This document shows, piece by piece, positions 1 through 64,000 of a DNA stretch of 64,000 nt. Under the pieces are notes generated by a model. That model made no database searches and had not been told where the DNA came from. It was given only the letters and a program-made list of their open reading frames with translations. The stretch covers positions 32,001-96,000 of IMG/VR virus record IMGVR_UViG_3300028569_002801. One strand, 5' to 3'. The DNA is from a virus. Numbering within the stretch: position 1 is the first letter of the stretch; every line of letters starts with the position of its first letter. A program made the translations under genes and the position numbers.

Positions 1-183
1 TTCTTTATAAATCTTTTCACGTTCATTTTCACTACAATTATCAGACATAATTCTTTGTGATAACACCCTTTCTCTTTCAGGTGTCATAACTTTAAATTTT
101 CTAATGTCTTTTAAGTAGATTTGAATCTCGTCTTGATTTAACGGGTTTGTTGATTTAGTGTCATCCATTTTTTCTCTTGCCAT
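1..183 (-). CDS. RNA polymerase sigma-70 family factor, N-terminal part (runs off window; not in ORF track)
   Basis: Manual translation from ATG at 183 (or 168) gives MAREKMDDTKSTNPLNQDEIQIYLKDIRKFKVMTPERERVLSQRI, matching the sigma-70 region 1.2 pattern DxxxxYLxxIxxxxxLTxExExxL. Confidence 0.8.
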   Translation of the reverse strand, partial: MAREKMDDTKSTNPLNQDEIQIYLKDIRKFKVMTPERERVLSQRIMSDNCSENEREKIYKE

Positions 184-802
184 AATTTTCTAAAATTTCT
201 TTTTCTTTCTCTGTTAGTGTATCTATTCCTTCCTCTGATATTTTGTCTAATATGTCGTCCACTGATGGTTCAACAATTTCGACAGGTGTTTCTGTATTAA
301 ACTGTGATTCGGGATCAAAGATAGGTAAAAATATGTCAAATCTCATATTTTTAAAATCTTTTTTTCTTTCTTCTTTTAAATCATCCACTTTAAAACCACC
401 TAATTTTGGTTCTTCTCTTTTTAAATCTCCGTCTATGTTTAAAAAATCCTTTTTAAGTTTTTTTGGCATTTTTATATCAAAATTCTTACCAACTTCCAAT
501 AAAAAATATTGATCAGTAATTTGATTAAATGCCATGTCCATATATTCTTTTAAATCTAAAAACGTTTCATTACTTCTAAAATGAAACACTATACCGTACT
601 CACCATATGTGAATTTTAAAAATGGTGAACTAACAACCGTTAATAACTGACCTGACAATTCCTGTGTTATCGCTTCAGACTCTTCAAAATCACCAAATAT
701 GAATAACATATATGACGGATCTTTCTTTATTGTTTTTTTTCTTATCATTTTACTTTTTATATACAAAACAAAGTTATAAATTTTTTCTCCGATTCCAAAC
801 AT
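161..802 (-). CDS. hypothetical protein with C-terminal DUF6576-like helical motif
   Basis: C-terminus SVDDILDKISEEGIDTLTEKEKEIL resembles the DxILDKIxxxGxxSLTxxEK motif; start may be Met at 748. Confidence 0.55.
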   Translation of the reverse strand: MFGIGEKIYNFVLYIKSKMIRKKTIKKDPSYMLFIFGDFEESEAITQELSGQLLTVVSSPFLKFTYGEYGIVFHFRSNETFLDLKEYMDMAFNQITDQYFLLEVGKNFDIKMPKKLKKDFLNIDGDLKREEPKLGGFKVDDLKEERKKDFKNMRFDIFLPIFDPESQFNTETPVEIVEPSVDDILDKISEEGIDTLTEKEKEILENYGKRKNG

Positions 803-819
803 CTTTATTAATAAATATT

Positions 820-1719
820 TTATTTAGATGTTTTATTATTCTTTCTCTTTAATAATGCGTCTTTTTTAGATAATAAAAATTTACTTTTTGGGTTTGGGGT
901 TTCAAAACTGTAAGGTGTTAAATTTTCTACTCTTCTATTAGATAAATTAACGTATTCTTCATTTAAGTCAATTCCAACGTAATTTCTATTATTTAGTTTT
1001 GCCATCTTCAATGTCGTTCCACTACCACACATTGGATCTAAAACTAAATCTCCTTCTTCAGACCAAGATAGTATGTGATCTTCAGCCAAAGACTCAGGAA
1101 ATATTGCTGGATGTTGGAATGCGATATCATCTTTCGATGAAAAACCTTTACCGTTATTAATGTACCAAACATTATATCTAGTTCCAAACTCCGATACCAC
1201 AAACTTATCCACTTTTTTAAGATTTCCATCTTTTTCTCTTTTAGATGGTTCCCCAAAGTTACTGTGTCCTGCCCATCTATTTGGCTTATCTTTAAGTAGA
1301 TTTACTGTTTTAGGAGTACCTTTTGAGAATATAAACATATATTCAAATACTTGTGAGTATCTACCTGTTTCGGGGAATGGTGCTCCGTTTTTATGATAAA
1401 TCATAGTATCATACAAAGTAAAACCAATCTCCATAAATTTAAGTGCTTGTTTGAATGAGCTACCTGTTTCTCCTCCATTCTTTACCTGATCATTAACAAC
1501 CCAAACAACCACACTACCCTTCTTAGTGACACGGTATAGTTCTTTAGCCATTTCAACGAACGGAAAACTAAACCCATCCTCATATACTACCTCATCTTTA
1601 ATCTTACCGTTATAGGTTCTAAGATTATCATATGGCGGTGATGTTACCGTCAAATCAAAGGTGTTATCTTCATAACTTTGTAACACCTCAATAGCATCAC
1701 CTAATATTACTTCATTCAT
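820..1719 (-). CDS. DNA N4-cytosine/N6-adenine methyltransferase (beta class)
   Basis: DLTVTSPPY catalytic motif near the N-terminus, HPAIFP, and VLDPMCGSGTT SAM-binding motif near the C-terminus. Confidence 0.93.
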   Translation of the reverse strand: MNEVILGDAIEVLQSYEDNTFDLTVTSPPYDNLRTYNGKIKDEVVYEDGFSFPFVEMAKELYRVTKKGSVVVWVVNDQVKNGGETGSSFKQALKFMEIGFTLYDTMIYHKNGAPFPETGRYSQVFEYMFIFSKGTPKTVNLLKDKPNRWAGHSNFGEPSKREKDGNLKKVDKFVVSEFGTRYNVWYINNGKGFSSKDDIAFQHPAIFPESLAEDHILSWSEEGDLVLDPMCGSGTTLKMAKLNNRNYVGIDLNEEYVNLSNRRVENLTPYSFETPNPKSKFLLSKKDALLKRKNNKTSK

Positions 1720-1724
1720 ATTTT

Positions 1725-2273
1725 TTATAAATATTGTTTATTTGATTCGTACCAATCTTCTCTAATTTTAGATACGGGTACTTTTTGTTTTGTTTTATCG
1801 CAAATTAATTCAGTAATACCAACAGACTCAAGTTTTTTATCCCAATTAATACACGATTCAATATCATCATAATTAAAACTCCATTCGTGTTTAAAAACTT
1901 TACTATTATTTAAACTTTTTTCTATAGGTAGTAGTACATTCAAAGCCTTCAATGTTTTTTTAAAATCTTCAACGTTATTCCATTTATTATGTAACCCTCT
2001 TTTGTACATATATAAAACAATATTACTAATACCAATTAAATGATCCTCGGTTTCTTTATTCATATTTTCAATAGAATAAGGTAGTATTGTTTTAACTACC
2101 TTAACATTGTTATCAAATATTATAGGATTTCTCAACATGGTTGCACATGTTTGTAATTTTTTAGTATCCCCTTCGAAATCAACTGAAAGTGTATCCATTA
2201 CAGACATAAGTCTTTTAACACACTGATATCTATTTTCCCACTCTTCTTTTGTTCTCATATTACAAATATACAA
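1725..2273 (-). CDS. hypothetical protein, possibly degenerate HNH-like nuclease
   Basis: 182-aa ORF (likely start Met at 2258); weak TEDHLIG...LNVLLPIEKSLN pattern. Confidence 0.45.
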   Translation of the reverse strand: MYICNMRTKEEWENRYQCVKRLMSVMDTLSVDFEGDTKKLQTCATMLRNPIIFDNNVKVVKTILPYSIENMNKETEDHLIGISNIVLYMYKRGLHNKWNNVEDFKKTLKALNVLLPIEKSLNNSKVFKHEWSFNYDDIESCINWDKKLESVGITELICDKTKQKVPVSKIREDWYESNKQYL

Positions 2274-2298
2274 ACAATATTTAATATCGTTTCACTTT

Positions 2299-4728
2299 TT
2301 ATTGAAAAACTTTTGAAATATTATCTTCTTTTTTAATTTTAACAAGATTGTCAGCCCAATTTGTAATTAATGGGTTATGTGATATAATTAATATTTTTTC
2401 AAAATAGTCTTTTATTTTTATAAAAAATTCACCTACTAAATCTAAATTATCGTTAGATATTTTACCAAAGACTTCATCCATTACCACAATATTTGGTTTT
2501 GGTAAAGAACATATCTTACTTAACACAGATCTTAAAGCTAACGATGCTATCGTTCTTTCATAACCCGAACCTGAAGACATTAGTTTTTCAATTCCCGTTC
2601 CATTATCTATCATTAAAAACTCAACTTCATTTTTATCGGAGATTCTAATTTCCAACTTGAAGTATGAACTATCCTCCATTAATCTTTGAAGTTCCGAGTT
2701 AATTAAAGGCATCATAGTTTTCATTATAATTTTGGATATTCCGTTTTTACCGTAAGCTTCCAAATATATTTTGTGAATTTTTTCTTTTTCCTGTTCTTCA
2801 GAAATTTTTATGATGTTAGTTAAATTTGTTTTAATTTTTTCTTCTAAAGACTTAATCAAATATTCATCAGAATTAATTTGATTTTGTTTTTGTGTTTTTT
2901 GTCTTTCTAAGTCTTCCAATCTCAACCCAGCCTTAATTAACATACTATCGATATGTTCGTTAGCTTTAATTTTATCTAACATTTTATCATATTCTGTTAA
3001 CTTGGTTTGAAGAGTCCCTATTTTTAACTGATAGTTCTCAATAGTTGCTTCGTGTTTTTCTTTGATTAGTTTGTTTTTCTCATACTCATCAAACTGTTTT
3101 TTAATATGAACAAATCCCTTTTCTTTGCTTGTTAAAACAGTCATTAACCCCTCTTTTTCCCCTTTTTGCCTAATATAACCATCAAGTTCGGATATCTTTT
3201 GTTGTGTAATCGATGCGTTCATCAAGTCAATACCACAGTGTTCACACTTAATACCTCCCTTAACAGAACTTTTCAATTTCTCAATCTCAGAGATTTTTGT
3301 ATCCAACTGAACCTTTTCTTTAAACACGTTATTATACTCTTCTTTTACTTTATCGTGCTCATCTTCTTTATAGAATTCTTTTGGTTCAACAACATTAAGT
3401 TCGTCAAGTTTTAATTTTGTTTGTTCTACCTGATACGTATGTCCTTCAATTTCTTGGTTTACTTGACTAGGATTCATTCTACTTAATTCTACATCTATGT
3501 CAGTATGTTTTTTCTTCAACATATCATCACGATATTCCTTACCTTTTACAATATTTTCATTAATTGTTTGAAGTTCCAATTTGTACGTATCAAGATTACC
3601 GTTTAATTCTGTAATTTTTAATTCGTTATTTTCGTTATCAGTCTTAAGTTGTTCAGTATTATAAATGTTTGATAACATTGATTTTGAAAAGTCTGAATAA
3701 ATTCCTTTTGCAGATTCTTCTTTTCTTTTCAAAAACTCAAGTCCCATAAAACGTGACAATACCTGACCTCTTGCTGTTGGTTTTGCATCAATCAGCTCCT
3801 CAAGGTTTGTTGCCGTTGTAAGTATTGTCATCAAGAAATCGTCTTTAGTTCCGATAGATTCTTTGATAAACTTTTCAGTTTCTCGTCTTTGTTCTCCAGT
3901 AAAGTTTTGAAGTGTTCCGTCAGATAATTTTTTAAAGAAGTCCAACTCAGTTTTAACATTCCATTCACCCTTTTTAGACATCTTTCTTTCGATATTTCTT
4001 ACAATGATGTATTCTTCACCATCAATTACAATATCTCCTTTTACGGACACTTTATCTATGTCTGTAAACCTATTAAAGATTTCTTCAGCCTTTGTTGTTT
4101 TTGTTGTCTCATTAAAGAATAAAAACAAAAGTAAGTCAACCGATAGTACAGTTTTACCCCCAAAGTTAGGTGGGTTTGATTCTATAACCGTTAACCCATT
4201 ACATTTTTCAAAATCAATCTTTTGGTTTTCTCCATAAGAAAGGAAATTAGAAAACTCAATGTTTTTAATATACCATTTTTTGAATACCGTTGTTTCGGTA
4301 TCATTTTCCTGCATCTTATTCTCAACCATTCTGTTGTGATTCAAAATACGATCTAAATAATTATCGTAACCCTTACTTGTTAAGTACTGTTTTAACAAAT
4401 CAACCTGATAGTTTGTATCCATAACATTCATAGATACATCAACAGTTTGTTCACTATCTTCCTGTGTAGTTTTAACTTTAGTTATAACATTAACATTGGT
4501 TGTGTTATACTTTTTTTGAAAATAGTGTTTTACCCCCTTAATTTTATCTTGGGTGAAGTTTTCATTAACGTCTTCCCAAACCACTTGTATATATGGGTTT
4601 TCAAACTTCGAAAAGTCTATTTCTTTTGTCATCAATTCGTAATTAAATAGTTTACTCTCCTTGAACAGGTTCAACTGATTCGGATCCTTCTTGTGTTGTT
4701 TCTTCTTGTACGTTCTCTTCATCTCCAA
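2299..4728 (-). CDS. SbcC/Rad50/T4 gp46-like recombination ATPase with N-terminal extension
   Basis: IKNIEFSNFLSYG, Walker A-like PPNFGGKT, long coiled coil with CEHC zinc hook, SGSGYE signature, VVMDEVFG Walker B, IISH loop; start may be 4632. Confidence 0.92.
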   Translation of the reverse strand: MEMKRTYKKKQHKKDPNQLNLFKESKLFNYELMTKEIDFSKFENPYIQVVWEDVNENFTQDKIKGVKHYFQKKYNTTNVNVITKVKTTQEDSEQTVDVSMNVMDTNYQVDLLKQYLTSKGYDNYLDRILNHNRMVENKMQENDTETTVFKKWYIKNIEFSNFLSYGENQKIDFEKCNGLTVIESNPPNFGGKTVLSVDLLLFLFFNETTKTTKAEEIFNRFTDIDKVSVKGDIVIDGEEYIIVRNIERKMSKKGEWNVKTELDFFKKLSDGTLQNFTGEQRRETEKFIKESIGTKDDFLMTILTTATNLEELIDAKPTARGQVLSRFMGLEFLKRKEESAKGIYSDFSKSMLSNIYNTEQLKTDNENNELKITELNGNLDTYKLELQTINENIVKGKEYRDDMLKKKHTDIDVELSRMNPSQVNQEIEGHTYQVEQTKLKLDELNVVEPKEFYKEDEHDKVKEEYNNVFKEKVQLDTKISEIEKLKSSVKGGIKCEHCGIDLMNASITQQKISELDGYIRQKGEKEGLMTVLTSKEKGFVHIKKQFDEYEKNKLIKEKHEATIENYQLKIGTLQTKLTEYDKMLDKIKANEHIDSMLIKAGLRLEDLERQKTQKQNQINSDEYLIKSLEEKIKTNLTNIIKISEEQEKEKIHKIYLEAYGKNGISKIIMKTMMPLINSELQRLMEDSSYFKLEIRISDKNEVEFLMIDNGTGIEKLMSSGSGYERTIASLALRSVLSKICSLPKPNIVVMDEVFGKISNDNLDLVGEFFIKIKDYFEKILIISHNPLITNWADNLVKIKKEDNISKVFQ

Positions 4729-4906
4729 ATAGTCCTGTTAATCCTGACATTGTATCACCTGACATAGCAGCAAATTGTTCTTTCATTTTTTCCATCTGTT
4801 CTTGGAAAGCGTCTTGCCAAACTTTTTTCATTTGTTTTTCTTGTACTTTCAAATTATCGTTTCTTTTCGCTACCTTCGCTCTATGAGCCTTTGCTGCTTT
4901 TCCCAT
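4652..4906 (-). CDS. hypothetical protein, basic N-terminus and acidic C-terminus
   Basis: 84-aa ORF in operon context. Confidence 0.65.
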   Translation of the reverse strand: MGKAAKAHRAKVAKRNDNLKVQEKQMKKVWQDAFQEQMEKMKEQFAAMSGDTMSGLTGLFGDEENVQEETTQEGSESVEPVQGE

Positions 4907-4918
4907 TCTATATTTGTT

Positions 4919-5281
4919 TTATTTATTATTACTTGGTCTATTCTCTTCAAACCATTCTATCACCGCATTTATTGCCCATACAAATCCAGCAGATAACATA
5001 CCATCAAAAAATACGGATAAATATTTATTAAGTCCAATAATCTCCACGTTTGGTGAAAAATAAGCTAAGGATAAAAAGAATCCAACCCACGTACTAGTAC
5101 ATAAAATACATTTTATTAAGTCAGACACAAAAGAAAACACAGAAGTTAATATTTTCAATCCATTACCTGGTTGTGCGTTTTTGTGTATCCAATTTCTCAA
5201 TCCGTTAAAGATTGAACCATAAACTAAAATTGTCGTCATTCCATAGGCTACGACCGCCCAAATTAATAAATTCATAATCAT
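4919..5281 (-). CDS. small membrane protein (DUF1360-like)
   Basis: Three hydrophobic segments and LIKCILCTSTWVG motif. Confidence 0.6.
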   Translation of the reverse strand: MIMNLLIWAVVAYGMTTILVYGSIFNGLRNWIHKNAQPGNGLKILTSVFSFVSDLIKCILCTSTWVGFFLSLAYFSPNVEIIGLNKYLSVFFDGMLSAGFVWAINAVIEWFEENRPSNNK

Positions 5282-5871
5282 TTGTATAAATCATTGTTTA
5301 GGTTAGATCCACCATGAAACTTGGCGGGAATATTGCCAAGTTGTTTTGGTATGTCTAACAATTGTTTTTCTAATTCTTCGTTTTTCTTTTTTAATTCTCT
5401 AACCTCCGAAGTAAGGTTTTGAATTGTTTGTTGTAACATCTTTAACTTATTATCGTCTACAGGAATGTCTAAATTACGTCTAAGTTCGTCTAAAGTTTGA
5501 CTAAGTTTAGATATTTCTTCATCTTTTTTAGTTATAGTTTCATTAAGGTCATTTTCAATGTTTTTGTCACTAATATATTCTATTTTTGTGACAATTTTCT
5601 CAACTTCTTTGATTACCTCAACTGGTACTTCTACCCGTTTTTCACGGATTACCTCAATTTCTACCCGTTTTTCACCAACAATACCCGTTTTTAAGTCTTT
5701 TTCATCTTCATTAAGTGTTTTTCCTAAAAGTCCGTATTTCTGAATATTAAATCCGGTGTCAAAACATTTTTTAATAAACCCATCAACATCTTCAATACTG
5801 TTTAGTTTACAGTATTCAGATACTGATTTCAATATGGTTTTATTAAATATTTCTGAGTACTTCAGTTCCAT
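5278..5871 (-). CDS. hypothetical coiled-coil protein
   Basis: EKRVEIEVIRE/EKRVEVPVEVIKE repeats and heptad C-terminal half. Confidence 0.7.
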   Translation of the reverse strand: MELKYSEIFNKTILKSVSEYCKLNSIEDVDGFIKKCFDTGFNIQKYGLLGKTLNEDEKDLKTGIVGEKRVEIEVIREKRVEVPVEVIKEVEKIVTKIEYISDKNIENDLNETITKKDEEISKLSQTLDELRRNLDIPVDDNKLKMLQQTIQNLTSEVRELKKKNEELEKQLLDIPKQLGNIPAKFHGGSNLNNDLYK

Positions 5872-6556
5872 TTATTTTATTACTTTTTTTCAAATTATCT
5901 TCAGCCCATAGTGGTTGGAGATTTGTGTAATGACAAAGTTTATAAACTTCATCTTTGGTTTTTGCTGAAGATAGTGGTATTATGTGATCTATATGTATCT
6001 TTTCACCCAATAATTCCCAACACATACTATCAGTAAATTTATTTTCAATATATTCTTTAAGAAATTCAGGCGTACACCCAACAATTTCAAATGTTTTGTT
6101 TTTTTTATATATATTTTTAGTTTTTATAAACTTATTAATCCTATTTCTAACATATGTTTTTAATTTAAAAAAACTATCATATTTTAACCTATTTTTGGTA
6201 TAATTTATACTTCTTTCAATAACTTTTTCCTTATTGTTTTCATAATATTTTTTTAATCTATTTTTTTCTTTTTCTTTATTTTTTTCCCGATATTCTTTAC
6301 TTAAAATTTTAAGTTTTTCTTTATTTATATTCCTATAATTGGATGCCACTTCTTTTCTTTTTTCAGTATTATTTTGTCTCCATAATTTAGATTTTAACTT
6401 TATCTCTTCAACATTCTCTAAATAATTTTCTGACGCCATTTTTTTACGACAAACTTTACAAGTTGTAAACCTACCATATAACCCACCTTTTCTTTTATGG
6501 AAATCATCCAATTTTTTATTACAATTACAAATTTTACATATTTTTGTATTTTTCAT
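5843..6556 (-). CDS. HNH homing endonuclease with N-terminal CxxC zinc finger
   Basis: CKIC...CKVC; HIDHIIPLSS...HYTNLQPLWAEDNLKKSN. Confidence 0.88.
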   Translation of the reverse strand: MKNTKICKICNCNKKLDDFHKRKGGLYGRFTTCKVCRKKMASENYLENVEEIKLKSKLWRQNNTEKRKEVASNYRNINKEKLKILSKEYREKNKEKEKNRLKKYYENNKEKVIERSINYTKNRLKYDSFFKLKTYVRNRINKFIKTKNIYKKNKTFEIVGCTPEFLKEYIENKFTDSMCWELLGEKIHIDHIIPLSSAKTKDEVYKLCHYTNLQPLWAEDNLKKSNKINGTEVLRNI

Positions 6557-6695
6557 CTTTATAATCTTTAAGTAGTTTATTTACTAAAGAAGATAAATTA
6601 ATATGTAATGATCGATAAAACTTTAGTAATTCAGGATCAAGTGATACAGATACTTTAGTTTTTTTATCATCATCTTTTATTTTAGATCTTCCCAT
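6534..6695 (-). CDS. small ribbon-helix-helix-like DNA-binding protein (53 aa, not in ORF track)
   Basis: Manual translation MGRSKIKDDDKKTKVSVSLDPELLKFYRSLHINLSSLVNKLLKDYKDEKYKNM; strand-helix-helix pattern; overlaps HNH start. Confidence 0.65.
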   Translation of the reverse strand: MGRSKIKDDDKKTKVSVSLDPELLKFYRSLHINLSSLVNKLLKDYKDEKYKNM

Positions 6696-6740
6696 ATAAT
6701 ATAAATATATCAATAAATTAAAAAGTGTGAATAATATTAA

Positions 6741-7520
6741 TTAAATATTTAATAATTTTTCAGTCCCGTTTTCAATATCCTCAAAAGATTTTATTGAAAA
6801 TTTCAAGAATGGTTTTGGGTTGAATAAATCAACATAATCATATTCCTTTGTTTCAACATCATAAATACCATACCCATGTTTTGTAATACTTTCACCGATA
6901 TTGTTTTGGATTGTGGATCCAATCATATACCCCTTACCTCCCTTAATTTGAAATTCAGCACGTTTATGAATATCCCCACATAAAACAATTTCTAACCCAT
7001 CAAATTTAGATAACGAATATGCCTCCTCACCGAACTCAAAACCTAAATCCGTTTTAAGTCCCTGTATTGGCCCATGAAATAAACCAATTTTAATGCCGGT
7101 TGCTTCATTAATATCTGGTGGAATGTTTCCTTGAAACTGTGAATACACACACCAACTGATATTTTCATCTTCATAGACACCTCTATCTCTATAGTAAACA
7201 ATATTTGGATTATTTAATGACTCAATTATTGGTGTTAAGGAATCTAATCTATCTAAATTATTTATAATTGCATCGTGATTTCCAGGTATAATGATTGTTT
7301 TAGTAATGTTAGAGCATTCCTTCAATAACCACGAAACAATACTTATTAATTCAGGAGTTAACTGATTTTTGGAATGTATTAAGTCTCCAGAAAAAATTAT
7401 ACGGTCAGGAGATAATTCTTTCCATTGGTCAATTGCGTTCTCCAATATTTTTCTGTATTGATCGTGATCCTTAAACAGTTTTATGTGAAGGTCTGAAAAA
7501 TGTACTAGTTTTTTTATCAT
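6741..7520 (-). CDS. SbcD/Mre11/T4 gp47-like metallophosphoesterase nuclease
   Basis: HFSDLH, GDLIH, PGNHD, FHG and GDIHK motifs. Confidence 0.92.
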   Translation of the reverse strand: MIKKLVHFSDLHIKLFKDHDQYRKILENAIDQWKELSPDRIIFSGDLIHSKNQLTPELISIVSWLLKECSNITKTIIIPGNHDAIINNLDRLDSLTPIIESLNNPNIVYYRDRGVYEDENISWCVYSQFQGNIPPDINEATGIKIGLFHGPIQGLKTDLGFEFGEEAYSLSKFDGLEIVLCGDIHKRAEFQIKGGKGYMIGSTIQNNIGESITKHGYGIYDVETKEYDYVDLFNPKPFLKFSIKSFEDIENGTEKLLNI

Positions 7521-7753
7521 TACATTACAATTTTTGGTGGTTTACCTAACTCATCTTCGTCAGCATTAAATAAAGGAACCTTTATCCTATTAAATGGTTT
7601 TGGTATTGTGGTTGATGGATTCGGAAAAAATGGATCAACATCTTTAACTTCCTGCATTTTTTCAACAATAGGTGATATGTCGATATTCTTATCTTCCAAT
7701 TTACCATGTAAATATCCTTCTAACCAAAAATAAAATTCTTTAAAACTTATCAT
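7520..7753 (-). CDS. hypothetical protein
   Basis: 77-aa ORF coupled to neighbours by stop/start overlaps. Confidence 0.65.
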   Translation of the reverse strand: MISFKEFYFWLEGYLHGKLEDKNIDISPIVEKMQEVKDVDPFFPNPSTTIPKPFNRIKVPLFNADEDELGKPPKIVM

Positions 7754-7956
7754 ACGTAATCCTCCTCTATACTAAAATCATATTCATCTTCGTCTTGGAT
7801 TTTATCACAATCAAATTCCTGATTTCCTCTAAAATCAACTTCTTCGTAAAACTTTTCTTCATCTTCTTCAAAAAGTTTTGCTTCTTCATGTGTTAACTCG
7901 GCAGAATACTTACAAATAGTTTTGTAAGACTCAAACCATACTAATTTTTTTCCCAT
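7750..7956 (-). CDS. hypothetical acidic protein
   Basis: 68-aa ORF with ATGA overlap. Confidence 0.6.
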   Translation of the reverse strand: MGKKLVWFESYKTICKYSAELTHEEAKLFEEDEEKFYEEVDFRGNQEFDCDKIQDEDEYDFSIEEDYV

Positions 7957-7962
7957 TTTTAT

Positions 7963-8109
7963 TTAATTTAATTCTCGATTATAAAGGTTTGCTAAAATAA
8001 TCCTTGCAAACTTAAATTCTTTTGCTATGTTTAATTTTAAACCATAAGTGTTTGCAATCACTTTAAGGTGTGGATACGCTTCACTTATGGTCATCTTACC
8101 TATTACCAT
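7963..8109 (-). CDS. hypothetical protein (48 aa, not in ORF track)
   Basis: MVIGKMTISEAYPHLKVIANTYGLKLNIAKEFKFARIILANLYNRELN fills the gap exactly, with TAATG coupling to the upstream gene. Confidence 0.55.
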   Translation of the reverse strand: MVIGKMTISEAYPHLKVIANTYGLKLNIAKEFKFARIILANLYNRELN

Positions 8110-8324
8110 TACTTATCAAATAATTTGAACTCGTCATTTATGTAACCACATTCATCACAACGATATGTGGGAAAGGGAATGATGGTGTCCTCCAAACTAC
8201 CTGTTAATAGTTTAGGTACTTTTTTTAAGATGGTGACTTCTTTAAAATAAATTGAGTCACATTTCTCACACACAACCGTAGGTTGGTCTTTTAAATTGAT
8301 TTTTGGTTTGATGATTTCGTCCAT
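8109..8324 (-). CDS. small zinc-ribbon protein
   Basis: CEKC...CDECG. Confidence 0.7.
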   Translation of the reverse strand: MDEIIKPKINLKDQPTVVCEKCDSIYFKEVTILKKVPKLLTGSLEDTIIPFPTYRCDECGYINDEFKLFDK

Positions 8325-8413
8325 TATTTTATAATATAATTTATGTTTATTTTAATTGTTGAATGGTCCCAACTTGTGTTGGTGTACCAAATAGGTGTTA
8401 TTGTACTTTCCAT
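8324..8413 (-). CDS. possible 29-aa micro-protein
   Basis: ORF beginning MESTITPIWYTNTSWDHSTIK ends in a TAATG overlap with the next gene. Confidence 0.35.
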   Translation of the reverse strand: MESTITPIWYTNTSWDHSTIKININYIIK

Positions 8414-8426
8414 AGTTTAATATAAT

Positions 8427-9302
8427 TTATTTTTTTAATGTTGTCAACTTTGGTTTTATGTCCATTTCCATAATCGTATCAATATCCTTTCTATCTACTC
8501 GATATTCTGTAAATTCCTGATCATCTGTTAAGTGGACAATAATACATCCTAAAAGTGGTAAATTTTCATATTCCGATCCTTTTAACATCTTTAACAATAA
8601 CTTACCATAAAGAGGTAATTGTGTATTATAGTGACCAAGAGCATTGTTAGGTAAATGTTTAAAAGGTTCTCTCATGGGTTTTGTATAGTTATTGGTTTCC
8701 ATATTTTTCTTTTTGTTTGATTTATAGTCGGTAATAATAAATCCATATCCGGTTTTACTTTTATTCATAATTAACCAACAAGTATCTCCCTGACCAACAT
8801 AACCCAGTTCCGGATCACCTAAAACAATTTCAGTATCAATTAATACCGCACCTCTTTCTTCCATAAGTTTTAAAAAATTATAACCAGCCTTAATCATACG
8901 ATCACCCTTCATAATCATTTCCATGTCACACTCATAAATTGGTTGTCTTACTTCTTTATTTAGTCCACACCTTTTTAATGTTTCAATTTCCAACTCATAA
9001 TGCACCCTACTACCCATATTTGTGGATATCTTACCCATCTCTTCCCATTCATCTAGTAATGTTTGCATCACATAAGGATCCCCCTTCGCCTTTGCCCTTG
9101 CCGCCTCCTCAGTAGGAAATTCATCATAAAATAATTTCATTACTTTTGAAACCGATGGGAAATCTTTTTTAAATTTTCCATCAACATCCATCATAGTATA
9201 TTCGTGACCATCTTCTTCAAAAGATAATTTTAACTCATTTCGTCTTATTGATAAGACATTTCTTATGTCTTCCGCAACTTTTTTTATTTCTTTTAAATTC
9301 AT
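8427..9302 (-). CDS. PD-(D/E)XK family exonuclease
   Basis: PSVSKV, GSRVH, E...GQGD...IITDYKS and QLPLY motifs. Confidence 0.85.
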   Translation of the reverse strand: MNLKEIKKVAEDIRNVLSIRRNELKLSFEEDGHEYTMMDVDGKFKKDFPSVSKVMKLFYDEFPTEEAARAKAKGDPYVMQTLLDEWEEMGKISTNMGSRVHYELEIETLKRCGLNKEVRQPIYECDMEMIMKGDRMIKAGYNFLKLMEERGAVLIDTEIVLGDPELGYVGQGDTCWLIMNKSKTGYGFIITDYKSNKKKNMETNNYTKPMREPFKHLPNNALGHYNTQLPLYGKLLLKMLKGSEYENLPLLGCIIVHLTDDQEFTEYRVDRKDIDTIMEMDIKPKLTTLKK

Positions 9303-10219
9303 TTTTTATCTTCCACATAATATGGTGTAATATCACCCCTTAGATCACAAACGTCCTTGTCTTTTGGTAGTTTGACGAGTTTTACTCTATTATAAAGGGC
9401 TCCACCATTCAGTTTATCGTACAGTTTTTTTGCGTCGTCGTACGCATCTCCATCAAGACAAATGATGATATCCTTTTTTGCCTTGGTATAGAGTTTTTCC
9501 CACATATTGTCATTGATATACTTACCAAGTAACGCAATTGAGTTTTCTAAAAAGAAGGAATCAAAAACTCCTTCCACAATATAAATGTCTTTTTTAAAAT
9601 CAATCAGACTTTCATTAAAGATTAAAAAGTCCTTTGCAGCTTCGGGGTTTTTATATTTAAGTTTTGATTTTGGATTCCAAGATCTAGAAACGAAAAAGTT
9701 TAGATCACCTTTTTTATTAAAAGACGGGACAATAATCCTTCCGGCGTATTCACCTTCAATACAAATACCTATTTGGAATTTATCTATAATTTCTTGTGTG
9801 ATTCCTCGTTTTTTAAGGTAATTAAAGGCTTCTTTTCTTGGTATATGGACTGGATGTATTTCATCAAACTTTTTATATTCCTTTGGTAGTTCTAATTCTT
9901 TAAAGACTTTTTCTTTCTTTTCAAACTTATCGGGACGTATTAACTTATATGTTTTCTTATCTTTTTTTGAACCAAATTGACTAATAAGTTTTCCTATGTG
10001 TCCGTGAGTGTCGTGAGTTTCCCCACAGGACCAACAATGGTAAACACTTTTTTCTAAAGAAACCTCCAAATTACCTTTACCATCACCTCTATCCAATCCC
10101 TTTATTTCGTAAGAACAAACAGGACAATCATACGCAATCTGACCAATACTATCGTCGTATTTATGTGGGTCACCTAAAAAATTATCTAATACGTCTTTTA
10201 ATATGTCATAATCCATCAT
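9299..10219 (-). CDS. DNA primase (zinc finger + TOPRIM)
   Basis: CPVC...HCWSC, YLKKRGI, GRIIVP, KYKNP, IVEGVFD, CLDGDA, KDVCD. Confidence 0.92.
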   Translation of the reverse strand: MMDYDILKDVLDNFLGDPHKYDDSIGQIAYDCPVCSYEIKGLDRGDGKGNLEVSLEKSVYHCWSCGETHDTHGHIGKLISQFGSKKDKKTYKLIRPDKFEKKEKVFKELELPKEYKKFDEIHPVHIPRKEAFNYLKKRGITQEIIDKFQIGICIEGEYAGRIIVPSFNKKGDLNFFVSRSWNPKSKLKYKNPEAAKDFLIFNESLIDFKKDIYIVEGVFDSFFLENSIALLGKYINDNMWEKLYTKAKKDIIICLDGDAYDDAKKLYDKLNGGALYNRVKLVKLPKDKDVCDLRGDITPYYVEDKK

Positions 10220-10249
10220 AAACTAATAATAGTAAAAGTTTTTAAATTA

Positions 10250-10771
10250 TCAAAACTTATTACTTTTAATATAATTTTCTAACGCCCATAATGGTTGTAA
10301 ATTTCCTAATGAATTAATCACTTTGGGGACCTCTTCTTTATCAAATGAAGATATTGGTTTTATATGGTCTATATGCCATAAACCGTAGTTTTCCCAAGAC
10401 ATCCCTTCTTTAAAGTTTTTTTCTAAATGTTGTTTAAGATCTTCCGCACTATAACCCAAAATATTTATTGTGTGATCTTTTTTTGAAATCTTTAAATGTT
10501 TTATTGTCCGATAAAGTAAAGTCCTCCAAGAATGGACATGTTTGTTTTTTTTATAATAGTTTTTATAAAATTCTTTTAAATAATCTTTATTATTTTCTCT
10601 AAACGTTTTGGCTCTTTTCCTATGTTCTATTTTTATATCTTCGTAATTTTCTTTAAAATTATTAGATCTACATATTTTGCACTGTTCCCTATAACCATCT
10701 TTTCTTCTTTTATGTTTATGAAATTCTGTTAATGGTTTTTCAATTTTACAAATTATACATACTTTACACAT
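10250..10771 (-). CDS. HNH homing endonuclease, paralogue of 5843..6556
   Basis: CIIC...CKIC; GMSWENYGLWHIDHIKPISS...NLQPLWALEN. Confidence 0.88.
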   Translation of the reverse strand: MCKVCIICKIEKPLTEFHKHKRRKDGYREQCKICRSNNFKENYEDIKIEHRKRAKTFRENNKDYLKEFYKNYYKKNKHVHSWRTLLYRTIKHLKISKKDHTINILGYSAEDLKQHLEKNFKEGMSWENYGLWHIDHIKPISSFDKEEVPKVINSLGNLQPLWALENYIKSNKF

Positions 10772-10795
10772 ACATTATATAAATATTTACAAAAT

Positions 10796-10822
10796 AAAAA
10801 ACCCACCTTTATGGGGTGGGTT
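10796..10822 (-). terminator. intrinsic terminator
   Basis: Minus strand AACCCACC-7 nt loop-GGTGGGTT followed by T-run. Confidence 0.75.
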
Positions 10823-10841
10823 AATAAAATATTTTATTTTT

Positions 10842-11333
10842 TTATTCGTCAGATGCATCGCAATAATCATAACACTTATCCTCTAATTCAGAACATTCTA
10901 TTTCAAATTTTTGCATTCCACCAAAGAATTTTTTCTTACCTCTTAAATATAATTGGTTTTTTTCGCAATCATAAAATAATTCTAATTTAGTATCCATTCC
11001 TGGTTCCCAATTTTCTCCTCGTTCATATAAAAATTTATGTAGTTTTTTGTTACAACCTTCTTCAGGTCCATTTTCAAAAAATATAGGGTTATTTGACATG
11101 TCTACAACTTCTAATATGCTGTTACAACCTAACCCGTCTTTGGTTTGTGTTTCACAAGCAGCACCACGTAATACAACTTCCATAATTTCTAAACCACAAC
11201 TTGGATCAATTATCGTAAATTCTTTACCTCTAACTTTCATATCTAATTTAGAAATTCCAGATTCTGATTCTTTAATTATTCGTCTAACTATTCTAGTTAA
11301 ATCCGATTCAGTAAGTTTAATAATTTTTTTCAT
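10842..11333 (-). CDS. hypothetical Cys-rich protein with MKKIIKLTESDL leader (possible head-internal protein)
   Basis: N-terminal LTESDLxxIVxxIIKE leader, 8 Cys; own upstream motif and terminator. Confidence 0.6.
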   Translation of the reverse strand: MKKIIKLTESDLTRIVRRIIKESESGISKLDMKVRGKEFTIIDPSCGLEIMEVVLRGAACETQTKDGLGCNSILEVVDMSNNPIFFENGPEEGCNKKLHKFLYERGENWEPGMDTKLELFYDCEKNQLYLRGKKKFFGGMQKFEIECSELEDKCYDYCDASDE

Positions 11334-11390
11334 TATTTTTTTTTAATTATTTATAATAATAAATATACGTTAGTTGTAAAAAAAACTAGT

Positions 11391-11996
11391 TTACCAAATC
11401 TTTTCTTGGTTCATATAACCAAGTACACAAGTGTAAGAATCCGCCATATCATAACACTCTTTCTTAAGTGTGTTATTTTTAGTATATAACCAAGTAATTT
11501 GTGGTTCTTTGTCTGATACCTTTTTCCAAATTAATTCTTTTTTGTCAATGTCTTTTGGTAATCCTCCAAATAGTACGTGTTTCCCTTTATCGTTTTGTTG
11601 TACAAAATCGGGCCAAGCATATTTTCTTGAATTATATGTAGATATATAATTAGGTACTATACCTAAAATATCATATATAGATTTGGTAATCATTGAATTA
11701 TATCTTAATAATGTTCCTACTGTCCACACATTATTAGAATTTAATAGTGGTTCTTCAATGATAACTTTAGATATCCCTAAGTTTTTATATCCTTGTAGTT
11801 TTTCTTCAAATAGATTTACCTTTAATAATAACTCGTGTATCTTATCGTCTACTTTTGGTTTTATAGTAGGAGAGAAATGAGTTAACTCTAAAAGTTCTTT
11901 TGTTTTAATATCAAATAAACTCCACCCTATTGTTTTGGTAGAGATATCCAACCCCAACACTTTAGGGGTATTTTTAAAATCTGATTTTTCTGACAT
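11391..11996 (-). CDS. RuvC-like Holliday junction resolvase
   Basis: VLGLDISTKTIG, VIIEEP and YDMADS acidic residues of the RNase H fold. Confidence 0.85.
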   Translation of the reverse strand: MSEKSDFKNTPKVLGLDISTKTIGWSLFDIKTKELLELTHFSPTIKPKVDDKIHELLLKVNLFEEKLQGYKNLGISKVIIEEPLLNSNNVWTVGTLLRYNSMITKSIYDILGIVPNYISTYNSRKYAWPDFVQQNDKGKHVLFGGLPKDIDKKELIWKKVSDKEPQITWLYTKNNTLKKECYDMADSYTCVLGYMNQEKIW

Positions 11997-12000
11997 ATAA

Positions 12001-14214
12001 TTAAAAATCTAACTTAATCGGATACTGTTGTATTCCCTGTCTTTTTTCAGGTGATTGTATCTTCGATATAACCATAAGTTCTTTATTTGCGTTGTAAAGA
12101 GCAACTTCTGTTACGTATGGTGGTGTTGAATTATTCCAAGTTGGGTTAGACGAATCAAAGAATTGTGTCTGTCCTAAATTACAAAGGAAGTTCATTACAT
12201 AGATAGTCGCTTGAATATCTATTTCTATATTACCAAAGAAATAGTATTCACCCCCAAAATTTAAAGTTAAACCTGTTTGTCCTACCTGTGGTAATTGTAT
12301 GTAATTATTTAAATCGTAAGTAGGTGCGGTATCGTACATATTTTTTGTAATCTGTATAGTAGTCCCCGTCATACCGGTTTGTGTTAAATAATTATTTACA
12401 GTTGTTGCCGATATTTGTGAATAAACATCAATTTCTTTCCATAATGTCGATGATGGTCTTGTGGTTCCGCTACCAACTTTTTGAGCCAATATTTTTATAT
12501 TATTTGCAGTAAACCCTGAAGGTAATCCTGATATATTTTCTTGTAAGAATGGGAACTCATTACCGAACCTTACTAATATGTCTGATGCTCCTGGTAGTAA
12601 ACTCTGATCATTACCCGTTATTTCAGAATAATAATTACAATGTAAGGAATTGGTAAATCCTGTGTTTTCAAACAAATATGTTAAAAACAAAGACTCACTG
12701 CTACCTGTTAATAAACCTGCGGTTCCACCTAAAACACCACTAAAGGTATTTGGTGTTACTAACCCTAATTTAGGTGCGGGTAAAGTCCAAGAACGATTAG
12801 ACTTGTAGTTTAAAGCCGCAATTATTTCATCGTCATCAAAAACAATTATTTTTAAATCAGGAAAAACTTTACCTATTCTATTTGGTTGTCCGTTAGTATT
12901 TGCGTGTGTATCCCATAAATGGTAATACCTTAAACCAGGTGCGTTAAAATTTTGATCTTTTTTAGATTTAATATAATGTAATTCAAATAAGTTTTGGTTA
13001 GTAAATCCTGAAGGATCAGTATAGAATACCTCACCTATTGTTGCGTTTGGATTTTTATGCCACATTAACCACGGAATTGATAATTTAAAATTACGAGCCT
13101 GTCCTGTATTACCTGGATTTGTTGGATCATAGTCTTCCATAGCGAATTTTTCACCGTAGAAGTTATCAATTGATTGGTTTGTGTAGTGAACAATAGCAAT
13201 AGCTTTTTGATCCACAGGGGATACCGTAATTTCCTCTAAAAATGAATTATAATAATAAACAGAATCAGTATCTAACTGACCTTCTTCACTATTGTAACCT
13301 AAATACTCTTTAGTGTTGGTATATCCCGTTGATTTAAATTGATTAAAGTCTTGGTATGTGTTACTGAATAATCCTGCGGGTGATTCAGTCCAAGGTATGT
13401 TCATATTCCAAACATAAACATTTCTTTGTGATACGTCACAGTTTGTTTCAAAATTAAAAACATCTGTCGCCCAAAAAGGTTCAGGGGTAAAGGTATCATA
13501 CATTACTGTCATACCACTAGGGTAAAAAACAATACTAGAACTTCCACTTAACCCCATAGAATTAAAATTAGGTAGGTTCCTATCTACTTCAACATTTATT
13601 GTTGTTGCTGTAGAACTATCACCTGTAACTGAAACCACCAAATATGTAAACATAGGTGTTGCAGCAGATAATGGTTGTATGTTATCAGTACTAAAAAGTG
13701 TTAAAAACATTCCCGGAGTCACCGTACCTGAAACTGAGGTGTTAATACTTGTAGCTGAAAGTGTTAAAACATTACCTGACGTGATTCCTGAATTTTGAAT
13801 TACAAAATTAGGGTTAATGGTATATGCTGATGAGGTAAAGGCACTGAAATTAATTGATGTTCCTGTTGAACCACTGAAAAACCCTCTTGGTGCCGCACTA
13901 TTATAAACACTATCAATATACGAATTATCAAAAGGAACACCAAAAGTACTTCCCGATGTTGAATCAATAAAAAGTGGATACTTAATATGCATTCTATTTT
14001 TTTGGGGTACCGGTGATAAATTTTGAGCATTGTACTGTGGCATTAATACATTATAATCAACCATATCCATGTTTGATACGCAATCATAACAAACCTCACT
14101 ATCACCTATTTGGAAATACGCAATGTCAAATTTACCTTGTGATATTTTTTTTCTTGCCGCATCAGTCATTAATGTGTTTATTAATGCTGCGGTATTTTTT
14201 ATGATGTATGACAT
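12001..14214 (-). CDS. virion structural protein, tail collar/baseplate fibre-attachment-like
   Basis: N-terminal LMTDAARKKISQGKFDIAYFQIGDSE and C-terminal YVTEVALYNANKELMVISK patterns; T/S/N/G-rich. Confidence 0.6.
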   Translation of the reverse strand: MSYIIKNTAALINTLMTDAARKKISQGKFDIAYFQIGDSEVCYDCVSNMDMVDYNVLMPQYNAQNLSPVPQKNRMHIKYPLFIDSTSGSTFGVPFDNSYIDSVYNSAAPRGFFSGSTGTSINFSAFTSSAYTINPNFVIQNSGITSGNVLTLSATSINTSVSGTVTPGMFLTLFSTDNIQPLSAATPMFTYLVVSVTGDSSTATTINVEVDRNLPNFNSMGLSGSSSIVFYPSGMTVMYDTFTPEPFWATDVFNFETNCDVSQRNVYVWNMNIPWTESPAGLFSNTYQDFNQFKSTGYTNTKEYLGYNSEEGQLDTDSVYYYNSFLEEITVSPVDQKAIAIVHYTNQSIDNFYGEKFAMEDYDPTNPGNTGQARNFKLSIPWLMWHKNPNATIGEVFYTDPSGFTNQNLFELHYIKSKKDQNFNAPGLRYYHLWDTHANTNGQPNRIGKVFPDLKIIVFDDDEIIAALNYKSNRSWTLPAPKLGLVTPNTFSGVLGGTAGLLTGSSESLFLTYLFENTGFTNSLHCNYYSEITGNDQSLLPGASDILVRFGNEFPFLQENISGLPSGFTANNIKILAQKVGSGTTRPSSTLWKEIDVYSQISATTVNNYLTQTGMTGTTIQITKNMYDTAPTYDLNNYIQLPQVGQTGLTLNFGGEYYFFGNIEIDIQATIYVMNFLCNLGQTQFFDSSNPTWNNSTPPYVTEVALYNANKELMVISKIQSPEKRQGIQQYPIKLDF

Positions 14215-14245
14215 ATTATATAAATACTATTTTTTATATTTTTAT

Positions 14246-15847
14246 TTAACCAACTCTTATAGGTCTTGGACATATTAATCCAGTTTTTACCAATATCACT
14301 TCTTGAGGGTTAACAGAAGAGTTAACCGATTTACATAATGTAGGTGTTATTGTTATGTTTTGTATATTAACACTATCTTTTATCATTCCAAATAAATTGC
14401 AATGATCGCTTTCAACACAAGGAGTGTTTATGTATTGTACGATAGTTCCTGATATGGTCCCACTACCCGATAATTGTACAGTATAAGAAGTTGTGTAAGA
14501 ACTTAAATTTATATTACCTACTTCACACGCTGGATTAAAAGATGTTGATCCAACTGTCGATCCGGTTGTTGGTGATGATATCGTAAACCCACCTGTTTGG
14601 TTTGTTGTGATATTATTACTATAACTAATCGTAGGTGAAGTAATCGTATAAGCAGTTGTATTAACATTAAATAATAAATTCATATTAATAACGGTACCTA
14701 CAGGTAAAGGGTATGGACTAACACTTATCGACCAATTAGAGGTTTTTGTTGTTGAGTTACCTACCGTTATATTTGAACCAGGTGTTAAAATCAAACTTAC
14801 GTTATAATTTTGAAATAATTGTTGTGGTGTTAAAATCACTGTTTGACTTATAACTGTTAAATTAGAATCCTTAACATAAACAGTGTAAGTACCAGAAGAT
14901 AAACCAATAAAAGTATTAGATACTTGGTAATTTACAGAATCAATGGAATATAAATATGGTGATAATCCACCATTAGGGGTTATTGTTATAGAACCGTTAC
15001 TTGTTGTAGAACAAGTTGGGTTTGTCTTATTAACTGTCATTGTTAATGGTGGTGTTTGACAAATACCTGAGCTAACATATACAGTTGATCCATACGATAA
15101 TTGTCCGGTTAATGTCCAATTACCTGTTGGTGGTATAGTTGGTGATGCATAATATAAACCTCCCGGATATGTCCACCCACTAACGTTCCATTGTGTTGTA
15201 CCTGTATTATAATATATTGTTTGTGTATTGCTTGTCCAAGACGGATATCCATTTATTGTTGATCCTGAATTAAAATTAAATTGTGTTATATTTGTCCCTT
15301 GAGTAAGTTGTAAACACAAATCGTTTGGATATACGGGTGTCGGTGTAGGTGGTGGTAGACATTCGGTACAACCTGTAAACGGTCCATCAGATACTATTGG
15401 GAAATTACCAATATAAGTTTGTCCTGTATATAATGTTGTTCCACTGTTTGTCCAACAACCTATTTGTGTTGTTAACTGATAAACTGATCCACCACTTAAT
15501 GGGTTAACTAAATCTGCTAAATAATAAATAAAATTACCGGGAGTTTTACAATCCTCAAATGTATCGAGATAAAAACTATCATAACCAACGGTACATGTTG
15601 TTGTCGCGGTAAAATCGCCATAATAATCAACAACAGTCGCGGTATAATTACCGGGACTTAAATTAGTTAATAATGTCCCTTGTGAACCATTGTTCCAAGT
15701 AACATTATACGGAGACGTTCCTCCTGTTACAAATAACGCAATTAACCCATTGGTTGATTGAGGTGTTGACGCATTTATACTATCACACTCCAACCCCAAA
15801 GGTAAAATTGTTATGATATTACAACTATTTCCACTTAATTGTCCCAT
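14246..15847 (-). CDS. SprB-repeat-containing virion appendage protein
   Basis: GGTSPYNVTWNNG...NLSPGNYTATVVD and GGLSPYLYSID...GLSSGTYTVYVKD repeats; PPPTPTP linker. Confidence 0.75.
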   Translation of the reverse strand: MGQLSGNSCNIITILPLGLECDSINASTPQSTNGLIALFVTGGTSPYNVTWNNGSQGTLLTNLSPGNYTATVVDYYGDFTATTTCTVGYDSFYLDTFEDCKTPGNFIYYLADLVNPLSGGSVYQLTTQIGCWTNSGTTLYTGQTYIGNFPIVSDGPFTGCTECLPPPTPTPVYPNDLCLQLTQGTNITQFNFNSGSTINGYPSWTSNTQTIYYNTGTTQWNVSGWTYPGGLYYASPTIPPTGNWTLTGQLSYGSTVYVSSGICQTPPLTMTVNKTNPTCSTTSNGSITITPNGGLSPYLYSIDSVNYQVSNTFIGLSSGTYTVYVKDSNLTVISQTVILTPQQLFQNYNVSLILTPGSNITVGNSTTKTSNWSISVSPYPLPVGTVINMNLLFNVNTTAYTITSPTISYSNNITTNQTGGFTISSPTTGSTVGSTSFNPACEVGNINLSSYTTSYTVQLSGSGTISGTIVQYINTPCVESDHCNLFGMIKDSVNIQNITITPTLCKSVNSSVNPQEVILVKTGLICPRPIRVG

Positions 15848-15848
15848 A

Positions 15849-17684
15849 TTAGAATGTTGAACCGCTTAATTGTTTCCATCCACTGTTATCCTTATAATAA
15901 AGGTAATTATTATCCCAAGTTATTGAACCTGGTTCACCTGTAGTGTCAACACTACTTGTTGGTGTGTATGAGGTACTAATTACAAAATTAGGTACGTAAG
16001 TTGTATCCGAATTAATGGCATTAATACCTGTTCCTCCTAATACAACGCTTCTAGATCCACTTACTGTGTTATTTCCACCCCCAATAATTGCGGACATAAA
16101 TGAATTAACAGTGTTTCCTGAACCACCAATAATTGCAGATTGTTTAACATCATCAGACGGAGATAAAAAGGTTATTTCATTTTCATATCCACCAAGTATC
16201 GCCCCACCATCAGTATCACCACTAGTTACTATATTATTCATTCCACCTAATGATACTGATAAGGGTCCGTTAGACTCATTATTATCTCCGTGTGTAAAGG
16301 ATACAATACCGTAAGAAACCGTCCCGACACCACCAGCATGTGAATTATCACCACTCGCTAATGTTCCTTTATTTTGTGAATGTGAATATTGTCCCGATGC
16401 AATTGTAAAGTCTCCTTCGGCGTGTGAGCCAATACCTATGGCATTACTTCCTGAACCTTCACTATGTGAATAATCACCATAGGATGTCGTTAAAAACCCT
16501 TCAGCATGTCCATAGATACCATATGTATACGATTGCCCTTCTGATGATGAATACAAACCAATACTATAAGAACCAGATCCTTTGGATGTTGATCCGTCAC
16601 CTATTGCCTGTGTTCTTTGTCCTGTTGCGTTTGCATTACGTCCCCCAAAAACTTGATTACCTCCCCATGATGATGGAGGATTTGTATCTGACATAATTGC
16701 TTGTGCTCCTAATGTATCGACTGATGTGTCATATAAATAAACTATAGTATTTGTACCATCAAATGTTACCGCACTAACACTAAATACAGATGACGGGTAT
16801 AATGAAGAATATGAAATATCATCAAAAAATACAAATGAAGTTGTTCCTGTCGTAAAGTTTAGTGAAACGTCACTATATGAAGAATCTAAAGTACATATCC
16901 CTGCGGTACACCCTGTTAATAAATAACCGTCATTTGATCCTGTTTTGGTTAGAGTGCCATTTGCATGTGAGTAGTTCCCATAAGTTCTACTACCGTTACC
17001 CAATGAAAATGATAATGTTCCATAAGCGTTAGAACCGTTAGTTTGTGTTTCATCCCATATTGAGATGGGTGAACATCCGTGAACGTTTCTTACATAAAAA
17101 TCAACAAAACAATTTCCTGAAGATGATCCAGGTAGATTATAGTATGTTGTTGCACTTATGGTATTTGCGGTTAAACCATTTGTAAAATTAGTCGGACCAT
17201 TAACTGTTCCTCCTGTAAATACACTACTACCACCTGTAGTTAAACCCGTTACCGTGAACGTACCTCCTTGATTATTTGTGAATGTAATCGTGTCAATACT
17301 AAACGTTCCTCCTGTAACATATGTGTCTCCTGTAATTTGTACTCCGTTAACAAAAAGGGTACTAGCGGATAGTGTATTAGCCGTTACACCATTACTAAAA
17401 ATAGTCGCACCTGGAACTGTACCACCCGTAAATACGGAACCTGAAGTGACTCCCGTTATATTTACCGTACCTCCGGTACTATTAGTGATAGTTATTGTAC
17501 CTGTACCACTATTATATGTTCCGCCGGTAATAGTCACAGAAGGGTATGCGTCAAACACTTGTTGTATTGATGCTTTATAAGATGACCCCGCAGGATCTTG
17601 TGATGTATCTCCTGTTATTACGATGTGAAGTAAATCGTCTACGGTTACTCCACTCGCTAAGGTTCTTGTTGTTAATTTTGCCAT
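15849..17684 (-). CDS. tail fibre/adhesin with YadA-head-like repeats
   Basis: TGGT shaft repeats, 14-aa SHAEG/SHSEG repeats, GGxxN-SAII repeats, fibre-tip-like C-terminus. Confidence 0.75.
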   Translation of the reverse strand: MAKLTTRTLASGVTVDDLLHIVITGDTSQDPAGSSYKASIQQVFDAYPSVTITGGTYNSGTGTITITNSTGGTVNITGVTSGSVFTGGTVPGATIFSNGVTANTLSASTLFVNGVQITGDTYVTGGTFSIDTITFTNNQGGTFTVTGLTTGGSSVFTGGTVNGPTNFTNGLTANTISATTYYNLPGSSSGNCFVDFYVRNVHGCSPISIWDETQTNGSNAYGTLSFSLGNGSRTYGNYSHANGTLTKTGSNDGYLLTGCTAGICTLDSSYSDVSLNFTTGTTSFVFFDDISYSSLYPSSVFSVSAVTFDGTNTIVYLYDTSVDTLGAQAIMSDTNPPSSWGGNQVFGGRNANATGQRTQAIGDGSTSKGSGSYSIGLYSSSEGQSYTYGIYGHAEGFLTTSYGDYSHSEGSGSNAIGIGSHAEGDFTIASGQYSHSQNKGTLASGDNSHAGGVGTVSYGIVSFTHGDNNESNGPLSVSLGGMNNIVTSGDTDGGAILGGYENEITFLSPSDDVKQSAIIGGSGNTVNSFMSAIIGGGNNTVSGSRSVVLGGTGINAINSDTTYVPNFVISTSYTPTSSVDTTGEPGSITWDNNYLYYKDNSGWKQLSGSTF

Positions 17685-17708
17685 TTCTTTTTTATAATAT
17701 ATATAAGT

Positions 17709-17990
17709 TTATTGAAATTCATATGGTACTCCATCCATAAATTCAAATAAATCTGAATTTTGGAATTGTTTATAGTATATTTCAGTATCACAATAAACAC
17801 ACCCGTTATCATCAATTATTTTTACAACGTAACTAGTGTATGTTTCATATATCGCGGGTAATGTAAATGTGTATGGTATTGTTGGTGTTGTGTCTATGTA
17901 TTGACAAGTACCATAACAGGTGTCACAAACCCATATATCGTATGGTGATGTTCCTGATGTTACTGAATTAATTGTTACTATTGTTGACAT
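17709..17990 (-). CDS. small single SprB/Ig-like module protein (putative fibre adaptor)
   Basis: SGTSPYDIWVCD...VKIIDDNGC plus C-terminal FQNSDLFEFMDGVPYEFQ; paralogue of 21689..21976. Confidence 0.7.
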   Translation of the reverse strand: MSTIVTINSVTSGTSPYDIWVCDTCYGTCQYIDTTPTIPYTFTLPAIYETYTSYVVKIIDDNGCVYCDTEIYYKQFQNSDLFEFMDGVPYEFQ

Positions 17991-17994
17991 AATT

Positions 17995-19791
17995 TTAACA
18001 GTTTCCGTTTGGTGTGCATCTGAATGTTAACTTACCGTTACCGTCAACCTCAAATATTTGTGATATTGCATTACCACTTTGGTTGATAGGTACTTTTATG
18101 TATGTTAAACTCAAAGGTATTGTTAATGAACTATCTTCGTAAGCATATACTCCTGTTTGTATTGTATTCACATTAAATGATGTGAAGAAATTACCCACGA
18201 CACCAAAATTAGTGAGTTCACAAATAGGACAAGAGAGTGAAAATTCTCCTGATGCTCTCCATTCTTTATATTTTGGGGTCGGTGTTGGTTCAGGAGCTAA
18301 ACATTCTAAACAAGTAACATATGTTGTTGCAGTAGTCGCAGTAAAAGTATCTTGTGTTACTGATATAAATCCTGATGGTGGTGTATAACCCACATAGTTA
18401 CCGATATAATTATAACAATCCCCTGTGGTTTTTAAGATATCACCAATCAATACGTTTATCGGTGGATATGCGTTTTGTATAATCATGGTATTATTAGTAC
18501 AAGACGTGAATATAAATTGTGTTCCCATAGGGTATGATATTGGTATTGGTAACGCACATTCGGTATCGTCCGTACAAGTATTTCCCGATAATATCGTAGT
18601 TGTTCCTGTTACACAAGTAAATGATACGGTATTCTCTTGAGCACAAATACCAAAACTTGTATTACCCGTTATTATTAATGTTTCAGAGTTTCCTGAACAA
18701 CCAACCCAATTTACAGTACAACCACTTTCACTTGTTACCGTATAACAATAACATTGTGGAGTTGGTGTAGGTGTTGGTGTAGGTGTCGGCGTTACACAAA
18801 CCGAACAATCTGAATAAACGTCTAATACTTGTATTAAGTTTCTATTTGAAGATGCGGTTGTTTTACCGATATACGTTACACACTGTATTTGATTTGACGC
18901 ACTTCCGTATAAAAGTGCTAAGAATGTAGTTCCCGTACTAACAACAGACCCTGAATATGTTATTGGTTCTGTAATATAATAATGTTCACCCGTATCACAG
19001 TCCAATAAGTCTTTAACTGACGAACAAACAAAATCTCCGCTATCAACAACAAATGTTACTGTATCCGCCGATGGTGTTACAGGGCAATATGATGGTGTTG
19101 GTGTCGGAGTTGGTGTCGGAGTTGGTGTTGTCCCTGAAGTGGATATCGTTATTGTGGCAGTAAACGCACTACATATATCTGGTGTTGGTGTGGGAGTCGG
19201 TGTAGGTGTAGGGGTGGGGGTTGGTGTCAGAGTAGGTGTCGGGGTTGGAATATCACATTCTAACAATACGTCAAAATCTAAATCTGAACACGGATCTGTA
19301 GGAATTGGTGTTATTGAACATATTCCTTCGTACATTATGGTACTATCTAAATCGGGACATCCGTATGTTGTTGGGTTCTGCCCAAAAAAATCACAGGTTC
19401 CACCTAATGAATTACTTAAACACCAATTTGTTCCGTTAAAAAATATGTATCTCGGATTAGTTCCTCCTGTCCAATAATAATCCCCGCCATAATTACCTTC
19501 TAATGTATATGTGCCGTTATACCCACTATATGAACTAATAGGTATTGATAAGCAATAGTTATTTTGACAATACCCACTACAAAGTGAGTCATTACAGTCA
19601 GTAACCAAAGTAGCAACACCATCGATTGTAACGGTACTATTTACCAATGACCCAATAGTATAACAACCATCAGGTATATTTGTGTCACCCGTAATATTAA
19701 AGACTAAACCGAGCGTTGTCGAATAACTCCACCCACTTACACTAAAGTTTACACTACTATTTAAACAACTTTCTATGTTAACTAATGCCAT
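17995..19791 (-). CDS. Cys-rich modular protein with four (Thr-Pro)n linkers, putative virion appendage
   Basis: Small Cys-containing beta domains separated by PTPTPT tracts. Confidence 0.75.
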   Translation of the reverse strand: MALVNIESCLNSSVNFSVSGWSYSTTLGLVFNITGDTNIPDGCYTIGSLVNSTVTIDGVATLVTDCNDSLCSGYCQNNYCLSIPISSYSGYNGTYTLEGNYGGDYYWTGGTNPRYIFFNGTNWCLSNSLGGTCDFFGQNPTTYGCPDLDSTIMYEGICSITPIPTDPCSDLDFDVLLECDIPTPTPTLTPTPTPTPTPTPTPTPDICSAFTATITISTSGTTPTPTPTPTPTPSYCPVTPSADTVTFVVDSGDFVCSSVKDLLDCDTGEHYYITEPITYSGSVVSTGTTFLALLYGSASNQIQCVTYIGKTTASSNRNLIQVLDVYSDCSVCVTPTPTPTPTPTPQCYCYTVTSESGCTVNWVGCSGNSETLIITGNTSFGICAQENTVSFTCVTGTTTILSGNTCTDDTECALPIPISYPMGTQFIFTSCTNNTMIIQNAYPPINVLIGDILKTTGDCYNYIGNYVGYTPPSGFISVTQDTFTATTATTYVTCLECLAPEPTPTPKYKEWRASGEFSLSCPICELTNFGVVGNFFTSFNVNTIQTGVYAYEDSSLTIPLSLTYIKVPINQSGNAISQIFEVDGNGKLTFRCTPNGNC

Positions 19792-19854
19792 TGAATTATT
19801 ACTTTATTATATAAATAATCAAAAGTTTATTTTATTGATGGTTTGTTTTTAAAA

Positions 19855-21051
19855 TTATAAACTAAAGTCAATTCTGTTTACCCAATTACCTTCATTATCG
19901 TTTACCCAATACACCCATTTAACAGGGGTTTCTGTCGTTTTTAGTTTAACGTTTAAATATTCCTGATAACTGTACATGTCTTGTCTATGTAATACATTAC
20001 CTAACTCATTTTCAATTCCTATATATATAAATTTAAAATTTTCAGTATAAGGTATGTAAAGTTTGAACTCATATTCAATTTCCTTTAATTCGTACCAATC
20101 TGTATTATCGTTCACCGGTGGGTTTGTTCCTTTTATGGTTTCGGGATGTAACTTTTTATTTTTAAAGTTTATTCCCGCATAATTTTCATATTGTGTGTGT
20201 GTTCTAACGTCACCTAACCCATAAACCCCTAAAGCTATATTGTTATCCTCTTCTTGTAACATATGTCTTAATCTACGTTTAGAGTCGTTATCCATTTCCC
20301 ACCATTGTTTTTCAACAATACCATTATTTTTATTTTCTTGATTAAAGTCTGTCCAATGTTTTGTTCTACCTTCTCTTGTGTATTCATGCCAAACCACAGT
20401 CTTATGTGGGTGAAATAAATCGTAACCTAACGTATATGAACGAATAGATAAACTAATTTCATCACCAGCAAAATAGATATTAGGGTCATACTTATATTCT
20501 TCACAATGTTTTCCGATTGTAAAAAAGAAATGTCCACTAACAAATCTTGCGGGGATTGGTTTATCTAATGTTTGCCAATTTGGTATTGCGTGTGGTCTAA
20601 AAAGGATTGTTCCTCCCGGTGTGAAGTTAGACGCGACCATCATATATGGTTCAACATTTAATAATTGGTTATCTGATGGTCGGTACATTCCGGCATATGA
20701 TGTGATGATTGGTTTTTTTGAACCTGTTATATTCATCATTTCAATCAATTCCACATCCCAATCTTGTAAAAATCTATGATGTGAATCTAATTGTATGGTG
20801 TATTCTTCACCGTCCCATAATTTTTGAATTTCAGAACGAGCCCAACAAAGCCCTTTACTTTCACTCCAATGATAATCTAATATTTTAAATCTTTCATCAT
20901 TTGTGAATTCTTCCATCGATTCAGTTTCATCACGTTGCCAACAAATTCCAAATGTTAAATTTTCAGGGTGTTTTGCTTTATTAATACAATCCCTAATGGT
21001 TGGTAATAACTCAGGATCTCTATAAGATGCGATTTGTACAAATATTTTCAT
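19855..21051 (-). CDS. GT60-family polypeptide GlcNAc-transferase (Gnt1/Gnt2-like, PF11397-type)
   Basis: IFVQIASYRD, SKGLCWAR, GEEYTIQLDSHHRF..DWD (DxH), YDPNIYFAGDEISLSIRSYTLGYDLFHP...WHEY. Confidence 0.88.
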   Translation of the reverse strand: MKIFVQIASYRDPELLPTIRDCINKAKHPENLTFGICWQRDETESMEEFTNDERFKILDYHWSESKGLCWARSEIQKLWDGEEYTIQLDSHHRFLQDWDVELIEMMNITGSKKPIITSYAGMYRPSDNQLLNVEPYMMVASNFTPGGTILFRPHAIPNWQTLDKPIPARFVSGHFFFTIGKHCEEYKYDPNIYFAGDEISLSIRSYTLGYDLFHPHKTVVWHEYTREGRTKHWTDFNQENKNNGIVEKQWWEMDNDSKRRLRHMLQEEDNNIALGVYGLGDVRTHTQYENYAGINFKNKKLHPETIKGTNPPVNDNTDWYELKEIEYEFKLYIPYTENFKFIYIGIENELGNVLHRQDMYSYQEYLNVKLKTTETPVKWVYWVNDNEGNWVNRIDFSL

Positions 21052-21091
21052 ACAAATAAATTAGTTTTTTTTTCTTTTTTGTAAATCTTTA

Positions 21092-21667
21092 TTAACTTGA
21101 AGTGTACTTAATCTTCATTCCTAAAACATAAAGATTAGTATCATTTTGAAAAACACTTAAACCAAAAACATTATTTGATGTTATTCCAGACATATAAGGT
21201 AAAACATCCAATGATGTGAATTTATTGATATTATAACTATATGTCTGTCCTGTCGTTATTGTTGTGGCACTATAAAACGAATTTACGGGTCCGTATTGTA
21301 CGTTTATATCAGTAGAAACATTACCACTAAATGTTGGTATTGTTACCACTTCAGCGGATATCATAGAAGATAAATCGTTTGGAATTAATCCATTTATATA
21401 AACAGGGTCGGTACCTGCATTACAGGTACCAGCATAAAAGTTACCAATATAAGTAGGATTTGTTTCTGAACCTTTAAAGAAAATCTCTTTTATTTGATTA
21501 GTATTACCACTAAATATAGTACTTAATTGTTGTAACTCAACTTTATATGATGACCCGTAAAGGCTTTGTGACGTATCTGCAGTTGTTACAATATGTATAA
21601 TTGTAGTCGGAGTAATCGCCGATGATTGAGCTAATGTTCTATCTGTTAATAATTGGTATGTTGGCAT
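21092..21667 (-). CDS. short fibre/spike protein sharing its N-terminal anchor with 15849..17684
   Basis: LTDRTLA...IHIVTTADTSQSLYGSSYKVELQQL versus LTTRTLA...LHIVITGDTSQDPAGSSYKASIQQV. Confidence 0.7.
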   Translation of the reverse strand: MPTYQLLTDRTLAQSSAITPTTIIHIVTTADTSQSLYGSSYKVELQQLSTIFSGNTNQIKEIFFKGSETNPTYIGNFYAGTCNAGTDPVYINGLIPNDLSSMISAEVVTIPTFSGNVSTDINVQYGPVNSFYSATTITTGQTYSYNINKFTSLDVLPYMSGITSNNVFGLSVFQNDTNLYVLGMKIKYTSS

Positions 21668-21688
21668 AGTTTATTTAATAAATATTAT

Positions 21689-21976
21689 TTATTGGAAAAT
21701 ATAACCTACTCCGTCCATAAAATTAAAATATATATCATTTTGAAACGCCTTTTGGACCTCACAATTAATAACTGTCGAGTACACACATCCATTTGTATCA
21801 ACAATTCTTAAATAAAGGTAATTTTCGTTTGGAAAAAAGTCATCAGTATCAAATATAATATTTGGTGGTATAAAGGTACTCCCTGAAACAAAAAAACAAG
21901 ACGTGTTAGTTGAGTCACATATAAAAATATCATATGGTGGTTGTCCGCTCGTTACTCCTGTTATTTCTACGTTCAT
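21689..21976 (-). CDS. small single SprB/Ig-like module protein (putative fibre adaptor)
   Basis: SGQPPYDIFICD...LRIVDTNGC plus C-terminal FQNDIYFNFMDGVGYIFQ. Confidence 0.7.
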   Translation of the reverse strand: MNVEITGVTSGQPPYDIFICDSTNTSCFFVSGSTFIPPNIIFDTDDFFPNENYLYLRIVDTNGCVYSTVINCEVQKAFQNDIYFNFMDGVGYIFQ

Positions 21977-21990
21977 ATATTATAAATACT

Positions 21991-22560
21991 TTAAGGGCAA
22001 GAAGGTAAATCGGTTACCACACCGGCAGTAACTTCTGCGATTGCATTATATGTTGGTGAACCACCTATTTTAACTAAAAAGTATCCTGTTAATAATGTTG
22101 GTGAACACCCAACATTATTAGAATATAAAATAGAACCGATTTGAGGTTCACTTTCATCAAGATACGCCAAAAAAGCCGCATTAACGGCACAAGTACCACC
22201 TGTAACACAATTAAATGCGGTACAGGCACTTAAAAATGAAGTATAAAAGTATCCCGTAATATTAGTTGAACTACCAAAAGGTGTGTAGTATGGATGTACT
22301 GTGCTTGGACCACAAGTTGGTGTCGGAGTTGGTGTAGGGGTTGGGGGTGGGTCATAACAAGAAACTAATTCAAAGTATTCACATCCTGTTGAATCAATAG
22401 TTTTAACCATTAATGTATTCGCACTTGAATAGAAGGAATTAAGTGTATATGTCCCTCCTGTTGTACTTGTTAAATAACAGTTATTTCCATATTCATCACA
22501 TAGGTAAACACTCAATGGTGGTGTTCCCCCTGTTGTTCCTGATATCGTAATAACACTCAT
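21991..22560 (-). CDS. SprB/Ig-like module + PT linker + Cys-containing tip domain
   Basis: GGTPPLSVYLCD...VKTIDSTGC then DPPPTPTPTPTPT. Confidence 0.7.
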   Translation of the reverse strand: MSVITISGTTGGTPPLSVYLCDEYGNNCYLTSTTGGTYTLNSFYSSANTLMVKTIDSTGCEYFELVSCYDPPPTPTPTPTPTCGPSTVHPYYTPFGSSTNITGYFYTSFLSACTAFNCVTGGTCAVNAAFLAYLDESEPQIGSILYSNNVGCSPTLLTGYFLVKIGGSPTYNAIAEVTAGVVTDLPSCP

Positions 22561-25034
22561 TATTGATAAACTAATGTAAACCCCTCTTCTGTTATCATAA
22601 AATAACTATCTTCAGTTAATATTATAAATGATTGACTACAATCGTTACATACTACCTCATATTCTATTTTTAATCTTAAATAAAATTTACAATCACCTAA
22701 AGGATCAACATCACCAACACATTTTGAAATAATTTCAAATGTATTTGTTAATAAATCAATAGTAAAACTTTGTATGTTCGGTATACTACCTAAAATACCT
22801 TCGATTGTTGATTGCCAAAGAGTGTCTTGTGGAATATCATTTAGTGTTGTTGCAGTATAAAATGGTACAGTATATATAGTATCTCCCGATTCACAATCCG
22901 TATATACCAAGAAATCACCATTTTCTGTTGTAATTGTAAATACGTCCTCAGTTAAAATAAAACACGTATCACCAGATCCTGGACAATCAATTTCTATTTG
23001 ACAACTAAATACCGCCCCACTAAAACTACATCCGGTATATCCCGAAATAATATCAATATACCCCTCATTTAACATTTCCGATAAACCTCTTTTAGTTCCA
23101 ACAGTAGTCGTAAAAGTACTATTACAAATATTAAATAACTGATAAGATGTTGGAGAGATACCGTTACAATCTATTGTAAAATCTTGTATATCGTAACAAC
23201 CATTACTATCAGTTATTTCAACATAATAGTTTCCAGCGGATAAACCACTTACAGTTGATCCCGTTTGTCCGTTACTCCAATTATACGTAAAAGTTGGTTC
23301 TCCTTGATATATTACTACGGAAGCCGATCCGTCATTTCCATTAACACAATCTATTTTTTGTATGGAAGTTAAAAGTTGTCCTCCTGTTGTTATTGTAAAA
23401 CCTGTGGATACCGCACAACCAACACTATCAGTGACGGTTATCGTATAATTTCCTGGTAGTAAATTATTATATGTTATTCCTGTCGATGTGGTATCTATTA
23501 GGGTGTCTCCGTTACTTAATACATAATCTAAAACTCCCGTATATCCTGAAAATACCTCAATAACCGCAACACCGTTTGGTTCCCCACATGTTGACCCGGT
23601 AGTTGTTGCACTAACAATAAATTTTTGAGTAGATGTTATATTTAATGTTGTTGTATAAACACAACTTGTTCCTGAACCTGAAATTGTTAATTCATATGTA
23701 TCATTTTGTAAGTTAGTAAAACTATTAGTTTGATTAAGACTTGTATTTTGATAAACGGTGTTACCACTTAAACCTGATAAAGTGTATGTGTAATATCCTC
23801 CAAGCCCTGCAATTTGCACATCTATTTGTCCATTATTCTGATTGCAGTCTGAGTTGGTAACAATTATGTCTACCACATTAAATCCTCCTACGGGACTTAG
23901 AAACCCACTTAATGTTGTTTCACAAAAATTGGCGTCTCTTACAACAACTTGATAAGTTCCAGCAGCAAGGTTTGTTAATGTGAACACGTTTGATAATGTA
24001 TACCCAACTTGGGCGGTAGAAGCCGAATAATAGAAAGGAGCGGTACCTCCAGTTAAAAAATACGTCAGACTACCATCAGATGCGAAACAACTTGGTGTTG
24101 ATGCACTTAATAACCCTATACCTAATGGATCAGCAGCACCTACAAATTCACTTTTAGTTACCTCACAACCATTAATATCTGTTACCGTACAAGTATATAC
24201 TCCTTGTGTTAATCCCGTAATTAATTGTGTGGTTTCTCCATTACTCCACAAATACGTATAAGGTCCGGTTCCCGTAACTCCTGTTACCGCCAATTTACCT
24301 TTATCAATAACACAATTAGATGTATTCACCTTCCAAAAACCAAAATCTAAAGAAGTACTTGCAGATATTACCGCGTTTTCAGTGTTAGCCGTGGTACCAC
24401 CTGAATCAAAAACAGTAGCATAATAAATACCACTAGGTAATCCGTTAAAATCATATGGTAAAGTTCCTGTTGTTTCTACAACGTAAGGAACACCATCTTG
24501 ATAAAGAAGAATAGTATATGGGGCACCTGAAGATGTTGCACTTATAGTTAAAAATCCGGTATCTTGTCCACAAGTAGTTCCTGATGCGGTAACTACATTT
24601 GCCTCAAAACATCCCGTTACATTAACATTAACATATAATTCATTATTTTGTAAATTAAGAGTATCATTTATTCTGAACACATAAGTACCTCCTGTTAGCC
24701 CTGTAAATGTTATAGGAGAACTACTTGTTTGAGCAGTTAAAGTTCCCGGAATAATATTATCAATTGTGTATGGGGCAACACCACCATATGAAGTGAAAGT
24801 CACACTACCTGTTGCTGCGGAGCAAACCCCCGTAACTTGGAATCCGTAACTAAGTGGTCCTGATGTACATGTTTCTGTACAAGTTACCCCTGTAGCAATA
24901 TAAACCCCTCTTGCCGAACCAGAATATGATTCATCTATACATATACTTTCACCAAGTGAAACTCCGAATTGGTATAATCCACAACAGTCTACATATTCAT
25001 AAACACCATCCGTTAATCCTGATACACAAGCCAT
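22560..25034 (-). CDS. multi-SprB-repeat virion protein
   Basis: About seven repeats such as GTGPYTYLWSNGETTQLITGLTQGVYTCTVTDINGC; two LTED...TE motifs. Confidence 0.8.
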   Translation of the reverse strand: MACVSGLTDGVYEYVDCCGLYQFGVSLGESICIDESYSGSARGVYIATGVTCTETCTSGPLSYGFQVTGVCSAATGSVTFTSYGGVAPYTIDNIIPGTLTAQTSSSPITFTGLTGGTYVFRINDTLNLQNNELYVNVNVTGCFEANVVTASGTTCGQDTGFLTISATSSGAPYTILLYQDGVPYVVETTGTLPYDFNGLPSGIYYATVFDSGGTTANTENAVISASTSLDFGFWKVNTSNCVIDKGKLAVTGVTGTGPYTYLWSNGETTQLITGLTQGVYTCTVTDINGCEVTKSEFVGAADPLGIGLLSASTPSCFASDGSLTYFLTGGTAPFYYSASTAQVGYTLSNVFTLTNLAAGTYQVVVRDANFCETTLSGFLSPVGGFNVVDIIVTNSDCNQNNGQIDVQIAGLGGYYTYTLSGLSGNTVYQNTSLNQTNSFTNLQNDTYELTISGSGTSCVYTTTLNITSTQKFIVSATTTGSTCGEPNGVAVIEVFSGYTGVLDYVLSNGDTLIDTTSTGITYNNLLPGNYTITVTDSVGCAVSTGFTITTGGQLLTSIQKIDCVNGNDGSASVVIYQGEPTFTYNWSNGQTGSTVSGLSAGNYYVEITDSNGCYDIQDFTIDCNGISPTSYQLFNICNSTFTTTVGTKRGLSEMLNEGYIDIISGYTGCSFSGAVFSCQIEIDCPGSGDTCFILTEDVFTITTENGDFLVYTDCESGDTIYTVPFYTATTLNDIPQDTLWQSTIEGILGSIPNIQSFTIDLLTNTFEIISKCVGDVDPLGDCKFYLRLKIEYEVVCNDCSQSFIILTEDSYFMITEEGFTLVYQ

Positions 25035-25060
25035 ATATAATTTTTTTCTTTATTTTTTTA

Positions 25061-28000
25061 TTAAGGACAAACCCCCATGTTTATTGCTGATACAAATCTT
25101 GGAGATGTACTTGTTGGTATTGTAGTTGAGCAAACATTAAATGTTCCTCCACCTAAAAATGAAGTAGTCGTCCCAACCCCACTACAGTTATATGTGGTAT
25201 AAGCTCCTCCAGTTGGACTAAACGTTACTGCCCACATATATGTCACGCAAGGTGTAGGGGTTGGTGTAGGTGTTGGAGTTGGAGTTGGCGTCAAAACTGT
25301 TTGTTGTGAACAATTTATTTGTAAATCAACCCCTATGTTAAGATATAAGGTTTTACTTGTAAAATCGTCGTAACATGTTGAATTACTAACTACAAGTGTA
25401 CTTCCAGCCAAATAAAAATTTAATCCGTAATTGTATAATTCAACTAAATATGTATTAACCGCATTTACCAAATCAGTGGTTGATGGGTAACCACCAATAC
25501 CATACCCTGTATAAAATTGTTCTTGTACTAAAATTTGTGAATCTAACCTACAGTCAATATACCAATTAGTAACTATACTATTAATATCACAATCACTCTG
25601 TGTGAATCCACTATTAGTTAAAACGTTATTTAACGCATAATTCAATATTGCTGCCGGATCGGTTTTTACATCACATTTTAATGTCTGATCAATACAATCA
25701 TAACTAAATGGTTCTCCGTTATACGTACACGGAATACAAGAAACAGGAATAAATGTACAACCTCTTTGTCTTCTCCAAACAAACTTTTGTCTATGGAAAA
25801 TAGAATTTTCCATTTTTTGTCCTGTTAACCATAAAGTGGTTCCTGGAACTACTTGTTCTAATAGTCTTTGCCAATGATCACCTAAACCTAAAGTATAGTC
25901 TATCATTTTTTGATATGTAAACTTATTAGAAGGTATTCCTACAGTTTGATCAGACTCCAAATATCTCCAATAAACTGATTGTAACGTAGGGTAACCTCCC
26001 GTTTTACCATCAAATATTGTTTGTCGATTTCTAACATTAATGAAGTTATTATAAAAACTTTGAGCGAACTCAAAGAATGTTTTTTCTTTTGGTTTTGGGT
26101 TAATAAATGTCCAATCTATATTACCAGGATATGGGTATGGTGCCGTCAATCCTGAATTTGGTATAGGGTATCCGTACTTTACAGACATATCCCATATATC
26201 ATAAGTAATACCTTGACCCATGTTAGTATATAACTCAATATTTTTAGAATTAATTACTAACCTATCATCACTAACAGTATAATCTACCCCATTAAAATTT
26301 GACCCGTCTTTTCTATTCCCCGTATCATTAACTGCCCAAGATTTTTGATTATCACTTATCTTAGTTAACGTATACCCTTCTGCAATATCAGGAAAATCTC
26401 TAAACCTATCCATATATTCTTGTCCATATGTGAATGGTTTTAATGATGATATTAAATATGGGTTGGTTGGGTTAAAGGATGAGTTTACAGAGTCAGCCTC
26501 TTGATTTGATCTATGTTCAGGACTTGTCTCAAACCATCCAGCCCCTTTTTGGAAGAAGTTGTCGTCTGTAATTGCGGGACTTTGGGGGTACCCATCAGAA
26601 TCAACTCCGTAATCGTTTAATGTCGTTGTTATTAAATTTATAACCCCACTTGTAGTATATCCTGTGTAAATCACACCCAATAAACTAAATGTATTAGCCG
26701 GATCAAAAACAGGTGTCTCTACATATGTTGTCCCTCCAGAAATTTGACAATACTTTTCGTAAAAATCATTATAATTTATTTTAGTATCAGCCAAATAAAT
26801 AACTTCATTAAACTCTAATAATGCTTCAGGGGCACCTATAAATCTCATAACATATTCCAAAGATTGTCTAGTCCCCTTTGTTCTAAACATGTGTGCGGAG
26901 TTTAATATTATATTTCTATAGTATTGATAGTTTAACTCTGTTGGTGTGTCTGAAACTGACTGCCCAGGAAAAACTTGTTTAGCGTTTGGATCAAATACTG
27001 AATTTAAAAACCCTTCATTTGTTATTGGTGAGATGTCTGAATTAATCCCTAATGTTTGAGCTAAATTTGTGAGTAGTTGTGAAGGTATATCATTACCTAC
27101 TTGGTAATTTACAGAGTTCATATATGCTAACGCATCAATAAACTTTTTAACTTCATCAAAACTTCTACCGTATATTTGTAATACCTTTTCAATTTTTTGA
27201 TCATCAGTATCAAACTCTTTGAATGATCCTGTAATTAAAAATCTACTTATTAAATTTGTTTTATATTCGTCTAATTTTTCAGCAATACTCTGTATTTGAG
27301 ATATATATTGTTCAAATTTAGTACTATTAATATCTAAGTTCCAATACTTGTCTATCGGCCAAGTTACTTGTTTTGTAAATAAAGTATATTTACCTGCCGA
27401 ATCGTAATCAGGATATGTAAATTTAGCACTGTATTTTGGATACACACTTCTATTTAACATAAAATCTTCAACCTCATCAAAGTTATCTAAAAATACCTTT
27501 TCTGTTGTTTCATTATTTAATTTTATAACTAAATTAAAAGTTGATGCACTTTGTCCGGGAAACATATCCCCTTTCACTGTTAATGTAAGAGTACCCCCTG
27601 TCATATTCTCAACAGGAATCATATCCGTTACTTTGTATTCTGTACTAACATCTCTAAAATAAACGGCATAACTTTCAAAGTTATTAGTCATATCCCTAAA
27701 TGGACTAACAGTTATCGGTCTAGTTAATATGTTTCTAGCGGCGTTTTCAGAATAATCAATACTAAATGGGTTATAGATTAAACCAGTATTAATATCAAAA
27801 GTGGTTTCATCGTTTTTTCTATCATAAACAATATTAGATGCAGTATTTCCTGTATATAATCCTGACGTTTGTCTTGGATAAACCTCTAAAGCCGCAGGGA
27901 AAAAATTTATTACCTTTATAATTGAGGTTGACATTCTTTTCTGTAGGGAACCATACAACGAAAAACTAGTGATTTCCGATATATCAAAATTTGGGTAAAC

Positions 28001-28240
28001 TTTAAAAGTCTTTTCAATAATCCTTTTTACCTCTTCAATATTATCTATTTTAAGGTTTTCTAAAGTATAAGGATTAGAAAATATACCAGTGTCAAATTTT
28101 CTATTTGTCTTTTCATATATTGCACTAGTAAACTCAAAATTACCTTGCGTCAAACCTCCCCCATCCACAATTTGGAATCCTACAAGGTTATCAGAAAAGG
28201 TTTTAACCCCACCAGGTGGAAAAAATATTTTATTTGCCAT
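25061..28240 (-). CDS. large virion structural protein (baseplate/tail-associated) with C-terminal PT linker and Cys domain
   Basis: YYRNIILNSAHMFRTKGTRQSLEYVMRFIG resembles the P2 gpI/gp7-like KGT wedge motif; structural cluster context. Confidence 0.65.
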   Translation of the reverse strand: MANKIFFPPGGVKTFSDNLVGFQIVDGGGLTQGNFEFTSAIYEKTNRKFDTGIFSNPYTLENLKIDNIEEVKRIIEKTFKVYPNFDISEITSFSLYGSLQKRMSTSIIKVINFFPAALEVYPRQTSGLYTGNTASNIVYDRKNDETTFDINTGLIYNPFSIDYSENAARNILTRPITVSPFRDMTNNFESYAVYFRDVSTEYKVTDMIPVENMTGGTLTLTVKGDMFPGQSASTFNLVIKLNNETTEKVFLDNFDEVEDFMLNRSVYPKYSAKFTYPDYDSAGKYTLFTKQVTWPIDKYWNLDINSTKFEQYISQIQSIAEKLDEYKTNLISRFLITGSFKEFDTDDQKIEKVLQIYGRSFDEVKKFIDALAYMNSVNYQVGNDIPSQLLTNLAQTLGINSDISPITNEGFLNSVFDPNAKQVFPGQSVSDTPTELNYQYYRNIILNSAHMFRTKGTRQSLEYVMRFIGAPEALLEFNEVIYLADTKINYNDFYEKYCQISGGTTYVETPVFDPANTFSLLGVIYTGYTTSGVINLITTTLNDYGVDSDGYPQSPAITDDNFFQKGAGWFETSPEHRSNQEADSVNSSFNPTNPYLISSLKPFTYGQEYMDRFRDFPDIAEGYTLTKISDNQKSWAVNDTGNRKDGSNFNGVDYTVSDDRLVINSKNIELYTNMGQGITYDIWDMSVKYGYPIPNSGLTAPYPYPGNIDWTFINPKPKEKTFFEFAQSFYNNFINVRNRQTIFDGKTGGYPTLQSVYWRYLESDQTVGIPSNKFTYQKMIDYTLGLGDHWQRLLEQVVPGTTLWLTGQKMENSIFHRQKFVWRRQRGCTFIPVSCIPCTYNGEPFSYDCIDQTLKCDVKTDPAAILNYALNNVLTNSGFTQSDCDINSIVTNWYIDCRLDSQILVQEQFYTGYGIGGYPSTTDLVNAVNTYLVELYNYGLNFYLAGSTLVVSNSTCYDDFTSKTLYLNIGVDLQINCSQQTVLTPTPTPTPTPTPTPCVTYMWAVTFSPTGGAYTTYNCSGVGTTTSFLGGGTFNVCSTTIPTSTSPRFVSAINMGVCP

Positions 28241-29148
28241 TAACTAATAATATTTGTAAAGTTTTTACTAAAATCTATATTGTTTCCTCTATCTTGTCTA
28301 ACCTCATATAGTAATTCATTAAAATTATCTCTAACCTCAAACAAGTTATATTGTTTATAGATATTACCGCCACTATCATATAACGTGTAAATACCGTCTT
28401 CAATACTTTTAGTTTGGTTACCATAAAGAGCAATCGCTATAGTATCTAAATCATAATCAGCCATTTGAATATCAATGGTGATTGGATTAAAAAACGTATT
28501 CGTAACTATGATGTTTTGGTTTGGTTGCCCAATAAATGGAGTCGCGTTTGGTTTATTGGTTGGTGACGACGATGGTGATAGCGTACAAAACACTAAATCA
28601 CTTCCTCCATCAACATATCTATATCTTATACTTTTTTGTGAGGAATTAACTTGTTCTGTAACAATAGGTTCACAAAAGAAAGAAGATGTAACGATTCTAT
28701 AAAAATTAGGTATTTTTGTCCCGTCCTGATTTAAGTACTCAACTCTATACCCAACAAGTCCTTGGTTTGTAAATTTATTTCTAAATTGTGCAGGTACTTG
28801 GTTAATGTCTATTATAATACCTTTAACGTTGGGTAATGCAGATAATACTCCACAATCACTGATTGTTGTTCTTATTTCTGCAGGACGTAAATAAACGGTA
28901 TATATTCCTTTCTTATTAAACTCTGAAGCCGGAAGTTTTAAACTATACAATCCACCTAAAATTTCAACATTAGCATTACCACCTGTATCGCCATTATGAA
29001 AATACGGTGTCAATATACTTCTTGAGTTTAATTTCTTTAAAAGAAAGTTATCTGTAACATCTCTTGAGACGGTGTAATGTAAAATTATATCTACATCATC
29101 TGGTGACACGTCAGCCGGTCTAACTATTCCATAAGTTCCTAATGCCAT
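28240..29148 (-). CDS. putative virion structural protein
   Basis: 302-aa beta-rich ORF in baseplate cluster, TAATG-coupled to the next gene. Confidence 0.6.
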   Translation of the reverse strand: MALGTYGIVRPADVSPDDVDIILHYTVSRDVTDNFLLKKLNSRSILTPYFHNGDTGGNANVEILGGLYSLKLPASEFNKKGIYTVYLRPAEIRTTISDCGVLSALPNVKGIIIDINQVPAQFRNKFTNQGLVGYRVEYLNQDGTKIPNFYRIVTSSFFCEPIVTEQVNSSQKSIRYRYVDGGSDLVFCTLSPSSSPTNKPNATPFIGQPNQNIIVTNTFFNPITIDIQMADYDLDTIAIALYGNQTKSIEDGIYTLYDSGGNIYKQYNLFEVRDNFNELLYEVRQDRGNNIDFSKNFTNIIS

Positions 29149-29181
29149 TTTTTTATTTTATAAATAGTTTATATTGTTTTT

Positions 29182-30324
29182 TTATGTGGTTTTTATTCGA
29201 TAATACCCATAACCGTATCTTACAAGATCACCAATATTATCAACCTCACCTAACCTTTGTAGTGGTTCAAATGCCGAATACTTACCCCTTTCTATATAAA
29301 CATCCGTTTGTATTTCAGGTGACATAACAAAATCAAGTAAATACTCATTTTTAGTCATTGCCGATGCGATTATATCATTTGATGTTATACCACTACTATT
29401 AACAATATAAAAGGTTTTACCATTAACTAAATCGTAATAATTAACATTATTAATTGTATAGGCAGTATAATCAGGAGTCATTGAGTCAACTTGACCAAAT
29501 ACTTGATTGTTTTTATTAAACACATAACCGACGGTGTATGGTGCTGGACCCCACCTTTTTAAATCTTGTATCCTTGATTTTGTGAATCCAGAAATTGGGA
29601 ATGGTACTGTCGTGAAGTTACTTGATATTTGATATGGTATATTATTTTGTGCGTCCCCATCAAAAATGTAGTTATAAGATATTGGCGTATTAGCCCAATT
29701 ACCTTGTTGTGGTATAAATGTTATAGTTCCTTGTGGATTCGTAACTGATGCCAAAACTAAAGGTATTGTTATTGGTTTTTCTATTATGGTTACCCCCCAC
29801 GGATTTGACCCCGATAATGTTATTGTATAATCACCTGAACTTACATATGTATGATTTAAAAATGACGTTGTTAGTGGTTGTGATAAACCATCTCCCCAAT
29901 CAACACTATATGTTGTGAAGTCTAAATAACTAACAGTAAAATCTCCAGAAGTGTTATATAATGTAACTTCATACGTATTAAATGGGTTTGCTCCTGAAAA
30001 TAAAAAGTTGGTTACTATATCTTTTTGTAATATTAATCCGTCAAATTCAGAATAAAACCCAATGTCGTTATATGTTTGTGTAAACATGATAGGTATCGTT
30101 AATCCTGTTAATACCGAATCTCCGTTTGTCCCCCCACTTAAAATGTCAGACATTCCAGAGTAAATATATATTTGATCCGTTCTAAAAATTTGATTAGGTA
30201 CCGCAAGATCTAGACACGGTTGTTCCTCATAACTATACCCCGTATCTGCGGTATAAATAAACCCGTATATGTCTAAAGCTAAGGTTTCGGGTGATATTAA
30301 AATACTAAATTTTTCTGATTCCAT
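29182..30324 (-). CDS. putative structural protein with PKD-like domain
   Basis: YSVDWGDG...HTYVSSGDYTITL PKD-like motif. Confidence 0.65.
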   Translation of the reverse strand: MESEKFSILISPETLALDIYGFIYTADTGYSYEEQPCLDLAVPNQIFRTDQIYIYSGMSDILSGGTNGDSVLTGLTIPIMFTQTYNDIGFYSEFDGLILQKDIVTNFLFSGANPFNTYEVTLYNTSGDFTVSYLDFTTYSVDWGDGLSQPLTTSFLNHTYVSSGDYTITLSGSNPWGVTIIEKPITIPLVLASVTNPQGTITFIPQQGNWANTPISYNYIFDGDAQNNIPYQISSNFTTVPFPISGFTKSRIQDLKRWGPAPYTVGYVFNKNNQVFGQVDSMTPDYTAYTINNVNYYDLVNGKTFYIVNSSGITSNDIIASAMTKNEYLLDFVMSPEIQTDVYIERGKYSAFEPLQRLGEVDNIGDLVRYGYGYYRIKTT

Positions 30325-31169
30325 TATGGGTTAACGTATTCATACCAGATTATAGCTTCAGAGGCTAAAGGACCAACACCAACTCTTGTTAATGCTGGAG
30401 TTTCTTTATATATTTTATATTCATATGTTGAATAATCTATATCTACTTTATAGTAAAAGTACTGTGATTTATCAAAGTTGTACACCGTAGGTCCAACTAA
30501 TGACGATTGTGGTGTGTTCATCATTCTTACAAATTGTCCTTTTTTTGCATTAAAGAATTTAGCACTCATATAAAATGTGGTGTTTGTTAAATATGATGGG
30601 TTTTTCAACCAATAATAAAAAAACCCCTCTTTATCTGCACCAACATAATCAAGTAAAAATTTTGGTTTTTTAACGTCTACCTGTGTAGGATTTAAAATTG
30701 GACCAATGAAACCAGGTTCTTTTAATCCTTGTTGTGTTGGTAGTACCACTGAAAAAAGTATCTTTTGATTTTCAGGTACTTTAGTGTCGTAAAAATCCAA
30801 TTTAAAAAAACTACCTTTAAATGAATTTGCAAAATAATATATCTCACTGTCAGTAAAAGTCGCATACTGATAATCATCTAACCAATTAGTGATTGATGGT
30901 GGGTTATTCATAAAGTCTGTTGTTGTTGCTGGATCAAAAAAGTTAAATTGGTAGTATATCTCTGTTTTATCTTGATTTAAATCCCACGGCGCGTGAGCAA
31001 ATTTTGTAGTTTCAAAATCATCAATACCGTTTATCGCCTTTTTAACAACTTCGGATTCATATTCCTCAACACCCATTTCCCTACCTTCGGTATCAAAAGA
31101 TAATTCAATAGGTATAATAACATCTCTATCATTAACATTAAGATTAAATCTATAGTAATTATTATTCAC
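30324..31169 (-). CDS. putative structural protein
   Basis: 281-aa ORF in coupled structural operon. Confidence 0.55.
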   Translation of the reverse strand: MNNNYYRFNLNVNDRDVIIPIELSFDTEGREMGVEEYESEVVKKAINGIDDFETTKFAHAPWDLNQDKTEIYYQFNFFDPATTTDFMNNPPSITNWLDDYQYATFTDSEIYYFANSFKGSFFKLDFYDTKVPENQKILFSVVLPTQQGLKEPGFIGPILNPTQVDVKKPKFLLDYVGADKEGFFYYWLKNPSYLTNTTFYMSAKFFNAKKGQFVRMMNTPQSSLVGPTVYNFDKSQYFYYKVDIDYSTYEYKIYKETPALTRVGVGPLASEAIIWYEYVNP

Positions 31170-32913
31170 AGTCGTCGTTAATTGGATCGTTTATCAATGA
31201 TGTTGTCACCATATTATTTCTCTTAATAGGTTTTTGTAAAAACAATATGTTTTTAAATGGATAATGGGCACCGTTTATAAATGGGTTATCAATACCAATT
31301 CCGTCACCATCTATGTATCCATATGTATATATATCCCTCCATATGAAAGTCTCTTCGTATTGTGAATACCAAGCATAGTTAGGGATATTATCTACCTCAC
31401 CTTTTTTACCATATTCTAAATAGTCACTAAATACCCGTATAGGTACTTCGTAGTGTGGTTCATATGCGTAACCACTCGGTAAATTTAATGGTGAATTATC
31501 TAAAAAATTAATAGGGTTAAATGAATATTTGTGATATAATGATGATATAACATATTCTTTTTGTTCCATATAATTATACTCACAAAAATCACCTTTAATA
31601 ACGTCACCAACATTTAATAAGTTGTTATAATAAAAATATTGACCACTACCAACGGGGTATTCGTATGAGGATGATGTTATATTATCTTTATTTATAGATG
31701 ATCCGTGATCCCACCAGTTATCTACATTATTTCTTTGGAAGTTAAATCCCCAACCAATATCCAACCCAACAACATTACCGTTTTGGTTTATCGATGGTGG
31801 GTTAAACCAACCCATGTATCCTCTTTGTATTATACTAACAAATAAATCCATTACGGGTTTACCGTTATTATCTTTTAATTGGTTTATTTCAATATCTTTA
31901 TCAAAACTATAACTAAAGGTTTTTGATCCATCTTTAACGGATACCCTTTGTAGTTGGTTTGGTGTAAGTGCTGAATATTCCAATTTTGATTTAACAGGAA
32001 ATGGATTTGTTTCAAACCCCGCCTGTAATAAATTAACGTCTTCAGCGTTTGTTAATATTTTATGTAGTCTAACATAGTATATAGATTTAGTTTCTCCACT
32101 ATTTTGTATATTACTTATTCTTTTAAAATTACCATATGTTCCTGTTGTTGTTTGAGCCACAGGGAATTTTAAATCATATATACTAAAGACATTTTCTTCT
32201 GTACCGTAAGTCCCATCACCAACACCATATACTTCAAATGTGTTTTTACCCCCCAAACCTAATGGGTTTGTTGGTATTGATAACTCAACGTTTTCTCCGG
32301 GTTTTAAATTGTGTTTAGTTCCACAATAAAAATAAACTAAAGATTTACCATTAAATGATGAGGTATCAATAACAAATGGTATCCCATCGGACGCAATAAA
32401 ATTATTAGTAACGTTAAATTGTTCACTCGTATACGCCATTGCATGTTGGGTGTCACTACTAAACCCATATGATAAATAAATCGACCAATTATATGTTGTT
32501 GAACTTTTTGCAACAAACGGGATGTGTCCGATAATTCCTTGTTTTCTAATGAACGTAAACTCTTCAAATTGTGGATAACCTTCCCACAACACTGATGGGT
32601 TAGGTGGTGTATTAGCAGTAGCATTTGCAATAGCGTTAGTGTAGTATAACGTATTTCTATATGGTGTGTAAGATGTTTTTCCACTAACCGTATTGTTAAA
32701 AACATTTACAATTTTACCTGAAACTCTAATTGTTCCACTTTCTTGTCTTTCTTTATTGAATAACTCCTCTTGGTTAACAGTAATCGATCTGTCACCTTCA
32801 ACCATTGTCCTTCTATCACCAATTAATGGTGGTTGTATCCATACATCTTTATCCGTACTTGCTGCGTATCGTTTTGAACCTAAGACAATTAATATTTCGT
32901 TTTCATTAGACAT
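31162..32913 (-). CDS. putative structural protein
   Basis: 583-aa ORF in coupled structural operon. Confidence 0.55.
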   Translation of the reverse strand: MSNENEILIVLGSKRYAASTDKDVWIQPPLIGDRRTMVEGDRSITVNQEELFNKERQESGTIRVSGKIVNVFNNTVSGKTSYTPYRNTLYYTNAIANATANTPPNPSVLWEGYPQFEEFTFIRKQGIIGHIPFVAKSSTTYNWSIYLSYGFSSDTQHAMAYTSEQFNVTNNFIASDGIPFVIDTSSFNGKSLVYFYCGTKHNLKPGENVELSIPTNPLGLGGKNTFEVYGVGDGTYGTEENVFSIYDLKFPVAQTTTGTYGNFKRISNIQNSGETKSIYYVRLHKILTNAEDVNLLQAGFETNPFPVKSKLEYSALTPNQLQRVSVKDGSKTFSYSFDKDIEINQLKDNNGKPVMDLFVSIIQRGYMGWFNPPSINQNGNVVGLDIGWGFNFQRNNVDNWWDHGSSINKDNITSSSYEYPVGSGQYFYYNNLLNVGDVIKGDFCEYNYMEQKEYVISSLYHKYSFNPINFLDNSPLNLPSGYAYEPHYEVPIRVFSDYLEYGKKGEVDNIPNYAWYSQYEETFIWRDIYTYGYIDGDGIGIDNPFINGAHYPFKNILFLQKPIKRNNMVTTSLINDPINDDCE

Positions 32914-35900
32914 CTTGATTTAAAATGTATTTTGTTATATATCTGTTTATTGAGCTTTTACCTTTACCTAAACCAAAATAAAAATGGTATGGTGAACCAA
33001 CCAAGAAAGGATTTTGTTGTCCTGCCGGCATAGTTTCATCTGTCGAACCACCCGGTGTTGAGTTATATATATAACCTCTTCTACCTGTGTTTAAATTATT
33101 AAAGTATTGTGAAAATGGTGACTGATAAAAACTTAAGTCTTGGTATTTTTGAGAGTAGAATCCTCCACTACCTAATAAGTTTGTCTCCCAATCATTTAAA
33201 TCGCTACCAAATATTGTATTTACAGATCCTTGGTTCAATTTCCATTGATAAAATGGTACTTCTTGAGTTTTAGGGTAACCAAAATAATTTGTAAGTGTTG
33301 GAGTAAATGTTGTTATTCCTGGTGACACGACTATTCTATTTTCAGTGTTTGAGGTAAAGAATACTCCAATCGTTGCGTCTCCTGCGGTGGCAATATATAT
33401 ATCACCAACACCATCATATGTGTCTTCATCAAACCCTTCAACGCCATACTCTGAATTAATACTAAATAATTGTACAATGTCTCCGTCCAGTCTATCTTCA
33501 CTTCTTGAAAACATTCTATTAATTGATGCATCCCCAAAATTAAATATCTGTTGTAAAAAACTAGTATTAATAAGTCTTGATACAATAAATAACTGTAATA
33601 AATCTGACGTATCGTTATAGGATGTTGATTTAATTGTGTCAACAATATACCCCTCAAAGTCAGGGTTAGTACAAATTTCTTTAGTAAATTCATCTCTTGC
33701 ACCTAAATCCATAATAGTTGTTGGGAAAAATATATTCCTTTCGTTAGCCCCACCAAAATCAACAGGTAGAAGTGTTGGGTTTGAGTATGTCCCTTGTTTT
33801 GGTATTTGTCCAACAAAATTATTTGAGTCGTATGGTGTTGATCTATAGAAAAATGAGTTTGTTGTATTTTCTGTATAAAAAATTGGTCCTTGTCCAGGTC
33901 TAATGGTACTATCATACGTACCACAAAACTTATATTTTTTTGGTTGTCCGACAATGTTAAAAATTGTTTGTTTTTTAAATGAGAACATATATAAAGTACC
34001 ATTAACCCAATTGTTTTGGAAAACGTGTGCGAAGATTCCTCTACATGCACCAAACATCATTCTAAATCTAAGTTTCCATTCGGTAAAGTTTTCAAAGTCT
34101 TTTTTAATGTTTACCACATATGGTTTTTGAATAAATTGATAACATCCTGATTTAATCCTTACCGGGTCTTCATTATCATCACAAGGAGTTTCTATACCAA
34201 AACTATTTGTTGCCGCATCAATTGTATAACATTTTAATGGAACCATACCTGCACAATCAAAAGAACTTAAAACACTGCTCGCCGCGTTAGGTACGTCAGG
34301 ACCAAAGTCTTGTGAATTGTTTGATGAGTCTGTTGATCCAACACCAACAATTAAAGTTTCGGCATTTTCTGATAAAATATATGATGTAAAATTATCATTT
34401 TGATGTAATGAGAAACTATTTAAACCATCGTTTTGATTAACATCAGAAGTTGGTAATCTGTCAGATCTTAAAACTAACTTGGGGTTTGCCCCCGAAGGTA
34501 TTGTTACTGAAAGAGCCCCTGACGTTGTTGTATATGCGGGAGAATATATCCTACCATTATAACTTGATAATGGGTTAAAATCGTTATTTGGATTTTGTGT
34601 TGTTGCCATATAGGATCCACCTTCTGTATTACCTTGTAAAATACCTGTAGTGTTATAGTATTTTATAGTGTTAATACCATTTTCAGAAACCGCAACTGTT
34701 GAGTAATACGTTCCTAATCCATTACCTGAACCAGGATTCCATCCACCACCTAATGATTTATCCAATGAAGAATAATATCTAATAGATGTTGATGTTACGG
34801 AACTAAACTGAGTTCCGCTTAATTGAAAGTTAAACGGTTGATGGTATATACTAGATGTTGCGTATGGTGTTGTATGTGCTTCTGGTGATCTATTGTTATT
34901 ATACCAAGCACCTGAACCTGAGTTTGGTTGTATTGGTACATTTAAATTAAATTGTCCTCTAACATTAACAGTGTTTGAACCTAATGGATACCCAAAAATT
35001 TTAGATAAGTCATAATTAATATCCTGTTTTTCTGAATAGGTATCAACCCCTCTAACCAATATTAAAACATTCATATCTTTCCAACCATCACCATTAAGTG
35101 TTAATGGGTTAATTCGTTCGGTAAACGTTGATGTATTTCCATTCCTATATCTTATAAGTTGTAATTTATTTAAAACATATTTTCTTATCAATGATGATGT
35201 GTCATATTGTGTTGCCGTATTTGGGTTATTATTAATATTTATTCCACTCGCTAAAATGTCCGCATTATATGCTGTCATACCTGTAATCACTTGGTAATAC
35301 TCTAACCCTGTTTTAAACTTATATTCTTTTTCTGATGAGGTTCCAGATACTTGTATATTAATCGTTACTGAATTACCAATTTGGTTTACGTATGTTAATG
35401 GTGTATTTGTAACGGCAGTATATGATGTTCCCGTTATTGTGTTAGAACCGAATTGGTTTGTTACTCCACTGACAATATTAATATCATTAATATTATTAGG
35501 GTTAGTAAATGTTACTAACGTACCTGACGGATATGTGCCTAATGTAGATTGATCACAAAGTAACACTATAATGTTATCAGTAAATGGTGTTCCATTATTT
35601 ACCGTTGTAGTAATAACATTAGGTGCCGTTGTGTCAAAATATCTACTTCTTATATTTGCCAAATTTAAAGATTGTGAATACGTAATATCCTCTTGACTAT
35701 AGTATTTTTCATTTGTCTCTGTAAAATCTTTCGTTATTGGCATCCCAATTTCAGGAGATGTTGGGAACCCCGCAATACCATATCTAATACCATAACTATC
35801 TGCTTGATATTTTTGGTTTTTCTTAGTGTCACTTCCTGAATATTGATCCGGACTTAACTCACAAAAATACGTTGGTCCAGGGGTTGGTGACGTGTACGCA

Positions 35901-37939
35901 CCTTGTGTGATTTGATCGTCATTAGAATCAAAGTTACAAATATTAACGTTTGGTACCCCACCCCAAAAGTCGTTAGAGTTAACATTCGCCAAAAACGAAT
36001 TATTACCTCTTGTATTGACAGTATACTTACCTATCTTTGTTTCAGCGTTTGCGCTACCTCCCAAAGGCGAATCGGTTATCTCTTCCAATTCCAAGTCAGG
36101 CGAGTCACAAGAACACGCCTCACAGTCAGGATATGACATCATTGGGAGATTAATCCCTTTAAAGTTAAACTTAGTTAACATTGGTGATACTTTAGCTGCG
36201 AATAGAATTGCTGCAGCTATAAAGACAACTGCCGCTAAACTATAAAGAACAATTAACCCAATTGCGGGATAGGCAACAATTGCCGCTGCAATGTATTGGT
36301 ACGCCAAATACAACAAATATACAGGGAAAAATATAGCAATAACCCATTTTAATATCGGCCAAACAAGAGCTAATACATGTAAGACAGGTATAAGTGCGTA
36401 TAATATAGGACTAAAAATAGTCACAACTAAATTAAATAAGAAAAAGATAAAATCAAAATTTCTTACACCATCGTTAACGGGAAATCTATTTGTTGTTGTT
36501 GTACAAGTCCTATCCGTAATTTCTTTTATTCCTAAATGTCTACTTCTATTATATCCCCATTTCCACCTATCAATAAAATTTGCAATAGTATAAACTTTAT
36601 TAAAATGAAATTCATAAAATCTATCCTCACAATTTATTGCTTCTTGAATCATTTGTAAGCCGATTGTTGTTCCCGTATCTCCATAGTCGTTCCAATCTAA
36701 ACTAAACCCATATGAAAATAATTGGGCGTTTAAATCTGTTGGTTGGCTTGTGTTACCTGCCGACCATCCCCACTCTTTAATATTAGGAACTAAATAATCT
36801 GCCCTTAGTATGTTATTTTCTAACCCATCTTCATTCTGATATTGGATTCTAAATCTATATTTTGCCTTTGTTGGAATACCTACTGTCGGGTCGTTTGAAA
36901 GTATTTGTTCCCCAAATTCGTTTGTTGTTACGTAATCCAAATTCATAGGTACCTCAGTTAACCATGTCCCTTCGTCATCAATTATTTTACCTCCTTCAGG
37001 TAAACTATATTGTTCCAATATTGGTCTACCATTGGTATCATAATCTATTGTTTGTCTTACTGCTAAAATTGTTCCTGACGATGAAACTAAATCACAAAGA
37101 TTACCTGAATCTTTTTTAGGTTTACAATTAGTTTTTAAGAAGTCTTCTTCTGCGGTTGAGAATATTGACCCCATAAATATGGAGTGAGGTTTAACTTCAA
37201 TACCAATATCTCTTAAATCAAAATCTACTCTTGTAATACCAACATCACATAACTCCTCTTCTCCCCAAAAAGATGTCACGTCAGCATCTATTTTTATGTT
37301 TACTATCTGTGGTAATGATGCTAAGTCTGTTGACGACTTGAATTGATCTCCGTTAAATTGTTCAGGACCAGCCATACCCATTCTAATTAAATCGGCAGGG
37401 CGTAAAGAGAAACAACCAATATTAGATAAGTCTAAATCTAAAACTACAGTTTGTATTCCTAACGGAACACCAATAATCATAAAGTCACCACTTTCGTTTG
37501 TTTTAACGGTGAACTTATAATACTTGTCATAAACCTCAAGTACTTCTTTTCTTGTTAATACGTCTTCTCTATCGGGAAATGTACCTGTTGGTGTATGTCC
37601 ACCATATTCTTGTCTATATGGTAATAGATTATATCTATATCCATCATCATTTTTAATATCTAAAGTTTTATAGGGATATAATGTTGATATTACAACATCA
37701 TCTTCGTCTTCAGGATCTAACGGTACAAACACCGAAACTGTTGCGTTTGGTATTCCGTATCCACCATTAACTATTACTCTTCCAGCAATAACCCCATAGT
37801 CGGCACAAAAACGTGTATACACATCGTCTTGTCTTAATTTTAATGATAATATTTCTAAAAAATCAAAATCTTGATTAACATTAATTCTTATGTTTTTGTC
37901 AACACCAGGTTGAGTTCTTATTCTATAACTTTTAGTCAT
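32906..37939 (-). CDS. large structural protein with N-terminal carboxypeptidase-regulatory-like Ig domain and internal hydrophobic helices
   Basis: GVIAGRVIVNGGYGIPNATVSV...TNESGDFMIIGVP; ~90-aa hydrophobic stretch; follows the gp6-like gene. Confidence 0.6.
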   Translation of the reverse strand: MTKSYRIRTQPGVDKNIRINVNQDFDFLEILSLKLRQDDVYTRFCADYGVIAGRVIVNGGYGIPNATVSVFVPLDPEDEDDVVISTLYPYKTLDIKNDDGYRYNLLPYRQEYGGHTPTGTFPDREDVLTRKEVLEVYDKYYKFTVKTNESGDFMIIGVPLGIQTVVLDLDLSNIGCFSLRPADLIRMGMAGPEQFNGDQFKSSTDLASLPQIVNIKIDADVTSFWGEEELCDVGITRVDFDLRDIGIEVKPHSIFMGSIFSTAEEDFLKTNCKPKKDSGNLCDLVSSSGTILAVRQTIDYDTNGRPILEQYSLPEGGKIIDDEGTWLTEVPMNLDYVTTNEFGEQILSNDPTVGIPTKAKYRFRIQYQNEDGLENNILRADYLVPNIKEWGWSAGNTSQPTDLNAQLFSYGFSLDWNDYGDTGTTIGLQMIQEAINCEDRFYEFHFNKVYTIANFIDRWKWGYNRSRHLGIKEITDRTCTTTTNRFPVNDGVRNFDFIFFLFNLVVTIFSPILYALIPVLHVLALVWPILKWVIAIFFPVYLLYLAYQYIAAAIVAYPAIGLIVLYSLAAVVFIAAAILFAAKVSPMLTKFNFKGINLPMMSYPDCEACSCDSPDLELEEITDSPLGGSANAETKIGKYTVNTRGNNSFLANVNSNDFWGGVPNVNICNFDSNDDQITQGAYTSPTPGPTYFCELSPDQYSGSDTKKNQKYQADSYGIRYGIAGFPTSPEIGMPITKDFTETNEKYYSQEDITYSQSLNLANIRSRYFDTTAPNVITTTVNNGTPFTDNIIVLLCDQSTLGTYPSGTLVTFTNPNNINDINIVSGVTNQFGSNTITGTSYTAVTNTPLTYVNQIGNSVTINIQVSGTSSEKEYKFKTGLEYYQVITGMTAYNADILASGININNNPNTATQYDTSSLIRKYVLNKLQLIRYRNGNTSTFTERINPLTLNGDGWKDMNVLILVRGVDTYSEKQDINYDLSKIFGYPLGSNTVNVRGQFNLNVPIQPNSGSGAWYNNNRSPEAHTTPYATSSIYHQPFNFQLSGTQFSSVTSTSIRYYSSLDKSLGGGWNPGSGNGLGTYYSTVAVSENGINTIKYYNTTGILQGNTEGGSYMATTQNPNNDFNPLSSYNGRIYSPAYTTTSGALSVTIPSGANPKLVLRSDRLPTSDVNQNDGLNSFSLHQNDNFTSYILSENAETLIVGVGSTDSSNNSQDFGPDVPNAASSVLSSFDCAGMVPLKCYTIDAATNSFGIETPCDDNEDPVRIKSGCYQFIQKPYVVNIKKDFENFTEWKLRFRMMFGACRGIFAHVFQNNWVNGTLYMFSFKKQTIFNIVGQPKKYKFCGTYDSTIRPGQGPIFYTENTTNSFFYRSTPYDSNNFVGQIPKQGTYSNPTLLPVDFGGANERNIFFPTTIMDLGARDEFTKEICTNPDFEGYIVDTIKSTSYNDTSDLLQLFIVSRLINTSFLQQIFNFGDASINRMFSRSEDRLDGDIVQLFSINSEYGVEGFDEDTYDGVGDIYIATAGDATIGVFFTSNTENRIVVSPGITTFTPTLTNYFGYPKTQEVPFYQWKLNQGSVNTIFGSDLNDWETNLLGSGGFYSQKYQDLSFYQSPFSQYFNNLNTGRRGYIYNSTPGGSTDETMPAGQQNPFLVGSPYHFYFGLGKGKSSINRYITKYILNQDV

Positions 37940-38011
37940 CAGTCTTTTAAAAATAAATAGTTATGTTCTTACTTTTAAAAAGTAAGGGTTATAGAAATAA
38001 AATAAAGAATC

Positions 38012-39850
38012 TTATGAAAAGTCTACGGTTTTTAGACTCTTAACTCTCACTTTAATGTCCTTGTTATTAAATCTAACTTGGTACACTTGATCGGGTTCTG
38101 CAAATATTGTATCGTCAATTAATGCAATTTCTCTTGTTGTTTTATCAAGATATTTTTGAGAAGTTTCAGATGAAGAGTATTGCCCACCAACTTTATTATA
38201 AACCTTTAAGTCTGATAGTGTTGATACCCCTGCAACATTTTGTATTAACCTTCTTACATCTGAAACGTTTACATTTTGTCCCAATTCTCTATTTCCTGGC
38301 TCCATATAGTTGGAGACGGAATTGATAATCTCAGTAATCACTTGTCCTTGGTTTCTATCTGATTCCATCACCACATAAATATCAAATTCAAGATCAATAA
38401 CTTTAGCAACGTCTATAGAGATATAATCATTAATCATTCTATATTTTGATAGGTATGTCGCTAAATTGGATTTTAAATTATTAGATACGACTTGTGTTAA
38501 TTTACCGTCAGTATCATAAGATAATATTTGGATTTTAATTTTATTGTTATTTTCAGTTATTGAAACCTTTGCTGGTGCTCCGTATTTACCAGGCATTGTG
38601 TCAATAATAGATTTGTAGTCATTTACTGTTACCGCCCTTTTTTGTGCGGCAAAATTAAATGTAACCATATTTCTAACTTCTTCGGTTGTTGGTGGATTTG
38701 CTCCACCTATTGCTGCAGTTACATTATTAATTGCTAATGATTGTAATACATTAGTGTTAACGATATCAGAAGGTCCCGTTAATGCAAAATCTATTGTCCC
38801 CACTTGATTTATAACACTGACACCTACATTAGTCGCCAATCCACCACCAATTCTATATTGTACAAATATAGTTGTACTTGGTTGTACTGTTAAACCTAAT
38901 CCTATATTATTTTGATAATTTGCTAAATCTAATTTAATACCGTTTCTTGCAAAATCAGCAAGTTGTTGATTTGGTGTCGTTGTTCCTCCACCAAATTGTA
39001 CTTTCATAAACCCTTCAGGTGTATACTCAGTAATGAATCTATTTTCTGTTTTAATATACTTACCAACCTTTACCCCGGCTTTGTCCGTTGGTTTTGTTAT
39101 ATCTTCAATAAATACAGTATCTTCGGCTAGAGCGTCGACTTCATACCATCTATTCTGAGAACTTAAAAAATCCCCGTATGTTGGTATGTTAGGATAACTT
39201 GTCCCGTCTTTTTGTATAATTGATGTTACCCCTAAAACGTTTCTTTCAGGTAAAAAAAAATTAAAAAATGGAACAACGTCAGCTGGATTAATAACTCTTT
39301 TAAATACTTTTGTAGTTCCATTAACTACTACCTCTCTTTTTGTAATAACGTAATTTATAATTTTATTATTAGCGTCAAAAGTTGGTCTTTTTGTTCTGTT
39401 TACAAATCCTTCATTATTATATTGTGTTGAGAAGTCAATGTCGTAAACTGTTTCAAATGTTGTCCCCGCACCATTAAATTGTGATCCAGCACGTAAGATA
39501 CCTAAATATCTATAATCCTCACTATCACCAAGTGGTGGTACAGTAATAGAAACATCAACCACAGCGACTGAAGGACGATAACCCGGTATTTTTAAACCAT
39601 AAGTTCTTGCTATGTTATATATAGAAGATCTTTGTTGTGCATATTGTAAAACCGTTTCTTGTATACTTCTGTCTATATGGAAATGTAAGTTATCGGCAAC
39701 TGCCGCATTTAAATCCATTAATACTGAAAACACAGAAGCGTCGTTAAAATTTTGTACTAACTCAGGATAATACTGTTTTGTATAATTTATTAAATCCTGT
39801 CTTAGACCCTGAAAGTCCCTATTAGTATAATTAATTTTTTGATTAGCCAT
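38012..39850 (-). CDS. baseplate wedge subunit (T4 gp6/baseplate J-like)
   Basis: INYTNRDFQGLRQDLINY, ARTYGLKIPG, YRIGGG, AAIGGA...QKRAVTVNDY. Confidence 0.88.
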   Translation of the reverse strand: MANQKINYTNRDFQGLRQDLINYTKQYYPELVQNFNDASVFSVLMDLNAAVADNLHFHIDRSIQETVLQYAQQRSSIYNIARTYGLKIPGYRPSVAVVDVSITVPPLGDSEDYRYLGILRAGSQFNGAGTTFETVYDIDFSTQYNNEGFVNRTKRPTFDANNKIINYVITKREVVVNGTTKVFKRVINPADVVPFFNFFLPERNVLGVTSIIQKDGTSYPNIPTYGDFLSSQNRWYEVDALAEDTVFIEDITKPTDKAGVKVGKYIKTENRFITEYTPEGFMKVQFGGGTTTPNQQLADFARNGIKLDLANYQNNIGLGLTVQPSTTIFVQYRIGGGLATNVGVSVINQVGTIDFALTGPSDIVNTNVLQSLAINNVTAAIGGANPPTTEEVRNMVTFNFAAQKRAVTVNDYKSIIDTMPGKYGAPAKVSITENNNKIKIQILSYDTDGKLTQVVSNNLKSNLATYLSKYRMINDYISIDVAKVIDLEFDIYVVMESDRNQGQVITEIINSVSNYMEPGNRELGQNVNVSDVRRLIQNVAGVSTLSDLKVYNKVGGQYSSSETSQKYLDKTTREIALIDDTIFAEPDQVYQVRFNNKDIKVRVKSLKTVDFS

Positions 39851-39852
39851 AT

Positions 39853-40317
39853 TTAAATGTTTATAATTACAAATTCTTTACTTCCAAAAGCCTTATTTTC
39901 GTCAGTATAGTCAATTTTTAGTTTTGCGGTGTATTCTGCAGTGTTTGCTCCGGGTATTTTATATATACTAGCCTGTCCCAAAAGTTCGTAATCCAATTGT
40001 CCAACAACCTCATCAGTTTCAGTGTAGGGTTCAATCGTTATACTATTAATTAAAAGATTAGGTATGTATTTTGCAACTTGTTCTTCAATGTCTGATTTAA
40101 TGTTTTCAAATGTTTCACCATCTAATGGTTCAAATATGAATTCATAAATTCTAGTACCAAAATCAGGTAAATAATACCTACTACCTTTTCTTGTCAAAAT
40201 TAAATGTAAAAGATTTGTTCTTATCTCTTCATCTGAAAATTGAGTTAATAGTAAATAATCCCCGACATTACTTTGTCTAAAAGGAAAACTTATTCCATAT
40301 GTTCTACCATCTGCCAT
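39853..40317 (-). CDS. baseplate wedge subunit (gp25/GPW-like)
   Basis: GISFPF, IRTNLLHLILTRKGSRYYLPDFGTRIYEFIFEP; start reassigned to MADG at 40317 because the longer ORF start overlaps a terminator and promoter motif. Confidence 0.9.
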   Translation of the reverse strand: MADGRTYGISFPFRQSNVGDYLLLTQFSDEEIRTNLLHLILTRKGSRYYLPDFGTRIYEFIFEPLDGETFENIKSDIEEQVAKYIPNLLINSITIEPYTETDEVVGQLDYELLGQASIYKIPGANTAEYTAKLKIDYTDENKAFGSKEFVIINI

Positions 40318-40365
40318 ATCTAATAAATATAGTGTTGCTAATTTTCTAATAAATAGATATAAAAT

Positions 40366-40393
40366 AAAAAATCCCAACTTACCGTTGGGATTT
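40366..40393 (-). terminator. intrinsic terminator ending the replication operon
   Basis: AAATCCCAAC-GGTAA-GTTGGGATTT plus T-run. Confidence 0.8.
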
Positions 40394-40403
40394 ATGTAAT
40401 TAA

Positions 40404-40619
40404 TTATTGTAATTTAGTATTACCTTTTTCATAACTGGGTTCAAATGGGCAATGTAAACATTTATTACCACAACACTTGCCTCGTTTTTTGTGATACTCT
40501 TCAGTCATTACCATTCTACCGTTTTTATCGTAATAAAAGTCTGTAGGAAGGAGTTTAGGGTTAATAAACTCCTTCACATATAACTCTTGTATCCAATCTT
40601 TAGATGCCCCTACATTCAT
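40404..40619 (-). CDS. DUF5522-like small Cys/His protein
   Basis: DFYY...MVMTEEYHKKRGKCCGNKCLHCPF. Confidence 0.75.
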   Translation of the reverse strand: MNVGASKDWIQELYVKEFINPKLLPTDFYYDKNGRMVMTEEYHKKRGKCCGNKCLHCPFEPSYEKGNTKLQ

Positions 40620-40629
40620 TTTATTTTAT

Positions 40630-42489
40630 TTATACAATTTCACATGCTCCACCCGCACAAGCCACTTCTCCTCGTAGGTCAGTGTTATCTTGTAACTCAA
40701 TTACTTTAGTAAGATCAATATTAGTTAATGTTTTTACTAAGTTTTCATATTCTTCCTTTGTACAATCGGAAAACGGAGCCTGGGTATAAGAACCACCATT
40801 GTAAGGTAAAACTGACAAACCGTTGTAGAAATCTCTATTATTCCACATCCATTCACCTACTAAGTCCCACTCATCTTCTTTAATTGAAACCGTTGCAGAT
40901 ACGTTGTGAGAGTTTTGTCCGTTTCTATGTCCAGGTTTAATCCATTCTTGAGATACTTTTTTAACTCTTTCCAACATTTGGAATACAGACTCGTGTCTTA
41001 TAATAGCCCCTTCGGGTGCCTTTTGTGGTATACCAATAACTGCAGTATCGTGAGGACGGAAAAACTCATCTTCAATCAACTCAGGGTGGTTAACCGCCAA
41101 GTAAGAATATATCGATTCATTTTTACCTACACGGATTCTTCTTAAATAGAAGTCATTATGCCAAGCGTGGATTCCTGATGAAGTACCCAATACCAATGAT
41201 GAGGTACCTGATGGTTTAACAGTTGTTGTTCTTGCTGATTTATTAATTCCAATAAGTGTTGCAACTCTTTCGTTTTCTTCTTTAACTGCCTTAGCCGCTT
41301 TTTTCATATCATATCCTAAAACAACTCCTGATCCAATACCTGTCATTCCAACACCAATAAGTGCGTCTTTTTCTGTTGTTCTTTTCCAAATATCTCTTAG
41401 ATAATGGAAGTCAGTGTATCCTGCTTGTAGTGTTCCAATGAACGCAGCCGCTCTAACTCTTTTTTCAAAGTCCTCTTGTGACTCGATGTCAGATGCATTT
41501 ACTTCACATAGGTTACAGAATTGGAACGGACGAAGTGCTATTTCACAACAAGGGTTTGTTCCCCAATCTTTATCGTTAGATAGGTAGATTCCAGGTTCTC
41601 CTGCCCCTGATAACTCAATGCGTTTCCAAAGATCCATAAAGAATTCTTTTGTGATTTTGTGACGAAGAAGTACTGCCGAGTTATTAGCTCTACCTCTTTG
41701 TGCGTTTTGTTCCCACCAACTTCCTGATTTACAAGAAATCATTTCTTCATCATCGGCTGAGAATAAAGAGATAAGTGCTGCCCTTCTAATACCACCTGCA
41801 AGTACCGCATCTGCAATATGACATACGATATCGTGAGTTTCAATTGGTGTTAATTTTTCACCATCTTTTTTGTTATCCAACACTTTTGTAATGTGGTGAA
41901 TACAATCTTTTAATGGTTGAGGACCTGGAGCCTTTCCTCCTGATGTTACAAGCATTGCCCCTTTGTGTCTGATATCTGAAAAATCAAATATTGGTGTTGA
42001 TGATTTATAACCTAAGTATGATTCCATCAATACTTTAATTGCGTCTGCCCATCCTTCAATAGAATCACCAATTAGGTATCTTCTTGTTCTATCGGGGTTT
42101 GGTTTTTTAACGTCTGGTAATTTTTCAACGTGGTGTTTTTGAACTGAGTACCCAACACCTGTTCCACCTAAAAGTAAAAACATTGTTTCAGAAAACGAAT
42201 CAACGTGGTCGATTGGTATATATGCACAATTATAAACTCTGTTAGGTGATATCTCAATTGGTTTTCCACCGAATTGTAATGATCTCATTGATGGTAATAC
42301 TTTCTTGTCGTATACCATTTTATATACCTCTTCTATCTCATCTTTGATATAAGGGTACTTACGTTGGTGCATCTCTTTGTTACGAGTCACCAACTCTTCC
42401 CAAGTCTCTCTCCGGTTCTTTTCGGGTTGAAACTTAGCGTATTTCATAAAGACAGTAATGTCACTTAATATTTTTTGCGAAATATCCAT
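40630..42489 (-). CDS. nrdJ: class II (adenosylcobalamin-dependent, monomeric RTPR-type) ribonucleotide reductase
   Basis: RETWEE, LPSMRSL, YNCA, GGIRRAA, TNPCCEI, TTVKPSGT and C-terminal CAGGACE; no beta subunit gene adjacent. Confidence 0.9.
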   Translation of the reverse strand: MDISQKILSDITVFMKYAKFQPEKNRRETWEELVTRNKEMHQRKYPYIKDEIEEVYKMVYDKKVLPSMRSLQFGGKPIEISPNRVYNCAYIPIDHVDSFSETMFLLLGGTGVGYSVQKHHVEKLPDVKKPNPDRTRRYLIGDSIEGWADAIKVLMESYLGYKSSTPIFDFSDIRHKGAMLVTSGGKAPGPQPLKDCIHHITKVLDNKKDGEKLTPIETHDIVCHIADAVLAGGIRRAALISLFSADDEEMISCKSGSWWEQNAQRGRANNSAVLLRHKITKEFFMDLWKRIELSGAGEPGIYLSNDKDWGTNPCCEIALRPFQFCNLCEVNASDIESQEDFEKRVRAAAFIGTLQAGYTDFHYLRDIWKRTTEKDALIGVGMTGIGSGVVLGYDMKKAAKAVKEENERVATLIGINKSARTTTVKPSGTSSLVLGTSSGIHAWHNDFYLRRIRVGKNESIYSYLAVNHPELIEDEFFRPHDTAVIGIPQKAPEGAIIRHESVFQMLERVKKVSQEWIKPGHRNGQNSHNVSATVSIKEDEWDLVGEWMWNNRDFYNGLSVLPYNGGSYTQAPFSDCTKEEYENLVKTLTNIDLTKVIELQDNTDLRGEVACAGGACEIV

Positions 42490-42514
42490 TTTTAATTTAT
42501 TTTAATAATTTATT

Positions 42515-43894
42515 TTAAGATTCTTGTTCTTTTTGTTTTTTTCTTTCCAATAACTCCTTAATACGGCTACGGTTTCTTTCTTCTTTTTGTTCCTCGTGAC
42601 CAAGGAATGTTACACTTTGTTCTGTGTCAATCTCTAACATACCGTTATCAAATTTACAGTTTTCAAATATAACTCCATCTTTACCAATTCTAGATTTAGT
42701 AATTGCGATGGTTGCTAAATTCATCTCTTTTTGTTGTAGACTCTTAGCCACCGTAATGATTACGTGACCAACTTGTGCCTTTTTAATTGATCCACCCATT
42801 TGGTCTGTTGTTACCACTTCTGCTGATATTGAGCTTCTATTTCCTTGTGTTGCTGTCCATCCTGCAATATCCAACTCGTGACACATAGCCTCAAACCCTC
42901 TCATAACTGAACCTTCACTTTTCCATTCGTCACCCAAATTTTTGTCTGGTACTACACAATCAATATAATCTAAAATTATCATATCAATTTTTGTCCCTTC
43001 AGCAATCATTTTTCTAACTTGGTTTTTAATCTGATTCATAGTTACAGTATCGGAAGACAACTTTTTCATAATCAACTTATTTTTTCTTGATTCTTGAATC
43101 TGTTTAACTTTTTCCATTACCTCAACTCTATTTTCAGTTAAATCGTCAGGGTGAATTCCAGTCCAAAGTGTTATGTGTTTTCTTTGAATGATTTTAGGGT
43201 TGTCTTCAAAAAATATCTGAAGAACGTTATACCCTAAGTTAAATGCGTGGTTTGCAATTTTGGTTGTGAATGTTGATTTACCAACTCCGGTAGGGGCTAA
43301 AATAACGCCAATTTCTCCTTTGGCTAATCCTCCTTTTAATAAATTATCTATACCGGGGACACCAATAGGTATTGGATGTCTGTAATCCTCATTTAATACC
43401 TCATCAAGGTTAAAAAACACATCCGCAGTTCCTTTATCTACTTCACCAACTTGAAGTGCTCCTCTAACCATTTCTTCTAACTTATCGTAACTCTCAAAAT
43501 CACCTTTATCAATGATTGACTGAGTTTTAACCATAACTTTTTGAAGTTCCTGTTGTTTACAGAATTTTAAGGCTTTTTCTTGAACAAATATAGAACCCTC
43601 ATCAGCTACATTCTTAACCTGTTCTAACGTATCTAAAATGTTCTTTTGAGCCATAGGTGAGCTGATTTCTGATTTTGTTAATTGTTCAAGGGTATTAAAT
43701 GTCGGAGTGTGCTCATATTTTGTATAATATTCTCTAATCATTTGACAAATAATTCTAAAATATTGGTTATCAAAATAGTGAGGATCAATAACTTCAATTA
43801 TGGAATTAGCAAAATCTTTGTATGTTACTATATTATTTAAAAGTTGTATTTGAAAGGTATTTCCTAAGTATCCGAAGTTCTTTTTGTCTGACAT
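42515..43894 (-). CDS. replicative DNA helicase (DnaB/T4 gp41-like)
   Basis: GGLAKGEIGVILAPTGVGKST, IILDYID, WTATQGNR, KSRIG. Confidence 0.93.
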   Translation of the reverse strand: MSDKKNFGYLGNTFQIQLLNNIVTYKDFANSIIEVIDPHYFDNQYFRIICQMIREYYTKYEHTPTFNTLEQLTKSEISSPMAQKNILDTLEQVKNVADEGSIFVQEKALKFCKQQELQKVMVKTQSIIDKGDFESYDKLEEMVRGALQVGEVDKGTADVFFNLDEVLNEDYRHPIPIGVPGIDNLLKGGLAKGEIGVILAPTGVGKSTFTTKIANHAFNLGYNVLQIFFEDNPKIIQRKHITLWTGIHPDDLTENRVEVMEKVKQIQESRKNKLIMKKLSSDTVTMNQIKNQVRKMIAEGTKIDMIILDYIDCVVPDKNLGDEWKSEGSVMRGFEAMCHELDIAGWTATQGNRSSISAEVVTTDQMGGSIKKAQVGHVIITVAKSLQQKEMNLATIAITKSRIGKDGVIFENCKFDNGMLEIDTEQSVTFLGHEEQKEERNRSRIKELLERKKQKEQES

Positions 43895-43932
43895 ATTTTA
43901 TAGATTTTTGTTCTGTGTTTTAATAAATACTA

Positions 43933-44385
43933 TTAATCTAATGAATAGTTCATCATCTCAAATGATAAATTTTTCTCTGAAAAAATGTCAGTTAGTTCTC
44001 TTAAAATGTTTTTTATGGATGGGCGTATGTCCAGAGTGTATCTTACCTTTGGTGGGTATACTTTCGCATCAAAGATTCTATGACAAATTGTCTCATTTCC
44101 AAGTTTTAAAATAATGTTAAATGTTTCAGGACCATCAGTGTTTGACGTTTCAAGGATTGACGCATCCTCTTCAATTTGAAATCTATTTTCTAACATGTAT
44201 ACTACTGTCTTATTTCTTAACTTCGTTTGTAACTCCATATCCAAATCCTTAATGTATTCAGTTAACTCCGCACTATTTTTAGCTTTAGGGTTAAATCCTT
44301 TTACGTTAAAGAATCTTTGGACTACAAAATTATTGTTAAGTGTCATTAAGAATTCAACTTTAGTAATGTCATTTTGTTCTTTCAT
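43933..44385 (-). CDS. hypothetical protein
   Basis: 150-aa ORF within the replication operon. Confidence 0.7.
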   Translation of the reverse strand: MKEQNDITKVEFLMTLNNNFVVQRFFNVKGFNPKAKNSAELTEYIKDLDMELQTKLRNKTVVYMLENRFQIEEDASILETSNTDGPETFNIILKLGNETICHRIFDAKVYPPKVRYTLDIRPSIKNILRELTDIFSEKNLSFEMMNYSLD

Positions 44386-44389
44386 AATT

Positions 44390-45397
44390 TTACTTTTTTG
44401 TTTTAAATTTTGTTTTTTCTTTTCTTGTTAGTTTTAAGAATGGTTTTAAAAAATAAACCCATGCTTCATCGTTTTTTGGAAGGTATTTAAAGATGCCGTC
44501 CTCCATCATCATTCTAATTAGATTCTTATACCCTCTTCCGTCAGGATCCAATGACTCAGAGTAATATGATTCAACTAATTCTTTTCCTTCGTCAGATATT
44601 AATGGGTTTGATAAATCAACAATCTTTTTGTTTATTTCAAAAAACTCATCTCCAAAAATACCTTCTTTAGTTTTCCCCGTTAAAAGATTCTTTAAAACGG
44701 TATTGTCTTTTTGTTCTTTTAGAAGTTCTTCACTCTTTGTTAAAATATCGGTAAAAGAAACTTCTTTTTCAAGTATCTCAGGAAATAATTTAACGAAAGT
44801 TTTCTCACCAAAATAATAGATACCATCAATGTTATCTGACTTATCGCCAGAAAGTATCTTAAATGTTTTTACATTATAGTGAGGTATCTCAATATCGTGT
44901 AATTTGATATTATCTCCCTTCTTATAATACTTCTTGGTATTAGGTGAATAGATTGTCACATCATCAGAGATAAGTTGTGTAAGGTCTCTATCTCCACTAA
45001 AAATGGTTTTATCTTCTCCTTTAGATATTTGACAATAGTAGGCGATTAAATCGTCTGCTTCTGAGTTTGGAAACTCAAGTTGTCTTACAAACATTTCCTC
45101 AAGGTATTCCTTAACTCTATGTTTTTGTTTGTTAAATGATTCCTCCTTCATTTCATTTTCAGGAGCCTTTCGGTTAAGTTTGTATTTTGGGTAGATTAAC
45201 CTTCTTTGTGAAGAACTTGTTTCTCCATCCCAAAATACAATTACCTTACTGAAGTTTTCTTCGTCTATAAACCTACGTAATGTATTTATAAAGTGCCAAA
45301 GACCCCCAATGTGTTCTCCCTTGTTAAAGTAATCTTTAACTCCGTGAAATCCAATTTTTAATAGGTTGTTTCCGTCAACCAATAACGTCTTTGTCAT
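44390..45397 (-). CDS. 5'-3' exonuclease/flap endonuclease (T4 RNase H / PolI N-terminal-like)
   Basis: LLVDGNNL, VFWDG, YKLNR, EADDLIA, SGDRDLTQL, GDKSDNIDG. Confidence 0.93.
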   Translation of the reverse strand: MTKTLLVDGNNLLKIGFHGVKDYFNKGEHIGGLWHFINTLRRFIDEENFSKVIVFWDGETSSSQRRLIYPKYKLNRKAPENEMKEESFNKQKHRVKEYLEEMFVRQLEFPNSEADDLIAYYCQISKGEDKTIFSGDRDLTQLISDDVTIYSPNTKKYYKKGDNIKLHDIEIPHYNVKTFKILSGDKSDNIDGIYYFGEKTFVKLFPEILEKEVSFTDILTKSEELLKEQKDNTVLKNLLTGKTKEGIFGDEFFEINKKIVDLSNPLISDEGKELVESYYSESLDPDGRGYKNLIRMMMEDGIFKYLPKNDEAWVYFLKPFLKLTRKEKTKFKTKK

Positions 45398-45421
45398 TTC
45401 TGTATTATTACAGGGTTCTTA

Positions 45422-46426
45422 CTATGATTCTTCTTTTTCTGTTTTCAAATCAAAATCACCATCAACTCCGATAATTTCTTTCCAATACTCAGCGTATTCT
45501 TTTTTGTATTGTTCAATTGACGCCTTCTCTTCCGTTGCCTCTTTTCCAGGTAAAAATCCATGTGGTGTTATAATTATTTTCCCATCTTCAAACCCAAGTC
45601 CGTTGATGTGGTTTTTCATAACAGATACCTTTGTTCTCGATGCAAATTTAATTGTTCGTTTGTCTTTGGTTGCTGTGATTTTAGTTGTTCCAGCTCCTTT
45701 TTGATTTCCAAATAAGAATACCAATGATGAGTTTAACCAAATTGCTTCACCACCTTTTGCTTTAATTTTTGGTTGTCCAAAAGGATTGTCAGGTAATTCA
45801 ACCCAAGGCTGATTAACAATGATTAGGGTGTTTTCGTATTTAGAATCTGATTTACGTGATCCTGAGATACGTTGGTTAATCCCCATACCGATTTTATCTG
45901 CTAAAGTAGATGCGTTATGTTGTTTACCACCCTTACCTTCAAAAGTCATTTTACAAGGAACAGAACCAACTGAATCCCACATAAAACATAAACTATAATC
46001 TAATTCACCCTTTTCTTGTGCATCTAATAAAGAATTAATATAATCGGTAATTTGTTCTATATAACTAAAGTTATTATTGAATATGTAAAATCCGTCCCAA
46101 TCTAATTCTCCTGTCTCTTCATCAACAACTTCTTCACATTCAAAACCCATAAGTTTTGCATGTTCAAAACTCCATTTTTGTTCTGTAATAATAAACACAG
46201 GAAGAATACCTTTCCTTTGTGCGTCTACTGCGGTTTTAACTAAGGCAGTTGTCTTACCAGTATCAGAATGTCCCAAGAACATATTAATATGCCCCATCGC
46301 CGGACCTGGTAATCCAACTGCGTCTAAAAATGGTTCTCCAAGATCAAAAAATCTTTGTGGTTTATATTTTGCAGACGTAGAAAATTTCTTTTTTAATGAA
46401 CCGAAGTCGGTTTTTTTAATTGCCAT
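45422..46426 (-). CDS. RecA/UvsX-like recombinase
   Basis: GHSDTGKTT Walker A, WDSVGS, IIVNQ, KGGEA, KNHI. Confidence 0.88.
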   Translation of the reverse strand: MAIKKTDFGSLKKKFSTSAKYKPQRFFDLGEPFLDAVGLPGPAMGHINMFLGHSDTGKTTALVKTAVDAQRKGILPVFIITEQKWSFEHAKLMGFECEEVVDEETGELDWDGFYIFNNNFSYIEQITDYINSLLDAQEKGELDYSLCFMWDSVGSVPCKMTFEGKGGKQHNASTLADKIGMGINQRISGSRKSDSKYENTLIIVNQPWVELPDNPFGQPKIKAKGGEAIWLNSSLVFLFGNQKGAGTTKITATKDKRTIKFASRTKVSVMKNHINGLGFEDGKIIITPHGFLPGKEATEEKASIEQYKKEYAEYWKEIIGVDGDFDLKTEKEES

Positions 46427-46451
46427 ATATTTGTTTGTTTTTTTAAAAGTT

Positions 46452-46484
46452 AAAAAAAGGTAGTGACTTTGTAAATCACTACCT
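46452..46484 (-). terminator. intrinsic terminator after SSB gene
   Basis: AGGTAGTGATTT-ACA-AAGTCACTACCT plus T6. Confidence 0.85.
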
Positions 46485-46501
46485 AACTTTATAGGTTTGT
46501 A

Positions 46502-47356
46502 TTAGAATGGTAGATCCTCATCTGCAACATCGTTTACTTGTGGATCAACGATTGGTGTTTCTACTTTTGTTTCAGCTCCACCACCAAGAGAAATCTCAGA
46601 TTCATCACCGTAAACATATTTTTTAAGTTCAGAACTCCACATTGGTGTTTCTCCAACTGCAACTGCCTCTAAATATTCTACAGGTTTTTTAGCGTAAACG
46701 TCTTTCCAAGTAAGTTCGTCTGTCATCCAACCTTCCATAATTTCACCGTCAGTGTGGATAGGTGCTGGATCATCATACATAATCGTTTGAACTACTGTAT
46801 ACTCTTTTCCTTGTGGTGTTTTTGCTTTGATTAGTTCAATAATCAAATCACGTCCTTTTTCAGAATCAGTTAAGTCACCTTTCGCTTTCCAAATAGGTAG
46901 GATTTTATCCAAGACACCTTCTTGTTTGTAATTGTGTTTGAATCTCCAAAACTTAACTCCGTCTTGTTCGTTATCACGATCAACTACTTTTACAATGTAA
47001 AATAAACGTGAACGGTACTGACCCGCCAAGTCTTTATCTTCTTTTTTCCCTGTAGCCATAAGTTCATTATAAACTTCTGTTAGTGGGGAACGCTCGTTGT
47101 CATTTTTTTCAGGATCGTACAACTTTACCCATTGTCCATTAATTTGCATTTCGTGGTACCAAACTTCTACAAATGGTGATGAACCATCTTTTGTTGGTAG
47201 GATACGAACTCTACGTTGTCCGGATTTTTCATTCTTTTGAAGGATTGCTGAAAAGTATCTTTTCAATCTGTCTTCTTGTGAAATGTTTTGTTTTTGTGAA
47301 CTCGGTGTTGAGTTCTTTTCGTACTGTGCTAGTACTGCATCAATTGAATTTGCCAT
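46502..47356 (-). CDS. single-stranded DNA-binding protein (T4 gp32-like)
   Basis: VRILP...PFVEVWYH, VKVVDRDNEQDGVKFWRF, GRDLII, acidic tail ending DEDLPF. Confidence 0.85.
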   Translation of the reverse strand: MANSIDAVLAQYEKNSTPSSQKQNISQEDRLKRYFSAILQKNEKSGQRRVRILPTKDGSSPFVEVWYHEMQINGQWVKLYDPEKNDNERSPLTEVYNELMATGKKEDKDLAGQYRSRLFYIVKVVDRDNEQDGVKFWRFKHNYKQEGVLDKILPIWKAKGDLTDSEKGRDLIIELIKAKTPQGKEYTVVQTIMYDDPAPIHTDGEIMEGWMTDELTWKDVYAKKPVEYLEAVAVGETPMWSSELKKYVYGDESEISLGGGAETKVETPIVDPQVNDVADEDLPF

Positions 47357-47395
47357 AGATTTTTGTTTTTAATTTATACTCTTTTATCTATAACA

Positions 47396-47423
47396 ATTAT
47401 AAGTGATTTTTCTAAAATGTCAA
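47396..47423 (-). promoter_or_regulatory. sigma-70 consensus-type promoter ahead of the replication operon
   Basis: Minus strand TTGACA-16 nt-TATAAT, 40 nt upstream of the SSB start and just after a terminator. Confidence 0.7.
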
Positions 47424-47425
47424 AT

Positions 47426-47454
47426 AAAAAAGGGCTCAAATACTTGAACCCTTT
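47426..47454 (-). terminator. intrinsic terminator ending the tail operon
   Basis: AAAGGGTTCAA-GTAT-TTGAGCCCTTT plus Ts. Confidence 0.75.
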
Positions 47455-47486
47455 CCACTTCCTAAATCTTTATTTTGGAATTATTT

Positions 47487-48116
47487 TTATTCTTCTTCTT
47501 GGTAATTATTAAACGTTTTTTTAATCTCGTTTGGTGATATATTTTCAACGTCGTCAGATGTTAATATATATTCATTTTTACCTGTCTCTTCCATCTCATC
47601 TTTTTTATCATCAAAGAAATCTGTTAATTTTTGGTTATAAGGATAAGAATCTAAAGATCTTAACATTAACTTTTCTTCAGGGGTTTTTTGTCTGTACTTG
47701 TCAAATTTAGTTTCTAATGAATTTATTTTATCCATAATATCATCCATATGGGATAGTTTTGACTCTAAATCATCTAACTTACTAAAAATACCATCCATAA
47801 ATTCGTCTTGTTTGGTTTTAATATCTTGTTGTGCCGTAACCAAATCTGTAATATCAATTTCTTCTGAGGTATCACCATCACCTTTATCGTCACCAACTTC
47901 TTCAACATCAGGATCGTTTTCAACGTCTATTGGTTCAGGAATTGCCCCATCTGCCGGTGGAGCAGGAGCTGCAGGTGGTGCAGGTGCCGCTGGGTCAGCA
48001 GGTGGTGCAGGTGCCGCTGGATCTACTGGCGGTGGTGGAGCATCTTGTTCATTTAAATATGAATTAATATTATTAAATCTTCTTAGTTCCTCCAATATTT
48101 TATTATCTATTCCCAT
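47487..48116 (-). CDS. acidic Pro/Ala-rich coiled-coil protein (possible head core/internal protein)
   Basis: ILEELRRF...YLNEQ leader, PAAPAPPA repeats (27-nt duplication at ~47971-48024), coiled coil. Confidence 0.6.
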   Translation of the reverse strand: MGIDNKILEELRRFNNINSYLNEQDAPPPPVDPAAPAPPADPAAPAPPAAPAPPADGAIPEPIDVENDPDVEEVGDDKGDGDTSEEIDITDLVTAQQDIKTKQDEFMDGIFSKLDDLESKLSHMDDIMDKINSLETKFDKYRQKTPEEKLMLRSLDSYPYNQKLTDFFDDKKDEMEETGKNEYILTSDDVENISPNEIKKTFNNYQEEE

Positions 48117-48126
48117 TTTTTAATTT

Positions 48127-48351
48127 TTATCCGTTTAATAATGTTTTAACTCCTGTAGGTGTTTCAACTTTTAATGTTCTATTTGTTCTCATAGTGTTAT
48201 CTACTCTTTCTATTAAACCATCTTTCATTCTAATAGTATAACAATCACCAGTATCTAAATCACAAACTTCTTTATAACCGTTCTCAACTTGTTTTTCGGT
48301 TACTCTCGTATCTTTTCTAAGATAATCGTCTAATAAATTTTTAACATTCAT
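48127..48351 (-). CDS. hypothetical protein
   Basis: 74-aa ORF with EVCDLDTGDCYTI; TATTTAT motif upstream. Confidence 0.65.
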   Translation of the reverse strand: MNVKNLLDDYLRKDTRVTEKQVENGYKEVCDLDTGDCYTIRMKDGLIERVDNTMRTNRTLKVETPTGVKTLLNG

Positions 48352-48379
48352 AATCTTATTTTTTATATATAAATATATT

Positions 48380-51300
48380 CTAGTTTGGATTTAGAACAAA
48401 ATTTTCATACAGCGTTGTAAAAATGGTAACATAATTATTATATACACTAATTACCTTTGTATTTGTGTTATTAATTACTTCGTTTTTAATTTGTTCCGCA
48501 GTTAAGGGTGGTGGTCCAAAAGCCACCGGAGTATTCCAAGTTGTATAACATATTTGAGCTAAAGCCTTACCATACTGTTTATATTCATTAGTATCAATAT
48601 TTAATGTTTTTAATGATTCTATTAATGGTATCATTGATTGGTAAAAGGACACCATAAATTTAGTAGATGTTGTTGTATCTAAAAAACTCGCTAAAGCCAC
48701 CGAGACACCCATAATGTCAACACATGTCTGCTCTTTTAAATATGTATCTAAACTACCATTATGTTTTGTTTCTGTTGATATCTCGTATAAATTATTATTT
48801 ATTGAATTCAATAACGCCAAATCAGTCTCATAACTATTAACGGGTCTTGTAAGAGCAATACCTAAAAGTAATGCTCTTAACGCACTATTGGTTGTTTCCG
48901 CCTTAATGATTGGTAATAATTCTTCATATGTTATTGCGGTTCTTTTTACATCAACAAACGGTAATGACGTGTATTTTGTTTTTTCTTTACACGCATCGGT
49001 ACCCGTTTTAGTTGTTTTTATAGTTGGATCGGTATTGATTAATGTTTCTCCTGATGTAGGGGTGTTTGTTTTTTTATTTTTTTCTTTGTACGACTGTAAT
49101 ATTTTTTGATTAACGTTAATTAATAAGTTATCTACATTAGGTAAACTATATTTAGGTATTCTTGTTCCTTTAAATTTAGTTGTAAATCCGTTTTCAGATA
49201 TATTATGATCAACTTCATAAATCCAATAAGGACCATAAAATAATGGTACATGTCTTAATACAAAATACATTGTTGGTTGTATCATTACATTACCCATTGA
49301 TTCAACTCCACAACTATAAGATCTAGATTTATAGATACTATACATAGAAACTGATTGCTGAGCAACTTTATCCCCCGCCACAGAACCACCAATATCAGCA
49401 AATACTTTAAAAGACTCTGAAGTGTTTTTCATTTCAGACATATCTAAATCTAAATTCTTAAACATGTTTTGATTTTGTATTCCAAAATCAACACTAAACC
49501 CAACAACCCTATTTGTTTTAGAGTAGTCTCTTTTTGGGTCTGAGATTCTCAACGGGTTATCAGTAATTCTTAAATCAAAACTATCATCATCAAATCTAAT
49601 AAATGAATTTTCTTTTGGTTTTGGGTATTCAGACGGGTTACCCATGTATAAACATAAAAACTTAGGACTCGACTTAGTGTAATCAACTTCTAAGTATGTA
49701 CCAAATAACGAGTTAGGTATTTCAATATCTATTGATTGTCCGTTTTTTATTGCTGTTTGTATACCATAAAAATTTATATATGCCGGCATTGCAAAAAACA
49801 TAAACTGATTGTCACCTAAAATGTTACTTACTACCGTCATTAGATTCATGTCTGGATTATTCTGAGTATCTAATCTTTTCACTATCTTATCAACATCGAC
49901 AACGTAAACATCACCAACATCACTATTAGCCCTATCCATAAATAAAAAGTCCTCAAATAATGTGACATATTTTAAATCAGAACCAGCAATCCATTTATCG
50001 TTAAACCCTTTTAATGTGTTGTAAAGCGATAACTTACCAACATCCCCAGTAACTGAATTTGTTGTATTATCTTTTACGGTTATATTATTTAAATCTTTAT
50101 TTAAATTTAAAAATGTTTGATTTAATATTTTTTCTTGTATTGATTTTTGATCAGTTAAAAACTGATTTATTAATGTTGTAAATGTTTGTTTATTTAAATT
50201 TGGGTTATCTAACTTCTTTTGTGCATATAACCTTATAAGTGGATATGTTTTTATTACATTATCACTTGTAAATTCAATGTCGTTATCAATAAAGAAATCC
50301 GCAACAGTAGACTTAGGTGTTCCAAACAACGGAACCACAGGTTGTGGTTGATTTGCAGGTAACTGTTGTTGAGGTGTTAAATTTTGTTGTTGTTGATGTT
50401 GTGATAAACAATTTTGACTAGGTATTTTATATGTTAAACATTTAACCGCAGCGTTTGTATCATTTGGGTATGGGTATTCATCATAATCCAAAGTATATGT
50501 CTTAATTAAAAATAACGTTTGTGGTTGGTTCGGCGGATTAAATGTTGTTGTATTTGCGATTTTCCTAGCACAAAAATTTGTGGAGTTAGGAGTAAAAGAC
50601 TCTATCGCCTCAAGATAATATACTTCACCCTCCACGTAAGTACTACCAGTAGTAACAACATCAGATGTATTAAGTGGTATTACAACATTAAATATCTCAT
50701 TAGGTGAACAACAACTTTGGAACGTGTAATGTGTTGATGGTGTAATCGCGGATGTTGGTGATGTAGTCGCACTTGGCGTTGTAGTCGCACTTGGCGTTGT
50801 AGTCGCACTTGGCGTTGTTGAAGGAAATGCAGGATTCGGTTGTCCGGGGTAATCTATACCGTATATCGATGAGAACCCTAAATACGTCCTTAGAGTATTC
50901 CAAGCATCCTGATTTTGGGTAACACTTTGTAATAAAGTAACATTTGTACCATCTCCAGGAAGAGTTCCTTTTACGTATGGATTAAATGTATATTTTTCAA
51001 ATTCAGGAACAAATTCCTTAAGATTTGAAAATGAGTTAAATAACCTTCTATCAAAGTTACCTGGATTACCTAATTTAAGTACACAATCAAAATTTAAAAA
51101 TTCTTTTAGAGATGAGGTAAATGTTGCCATTTGTTTTTGTGCTAATGTTTTACCATCAACGTCCTCATTCACAAAAGTAATTCCAGATTTATTAACTAAA
51201 AATAAACTTAGTATCTGATTGTATAATCTTTTTTGTGCGATGTTTGCAACTTTATTACTGTTAGTATATGATGGATCAATTATCTCTTCTTTTAATATTA

Positions 51301-54300
51301 AATTTTTAGATAATGGTTTGTAATTACAAAAACCAATAAATTGTTCTTCAAATTTATCTAACATCTCAGGAGTAAAAACTGAAAATATTTCTTCAATAGA
51401 TGAGTACTCCGATTGTGCGGATTTTAAATCAAATGGTGTTTGTGAGTCAGTATTTAATTTAATAGCCTTTAAATATTGTGTAGGTGTTGGTTTTTTAAGT
51501 AGACTATTATCAAAATACCCAAAGTGTGGTGCCGACCATAAACTTCTTACTGAACCATTATATAATGAATTATTATTAATTAATTCCTTTGTTAAAATGT
51601 TATTAGAATTGACACACTCATAAATTGATTGATCAATCGGTATCCCCCCCATAGAAGGGAATAACATAATATACTGTTGTGTTGTTCCACTTTTTTCTGC
51701 GTAGTTATAGTAATTAGTTTTTTGTAGTGATCTGTCGGGATTTAAAGTGTCAAACCCAAAATTTAAATAATTACTTGATTGGTTATTCTTACCTACCCTA
51801 AAATTATTATCATTGTACGCGTTTTGAAAATCATTTGTTGTGTATCCTGTAAATAAGTCTTTTCCATTAACAAAATTATATACAGAATTTATTACTTTAG
51901 GATAAAACCCCGTACCAATAAAGTCCTTGCTTTGTACTGATGGTATTGGGAAATTTTCAGTTTTTTGTAATACCATAGTTTGGCTATTACCACTATAATC
52001 AGGAATGGTGTACTGCGTTGTTAATCCTGAAGTTACGGGATCGTACGAACCAACATAATCAAAATTCTTCCAAACAGAATCTAATATGTCTACATTTTCA
52101 TTAACATATTTTTTATATCTATACCATATAGATCCATATTTTAAAACCCAAGCATATGGTACTTGGTGTACCGCTGAGTATTTTTTAAGTGTTGACGCTA
52201 AATAATCTAAATCAGTCGCAACATCATTCTCTATTGATTTTATTTTTTCTTTTGTGGTTATTAGTGGTAATGAATTTAAAAATAGATACCCTAATGTTGT
52301 AAATGCGTTATCTGTGTTTGTTTTGTTTTCATCAACACCCTTCACTAATGCGTTAATAAAATATGGAGTGTTAAGTAAAGAGGTTGTTTGAATTTGAGTT
52401 CCAACATTTCCTGAATATGAATTACCATAATTAACATAAGATTCAGTAATATAAAAATCTTTGATTTCCCTTCCACTATAAAAATTTTTAAGAGCTAACT
52501 GACTATTAATTGGTGCGTTTGTTGTTGCTAAGTATGGTTGTGCTCCGTTATTTAGTGTTCTAAAATCACTTAATAAACTTAAGTTTGTATATTTTTCAGT
52601 CTCATTAATTCTTGCAATAGTCTTTTTGTCATCTAAATAAATGAACGTCTTTGTTGTGTCGTTGAATTGTTCTACACCTCCTACGGTATTACCGTTAGAT
52701 GTGTTTCCACTAACCCAACTTAAATTAGTGAATGGGTACGTATCTAAAAAACTAATTTTAGATGAGTCCGTACTTTCTAAATATTCTTTTAAATTTTTAG
52801 ATAATTCTAAATCAGACGAAATTTTTATAGATCTATTAGATAATGTATCAATACTATATATGTCGTTTGTTGATTTTAATAAATTATCAATATATTCAGT
52901 CTTATATTTACTTCTTATGTATGTTTGCCAACTTTCACCTTGCCCACTATTTGATATCTTCTTAAGATATGTAATAAAATCATTATAATTAAATTTATAA
53001 TTTTTTAATATCTGATTTAATTCTATATTATTACCAATAGAGTTTGATATATTTTTACTTTCTATGTCACCATAAAATTTATCAATTTGTTTTTTAGATA
53101 TTTCTTCGTTAATAAATTTAGTATAATACGAAGATAGGTATGTTCTTTCAAATAATTCATAAAAGAAAGGGATAGCAACTAAGTCTTGGTATGGTGCAGT
53201 TTTAAATGGAAACTCAATCGCGTTAGCCGAAACATAACTACTGTAATCTGCCAAATTATTATATACATTAGCAGATGTAGGTTTAGACGTTTCTGTCGCT
53301 CCTTTTAAATATGCTTCAACGAAACCAATTTCCGGCCATATTCTATAGTCATACGCCTTTGTTTGTTTAATAACTTTAGAGTCACCAGGGTATTGTATTG
53401 TATATAGTTCTCTACCGTCAGCCTGTTTTTCTTTAATAAAATATAACGGCCAAGGATAAATAACATTATCTTTATCTAACGTTCCACTAGATGATTGTAT
53501 TGAGTTGAGTCCGTCAACTGAAAAACTTTTATCGGGTGGTATTACCGCTAATAGTCTTGCGGTTTCATTTCTTACGTCCCAAGCGGCTTGGTGTGTGTCT
53601 TCCATTAATCTATAAAAGGCGTCTGCCCCTGCAAAAATAATGGCAAAAATATTTCTTATTGTTGGTTTAAACCCTAACCCCCCTTGTGCTGGATTTTTTA
53701 ATGATCTGTCCGCTAATATTTGAGAAAGATTCCTTTCAATTATCTCCTCATTTGTTGCCAAAGTTTTTTCAGCGTCATCAATATCATCTAAAAAACTATT
53801 GGGTACATATGACCCATCAGATACTGTTTTATCACCAAAAACAAAGTAAGTGGTATCATCATCAACCCATTCTTTTTTTTCGTTTAATACTTTTTCTTTA
53901 AGTAGTTTGTTTTTATCCTCATCTAACTTAAACTTTTCAAAATCATTTTTTCCTTGTTCAGTTGATAAGTCTACAGGTTTATTAAATCTAAAAAAATATG
54001 TGTTTTGTAAATCGTTAGTATTATTAATCCACGCCTCAAAATTTAATTTTTTTAATACGTCATTTTTATTTTTAATTTTTAATGGTATTTCTCTTTTACC
54101 TCCTTTACCAAAAGTTTTATTATTATTTAATTTATCTAAATAATATTTAATTCTTTCTTCAATTTTTGTTTTATAATCTTCTTTTGTTTGATATTCAATG
54201 TCTTTTTTAAATGGGTAATAAATTAATTTTTGATCACCACTAACATAAAAACTACTTTTATCTAAAAACTTATCAATTGAATTTGTGTATACACTTTTTC

Positions 54301-55339
54301 TTAATGATTGTAGGGTTTCTCTATAATCTTGTATGTCGTTTAGTTGTGAAAAATCCCCCTGATTAGCGGCATCTTGTTGTAGTTTAGTTGCGTAATTTTC
54401 AACTCTATACTTAAACTCATCTATAGATAGTTGTGGAAAATCGTCGGGTATTAATCCCTTTCTTTTATATATTTCATAAACCTCATCTAATTTTTGTCTA
54501 CCCTTATATGTGTTTTTTGTTTGTAACGTATTGTTACTGTTATCCCTATATGTGATTTCAGTATTATACATTTTAGGGGCAGTTACCGCATATTGTAAAG
54601 GAGTGTCAAATAATAGTGCAGTAAACTTACCAACAAGTTTTAAACTGATATCATAATTTCCGGTATTTGAATCGAACCTAGCATTAAAGGATAGTAAAGA
54701 TAAACGATATCTAATCGCCTTTCCGTAATAACCCTTTAGTGTTAAATAAAATAATGGGTATGGAAAATTAAAGAATGCAGAATATATAGAACTATCCCCT
54801 TGTTCAAAAAGTGTCCTTCCTTGTATGTCTGTCATTTCAATGTTAACTTCAGGAACCCCCGTCCCTTTAACATTAACCCTAATTGATTTAATACCCAACA
54901 TTTGGGTATCTTCGTGTCTTGTAATTGAATTTTTAAATCTTGATTTACCGTCAATGGTTACGACTTGTTCGGTTTTTTGATTTGCCCCCTTACCTAATCT
55001 TGATTCAAACCCTGTTAATTGATCAGACCAACTACTATCAAACGAGGTTTTACCTTTTGGTTTTAAAAAGTTTATTTTTAAATCGTCATCCCCTTGAAAT
55101 AATGTTGCAACGGTTGTATTAACAACTGGCGAATCAAATGTCTCACCTATCGCCAATTTTGTTCGTGGGATTATAAATGTTTCTAAGTTAGCGTAATAAA
55201 CTAAATCTTCATGATCCACCAATCTTGGTGCCGCCTGATTATTCTCGTCGTAAATTTGGTTCGGGTTTACTAAGAGTATGTTATCGTACTCCATTTCAAC
55301 AAATATTTTTTTTGTTTGTTTTAGTCTTTTATCTGCCAT
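48380..55339 (-). CDS. giant baseplate hub-like protein (gp27/gpD-like termini)
   Basis: C-terminal SCGVESMGNVMIQPTMYFVL...GPYWIYEVDHNISENGFTTKFKGTR is a hub-type motif; follows the gp53-like gene; start reassigned to MADKR at 55339. Confidence 0.7.
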   Translation of the reverse strand: MADKRLKQTKKIFVEMEYDNILLVNPNQIYDENNQAAPRLVDHEDLVYYANLETFIIPRTKLAIGETFDSPVVNTTVATLFQGDDDLKINFLKPKGKTSFDSSWSDQLTGFESRLGKGANQKTEQVVTIDGKSRFKNSITRHEDTQMLGIKSIRVNVKGTGVPEVNIEMTDIQGRTLFEQGDSSIYSAFFNFPYPLFYLTLKGYYGKAIRYRLSLLSFNARFDSNTGNYDISLKLVGKFTALLFDTPLQYAVTAPKMYNTEITYRDNSNNTLQTKNTYKGRQKLDEVYEIYKRKGLIPDDFPQLSIDEFKYRVENYATKLQQDAANQGDFSQLNDIQDYRETLQSLRKSVYTNSIDKFLDKSSFYVSGDQKLIYYPFKKDIEYQTKEDYKTKIEERIKYYLDKLNNNKTFGKGGKREIPLKIKNKNDVLKKLNFEAWINNTNDLQNTYFFRFNKPVDLSTEQGKNDFEKFKLDEDKNKLLKEKVLNEKKEWVDDDTTYFVFGDKTVSDGSYVPNSFLDDIDDAEKTLATNEEIIERNLSQILADRSLKNPAQGGLGFKPTIRNIFAIIFAGADAFYRLMEDTHQAAWDVRNETARLLAVIPPDKSFSVDGLNSIQSSSGTLDKDNVIYPWPLYFIKEKQADGRELYTIQYPGDSKVIKQTKAYDYRIWPEIGFVEAYLKGATETSKPTSANVYNNLADYSSYVSANAIEFPFKTAPYQDLVAIPFFYELFERTYLSSYYTKFINEEISKKQIDKFYGDIESKNISNSIGNNIELNQILKNYKFNYNDFITYLKKISNSGQGESWQTYIRSKYKTEYIDNLLKSTNDIYSIDTLSNRSIKISSDLELSKNLKEYLESTDSSKISFLDTYPFTNLSWVSGNTSNGNTVGGVEQFNDTTKTFIYLDDKKTIARINETEKYTNLSLLSDFRTLNNGAQPYLATTNAPINSQLALKNFYSGREIKDFYITESYVNYGNSYSGNVGTQIQTTSLLNTPYFINALVKGVDENKTNTDNAFTTLGYLFLNSLPLITTKEKIKSIENDVATDLDYLASTLKKYSAVHQVPYAWVLKYGSIWYRYKKYVNENVDILDSVWKNFDYVGSYDPVTSGLTTQYTIPDYSGNSQTMVLQKTENFPIPSVQSKDFIGTGFYPKVINSVYNFVNGKDLFTGYTTNDFQNAYNDNNFRVGKNNQSSNYLNFGFDTLNPDRSLQKTNYYNYAEKSGTTQQYIMLFPSMGGIPIDQSIYECVNSNNILTKELINNNSLYNGSVRSLWSAPHFGYFDNSLLKKPTPTQYLKAIKLNTDSQTPFDLKSAQSEYSSIEEIFSVFTPEMLDKFEEQFIGFCNYKPLSKNLILKEEIIDPSYTNSNKVANIAQKRLYNQILSLFLVNKSGITFVNEDVDGKTLAQKQMATFTSSLKEFLNFDCVLKLGNPGNFDRRLFNSFSNLKEFVPEFEKYTFNPYVKGTLPGDGTNVTLLQSVTQNQDAWNTLRTYLGFSSIYGIDYPGQPNPAFPSTTPSATTTPSATTTPSATTSPTSAITPSTHYTFQSCCSPNEIFNVVIPLNTSDVVTTGSTYVEGEVYYLEAIESFTPNSTNFCARKIANTTTFNPPNQPQTLFLIKTYTLDYDEYPYPNDTNAAVKCLTYKIPSQNCLSQHQQQQNLTPQQQLPANQPQPVVPLFGTPKSTVADFFIDNDIEFTSDNVIKTYPLIRLYAQKKLDNPNLNKQTFTTLINQFLTDQKSIQEKILNQTFLNLNKDLNNITVKDNTTNSVTGDVGKLSLYNTLKGFNDKWIAGSDLKYVTLFEDFLFMDRANSDVGDVYVVDVDKIVKRLDTQNNPDMNLMTVVSNILGDNQFMFFAMPAYINFYGIQTAIKNGQSIDIEIPNSLFGTYLEVDYTKSSPKFLCLYMGNPSEYPKPKENSFIRFDDDSFDLRITDNPLRISDPKRDYSKTNRVVGFSVDFGIQNQNMFKNLDLDMSEMKNTSESFKVFADIGGSVAGDKVAQQSVSMYSIYKSRSYSCGVESMGNVMIQPTMYFVLRHVPLFYGPYWIYEVDHNISENGFTTKFKGTRIPKYSLPNVDNLLINVNQKILQSYKEKNKKTNTPTSGETLINTDPTIKTTKTGTDACKEKTKYTSLPFVDVKRTAITYEELLPIIKAETTNSALRALLLGIALTRPVNSYETDLALLNSINNNLYEISTETKHNGSLDTYLKEQTCVDIMGVSVALASFLDTTTSTKFMVSFYQSMIPLIESLKTLNIDTNEYKQYGKALAQICYTTWNTPVAFGPPPLTAEQIKNEVINNTNTKVISVYNNYVTIFTTLYENFVLNPN
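50763..50818. repeat. perfect 18-nt tandem repeat x3 encoding (TTPSAT)n
   Basis: gtagtcgcacttggcgtt at 50763, 50781 and 50799. Confidence 0.95.
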
Positions 55340-55646
55340 AATAAAAAATATGTGTATCCAGGGCAGATTTGTAGTCTTGCAGGGCAGCAACTAACGGAAA
55401 AGGTACAACTAATATTGTTCCATCGGGTATGTTCGTCTCCAATCCTCCATATAATGGGTTTGCCATCATTATTAACCAACCAAAATATGGTGCTCCATAT
55501 TTTTCGTAACTTATCTTATCTAACCTACTTTGATTTTTTCTATAAATATATCTTTGATCTGACGATCTTGCAGGTAAACTTAAAAATGGTACTACGGTTT
55601 GTTTACCATTAATTAAAAAATTACCATATCTATCATAATATTGCAT
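55329..55646 (-). CDS. baseplate wedge protein, gp53/tail X/LysM-like
   Basis: RLDKISYEKYGAPYFGWLIMMANP...IPDGTILVVP. Confidence 0.85.
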   Translation of the reverse strand: MQYYDRYGNFLINGKQTVVPFLSLPARSSDQRYIYRKNQSRLDKISYEKYGAPYFGWLIMMANPLYGGLETNIPDGTILVVPFPLVAALQDYKSALDTHIFYYGR

Positions 55647-55647
55647 A

Positions 55648-58600
55648 TTAATTAAACGTTTTTTTCAAATTAAATTTATTCCACTGTGAGTTTTGATCCG
55701 ACCACACCTCTTTTAAATTAGTATCATTAGGTGGATTAATAGGGTTTTGAGTCTCATAGTTTAAAATCCTAGTTTTTTCCTTATTATATGGATTATAGGT
55801 GTTGTATTTATTTTTATAGAAATTATCATTGAATGACTTAAATCTATTATCAACATTAGTTTTTGATTTATTATAACTATCAACTAATCCCGTATCTTTA
55901 GTGTAGAATGTTACACCAAAATATGCCTTCCAATTATCTTTCGTTTGAGTATCCTCATTTTTCAATCCATTATCAACAACATCATTACTAAACCCTTCAG
56001 CGTCTAAAGCAATATCTTTTCCAAATAACATAAAAAATCTATTTTCAGGTGGTGTTGTATATGACGGATCATCTGCAATATATGTATTAAACACAAATGT
56101 ATCATTAAACGAATCGGTATCCCCTGATGCGATAATTTTTGTTTCGTATAGTTTGTTATAATATTCATTTAAATCTGAACGTATTTTTAAGAAATCTTGT
56201 ACAAGTTCTGAATAGGTGTCAGTCACACCAACACTTGCAGGATCAACACCTGTTCCCCCACTTAAACTATACATAACAACACTACCGTTTTTAGCGATAT
56301 AACCGTCATTAGCACTTGTTACAAAATTTAATTTATCAATTGTACTGATTAATTTTAATTCCTCATTTGCAATTGTCGTATTACAATTTTCTAATAATGC
56401 CAAAAGTACGGAACCCCTATCATCAATTAATTTTTTAATTTGTCTTTTTATTTTTCTTATATCTGAATCTGCAAAATTTTGGTATTGTACTTCAGGTAAT
56501 AAAGGGCACGTTCCATCATCAACATCGTTTTTTGCTTCTTTTACTAGTAATTCAATTTTATTTTGTATTGATTCCGATTTACCGTATATATTTGCAGTGT
56601 TTGTTGTGTTACCTGTTAAATAGTCAAATAACCCATCAGTGAATTTCCTATCTTTTGTCGACATTAAAAGCCCCCCTAATAGATAATTTTCATTAATTTT
56701 TTCTAAATTGGTAATTGTAGTGTCAGCGTACGATTTTGTTTGATCAGCTAATGTTTTCATAATATCTTGATATGATATTGTCCCGTAAGCCTTTTGAGTA
56801 TTTAAATCATATGAGTTTGTTTTTATAGCTCCAATAGTATCTCCAGCATCATTTGTTCTTTGTTTTACAGGATCATCTTTTATACCTAACTGATCTTTTA
56901 TGTCTGCCAAGATTTCAGCATCGTATTGTGATGTTGCATCCTCAGTGGAGTCAGCCCTTTCATCATAGATTTCAGTGTTTGCGTAGTAATTAAAAGACAG
57001 TGCGTTTTGTAGTTTAGCTATTGGTGCTGCCAATCCATGTCCACCAATAAAATTAAAACTAACACTAATGTCAGCAATCATTGGCTGTACACCAATACCT
57101 TCGGGATTTAAATCAAATTTTGCATCTTCATATTTAATACTTAATGAGTCGATTGCTATTTTTGTGTGAAAGAAATCCCCAATTCTTAAAACACATATAG
57201 GTGGAGCCCCAAATACACTGTTTGTTACATCGTTGTAAATTAACTTTGTGTTTTCTCCGTCTTTTGATACTGTAGGTATCGTGTCTCCGGGTCTCATACA
57301 TTGTTGTAAAAACGTTAATCTAGCATTTAACCCTTCAGGAGTTATTGAATGGAAAACCGGATGAAAATGTTTAAGTTTACTTTTTAAACCATCATATATC
57401 ATAGGATCCCTTTGTTTTACTAATTCAAAATAATTACACTCGGTTAATAATTTTCTTGCAAGTCTTTTGGTTAAGTCTTGTCTTGGTTGGGTTGTTCTTT
57501 TTACTATAGGGTCTTGTTTTTGTCTTGTTGTTGTATAACCTGCAGGATCATTACTTGGGATTCCTGATGTTGTGGTACTACCATTTCCCGGATTTTCTTC
57601 AGGTTCAGTAAATACTTCCTCATTAGGCGGGTTATCGTTTGTTTGCGTTGATGGTGGTTGCTCAACATCTACCTGTGGTGGTGCCTCATGTTTTACATCA
57701 AGTATCCTAACACGTCTACACGCCATAGCATTTACTGATACCGTACCCTCATTACTATCACTTTTATAATCTCTACTACAATCAATGTATTTGTATTTTG
57801 GATCGATGATATTAGTCGTCTCACCTTCGGGTGTTTGTGTTATTGTTAAATTTTTTCCTATTTCATTTTTTAGTTTTACTCCATCATATTCAAAGTTAGA
57901 TATAAATTGTAATACTGAATCTATTCTTCTTTTTGATAAATCTAAGTTGTATCCAGTGTTAGTTACTGCTGATGCTGATGATTTTAAAGTGAAAGATATT
58001 TTACCTCCTTGTTTTAATGCAATACAAACCTGCGTTAAAAACGCCTTTACTTCTTCAAACTCAGCATCAATATACCCAAAAAATTCATTAATTGAGTCTA
58101 TTCTTGTCTCAATATAGTCTCCTAAATATTTTTCTTGTAATTCTATTGCTCCGTTTATAATTGTATTAACATAATCAACATAAGTTGCATCACCATATTT
58201 AATTATTTTTTTTCTTGCTGCTCCAAAATTTCTTATACCATCACTACCCCCTGTATCATAAAGTGGTTTTAAATTCTTATATGCTATAAGTGTTTGATCG
58301 TAAGATTTACCAGCTTTAGTTGGTTCTGTTGATGATTTCATTCTTGGGAAATCGTTATGGAAAAAAAATAATGGTTCGGTAAACTTTAATACTTCTGGCT
58401 CAGGTGGTTCGGTAAACACATCTATAGTTGATACTGTAGGTGTTGGCGTTGGGTTAGGTATTGGTGTTGGTGTTGGATTAGGTATTACATCCTCATCAAC
58501 CAAGTTTTCAACAGTCTCATTAGGCAACATTTCAGTAACCGTTATTATATCTTCCGGATAGATTATTTCTTCCATTACCTGAAAAACATCATTAGGCGTA

Positions 58601-61600
58601 AACATTGGGAATTTTTTAACTAAATCATATAAATCGTATTTAGTACATCCAGCAAAAAATGAATCTAAAACTTTTGTTATTTCAGATTCAGGTGTTAAAT
58701 TTTCTAACTCTCTATCTAAAATAACATTCATAATAGATGGGTGATCCACAATAATTTTCCAACTTACATTACCTTTTCTTGTTGTATTACTATACGTATA
58801 TATTGGTTCAGGTCTTCCTAAGAACGTATTATCCGTCCAATTAGTATTAATTGATTCGTCAAAATTTAAATCGTATGGTGGGAACCACATAATTCTACCT
58901 CCATTTGGTCCCTTTTCACAATCAGGTAAATCTTCATACGTATATCCAGGTCTATTTGATGTTCTCCAAGACAAATTTTCTAATGAGAACATATATTTTT
59001 TCACCTTTCCTCCTTGAATATTTGTCGATTCGGTTCCTTTCCAAGGAGCAATATTTAAATTAAATGTGTTATCCAACACTGAATTTGTAAATTTACGACC
59101 CGACGTTGTTATACCATCGGTTTTTTGTAACTCATCATGTGAATAGTATGGACGATCTTTAGTGAATACCCTACAATACTCATATCCCTTTGCCGTTGCG
59201 GTTCTATCCTCTTTAGGTAACGATGTTTTTGTTGTGTATCTCACAACTCTTGACCCCTTAGTTAACTCAATATACCCATCATTAAAAACTTTAGACACTT
59301 GGTTTATTGCATTACCTACGTGTTGGAGTTTGTTTGCTGATCTATTTCCAGCATCTATTAATTTTTGTGTAACATCTAATATTGAATTTTCCGTAAATTC
59401 ATAATTAGTGGACTTTGTTGGTTCATATACTGAACTAATGTTTGAAAAATTATATTTACTATTATCTTTAAACGCTTCTCCTCCAGGACCAGCAAAATCT
59501 CCAGGTAATATATAATTTTTACTCCCTCTACCTGCTTTAGAAATCCAAGTAAATCCTGCTTGTACACCATTTAATCCGTCAAAATATGGACGACTATTTA
59601 ATCCACTATATATTTCACTTATTTTTGTCCCCTCATATTCCTCACCAACTTTACCATATGAAAATACCGCACTTCTGTCTGTTGCAATACCTTTAATTTT
59701 ACTTTCAGGTAATTCACCATCGGGTGAAACAATCTCAGTAATTGAAGATTTTCTATTTCCTATATAATATTTTCCTTGTGGTGCTAAAAGGTTATTACCA
59801 ATTTTATAATCAGGTCTAAAATTATTTAATCTTAACTGATCATATAATAAATCCCTTGTGGCAACAGATGTGAACTCGACGAATAATTCTGATGCCGATT
59901 GGTTTTTAGGTTGTAACATTCTAAATACCCCACCAATTGCACCCCCAATTGCCGATAATGGGTTATTGAATATAGCAGAACCTTTCTTATCTGGATAATC
60001 AAAATATTCTCCAGGTATGTAAGAATACGGAGAGTACGTCCCCGCTAATTTTGCCGCAAAGTTTATCGCTTGTCCTAAAAATAAAACAGGGTTAGTGATT
60101 GAGTAATTTCTAGATATTATAGGTATTTGTCCTGATAATATACCAAGAGCGTTAAACGGATCTAAGTTTGGTTCTGCAGATATTTGTCCCGTATCAGGGT
60201 TAACTTGAGAATTTAATAAATTTACCCTACCAAGTGTTTGTTGTAGTAACTCTAACGCTACTCTATGTTTAAATTCTTTTTGTAGTTGTTTTGCTGCAAG
60301 ATTTGCAAGTGCCGAATCTTGTGATAAATTACCATCTGAACCACTTGGATCATTACTTATTAGTATACTTGCAGGACTATATGTAGAAGGTAGAAATATA
60401 AACGTATTATCAGAATTTGCATATGGTAATCCCGTATTTGGTATTTCTAAATCGTCTATTGTTAATATTGGGTATTTACCGTTACCTGTGACATATTTGT
60501 TTATTATATATGCGTCATTTGCTTCAACATCACCAACATTTTCTAATTCACTATCAATAGTATCAGGAAACCCATACTCACCTTCATTAGTTTTTACTTG
60601 GTAATTTTGATTAATAATAACAGAATCTTTATCTATAATCTGAGGTCCGTACTGATTTGTTGCAATAAGTATCGGTCTATCAAGTTTACCCTCTTGATAT
60701 AAATCACTATTTATTGTGTCTCCGTAGTTATAGTTACCTCTTGGTTGGATTGGTTTTGGTATAAACGCAAACGGTGAAACTTCCGTCTCACTTTGCCCTC
60801 CTTCAGGTCTATATATGTTTTTAACTATTAAAGTTATTTTAGTCTCCCCCCCAATAGTTTCTAAATCACTACCAAACGTATCCCAAAAATTATAATTACC
60901 TTCATTAGAACCTAATGTTAAAACATTATTTATATCGTAACGACTATTACCATATTGCGTACTATTCTCAGGTGAATATTTGTTTTTAACTATTAGTACT
61001 GTCTCTTGAACATTACCTATTTGGTATAGGTAACTGTTAAATGTGTCGTCTATTGTGTATAATCCACTACCTGTCGTTAATATAGATTGGTTATCATTAA
61101 TATACCAAACGGTATTTCCGTAATCTTGTGATGTTGATGGTTTATAAACATTTTTAAGTTTATGAAACACTTCTTGAGTATTCCCTATTTGGTATAGATA
61201 ACTGTTAAACGTGTCGTCAATGGTGTATATTCCAGAACCTGTACTTAATATAGTTTGATCATTATTAATTGAGTAAACAGTATTACCATAGTCATCAGGA
61301 CTTGTCGGTTTATATAGGTTTTTTACTTTATGAAAAATTTCTTGATTATTTCCAATTTGGTAAAGGTAACTATTAAGGGTGTCTTGAATGGTATATTCAC
61401 CATCGCCCATAGTTAAAATATTTTGATCGTTATTAATGTACCAAACAGTATTACCAAAATCACCTAAACCAAATGGTTTATATACGTTTCTAACTTTGTG
61501 TACAACTTCTTGATTGTCACCTATTGTCTCTAATTTACTACCTATAGTTAGTGGATAACCGTAATTACCTAAATTAGTATTACCAAGTAATGTGGTGTTA

Positions 61601-62022
61601 ATGGTTACGGTGTTACCGTAATTTGTACCTAAACCAATCGGTCCGTATAAATTTTTAACAAACAGTAATGTTTCTTGGTTATCACCTATAGTTTCTAAAT
61701 TACTCCCCACACTATCAGGATATCCGTATTCTCCCTCATTGGATTTGGTTCCTAAATTTAAATTTATTTGTACCACATCACCATAGTAGGTTTTGTTTTC
61801 AGGCGTGTATTGGTTTTTAGTATGAAGAATTTTTTCTTGAACATCACCAACAACTTCAATTTTTGGTGAATCTATGATGGCGTAATCTAAAATTAGAAAA
61901 TCATTTGTTGCAGGAACATCTCCAGTTGAAAACACATTTTCTACTTTATATGGTGGTAAATTTCTTAAAAGTAATTTTTTTCTAAAATTCTCACTTGAAT
62001 TAAACGATAACGGACTTTCCAT
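55648..62022 (-). CDS. giant tail/baseplate protein with tube-initiator-like domain, OmpA-like insertion and N-terminal 56-aa repeats
   Basis: FDESINTNW...LGRPEPIYTYSNTTR and PPICVLRIGDFFHTKIAIDSLSIKY...QPMIADISVSF tube-like halves; SAS...YNLDLSKRRIDSV...RRVRI OmpA-like motif. Confidence 0.7.
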   Translation of the reverse strand: MESPLSFNSSENFRKKLLLRNLPPYKVENVFSTGDVPATNDFLILDYAIIDSPKIEVVGDVQEKILHTKNQYTPENKTYYGDVVQINLNLGTKSNEGEYGYPDSVGSNLETIGDNQETLLFVKNLYGPIGLGTNYGNTVTINTTLLGNTNLGNYGYPLTIGSKLETIGDNQEVVHKVRNVYKPFGLGDFGNTVWYINNDQNILTMGDGEYTIQDTLNSYLYQIGNNQEIFHKVKNLYKPTSPDDYGNTVYSINNDQTILSTGSGIYTIDDTFNSYLYQIGNTQEVFHKLKNVYKPSTSQDYGNTVWYINDNQSILTTGSGLYTIDDTFNSYLYQIGNVQETVLIVKNKYSPENSTQYGNSRYDINNVLTLGSNEGNYNFWDTFGSDLETIGGETKITLIVKNIYRPEGGQSETEVSPFAFIPKPIQPRGNYNYGDTINSDLYQEGKLDRPILIATNQYGPQIIDKDSVIINQNYQVKTNEGEYGFPDTIDSELENVGDVEANDAYIINKYVTGNGKYPILTIDDLEIPNTGLPYANSDNTFIFLPSTYSPASILISNDPSGSDGNLSQDSALANLAAKQLQKEFKHRVALELLQQTLGRVNLLNSQVNPDTGQISAEPNLDPFNALGILSGQIPIISRNYSITNPVLFLGQAINFAAKLAGTYSPYSYIPGEYFDYPDKKGSAIFNNPLSAIGGAIGGVFRMLQPKNQSASELFVEFTSVATRDLLYDQLRLNNFRPDYKIGNNLLAPQGKYYIGNRKSSITEIVSPDGELPESKIKGIATDRSAVFSYGKVGEEYEGTKISEIYSGLNSRPYFDGLNGVQAGFTWISKAGRGSKNYILPGDFAGPGGEAFKDNSKYNFSNISSVYEPTKSTNYEFTENSILDVTQKLIDAGNRSANKLQHVGNAINQVSKVFNDGYIELTKGSRVVRYTTKTSLPKEDRTATAKGYEYCRVFTKDRPYYSHDELQKTDGITTSGRKFTNSVLDNTFNLNIAPWKGTESTNIQGGKVKKYMFSLENLSWRTSNRPGYTYEDLPDCEKGPNGGRIMWFPPYDLNFDESINTNWTDNTFLGRPEPIYTYSNTTRKGNVSWKIIVDHPSIMNVILDRELENLTPESEITKVLDSFFAGCTKYDLYDLVKKFPMFTPNDVFQVMEEIIYPEDIITVTEMLPNETVENLVDEDVIPNPTPTPIPNPTPTPTVSTIDVFTEPPEPEVLKFTEPLFFFHNDFPRMKSSTEPTKAGKSYDQTLIAYKNLKPLYDTGGSDGIRNFGAARKKIIKYGDATYVDYVNTIINGAIELQEKYLGDYIETRIDSINEFFGYIDAEFEEVKAFLTQVCIALKQGGKISFTLKSSASAVTNTGYNLDLSKRRIDSVLQFISNFEYDGVKLKNEIGKNLTITQTPEGETTNIIDPKYKYIDCSRDYKSDSNEGTVSVNAMACRRVRILDVKHEAPPQVDVEQPPSTQTNDNPPNEEVFTEPEENPGNGSTTTSGIPSNDPAGYTTTRQKQDPIVKRTTQPRQDLTKRLARKLLTECNYFELVKQRDPMIYDGLKSKLKHFHPVFHSITPEGLNARLTFLQQCMRPGDTIPTVSKDGENTKLIYNDVTNSVFGAPPICVLRIGDFFHTKIAIDSLSIKYEDAKFDLNPEGIGVQPMIADISVSFNFIGGHGLAAPIAKLQNALSFNYYANTEIYDERADSTEDATSQYDAEILADIKDQLGIKDDPVKQRTNDAGDTIGAIKTNSYDLNTQKAYGTISYQDIMKTLADQTKSYADTTITNLEKINENYLLGGLLMSTKDRKFTDGLFDYLTGNTTNTANIYGKSESIQNKIELLVKEAKNDVDDGTCPLLPEVQYQNFADSDIRKIKRQIKKLIDDRGSVLLALLENCNTTIANEELKLISTIDKLNFVTSANDGYIAKNGSVVMYSLSGGTGVDPASVGVTDTYSELVQDFLKIRSDLNEYYNKLYETKIIASGDTDSFNDTFVFNTYIADDPSYTTPPENRFFMLFGKDIALDAEGFSNDVVDNGLKNEDTQTKDNWKAYFGVTFYTKDTGLVDSYNKSKTNVDNRFKSFNDNFYKNKYNTYNPYNKEKTRILNYETQNPINPPNDTNLKEVWSDQNSQWNKFNLKKTFN
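60500..61810 (-). repeat. degenerate 168-bp (56-aa) tandem repeats within CDS
   Basis: ttggta(t/a)ag... recurs at 61021, 61189 and 61357; protein repeat GNTVWYINxxQxILxxGxGxYTIxDTxNSYLYQIGNxQE. Confidence 0.85.
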
Positions 62023-62060
62023 TCACTCTATTTTATTTATAAATAGATAAATTTTTATTT

Positions 62061-63878
62061 TTATGCAATTACACCCTGTTGTTTTTTGTACGATTCTAAC
62101 TTATATAACACTGTATCCATTATTTGTTTTTGTACTTTAGGGTCTTCAAATATTTTTGAAATGTTTCCTCCATCTCCATTTACGCTACCCCCAACATTTA
62201 TATTTATATCTAATTTCCCTGATCCACCACCAACTTGATTTAAATAATTTCCTAAATTAGTCCCGACAGCAATTTGATCATCAGGTAATGTTTTATACAT
62301 TTCACCTCTACCTTTAATAATTGCTGCACCTGAAGATGGTAAAAAACCATCAGACATAGGCTTACCTTCTTCTATTTCTTTTTTCTTTTTTTCCAGATCC
62401 ACTCTTCTGTTTTCCGTTTCCATTGGTGTCTTCGTTCTATCCGCTCCAACAATTTCGTTAATTTTAGATGCCCCTGTTGCTGCCGCTTGGTTAAGACCAT
62501 CAAGTCCTCGCACAGTTGTTGGTGCTGCCATATCGGCAGCATCTTTAAATGTGTTACCTAAACCCTCGTTGGTTGTTTTTATATCTTTAAGGAATTTATC
62601 TCTATCAGGAATATTTTTTATAACCGCCTCTTTAATAATATTAACATCTTTTGCTTGATTTTCGGTTATTGTCATTTGAGCGACGGCTAAATCTTTTTCT
62701 GATAACGCAGCCTTGTCTTGATAAACTTTTAATGCTTTTTGTGTGTCCGCATTTTGAAGTTGTGCCGCTTCTATTTTTTTAAATCCCGGTATATCTATTG
62801 AGACTTTTCCGTCTTTACCTATCTCAGCCAATCCCGCAACTAATGATTGTGTATCTTCAGACATTGATCCTAAATCAAATTTATCTTTTAGATAATCCAT
62901 TTTTGATGCTTCTTTTCCTGCTTCAAGTAATTCATCAAAATTTTGACCCGTTATTCTAGCTTGTTCTCTTAATCTATATAAATCTTCTGTTGACGCTTCA
63001 AACCCACCCGTCGCTTTATTAAATGTAAATGCCGCCTTTGTTGAGTTTATAAGTTCTTTTTGTAATCCAGCCATGTCACTTTGTGCCATGTGCATTAGTT
63101 GAAATGGGTCAGCTAACTTTCCAACCGCACCACCTAACATTTGCATACTTGCTGCCGCCTCAATAGCCTTTTCTGGATCCAATAGATTACTAGCGAATCC
63201 TTTAGCCCCTATTTTATCTACGGTAGTTCTTAACAACATGGCTTGTTTAACCATATTTTTCATACCATCAATACCCGTTTTAAATCCAAAACCACTAACC
63301 GCCTTTACGTTTGTTCCGATTTCTTTAAGATAGGATTTAGCACTTAACCCCGCCTGTCTTGCTTCTACCGATAAATCATGTATTTTTTTTGTTGCTTCCT
63401 CCTGTGTACCACCAAACCTTGTCATATCGGTTATTAACATAGCGATTTCTTTTGTGGACTCTCCCGTTGCTTTAGACAACTCCACAATATTTTGTAAAAC
63501 TTGGGTACTTGGATTTACTATTCTTCCCATACCTTCCGATAATCCCTCAACAGCAGTTGTAACATCTTTAAAAGATGAACCAATATCCATAGTAGCGGTA
63601 TACGCTAAATACATTTTTTCTCTGAACTTATCAGTACCCATAGCAACACCACCCATTGATCTCTGTAACGATAACGCCTGATCGTTCATAGAAATAAGTT
63701 CTTTATTTGCGTTTTCTAAAATGGTTTTCCAACTTGTACTTACAACAAAGTTAGTTAAAGCCTTTTTTAAGTCTTCTATTTGTTCAATAGTTCCTTGGGT
63801 ATTCGCGTATTGACTAGTACCGCCGTCTCCGGCGGTACTTGCAACATTAGAATCAGAAGATACGGAATATAGAAACAT
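62061..63878 (-). CDS. tape-measure-like protein
   Basis: Ala/Gly/Met-rich helical composition; lies between the chaperone-like gene and the tube-initiator/LysM/hub genes. Confidence 0.65.
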   Translation of the reverse strand: MFLYSVSSDSNVASTAGDGGTSQYANTQGTIEQIEDLKKALTNFVVSTSWKTILENANKELISMNDQALSLQRSMGGVAMGTDKFREKMYLAYTATMDIGSSFKDVTTAVEGLSEGMGRIVNPSTQVLQNIVELSKATGESTKEIAMLITDMTRFGGTQEEATKKIHDLSVEARQAGLSAKSYLKEIGTNVKAVSGFGFKTGIDGMKNMVKQAMLLRTTVDKIGAKGFASNLLDPEKAIEAAASMQMLGGAVGKLADPFQLMHMAQSDMAGLQKELINSTKAAFTFNKATGGFEASTEDLYRLREQARITGQNFDELLEAGKEASKMDYLKDKFDLGSMSEDTQSLVAGLAEIGKDGKVSIDIPGFKKIEAAQLQNADTQKALKVYQDKAALSEKDLAVAQMTITENQAKDVNIIKEAVIKNIPDRDKFLKDIKTTNEGLGNTFKDAADMAAPTTVRGLDGLNQAAATGASKINEIVGADRTKTPMETENRRVDLEKKKKEIEEGKPMSDGFLPSSGAAIIKGRGEMYKTLPDDQIAVGTNLGNYLNQVGGGSGKLDININVGGSVNGDGGNISKIFEDPKVQKQIMDTVLYKLESYKKQQGVIA

Positions 63879-63895
63879 AATTTTTTATTTTTTAT

Positions 63896-63902
63896 ATAAA
63901 TA
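63896..63902 (-). promoter_or_regulatory. TATTTAT motif, putative phage late promoter (representative copy)
   Basis: Same heptamer lies 5-40 nt upstream of starts at 811, 6701, 10779, 11359, 14220, 19811, 21678, 21982, 29160, 37953, 40323, 40349, 43923, 48369 and 62039. Confidence 0.65.
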
Positions 63903-63915
63903 GGTGGTTATAATG

Positions 63916-64000
63916 TTATTTATTATAACTTTCAATCAATTTATCTATAAAGTACCTTCTTTCAAATGAAGGCATTTTCATAACGTCACTATAAGAAAAA
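63916..64000 (-). CDS. 3' end of baseplate hub/tail assembly chaperone (T4 gp51-like), truncated by window
   Basis: Manual translation FSYSDVMKMPSFERRYFIDKLIESYNK*, with the MPxxERxY motif. Confidence 0.65.
   Translation of the reverse strand, partial: FSYSDVMKMPSFERRYFIDKLIESYNK

Follow-up and report, generated by a model that had tools for sequence, protein, structure and literature searches.

The locus of a predicted glycosyltransferase among putative structural genes of a phage

What does a phage glycosyltransferase modify when its gene is placed in a structural block and its neighbours carry runs of Thr-Pro repeats? The question is raised by a 64,000-nucleotide stretch of a large, uncultured phage (here called the window; positions 32,001 to 96,000 of IMG/VR record IMGVR_UViG_3300028569_002801), for which an earlier note, made from the sequence alone, had proposed that the phage O-glycosylates its own appendage linkers. 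In phage fibres and in bacterial secreted proteins, Thr-Pro is one of the most frequent low-complexity linkers and is normally treated as an inert spacer. As judged from sequence comparisons, the phage probably sugar-coats its Thr-Pro linkers, since the same pairing of enzyme and tract recurs in distant phages and in several bacterial phyla. Literature searches found no paper describing this pairing, in agreement with the earlier note, whose author knew of no such case in phages. All genes of the window that are given below with their coordinates lie on the minus strand.

The GT60 gene and its product

The gene at 19855..21051 encodes a 398-aa protein of Pfam family PF11397, which we take to be CAZy family GT60; the assignment draws on Pfam, phrog_24687, an AlphaFold2 model, Foldseek and an alignment of 35 homologues. 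The match to PF11397 is 224.5 bits (E 3.5e-66), far above the cut-off of 21, in the profile search that had been suggested as a check. The gene, its coordinates and the four motifs read from it earlier were also confirmed: IASYRD (residues 7-12), DSH (89-91), FxG[DE]E as FAGDE (194-198), and GYDLFHP (209-215). The Pfam alignment consists of two stretches, profile positions 2-44 and 95-350, and about 50 profile positions are absent from the phage protein; phrog_24687 'glycosyltransferase' is matched along its full length. Residues D89, S90, H91, F194, G196, E198 and H222 are invariant among the 35 homologues. The features of family membership, DxH in place of DxD, a conserved C-terminal His and a WGGE-like FxG[DE]E, are all present, and by its motifs the enzyme looks like a catalytically intact PF11397 member.

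The AlphaFold2 model (pLDDT 94.5) has its GT-A catalytic domain at about residues 1-310, followed by a six-strand beta domain (325-397). In a Foldseek search of the PDB, all of the approximately 50 best matches were polypeptide GalNAc-transferases of family GT27, with probability 1.0 and E-values down to 3.5e-11. This connection comes from the fold search, as a sequence search of the PDB gave no useful match either with the single protein or with a profile of 35 sequences. The nearest folds bear on a first alternative, that the acceptor is not a protein but a glycan of the host envelope (LPS, capsule or cell-wall polymer) or phage DNA, and that the Thr-Pro neighbours reflect only insertion of the gene into a variable fibre module. 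Such an acceptor is the usual interpretation of phage glycosyltransferases (PMC12619734, PMC12801897), but the folds closest to this enzyme all belong to polypeptide transferases, and GT27 and GT60 are sister families that have in common the DxH and polypeptide Ser/Thr O-glycosylation (PMC7185993). Additionally, no signal peptide or membrane anchor was found in the protein, whose N-terminus, MKIFVQIASYRD, enters the first beta strand directly, without a hydrophobic segment. The absence of an export signal or anchor, as had been claimed before, indicates a soluble and presumably cytoplasmic enzyme; a membrane segment is often found in envelope-glycan modifiers, and this too counts against a non-protein acceptor.

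Thr-Pro tracts and genes around GT60

The DNA pattern for (TP)4 has 16 matches in the window, all at 18758-25291, and none in 100 dinucleotide-preserving shuffles. All tracts of at least (TP)4 in the window lie between 1.1 kb downstream and 4.2 kb upstream of the GT60 gene. Six of the tracts listed in the earlier note were confirmed: three in a 598-aa ORF (19180-19248, 19090-19128 and 18757-18792), (PT)5 in a 189-aa ORF (22315-22344), (TP)7 in a 1059-aa ORF (25250-25291) and PTPTPT in a 2124-aa ORF (58435-58452). Two others proved short, 15335-15358 in a 533-aa ORF being merely PPPTPTP and 18272-18295 in the 598-aa ORF merely EPTPTP, and 50740-50820 is a (TTPSA)n repeat of Thr, Pro and Ser, not a Thr-Pro tract. 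The 2124-aa protein (55648..62022), which has no family match, is located 35 kb from GT60 and carries the short PNPTPTPIPNPTPTPT at 58435-58485. It was also borne out that the replication genes (ribonucleotide reductase, DnaB, exonuclease, UvsX-like, SSB, primase and SbcC) contain no Thr-Pro tract.

The start of a baseplate and fibre block, reaching down to about 12001, is marked by the baseplate wedge genes at 38012..40377, Baseplate_J/gp6-like and gp25-like (phrog_219, phrog_261, phrog_43; PF04865). From their place after these genes, the neighbours of GT60 would be virion proteins. This membership is read from position, because the family and fold searches led to nothing but uncharacterised phage proteins; for the larger neighbours, the sole virion-type match in the family libraries is a weak one of the 533-aa ORF to phrog_26672 'virion structural protein'. 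The family libraries gave no second enzyme-family match between 12001 and 40377. The description of GT60 as the only enzyme in the block thus stands within the reach of these libraries, since several large ORFs of the block match no family at all.

Directly downstream of GT60 lies the gene of the 598-aa protein (17995..19791), which is rich in Cys and Thr and consists of small beta domains and (TP)n linkers. In 41 related loci an orthologue lies 0.06-0.9 kb downstream of the GT60 gene. In these orthologues the tracts, 7 to 26 residues long, show no variation in their T and P columns, against an identity of about 50% in the flanking domains; codons inside the tracts are mixed synonyms. The invariant columns, together with the mixed synonymous codons, suggest that the tracts are under selection. 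An AlphaFold2 model of moderate quality (pLDDT 68, pTM 0.29), used solely for this general picture, displays domains joined by disordered linkers, and family, Atlas and BFVD fold searches with the protein gave nothing beyond uncharacterised phage proteins. Among the neighbours, the 598-aa protein is the best candidate for the acceptor.

Two further neighbours carry confirmed tracts. The 189-aa protein (21991..22560) has an SprB-like N-terminal module, (PT)5 and a C-terminal domain, and in the 1059-aa protein (25061..28240; ORF sequence) (TP)7 stands just ahead of a small C-terminal domain containing Cys. Thr is also abundant in the 824-aa protein (22560..25034; 15% Thr), which has three SprB repeats (PF13573, 63.9 bits) and no Thr-Pro tract, in the 533-aa protein (14246..15847; 16.5%), with one SprB repeat (PF13573, 34 bits) besides its weak PPPTPTP, in the 611-aa protein (15849..17684; 14%; phrog_25468, a family of unknown function) and in the 191-aa protein directly upstream of GT60 (21092..21667; 14%; no family match). 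SprB-like mini-modules of 93 aa (17709..17990) and 95 aa (21689..21976) are paralogues of each other (BLASTP, 39% identity, E 8e-18), and the latter is also a paralogue of the N-terminus of the 189-aa ORF.

According to a second alternative, the structural proteins are glycosylated away from the Thr-Pro linkers, either on Thr/Ser-rich beta domains (SprB-like, 14-17% Thr) or, if a host hydroxylase supplies it, on hydroxyproline. The block at 14246-25034 is indeed rich in Thr throughout, including the proteins free of Thr-Pro, hydroxyproline is the acceptor of Gnt1-type GT60 enzymes, and in a different phage lineage a GT60-like gene occurs together with a PF13640 oxygenase gene. We regard this alternative as quite improbable, since it is the Thr-Pro tract, and not any globular domain, that recurs beside GT60 across unrelated proteins, and since the Thr-Pro columns stay invariant while the domains drift. 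A search for prolyl hydroxylases, also suggested earlier, yielded no PF13640 match in the record G000 of this lineage or in its relatives G001 to G004, one of them 99% complete; a host enzyme is possible. This result makes Thr the likelier acceptor, by a route resembling Gnt2/OGNT rather than Gnt1, and the hydroxyproline route was set aside for this phage lineage.

A third alternative, by analogy with the action of Gnt1 on Skp1, is that a host protein is modified as a takeover or anti-defence function. It would suit a soluble, cytoplasmic enzyme, and the PHROGs category of phrog_24687 is 'moron, auxiliary metabolic gene and host takeover'. It is nevertheless very improbable: the gene sits in the late structural block and not among early genes, bacterial chromosomes hold full-length homologues beside Thr-Pro proteins of their own, and no candidate target is known in the host.

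Pairing of GT60 and Thr-Pro tracts in phages and bacteria

Among 45 related loci, in which GT60 is 54-87% identical, a Thr-Pro protein adjoins the gene in nearly all. In the whole records of four relatives (214-292 kb), all matches of at least (TP)4 but one are located no more than 8 kb from GT60, and in the 292-kb record, which is 99% complete, they are within 1.5 kb of it. Synteny within one phage clade counts as one event because it is inherited. Moreover, the fibre module itself clusters Thr-Pro proteins in phages, so that adjacency partly restates the location of the gene in that module.

A wider comparison covered 198 phage and bacterial GT60 loci that were not selected for Thr-Pro. A T+P-rich tract was found near the gene (within 2.5 kb) in 83 loci and farther out in 52, corresponding to a near/far density ratio of 4.1. 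The ratio was 3.5 after the GT60 sequences had been clustered at 60% or 80% identity; clustering at 50% or 40% was left out because nearly all GT60 sequences merged into a few clusters. Each of 16 other two-residue tract types occurred in at most 9 of the 198 loci, and Thr-Pro is the single tract type enriched beside GT60. The reverse test pointed the same way: PF11397 was present in 11 of the 72 viral records chosen for (TP)8 alone, in 7 of them within 2.5 kb of the tract.

The adjacency is also seen in many distant viral loci. In four related loci (L151, L182, L197 and L199), the orthologous Thr-Pro protein (47-53% identical) stands beside a GT60 with an identity of only 39-46%, suggesting that the pairing was kept when the GT60 gene was exchanged for a far more divergent one. 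In other phages, GT60-like genes occur with radical SAM/SPASM and 2OG-Fe(II) oxygenase genes and adjoin Thr-Pro-rich proteins, which match tail-fibre and minor-tail families.

In 80 bacterial GT60 loci, T+P-rich windows were present in 17 within 2.5 kb (369 kb searched) and in 6 beyond that distance (924 kb searched). The adjoining Thr-Pro proteins are of at least 4 unrelated kinds: Tat-signal lipoproteins of Acidobacteriota with a Ferritin_2 domain; small Tat-signal proteins consisting almost wholly of Thr-Pro, from an alphaproteobacterium and from an Acidimicrobiaceae genome; a protein of 1171-1341 aa from Sphingomonas, which carries an Rv2525c-like domain; and, in Verrucomicrobia, a protein with a Thr-Pro tract. 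The co-occurrence check that the earlier note had asked for thus gave a positive outcome at all three levels: among relatives, among distant phages and among bacteria.

The pairing does not hold everywhere. A T+P-rich tract within 2.5 kb is absent from 58% of the GT60 loci. In the Xanthomonas jumbo phages Xoo-sp13 and XacN1, the homologue adjoins a carbamoyltransferase gene, with DNA polymerase, RNase H and NUDIX genes nearby, and in Xoo-sp13 no tract of at least (TP)4 was found near it. Conversely, GT60 is present in only 2 of 14 near-complete phage records bearing (TP)8, the other 12 being without it. Many complete phages have long Thr-Pro tracts and no GT60, which implies that such tracts function as linkers without the enzyme. 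The proposal that this phage glycosylates its own linkers is supported in part, by the enzyme family, the solubility and the pairing, while the Xanthomonas phages show that the link is not general.

The context in Xoo-sp13 and XacN1 would suit the non-protein acceptor, as would separate GT2 and GT4 genes in the relatives and a thymidylate-synthase-family gene there, in principle a possible hydroxymethylase. That gene, however, scores as a true ThyA (276-311 bits) and lies more than 200 kb from GT60 in G001. The adjacency with Thr-Pro recurs in several bacterial phyla, where phage module structure does not apply, and enrichment of Thr-Pro alone among tract types is likewise at odds with a mere effect of the fibre module. 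In view of these points, a glycan or DNA acceptor is considered unlikely. As a separate observation, the leads towards DNA glycosylation are limited to the distant ThyA-like gene and the Xanthomonas-phage context.

Proposed mechanism

The reading that we consider reasonably probable from the sequence data is that a soluble, retaining GT-A enzyme of family GT60 glycosylates Thr in the (TP)n linkers of the surrounding fibre-type proteins. We infer the donor sugar, the acceptor residue, the role of the neighbours as virion parts and the effect on the linkers as follows. GT60 would be active in the host cytoplasm during infection, most likely, and would draw on the host UDP-GlcNAc pool, transferring HexNAc, probably alpha-GlcNAc, to Thr hydroxyls of the (TP)n linkers in the fibre-type proteins encoded around it. 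Transfer would take place before or during virion assembly, with the 598-aa protein immediately downstream as the first target, and the linkers could become extended, protease-resistant or shielded as a result. If true, phage appendages would bear a mucin-like sugar coat, with consequences for adsorption, protease stability and recognition by hosts or grazers.

A broader view is offered tentatively, as plausible but short of probable: GT60 may represent a widespread, unrecognised prokaryotic system of cytoplasmic mucin-type O-glycosylation, with acceptors in phage fibres and in bacteria, and may be the source of protist GT60 and perhaps of GT27. Soluble GT60 enzymes would place HexNAc on Thr of (TP)n linkers, and Tat-exported bacterial lipoproteins could then receive their sugar before they cross the membrane. 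This would amount to a new bacterial glycoprotein route without a lipid carrier or periplasmic oligosaccharyltransferase, and prokaryotes and their viruses could prove to be the origin of eukaryotic mucin-type initiation by GT60 and GT27.

Comparison with known glycosylation systems

The acceptors of characterised GT60 enzymes are polypeptides: Gnt1 modifies a hydroxyproline of Skp1 in Dictyostelium and likewise in Toxoplasma, whereas Dictyostelium Gnt2/ModB and Trypanosoma cruzi OGNT modify Thr in mucin-like repeats. The phage enzyme belongs to the same Pfam family as the protist enzymes and has in common with them the DxH, FxGxE and downstream His, and its GT-A fold is nearest to GT27; it has the additional C-terminal beta domain at 325-397 and lacks the profile positions noted above. 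Like Gnt1, which is soluble and cytoplasmic, it appears to be free in the cytoplasm, while Gnt2/OGNT have a type II membrane anchor and a Golgi location. The Gnt1 pathway has a partner prolyl 4-hydroxylase (PhyA-like, a 2OG-Fe(II) oxygenase), of which the PF13640 searches found no counterpart in the phage lineage. The UDP-GlcNAc:polypeptide alpha-GlcNAc-transferase of T. cruzi is presumably a GT60 member. In T. cruzi mucins, alpha-GlcNAc is placed on Thr by that enzyme, and their Thr/Pro-rich repeats are similar to the candidate acceptors of the phage (PMC3769586). The bearer of the enzyme here is instead a phage or a prokaryote, and the candidate acceptors are strict (TP)n linkers of phage proteins.

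With GT27, its closest solved folds, the phage enzyme shares the DxH metal site and, as predicted, the retaining mechanism and Thr/Pro-rich acceptors. In both, the catalytic domain precedes a beta-rich domain at the C-terminus. That domain is a ricin-type lectin in GT27 and a small six-strand module here, the two are unconnected by PDB sequence matching even with a profile, and GT27 acts in the Golgi lumen rather than in the presumed cytoplasmic site.

Mycobacteriophages, according to the account in PMC12619734 of Freeman et al. 2023, encode glycosyltransferases that decorate their own structural proteins in the host cytoplasm. In that account the glycans are at the C-terminal ends of capsid and tail-tube subunits, whereas the candidates here are internal Thr-Pro linkers of fibre-type proteins; this phage also differs in using a GT60 enzyme and in having a host outside the actinobacteria. 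The glycosyltransferase gene of this locus adjoins putative structural genes, and glycan on virion proteins, the other mark of the mycobacteriophage type, would be predicted.

In streptococci, the soluble cytoplasmic enzymes GtfA and GtfB put GlcNAc on Ser/Thr repeats of serine-rich-repeat adhesins, which are surface fibre proteins, before their export or assembly, and the genes for enzyme and acceptor lie next to each other. The likeness to the phage locus extends to a soluble cytoplasmic enzyme, a low-complexity repeat as acceptor (a candidate one in the phage) and adjoining genes. GtfA/GtfB are GT-B enzymes (GT4) acting on Ser-rich repeats of proteins that leave by accessory Sec export, while the phage enzyme is of the GT-A type and is paired with Thr-Pro tracts.

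Thr-Pro tracts around the GT60 gene

The GT60 gene, located at 19855-21051(-) and encoding a 398-aa PF11397 glycosyltransferase, was confirmed to lie among genes with Thr-Pro (TP) tracts. Four tracts are present in the 598-aa ORF directly downstream (17995..19791(-)), one in the 189-aa ORF (21991..22560(-)), and one close to the C-terminus of the 1059-aa ORF (25061..28240(-)); the 2124-aa ORF has a further, short tract. The tracts listed in an earlier note, made from the sequence alone, are real overall; weak cases are seen at three positions, with PPPTPTP at 15335, EPTPTP at 18272, and (TTPSA)n, which is not TP, at 50740. The (TP)4 DNA pattern is matched 16 times in the window, every time between 18758 and 25291, and 0 times in 100 shuffles. 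Tract codons are mixed synonyms, roughly at the usual proportions of the genome, indicating that the repeat is maintained at the protein level.

The IMG/VR record, of which the window is bases 32001-96000, has a length of 114,715 bases and a completeness estimate of 38%, corresponding to a genome size of ~300 kb. The GC content is ~31%, and nearly all genes are carried on the minus strand. Read downstream along this strand, replication and recombination genes (40630-47356; ribonucleotide reductase, DnaB, exonuclease, a UvsX-like gene, and SSB) are followed by baseplate wedge genes (38012-40377; Baseplate_J/gp6-like and gp25-like). A run of large ORFs then extends down to 12001, mostly without family match and a few with SprB repeats or a PKD domain, and further replication and repair genes (a RuvC-like gene, primase, exonuclease, SbcC, and DNA methyltransferase) lie below 12001. 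The GT60 gene is placed within the block after the baseplate genes, and the proteins encoded beside it are candidate virion parts. Upstream of the replication genes are two giant ORFs, one of 2336 aa (48380-55390) with the (TTPSA)n repeat at ~50740-50820 and the other of 2124 aa (55648-62022); a search against PHROG families returned no match for either. On both sides of the GT60 gene, three paralogous SprB-like modules of ~70-95 aa with the motif GxxPYDIxxCD can be seen (17709-17990, 21689-21976, and 21991-22200). Two of them form ORFs by themselves; in the third, a (PT)5 linker connects the module with another domain.

The enzyme

All four GT60 motifs named in the earlier note were found in the 398-aa protein, which matches the PF11397 profile with 224.5 bits against a cut-off of 21; the match to phrog_24687 ('glycosyltransferase') spans its whole length. 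In an alignment of 35 homologues with 34-82% identity, residues D89, S90, H91 (DxH motif), F194, G196, E198, and H222 are invariant. The AlphaFold2 model is confident (pLDDT 94.5) and displays a GT-A domain and, after it, a beta domain of six strands (325-397). Nothing was found in PDB sequence searches with the enzyme, and the ~50 best matches of the fold search were all polypeptide GalNAc-transferases of family GT27. The GT27 enzymes are the initiators of animal mucin-type O-glycosylation. GT60, stated to be restricted to prokaryotes and protists, is the sister of GT27, with the DxH motif and the polypeptide Ser/Thr glycosylation mode common to both (PMC7185993); the GT27-like fold predicted for the enzyme fits this published kinship. 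Since the first strand of the fold begins at the protein start, the enzyme has no signal peptide or anchor, as the earlier note had claimed.

A prolyl hydroxylase, for which that note had proposed a search, did not turn up: PF13640 is absent from the window's record and from four relatives, which favours Thr over hydroxyproline as acceptor. In T. cruzi mucins, alpha-GlcNAc is carried on Thr (PMC3769586), and glycosylation of mycobacteriophage virions, according to work cited in PMC12619734, is located on the C-terminal ends of capsid and tail-tube subunits. No paper tying GT60 or PF11397 to phages or to bacterial TP proteins was found in the literature; the author of the earlier note was likewise unaware of such a pairing in phages.

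Conservation of the pairing in close relatives

The close relatives comprise 45 IMG/VR loci with GT60 54-87% identical. Nearly all of them have, 0.06-0.9 kb downstream of GT60, a gene whose 530-600-aa product contains three TP tracts; additional TP proteins are found upstream in some. Alignment of the orthologues shows invariant T and P columns and ~50% identity in the globular parts, and tract length ranges from 7 to 26 residues. One close relative (L024:11266-13359) has an extra domain of ~100 residues inside the first TP linker, so that TP linkers seem to be sites of domain insertion.

Four large relative records were searched in full for the (TP)>=4 pattern. In the 99%-complete genome of 292 kb, 4/4 tracts are in the two genes flanking GT60, and in three records of 214-229 kb every match but one lies <=8 kb from GT60; the reversed pattern gave 0 matches. 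It can be seen that TP tracts cluster around GT60 in related phages, the co-occurrence that the earlier note had proposed to examine. Further GT2 and GT4 genes, as well as one of the ThyA family, are located elsewhere in the genomes of the relatives. In two of the relatives, islands of several GT2-/GT4-type glycosyltransferase genes (G002:C1:83604-96010 and G003:C1:80079-102078) lie ~70-95 kb from GT60, in a genome region beyond the window's record.

The window's clade counts as a single evolutionary event, with the exception of four loci (L151, L182, L197, and L199). In these, the TP protein (~12075-13700) is 47-53% identical to that of the window and the synteny is the same, but the GT60 just upstream (~10001-11230) is only 39-46% identical. 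A very different GT60 thus occupies the same place with the pairing kept, which points to the enzyme gene having been exchanged inside a conserved module.

Distant viruses and bacteria

The GT60 family is large: grouped at 50% identity, it comprises 4,340 clusters, and some of its members are giant proteins with as many as five GT60 domains. In the representative library, proteins of 800-2461 aa (P0121-P0132 and others) contain two to five tandem domains, and all of these proteins lack TP tracts themselves.

Among 80 bacterial loci with GT60 34-55% identical to the enzyme, Verrucomicrobiales being closest, T+P-rich windows occur <=2.5 kb from the gene in 17 (369 kb searched) versus farther out in 6 (924 kb searched). 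The adjoining TP proteins are of mutually unrelated kinds. In Acidobacteriota, the proteins found beside GT60 (L086:8641-9705(-), L090:8610-9668(-), L079:12340-13407(-), and five similar loci) are lipoproteins that combine a twin-arginine signal and a lipobox Cys with a (TP)5-10 linker and a Ferritin_2 domain. In several loci they are transcribed divergently from GT60, and Tat export after cytoplasmic glycosylation would be possible. Small twin-arginine-signal proteins, almost wholly TP, are GT60 neighbours in one alphaproteobacterium and one Acidimicrobiaceae genome, as is a 403-aa TP protein in Verrucomicrobia. In Sphingomonas, the start codon of GT60 is overlapped by the stop codon of a gene for a protein of 1171-1341 aa (L127:4859-8374(+) and L129:5971-9996(+)). 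Long linkers rich in TP/SP and a possible membrane segment are present in this protein, which ends in an Rv2525c-like, glycoside-hydrolase-like domain and has no family match over the N-terminal 700 residues.

TP adjacency recurs in about half of the distant viral loci (GT60 38-77% identical), extending the co-occurrence beyond close relatives. The cultured Xanthomonas jumbo phages Xoo-sp13 and XacN1 speak against the TP reading. Their homologue, ~36% identical, is directly followed by a 765-aa carbamoyltransferase (L001:13390-15687 and L049:9409-11706, respectively), near DNA polymerase, RNase H, and NUDIX genes, and the pair may represent a two-step sugar modification. Xoo-sp13 has five short TP tracts, all in large proteins far from the homologue; two of these proteins are annotated, respectively, as mucin-16-like and as a host-specificity protein.

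In 198 loci not selected for TP, a T+P tract is found near the gene in 83 and farther out in 52, and each of 16 other two-residue tract types (SP, AP, EP, KP, GS, GA, and others) in <=9. When the loci are de-replicated at a GT60 identity of 60% or 80%, tract density <=2.5 kb from the gene is 3.5x that in the 2.5-10 kb flanks. TP tracts are missing from the vicinity of GT60 in more than half of the loci, which counts against the TP reading. Comparative genomics supports the reading in which the window's enzyme would O-glycosylate TP linkers of proteins encoded around it; the observation of the earlier note is confirmed, and the self-glycosylation that it proposed is putative.

Reverse test from TP tracts

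Viral records were also selected solely by the (TP)8 DNA pattern. Among 72 searched, PF11397 was present in 11, in 7 of which it lies <=2.5 kb from the tract; for comparison, of 50,697 phage records searched by tblastn with the enzyme, 4 contain a relative. The relation is one-sided: where a (TP)8 tract is present in a near-complete record, GT60 accompanies it in only 2 of 14 cases. Some of the GT60-like genes recovered (24-36% identical) are grouped with radical SAM/SPASM and PF13640 oxygenase genes. On four contigs of smaller-genome phages (L250:838-5801, L279:763-4099, L287:3-4208, and L312:3291-8293), a short GT60-like gene, a radical SAM/SPASM gene, a PF13640 2OG-Fe(II) oxygenase, and another glycosyltransferase adjoin TP-rich proteins matching minor-tail and tail-fibre PHROGs, and this gene set looks like a protein-tailoring cassette.

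Follow-up and report, generated by a model that had tools for sequence, protein, structure and literature searches.

Matched C-terminal tails and N-terminal anchors in consecutive genes of an uncultured aquatic phage: a candidate joint for exchangeable tail fibres

Two pairs of consecutive genes were found in a large, uncultured phage from water, in which a small upstream protein ends in a conserved tail (tail A) and the protein encoded next begins with a conserved anchor (anchor A) joined to a body of its own. It is on balance likely that these gene pairs are copies of a head-to-tail protein joint that mounts exchangeable tail fibres. The pairing of tail and anchor is kept in about 100 related viral contigs and, therefore, its probable role is to attach exchangeable fibres to the virus. 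The concept is not new, since the design of a conserved N-terminal anchor with an adaptor is known; the sequences are new. The phage group consists of uncultured aquatic jumbo phages, the hosts of which are probably Bacteroidota.

The window analysed here is a stretch of 64,000 nucleotides (positions 32,001 to 96,000 of the IMG/VR record IMGVR_UViG_3300028569_002801), and all four open reading frames of the two pairs lie on its minus strand. The first pair comprises adaptor 1 (21689..21976; 95 aa), with a predicted six-strand Ig/FN3-like body (aa 1-74) and the C-terminal tail, and fibre or tip protein 1 (21092..21667; 191 aa), in which anchor A (aa 1-48; 21524..21667) precedes a nearly orphan C-terminal domain of 140 aa. 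The second pair comprises adaptor 2 (17709..17990; 93 aa), with an Ig/FN3-like body and tail A at 17712-17774, and fibre 2 (15849..17684; 611 aa), in which anchor A (17556-17684) is followed by repeats rich in Gly and Thr; aa 334-480 contain weak repeats of adhesin-head type, and a WDNNYLYYKDNSGWKQL motif lies in the C-terminal part. In adaptor 1, tail A corresponds to the last 20 residues (21692..21751) and follows K.FQ...F.FMDG..Y.FQ, a consensus built from 61 tails. Along their full length, the two adaptors share 39% identity (E 8e-18), and both end in FQN...F.FMDGV.Y.FQ, directly followed by the stop codon. The two fibres have residues ~4-48 in common (23 of 42 identical, 55%; E 2e-9), and no further significant alignment between them was found beyond this shared N-terminus. 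A six-frame motif scan of the window retrieved the tail motif exactly twice and the anchor motif exactly twice, at the two pairs, and two tails and two anchors were likewise retrieved when the complete record (114.7 kb) was searched with profiles. The first-pass annotation, which had described a duplicated adaptor and fibre gene pair with matched adaptor endings and fibres alike only over their first ~45 residues, was thus confirmed, both copies lying at the coordinates it had given.

The genomic context was followed in 190 viral loci, which were retrieved through the adaptor body or the anchor and never through the tail, and the context of more distant anchor clusters was sampled by a further scan of viral contigs. 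The same annotation had asked whether the two motifs stay adjacent in relatives, and this held in one direction only: tail A was followed by an anchor-A gene in 84 of 84 distinct tail proteins (gap 10-51 nt, median 24; 21 and 24 nt in the window, with TAA stops), but it stood upstream of only 86 of 98 distinct anchors, counts that are raw with respect to phylogeny. Among the 12 anchors without tail A, six came after a protein of ~900 aa whose conserved end is a different one, and six had none; in the lineages L085 and L104, an anchor fibre is encoded after an adaptor body that has no tail. The bearers of tail A were ~95-aa adaptors and also proteins of 184, 285 and 896 aa.

It was also asked whether the two motifs change together, and natural swaps bear this out. 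One class of adaptor body occurs in three tail states: with tail A followed by anchor A (23 cases), with tail Q (YLLQE.GFYILQEDGF), which precedes anchor B (M.DL.IS.LP) of collagen/C1q-like fibres (5 cases), and tailless with no fibre next (9-10 cases). No tail/anchor mismatch was found in this class, in which the swaps represent few independent events; one orphan tail Q was observed, at L098. A third ending, tail T, was followed by an Ig-like protein in 13 of 13 distinct cases. Moreover, the 896-aa protein at L046:1980-4670 is the ortholog of an 824-aa protein of the window (56% identity over ~770 aa); it ends in tail A and is followed by an anchor-A fibre, whereas the copy in the window has tail T at its end and an Ig-like protein encoded next. 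At the level of sequence, these swaps support a coupling between tail and anchor. Since only ~24 nt separate the two, their joint inheritance and replacement could also reflect mere linkage.

The fibre N-terminus, as judged from the sequences, is a portable anchor, carried by a very large number of bodies that are unrelated to one another. The anchor A profile retrieved 495 protein clusters of 58-1285 aa, in which the anchor was always N-terminal (residues 1-56), and tail A or an internal anchor was present in none of the 150 anchor clusters listed, so that the suggestion of a portable fibre handle was upheld. Proteins in the position of fibre 1 ranged from 265 to 1624 aa in relatives, and the C-terminal domain of fibre 1 itself was shared by two clusters only. 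The downstream proteins matched PHROG tail-fibre, collagen-like and C1q-like families, including a 993-aa protein at the fibre 1 position of a relative (tail-fibre family, 9e-24); fibre 2 matched PHROG 25468 (3e-14). The earlier labelling of fibre 2 as YadA-like found only weak, non-significant backing: Pfam returned no match at E<=0.1, and phmmer against the PDB placed BpaC (E 0.11) and Hep_Hag (E 0.21) head repeats on aa 334-480, a segment of high compositional bias. Searches of PDB sequences with the 191-aa protein and with the C-terminus of the 611-aa protein found nothing. No relatives were found among the isolated phages of INPHARED searched with the DNA, the anchor and the adaptor, tblastn yielded no real match in 50,697 phage records, and anchor A was not found among 185,579 prokaryote species searched through one representative genome each; the ESM Atlas returned viral hypothetical clusters only.

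The upstream protein is predicted to consist of a small Ig/FN3-like domain from which a C-terminal tail of ~20 residues extends freely. Its family comprises 99 homologous clusters, every one annotated as hypothetical; neither adaptor matched a family in Pfam (E<=0.1) or PHROG, and the adaptor profile found nothing among PDB sequences. The AF2 model of the body (pLDDT 60-85) gave generic FN3/Ig matches over residues 1-75 in a wide VIA search (Z 6-7) and only weak Ig/FN3/T9SS-CTD-like rows in Foldseek against the PDB (E>0.08). In the model of the adaptor alone (89 homologs), the tail forms a low-confidence hairpin (83-85/91-93) that is unpacked against the body, and tail A is thus modelled outside the Ig fold. 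The tail contains two F(Q/M)DG-type turns, and its profile (61 sequences) had no hit among PDB chains at E<=10; the tail strings were also looked for in the literature, where nothing relevant was found. Anchor A was modelled as a hairpin plus a short helix (pLDDT 55-72).

A docking mechanism could be outlined from these features. The tail, probably in three copies, would bind the first residues of the anchor of a trimeric fibre, and because of this binding the adaptor would connect the fibre with the baseplate region. The order of the genes would mirror that of assembly, new receptor-binding bodies would be gained by recombination just after the anchor, and each of the two slots would keep its own tail and leader variants, one combining F[NI]F tails with leaders of the type MP.YQ.LTDR and the other FEF tails with leaders of the type MA.LT.R. 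It was observed that tails group by slot and anchor cores by genome. Leaders tended to be basic where tails were acidic (Spearman -0.39, p 0.003, with no correction for phylogeny). As modelled, the 20-residue hairpin is more a 'plug' than a 'socket'. In AF2 of a natural same-frame read-through fusion (TAA read as Gly, 31-row paired alignment), the tail reached pLDDT 33-47 and no confident docking was obtained, in a single chain standing for fibres that are probably trimers.

The lack of a confident tail-anchor contact in that fusion would also be expected if the tail were a self-association tag, such as a foldon-like trimerising hairpin, with another target for the anchor, such as the Ig body, the baseplate or a shared third partner. 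The two motifs would then travel together only as neighbours in a conserved fibre module that recombines cassette-wise. The two tandem xDGxx-aromatic turns and the hairpin modelled away from the body fit such a tag, which presumably resembles the foldon of T4 fibritin, and so do the 12 of 98 anchors without tail A and the evolution of anchor cores in concert inside each genome, which a shared partner would lead one to expect. However, the constant adjacency of tail A to an anchor-A gene, even on unrelated bodies, and the change of the downstream N-terminus whenever the tail type changes speak against self-association. Moreover, the tail profile matched neither fibritin nor any solved structure or Pfam family, and the hairpin was modelled in a monomer at low confidence. 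This explanation is rather unlikely, although it may overlap with docking if a trimeric hub of tails served as the docking platform.

It is improbable that the small protein is a non-structural assembly chaperone, the tail of which would hold the fibre N-terminus transiently during trimerisation. Its small size, its constant position next to the fibre gene and its loss when the fibre is absent would suit this role, but the same tails end large SprB-repeat proteins of structural type (564-896 aa), the body is Ig/FN3-like as in the structural neighbours, and the genes of known fibre chaperones usually lie 3' of the fibre gene.

Conservation of tail and anchor, as judged from the substitution pattern, acts on the protein and not on the DNA. 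For anchor A and tail A, pN/pS was 0.21-0.26 with synonymous sites near saturation (pS 0.58-0.71), the tail alone giving 0.26 at pS 0.71. In the window, the spacer after adaptor 1 (21668..21688, minus strand; 21 nt) contains two TAA stops; its AT-rich motif ATATTTATTAAATAAA (21670-21685) also precedes fibre start codons in relatives. It is very improbable that the conserved junction represents an element of the DNA, such as a promoter, a recombination site or a programmed read-through, instead of two protein motifs: the spacer motif ATATTTAT[AT]AA is conserved and 29 of 65 pairs share a reading frame, but a promoter role of the motif, possible in itself, would leave the coding conservation unexplained, with amino acids kept at pN/pS 0.2-0.3 while synonymous sites are nearly saturated, and a read-through or frameshift fusion was rejected, as 36 of the 65 pairs are out of frame and double TAA stops are common.

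The docking joint may be one instance of a wider scheme, which we consider possible but doubtful: a tail-to-head assembly code written in gene order, in which several orthogonal C-terminal hairpins would each be specific for the N-terminal module of the protein encoded next. Its pairings may be tail A with anchor A, tail Q with anchor B, tail T with an Ig-like domain, and an ELIHNC end with a KQRLTD-type anchor. Fibre chains and branches may in this way self-assemble in the right order, and whole tips may be swapped. The joint itself may have originated from one small domain split between two genes.

By analogy, the candidate docking pair is close in logic to gp36-gp37 of T4. In that phage, consecutive genes of the long tail fibre (34-35-36-37) encode consecutive fibre parts, and gp36, a small trimeric protein (221 aa), attaches to the N-terminal region of gp37, the receptor-binding fibre (PMC3004832). 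Both systems combine a small upstream protein with a fibre encoded next and variable in its distal part, but no related sequence was found (Pfam, PHROG; tblastn against the 50,697 phage records). Here, unlike in T4, the upstream protein is a predicted 95-aa Ig/FN3-like domain, the candidate determinant is a C-terminal peptide of 20 residues, and the joint occurs twice per genome, with several tail classes.

A second comparison concerns the systems with anchor branches, such as the adaptor gp37 of K1-5/K1E/SP6, gp66-gp63.1 of G7C and the 'conserved peptide' fibres of the Klebsiella phages KP32, KP34, Menlow and PhiK64-1, in which a short N-terminal peptide, different between phage groups, docks exchangeable receptor-binding proteins to an adaptor or to the first fibre (PMC6872550); the Klebsiella fibres of this type are reported to have been validated (PMC13352976). 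A conserved N-terminal anchor on otherwise unrelated receptor-binding proteins is common to these systems and to the present one. Their docking site is a T4gp10-like domain, whereas the adaptor body described here had no Pfam or PHROG match and gave a generic six-strand Ig/FN3-like model. Here, the anchor is longer (~45 aa) than those peptides, its candidate partner is the C-terminal peptide of the protein encoded directly before it, and the phages are uncultured jumbo phages with probable Bacteroidota hosts.

Rules of attachment decide how phages exchange their host-recognition parts, and for tail fibres they are known for few cultured model phages of Proteobacteria. The rule proposed here can be read from sequence, with a tail at the end of gene n and an anchor at the start of gene n+1. 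If the binding were true, it would permit the annotation of fibres and of their mounting points in metagenomes, it would explain how one handle is shared by about 500 fibre bodies, and it would provide a very small natural connector (20 + 45 residues) for studies of phage-host recognition.

The surroundings of the two pairs recall the SprB/Ig/FN3 surface proteins of Bacteroidota, as neighbouring genes carry SprB repeats and the adaptor body has an Ig/FN3-like model. The 824-aa protein (22560..25034, minus strand) matched SprB in Pfam (1e-17), and its tail T, FIILTEDSYFMITEEGFTLVYQ, lies at 22563-22628. The adaptor body and the SprB-type neighbours have a Y.V.I.D.NGC strand signature in common, but the adaptors did not match the SprB model of Pfam (PF13573; E<=0.1), and hhalign of the adaptor with the SprB-repeat neighbour gave a probability of 10% over 15 columns. 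A GlcNAc-type glycosyltransferase (19855..21051, minus strand; PF11397 3.5e-66, PHROG 24687 6.5e-97) is encoded between the two pairs and represents context outside the joint. The next gene after the 824-aa protein (21991..22560, minus strand) encodes a third paralog of the adaptor body, which had no part in the argument of the first-pass annotation; in this 189-aa protein, the paralogous N-terminal ~70 aa are followed by a Pro-Thr linker and then by a Cys-rich domain, and the tail is absent.

The two adaptor-fibre gene pairs described by the first-pass annotation were recovered on the minus strand with all four ORFs in place, namely a 95-aa adaptor (21689-21976) followed by a 191-aa fibre (21092-21667), and a 93-aa adaptor (17709-17990) followed by a 611-aa fibre (15849-17684). 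As had been claimed, the adaptors are duplicates (39% identical, E 8e-18), and sequence sharing between the fibres is limited to their first ~45 residues (55% identity, E 2e-9). The conserved adaptor end (tail A, ~20 residues) and the common fibre start (anchor A) are each present in exactly two copies, whether the window or the entire record is considered, and the spacers of 21 and 24 nt between adaptor and fibre have TAA stops inside. A third adaptor-body paralog of 189 aa (21991-22560, minus strand) lacks the tail.

At 90% identity the adaptor family falls into 99 clusters, none of which has a name or matches Pfam. In an AlphaFold2 model built with 89 homologs, a six-strand beta-sandwich covers residues 1-74 (pLDDT 60-78), and the last 20 residues make a separate low-confidence hairpin (pLDDT 42-51), unpacked against the body. 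The likeness of this body to FN3/Ig domains was generic only (Z 6-7; Foldseek E>0.08), and no SprB repeat was detectable in it by Pfam or profile comparison. Over 61 sequences, the tail A consensus was C-x(4-6)-K-x-F-Q-D-x3-F-x-F-M-D-G-x2-Y-x-F-Q-stop.

A profile search with the anchor against 1.84 billion proteins returned 495 clusters (50% identity) of proteins of 58-1285 aa, in which the match fell within residues 1-56 in every case; in the 150 anchor-bearing clusters listed, neither tail A nor an anchor at an internal position was seen. The anchor-bearing proteins are fibre-like, and a 993-aa protein in the same position in a close relative matched a PHROG tail-fibre family at 9e-24. For the 611-aa fibre, labelled YadA-like at first, repeats resembling trimeric adhesin heads were seen, but they were weak and non-significant. 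Its C-terminal end (15852-15920, minus strand), WDNNYLYYKDNSGWKQLSGSTF, also terminates five of the 150 listed clusters and is reminiscent of the T4 fibritin foldon, with no sequence match in the PDB. In the 191-aa protein, the 140-aa tip (21092-21514, minus strand) is almost an orphan: a search of 5.8 billion sequences gave homologs in just two clusters, and no sequence in the PDB matched it. Neither the tail nor the anchor motif was found in 50,697 deposited phage genomes or in representative prokaryote genomes.

The adjacency of the two motifs was examined in 190 loci from three IMG/VR scans, which used the adaptor body, the anchor and a divergent subclass of anchor as seeds but never the tail, and cases were counted as distinct after removal of duplicates. 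In one direction adjacency was complete, since all 84 distinct tail-A proteins were followed by an anchor-A gene 10-51 nt downstream (median 24); in the other, tail A lay upstream of 86 of 98 distinct anchors, so that 12 departed from the expected arrangement. Six of these, whose leaders (the first 7-11 fibre residues) are all of the KQRLTD type, M.KQRLTD, followed a ~900-aa protein (about 870-970 aa) with a different conserved end, ...DWEEGGPFYN[KQ]ELIHNC (related loci L119-L123 and L131, upstream ORFs ending at about 2955-2965). A ~100-aa region is common to these proteins and the 1059-aa protein of the window (25061-28240; E 5e-17). In the other six no upstream tail was recognisable, and in two of them (L085, L104) the adaptor body stops directly after its last Cys.

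Because the motifs are ~24 nt apart, their co-inheritance is expected from linkage alone. However, tail A is portable. It was found on the ~95-aa adaptors, on a 184-aa protein built from an Ig body, a Pro-Thr linker and the tail, and on 285-aa and 896-aa proteins. The largest of these is orthologous to the 824-aa SprB-repeat protein of the window (22560-25034, minus strand; 56% identity over ~770 aa) and bears a tail A 81% identical to that of the second adaptor, with an anchor-A fibre next, whereas the window protein ends in another tail, tail T ([FI]ILTE.G..[IL].TE.G..LV[FWY]; 22563-22628, minus strand), and the Ig-like 189-aa protein comes next. Moreover, one adaptor-body class occurs in three states without any mismatch between tail and next gene. 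In 23 distinct cases it has tail A and precedes an anchor-A fibre; in 5 it has tail Q (YLLQE.GFYILQEDGF.I..) and the next fibre begins with M.DL.IS.LP (anchor B); and in 9-10 it carries a Cys-rich C-terminal domain without tail, leading directly to a glycosyltransferase with no fibre. The natural swaps amount to few events, and the counts lack independence. Pairs of tail Q and anchor B were located in L027 (1741-2834), L016 (4919-5994), L030 (6958-9659), L103, L110, L113 and L012, on bodies that are 92-95-aa Ig proteins or a 564-aa SprB-type protein; the fibres are collagen-like or C1q-like, with PHROG tail-fibre matches. One orphan tail Q was found in L098. In relatives, tail T ends ~95-aa Ig-like proteins (L004:2339-2626, L014:5695-5982 and others), and in all 13 distinct cases an Ig-like adaptor-type domain opened the next gene, a pattern that conserved synteny alone could explain; L004 holds a three-gene chain of Ig with tail T, Ig with tail A and anchor-A fibre.

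In pairs equivalent to the first one of the window (slot 1), pN/pS was 0.26 for the tail and 0.21 for the anchor despite a pS of 0.58-0.71, indicating that conservation acts on the proteins. Given this, the portability of the tail and the three-state class, the pairing probably reflects more than synteny. In ten contigs with both slots (such as L038/L054, L018/L100 and L031/L090), tails and leaders were slot-specific, F[NI]F tails pairing with MP.Y[QN].LTDR leaders and FEF tails with MA.LT..R leaders, while anchor cores were more alike within genomes (0.62) than between them (0.55-0.56; 0.56 for same-slot anchors). The pattern is suggestive of gene conversion acting between a genome's two anchors, or of a third partner common to both, the window itself being a mixed case. 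Acidic tails went with basic leaders (Spearman -0.39, p 0.003, phylogeny ignored).

The reading that we hold somewhat more probable than its competitors together is a putative head-to-tail joint of the adaptor and the fibre encoded next. The hairpin tail, probably in three copies, would engage the leader and anchor of a trimeric fibre, the Ig-like body would fasten the assembly to the periphery of the baseplate, and recombination after the anchor would bring in new tips. Of the initial interpretation, modularity, adjacency and class-level co-variation were borne out, docking itself being putative. The first pair was also folded as a natural read-through, its genes being in one frame, with TAA stops read as Gly, a 7-residue linker and a 31-row paired alignment from same-frame relatives; in this single chain (real fibres are probably trimers), confidence was good for the body, intermediate for the anchor (a hairpin with a helix, pLDDT 55-72) and poor for the tail (33-47). 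A less probable account, which may overlap with the joint, makes the tail a tag for self-association and has the anchor bind elsewhere, and a chaperone role for the small protein is doubtful. A DNA-level element at the junction is very improbable, being largely refuted by the low pN/pS of tail and anchor.

An AT-rich motif, ATATTTAT[AT]AAATAAA, lies 3-25 nt ahead of the start codons of fibre genes and some other genes (21670-21685, 19803-19818, 29152-29167 and 1719-1734, all minus strand), with 10 matches in the window against 3.65 expected, and most related pairs keep it in their spacers. Its role may be that of a late promoter or of an element for translation start, and it resembles the T4 late promoter TATAAATA.

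The same logic as that of the proposed joint is found in T4, in which trimeric gp36 binds the gp37 N-terminal region and gene order mirrors assembly order (PMC3004832), and in K1-5, G7C and Klebsiella phages, whose anchor-branch systems dock exchangeable receptor-binding proteins by means of a short, conserved peptide at the N-terminus (PMC6872550; PMC13352976). The window pairs are not sequence members of either, and the T4gp10-like domain of anchor-branch systems was not detected here by Pfam or PHROG searches. The proposed partner, a short C-terminal peptide of the directly upstream gene in several matched classes, was not found described in the searched literature.

The source IMG/VR record, of which the window covers bases 32001-96000, has 114.7 kb and is 38% complete by CheckV, with a GC content of ~0.31 and nearly all genes on the minus strand; as contigs of relatives reach ~292-300 kb, it represents part of the genome of an uncultured jumbo phage. 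A run of structural-type genes extends from a gp6-like baseplate wedge gene (38012-39850) down to ~12000; SprB repeats detected by Pfam in several of them point to a probable Bacteroidota host, and aquatic jumbo phages with predicted Flavobacteriia hosts were described in 2025 (PMC12619734). Between the two pairs sits a GlcNAc-type glycosyltransferase gene (19855-21051, minus strand; PF11397, 3.5e-66), adjoined by proteins with long (Pro-Thr)n linkers, the Pro-Thr tracts being located in 17995-19791 and 21991-22560.
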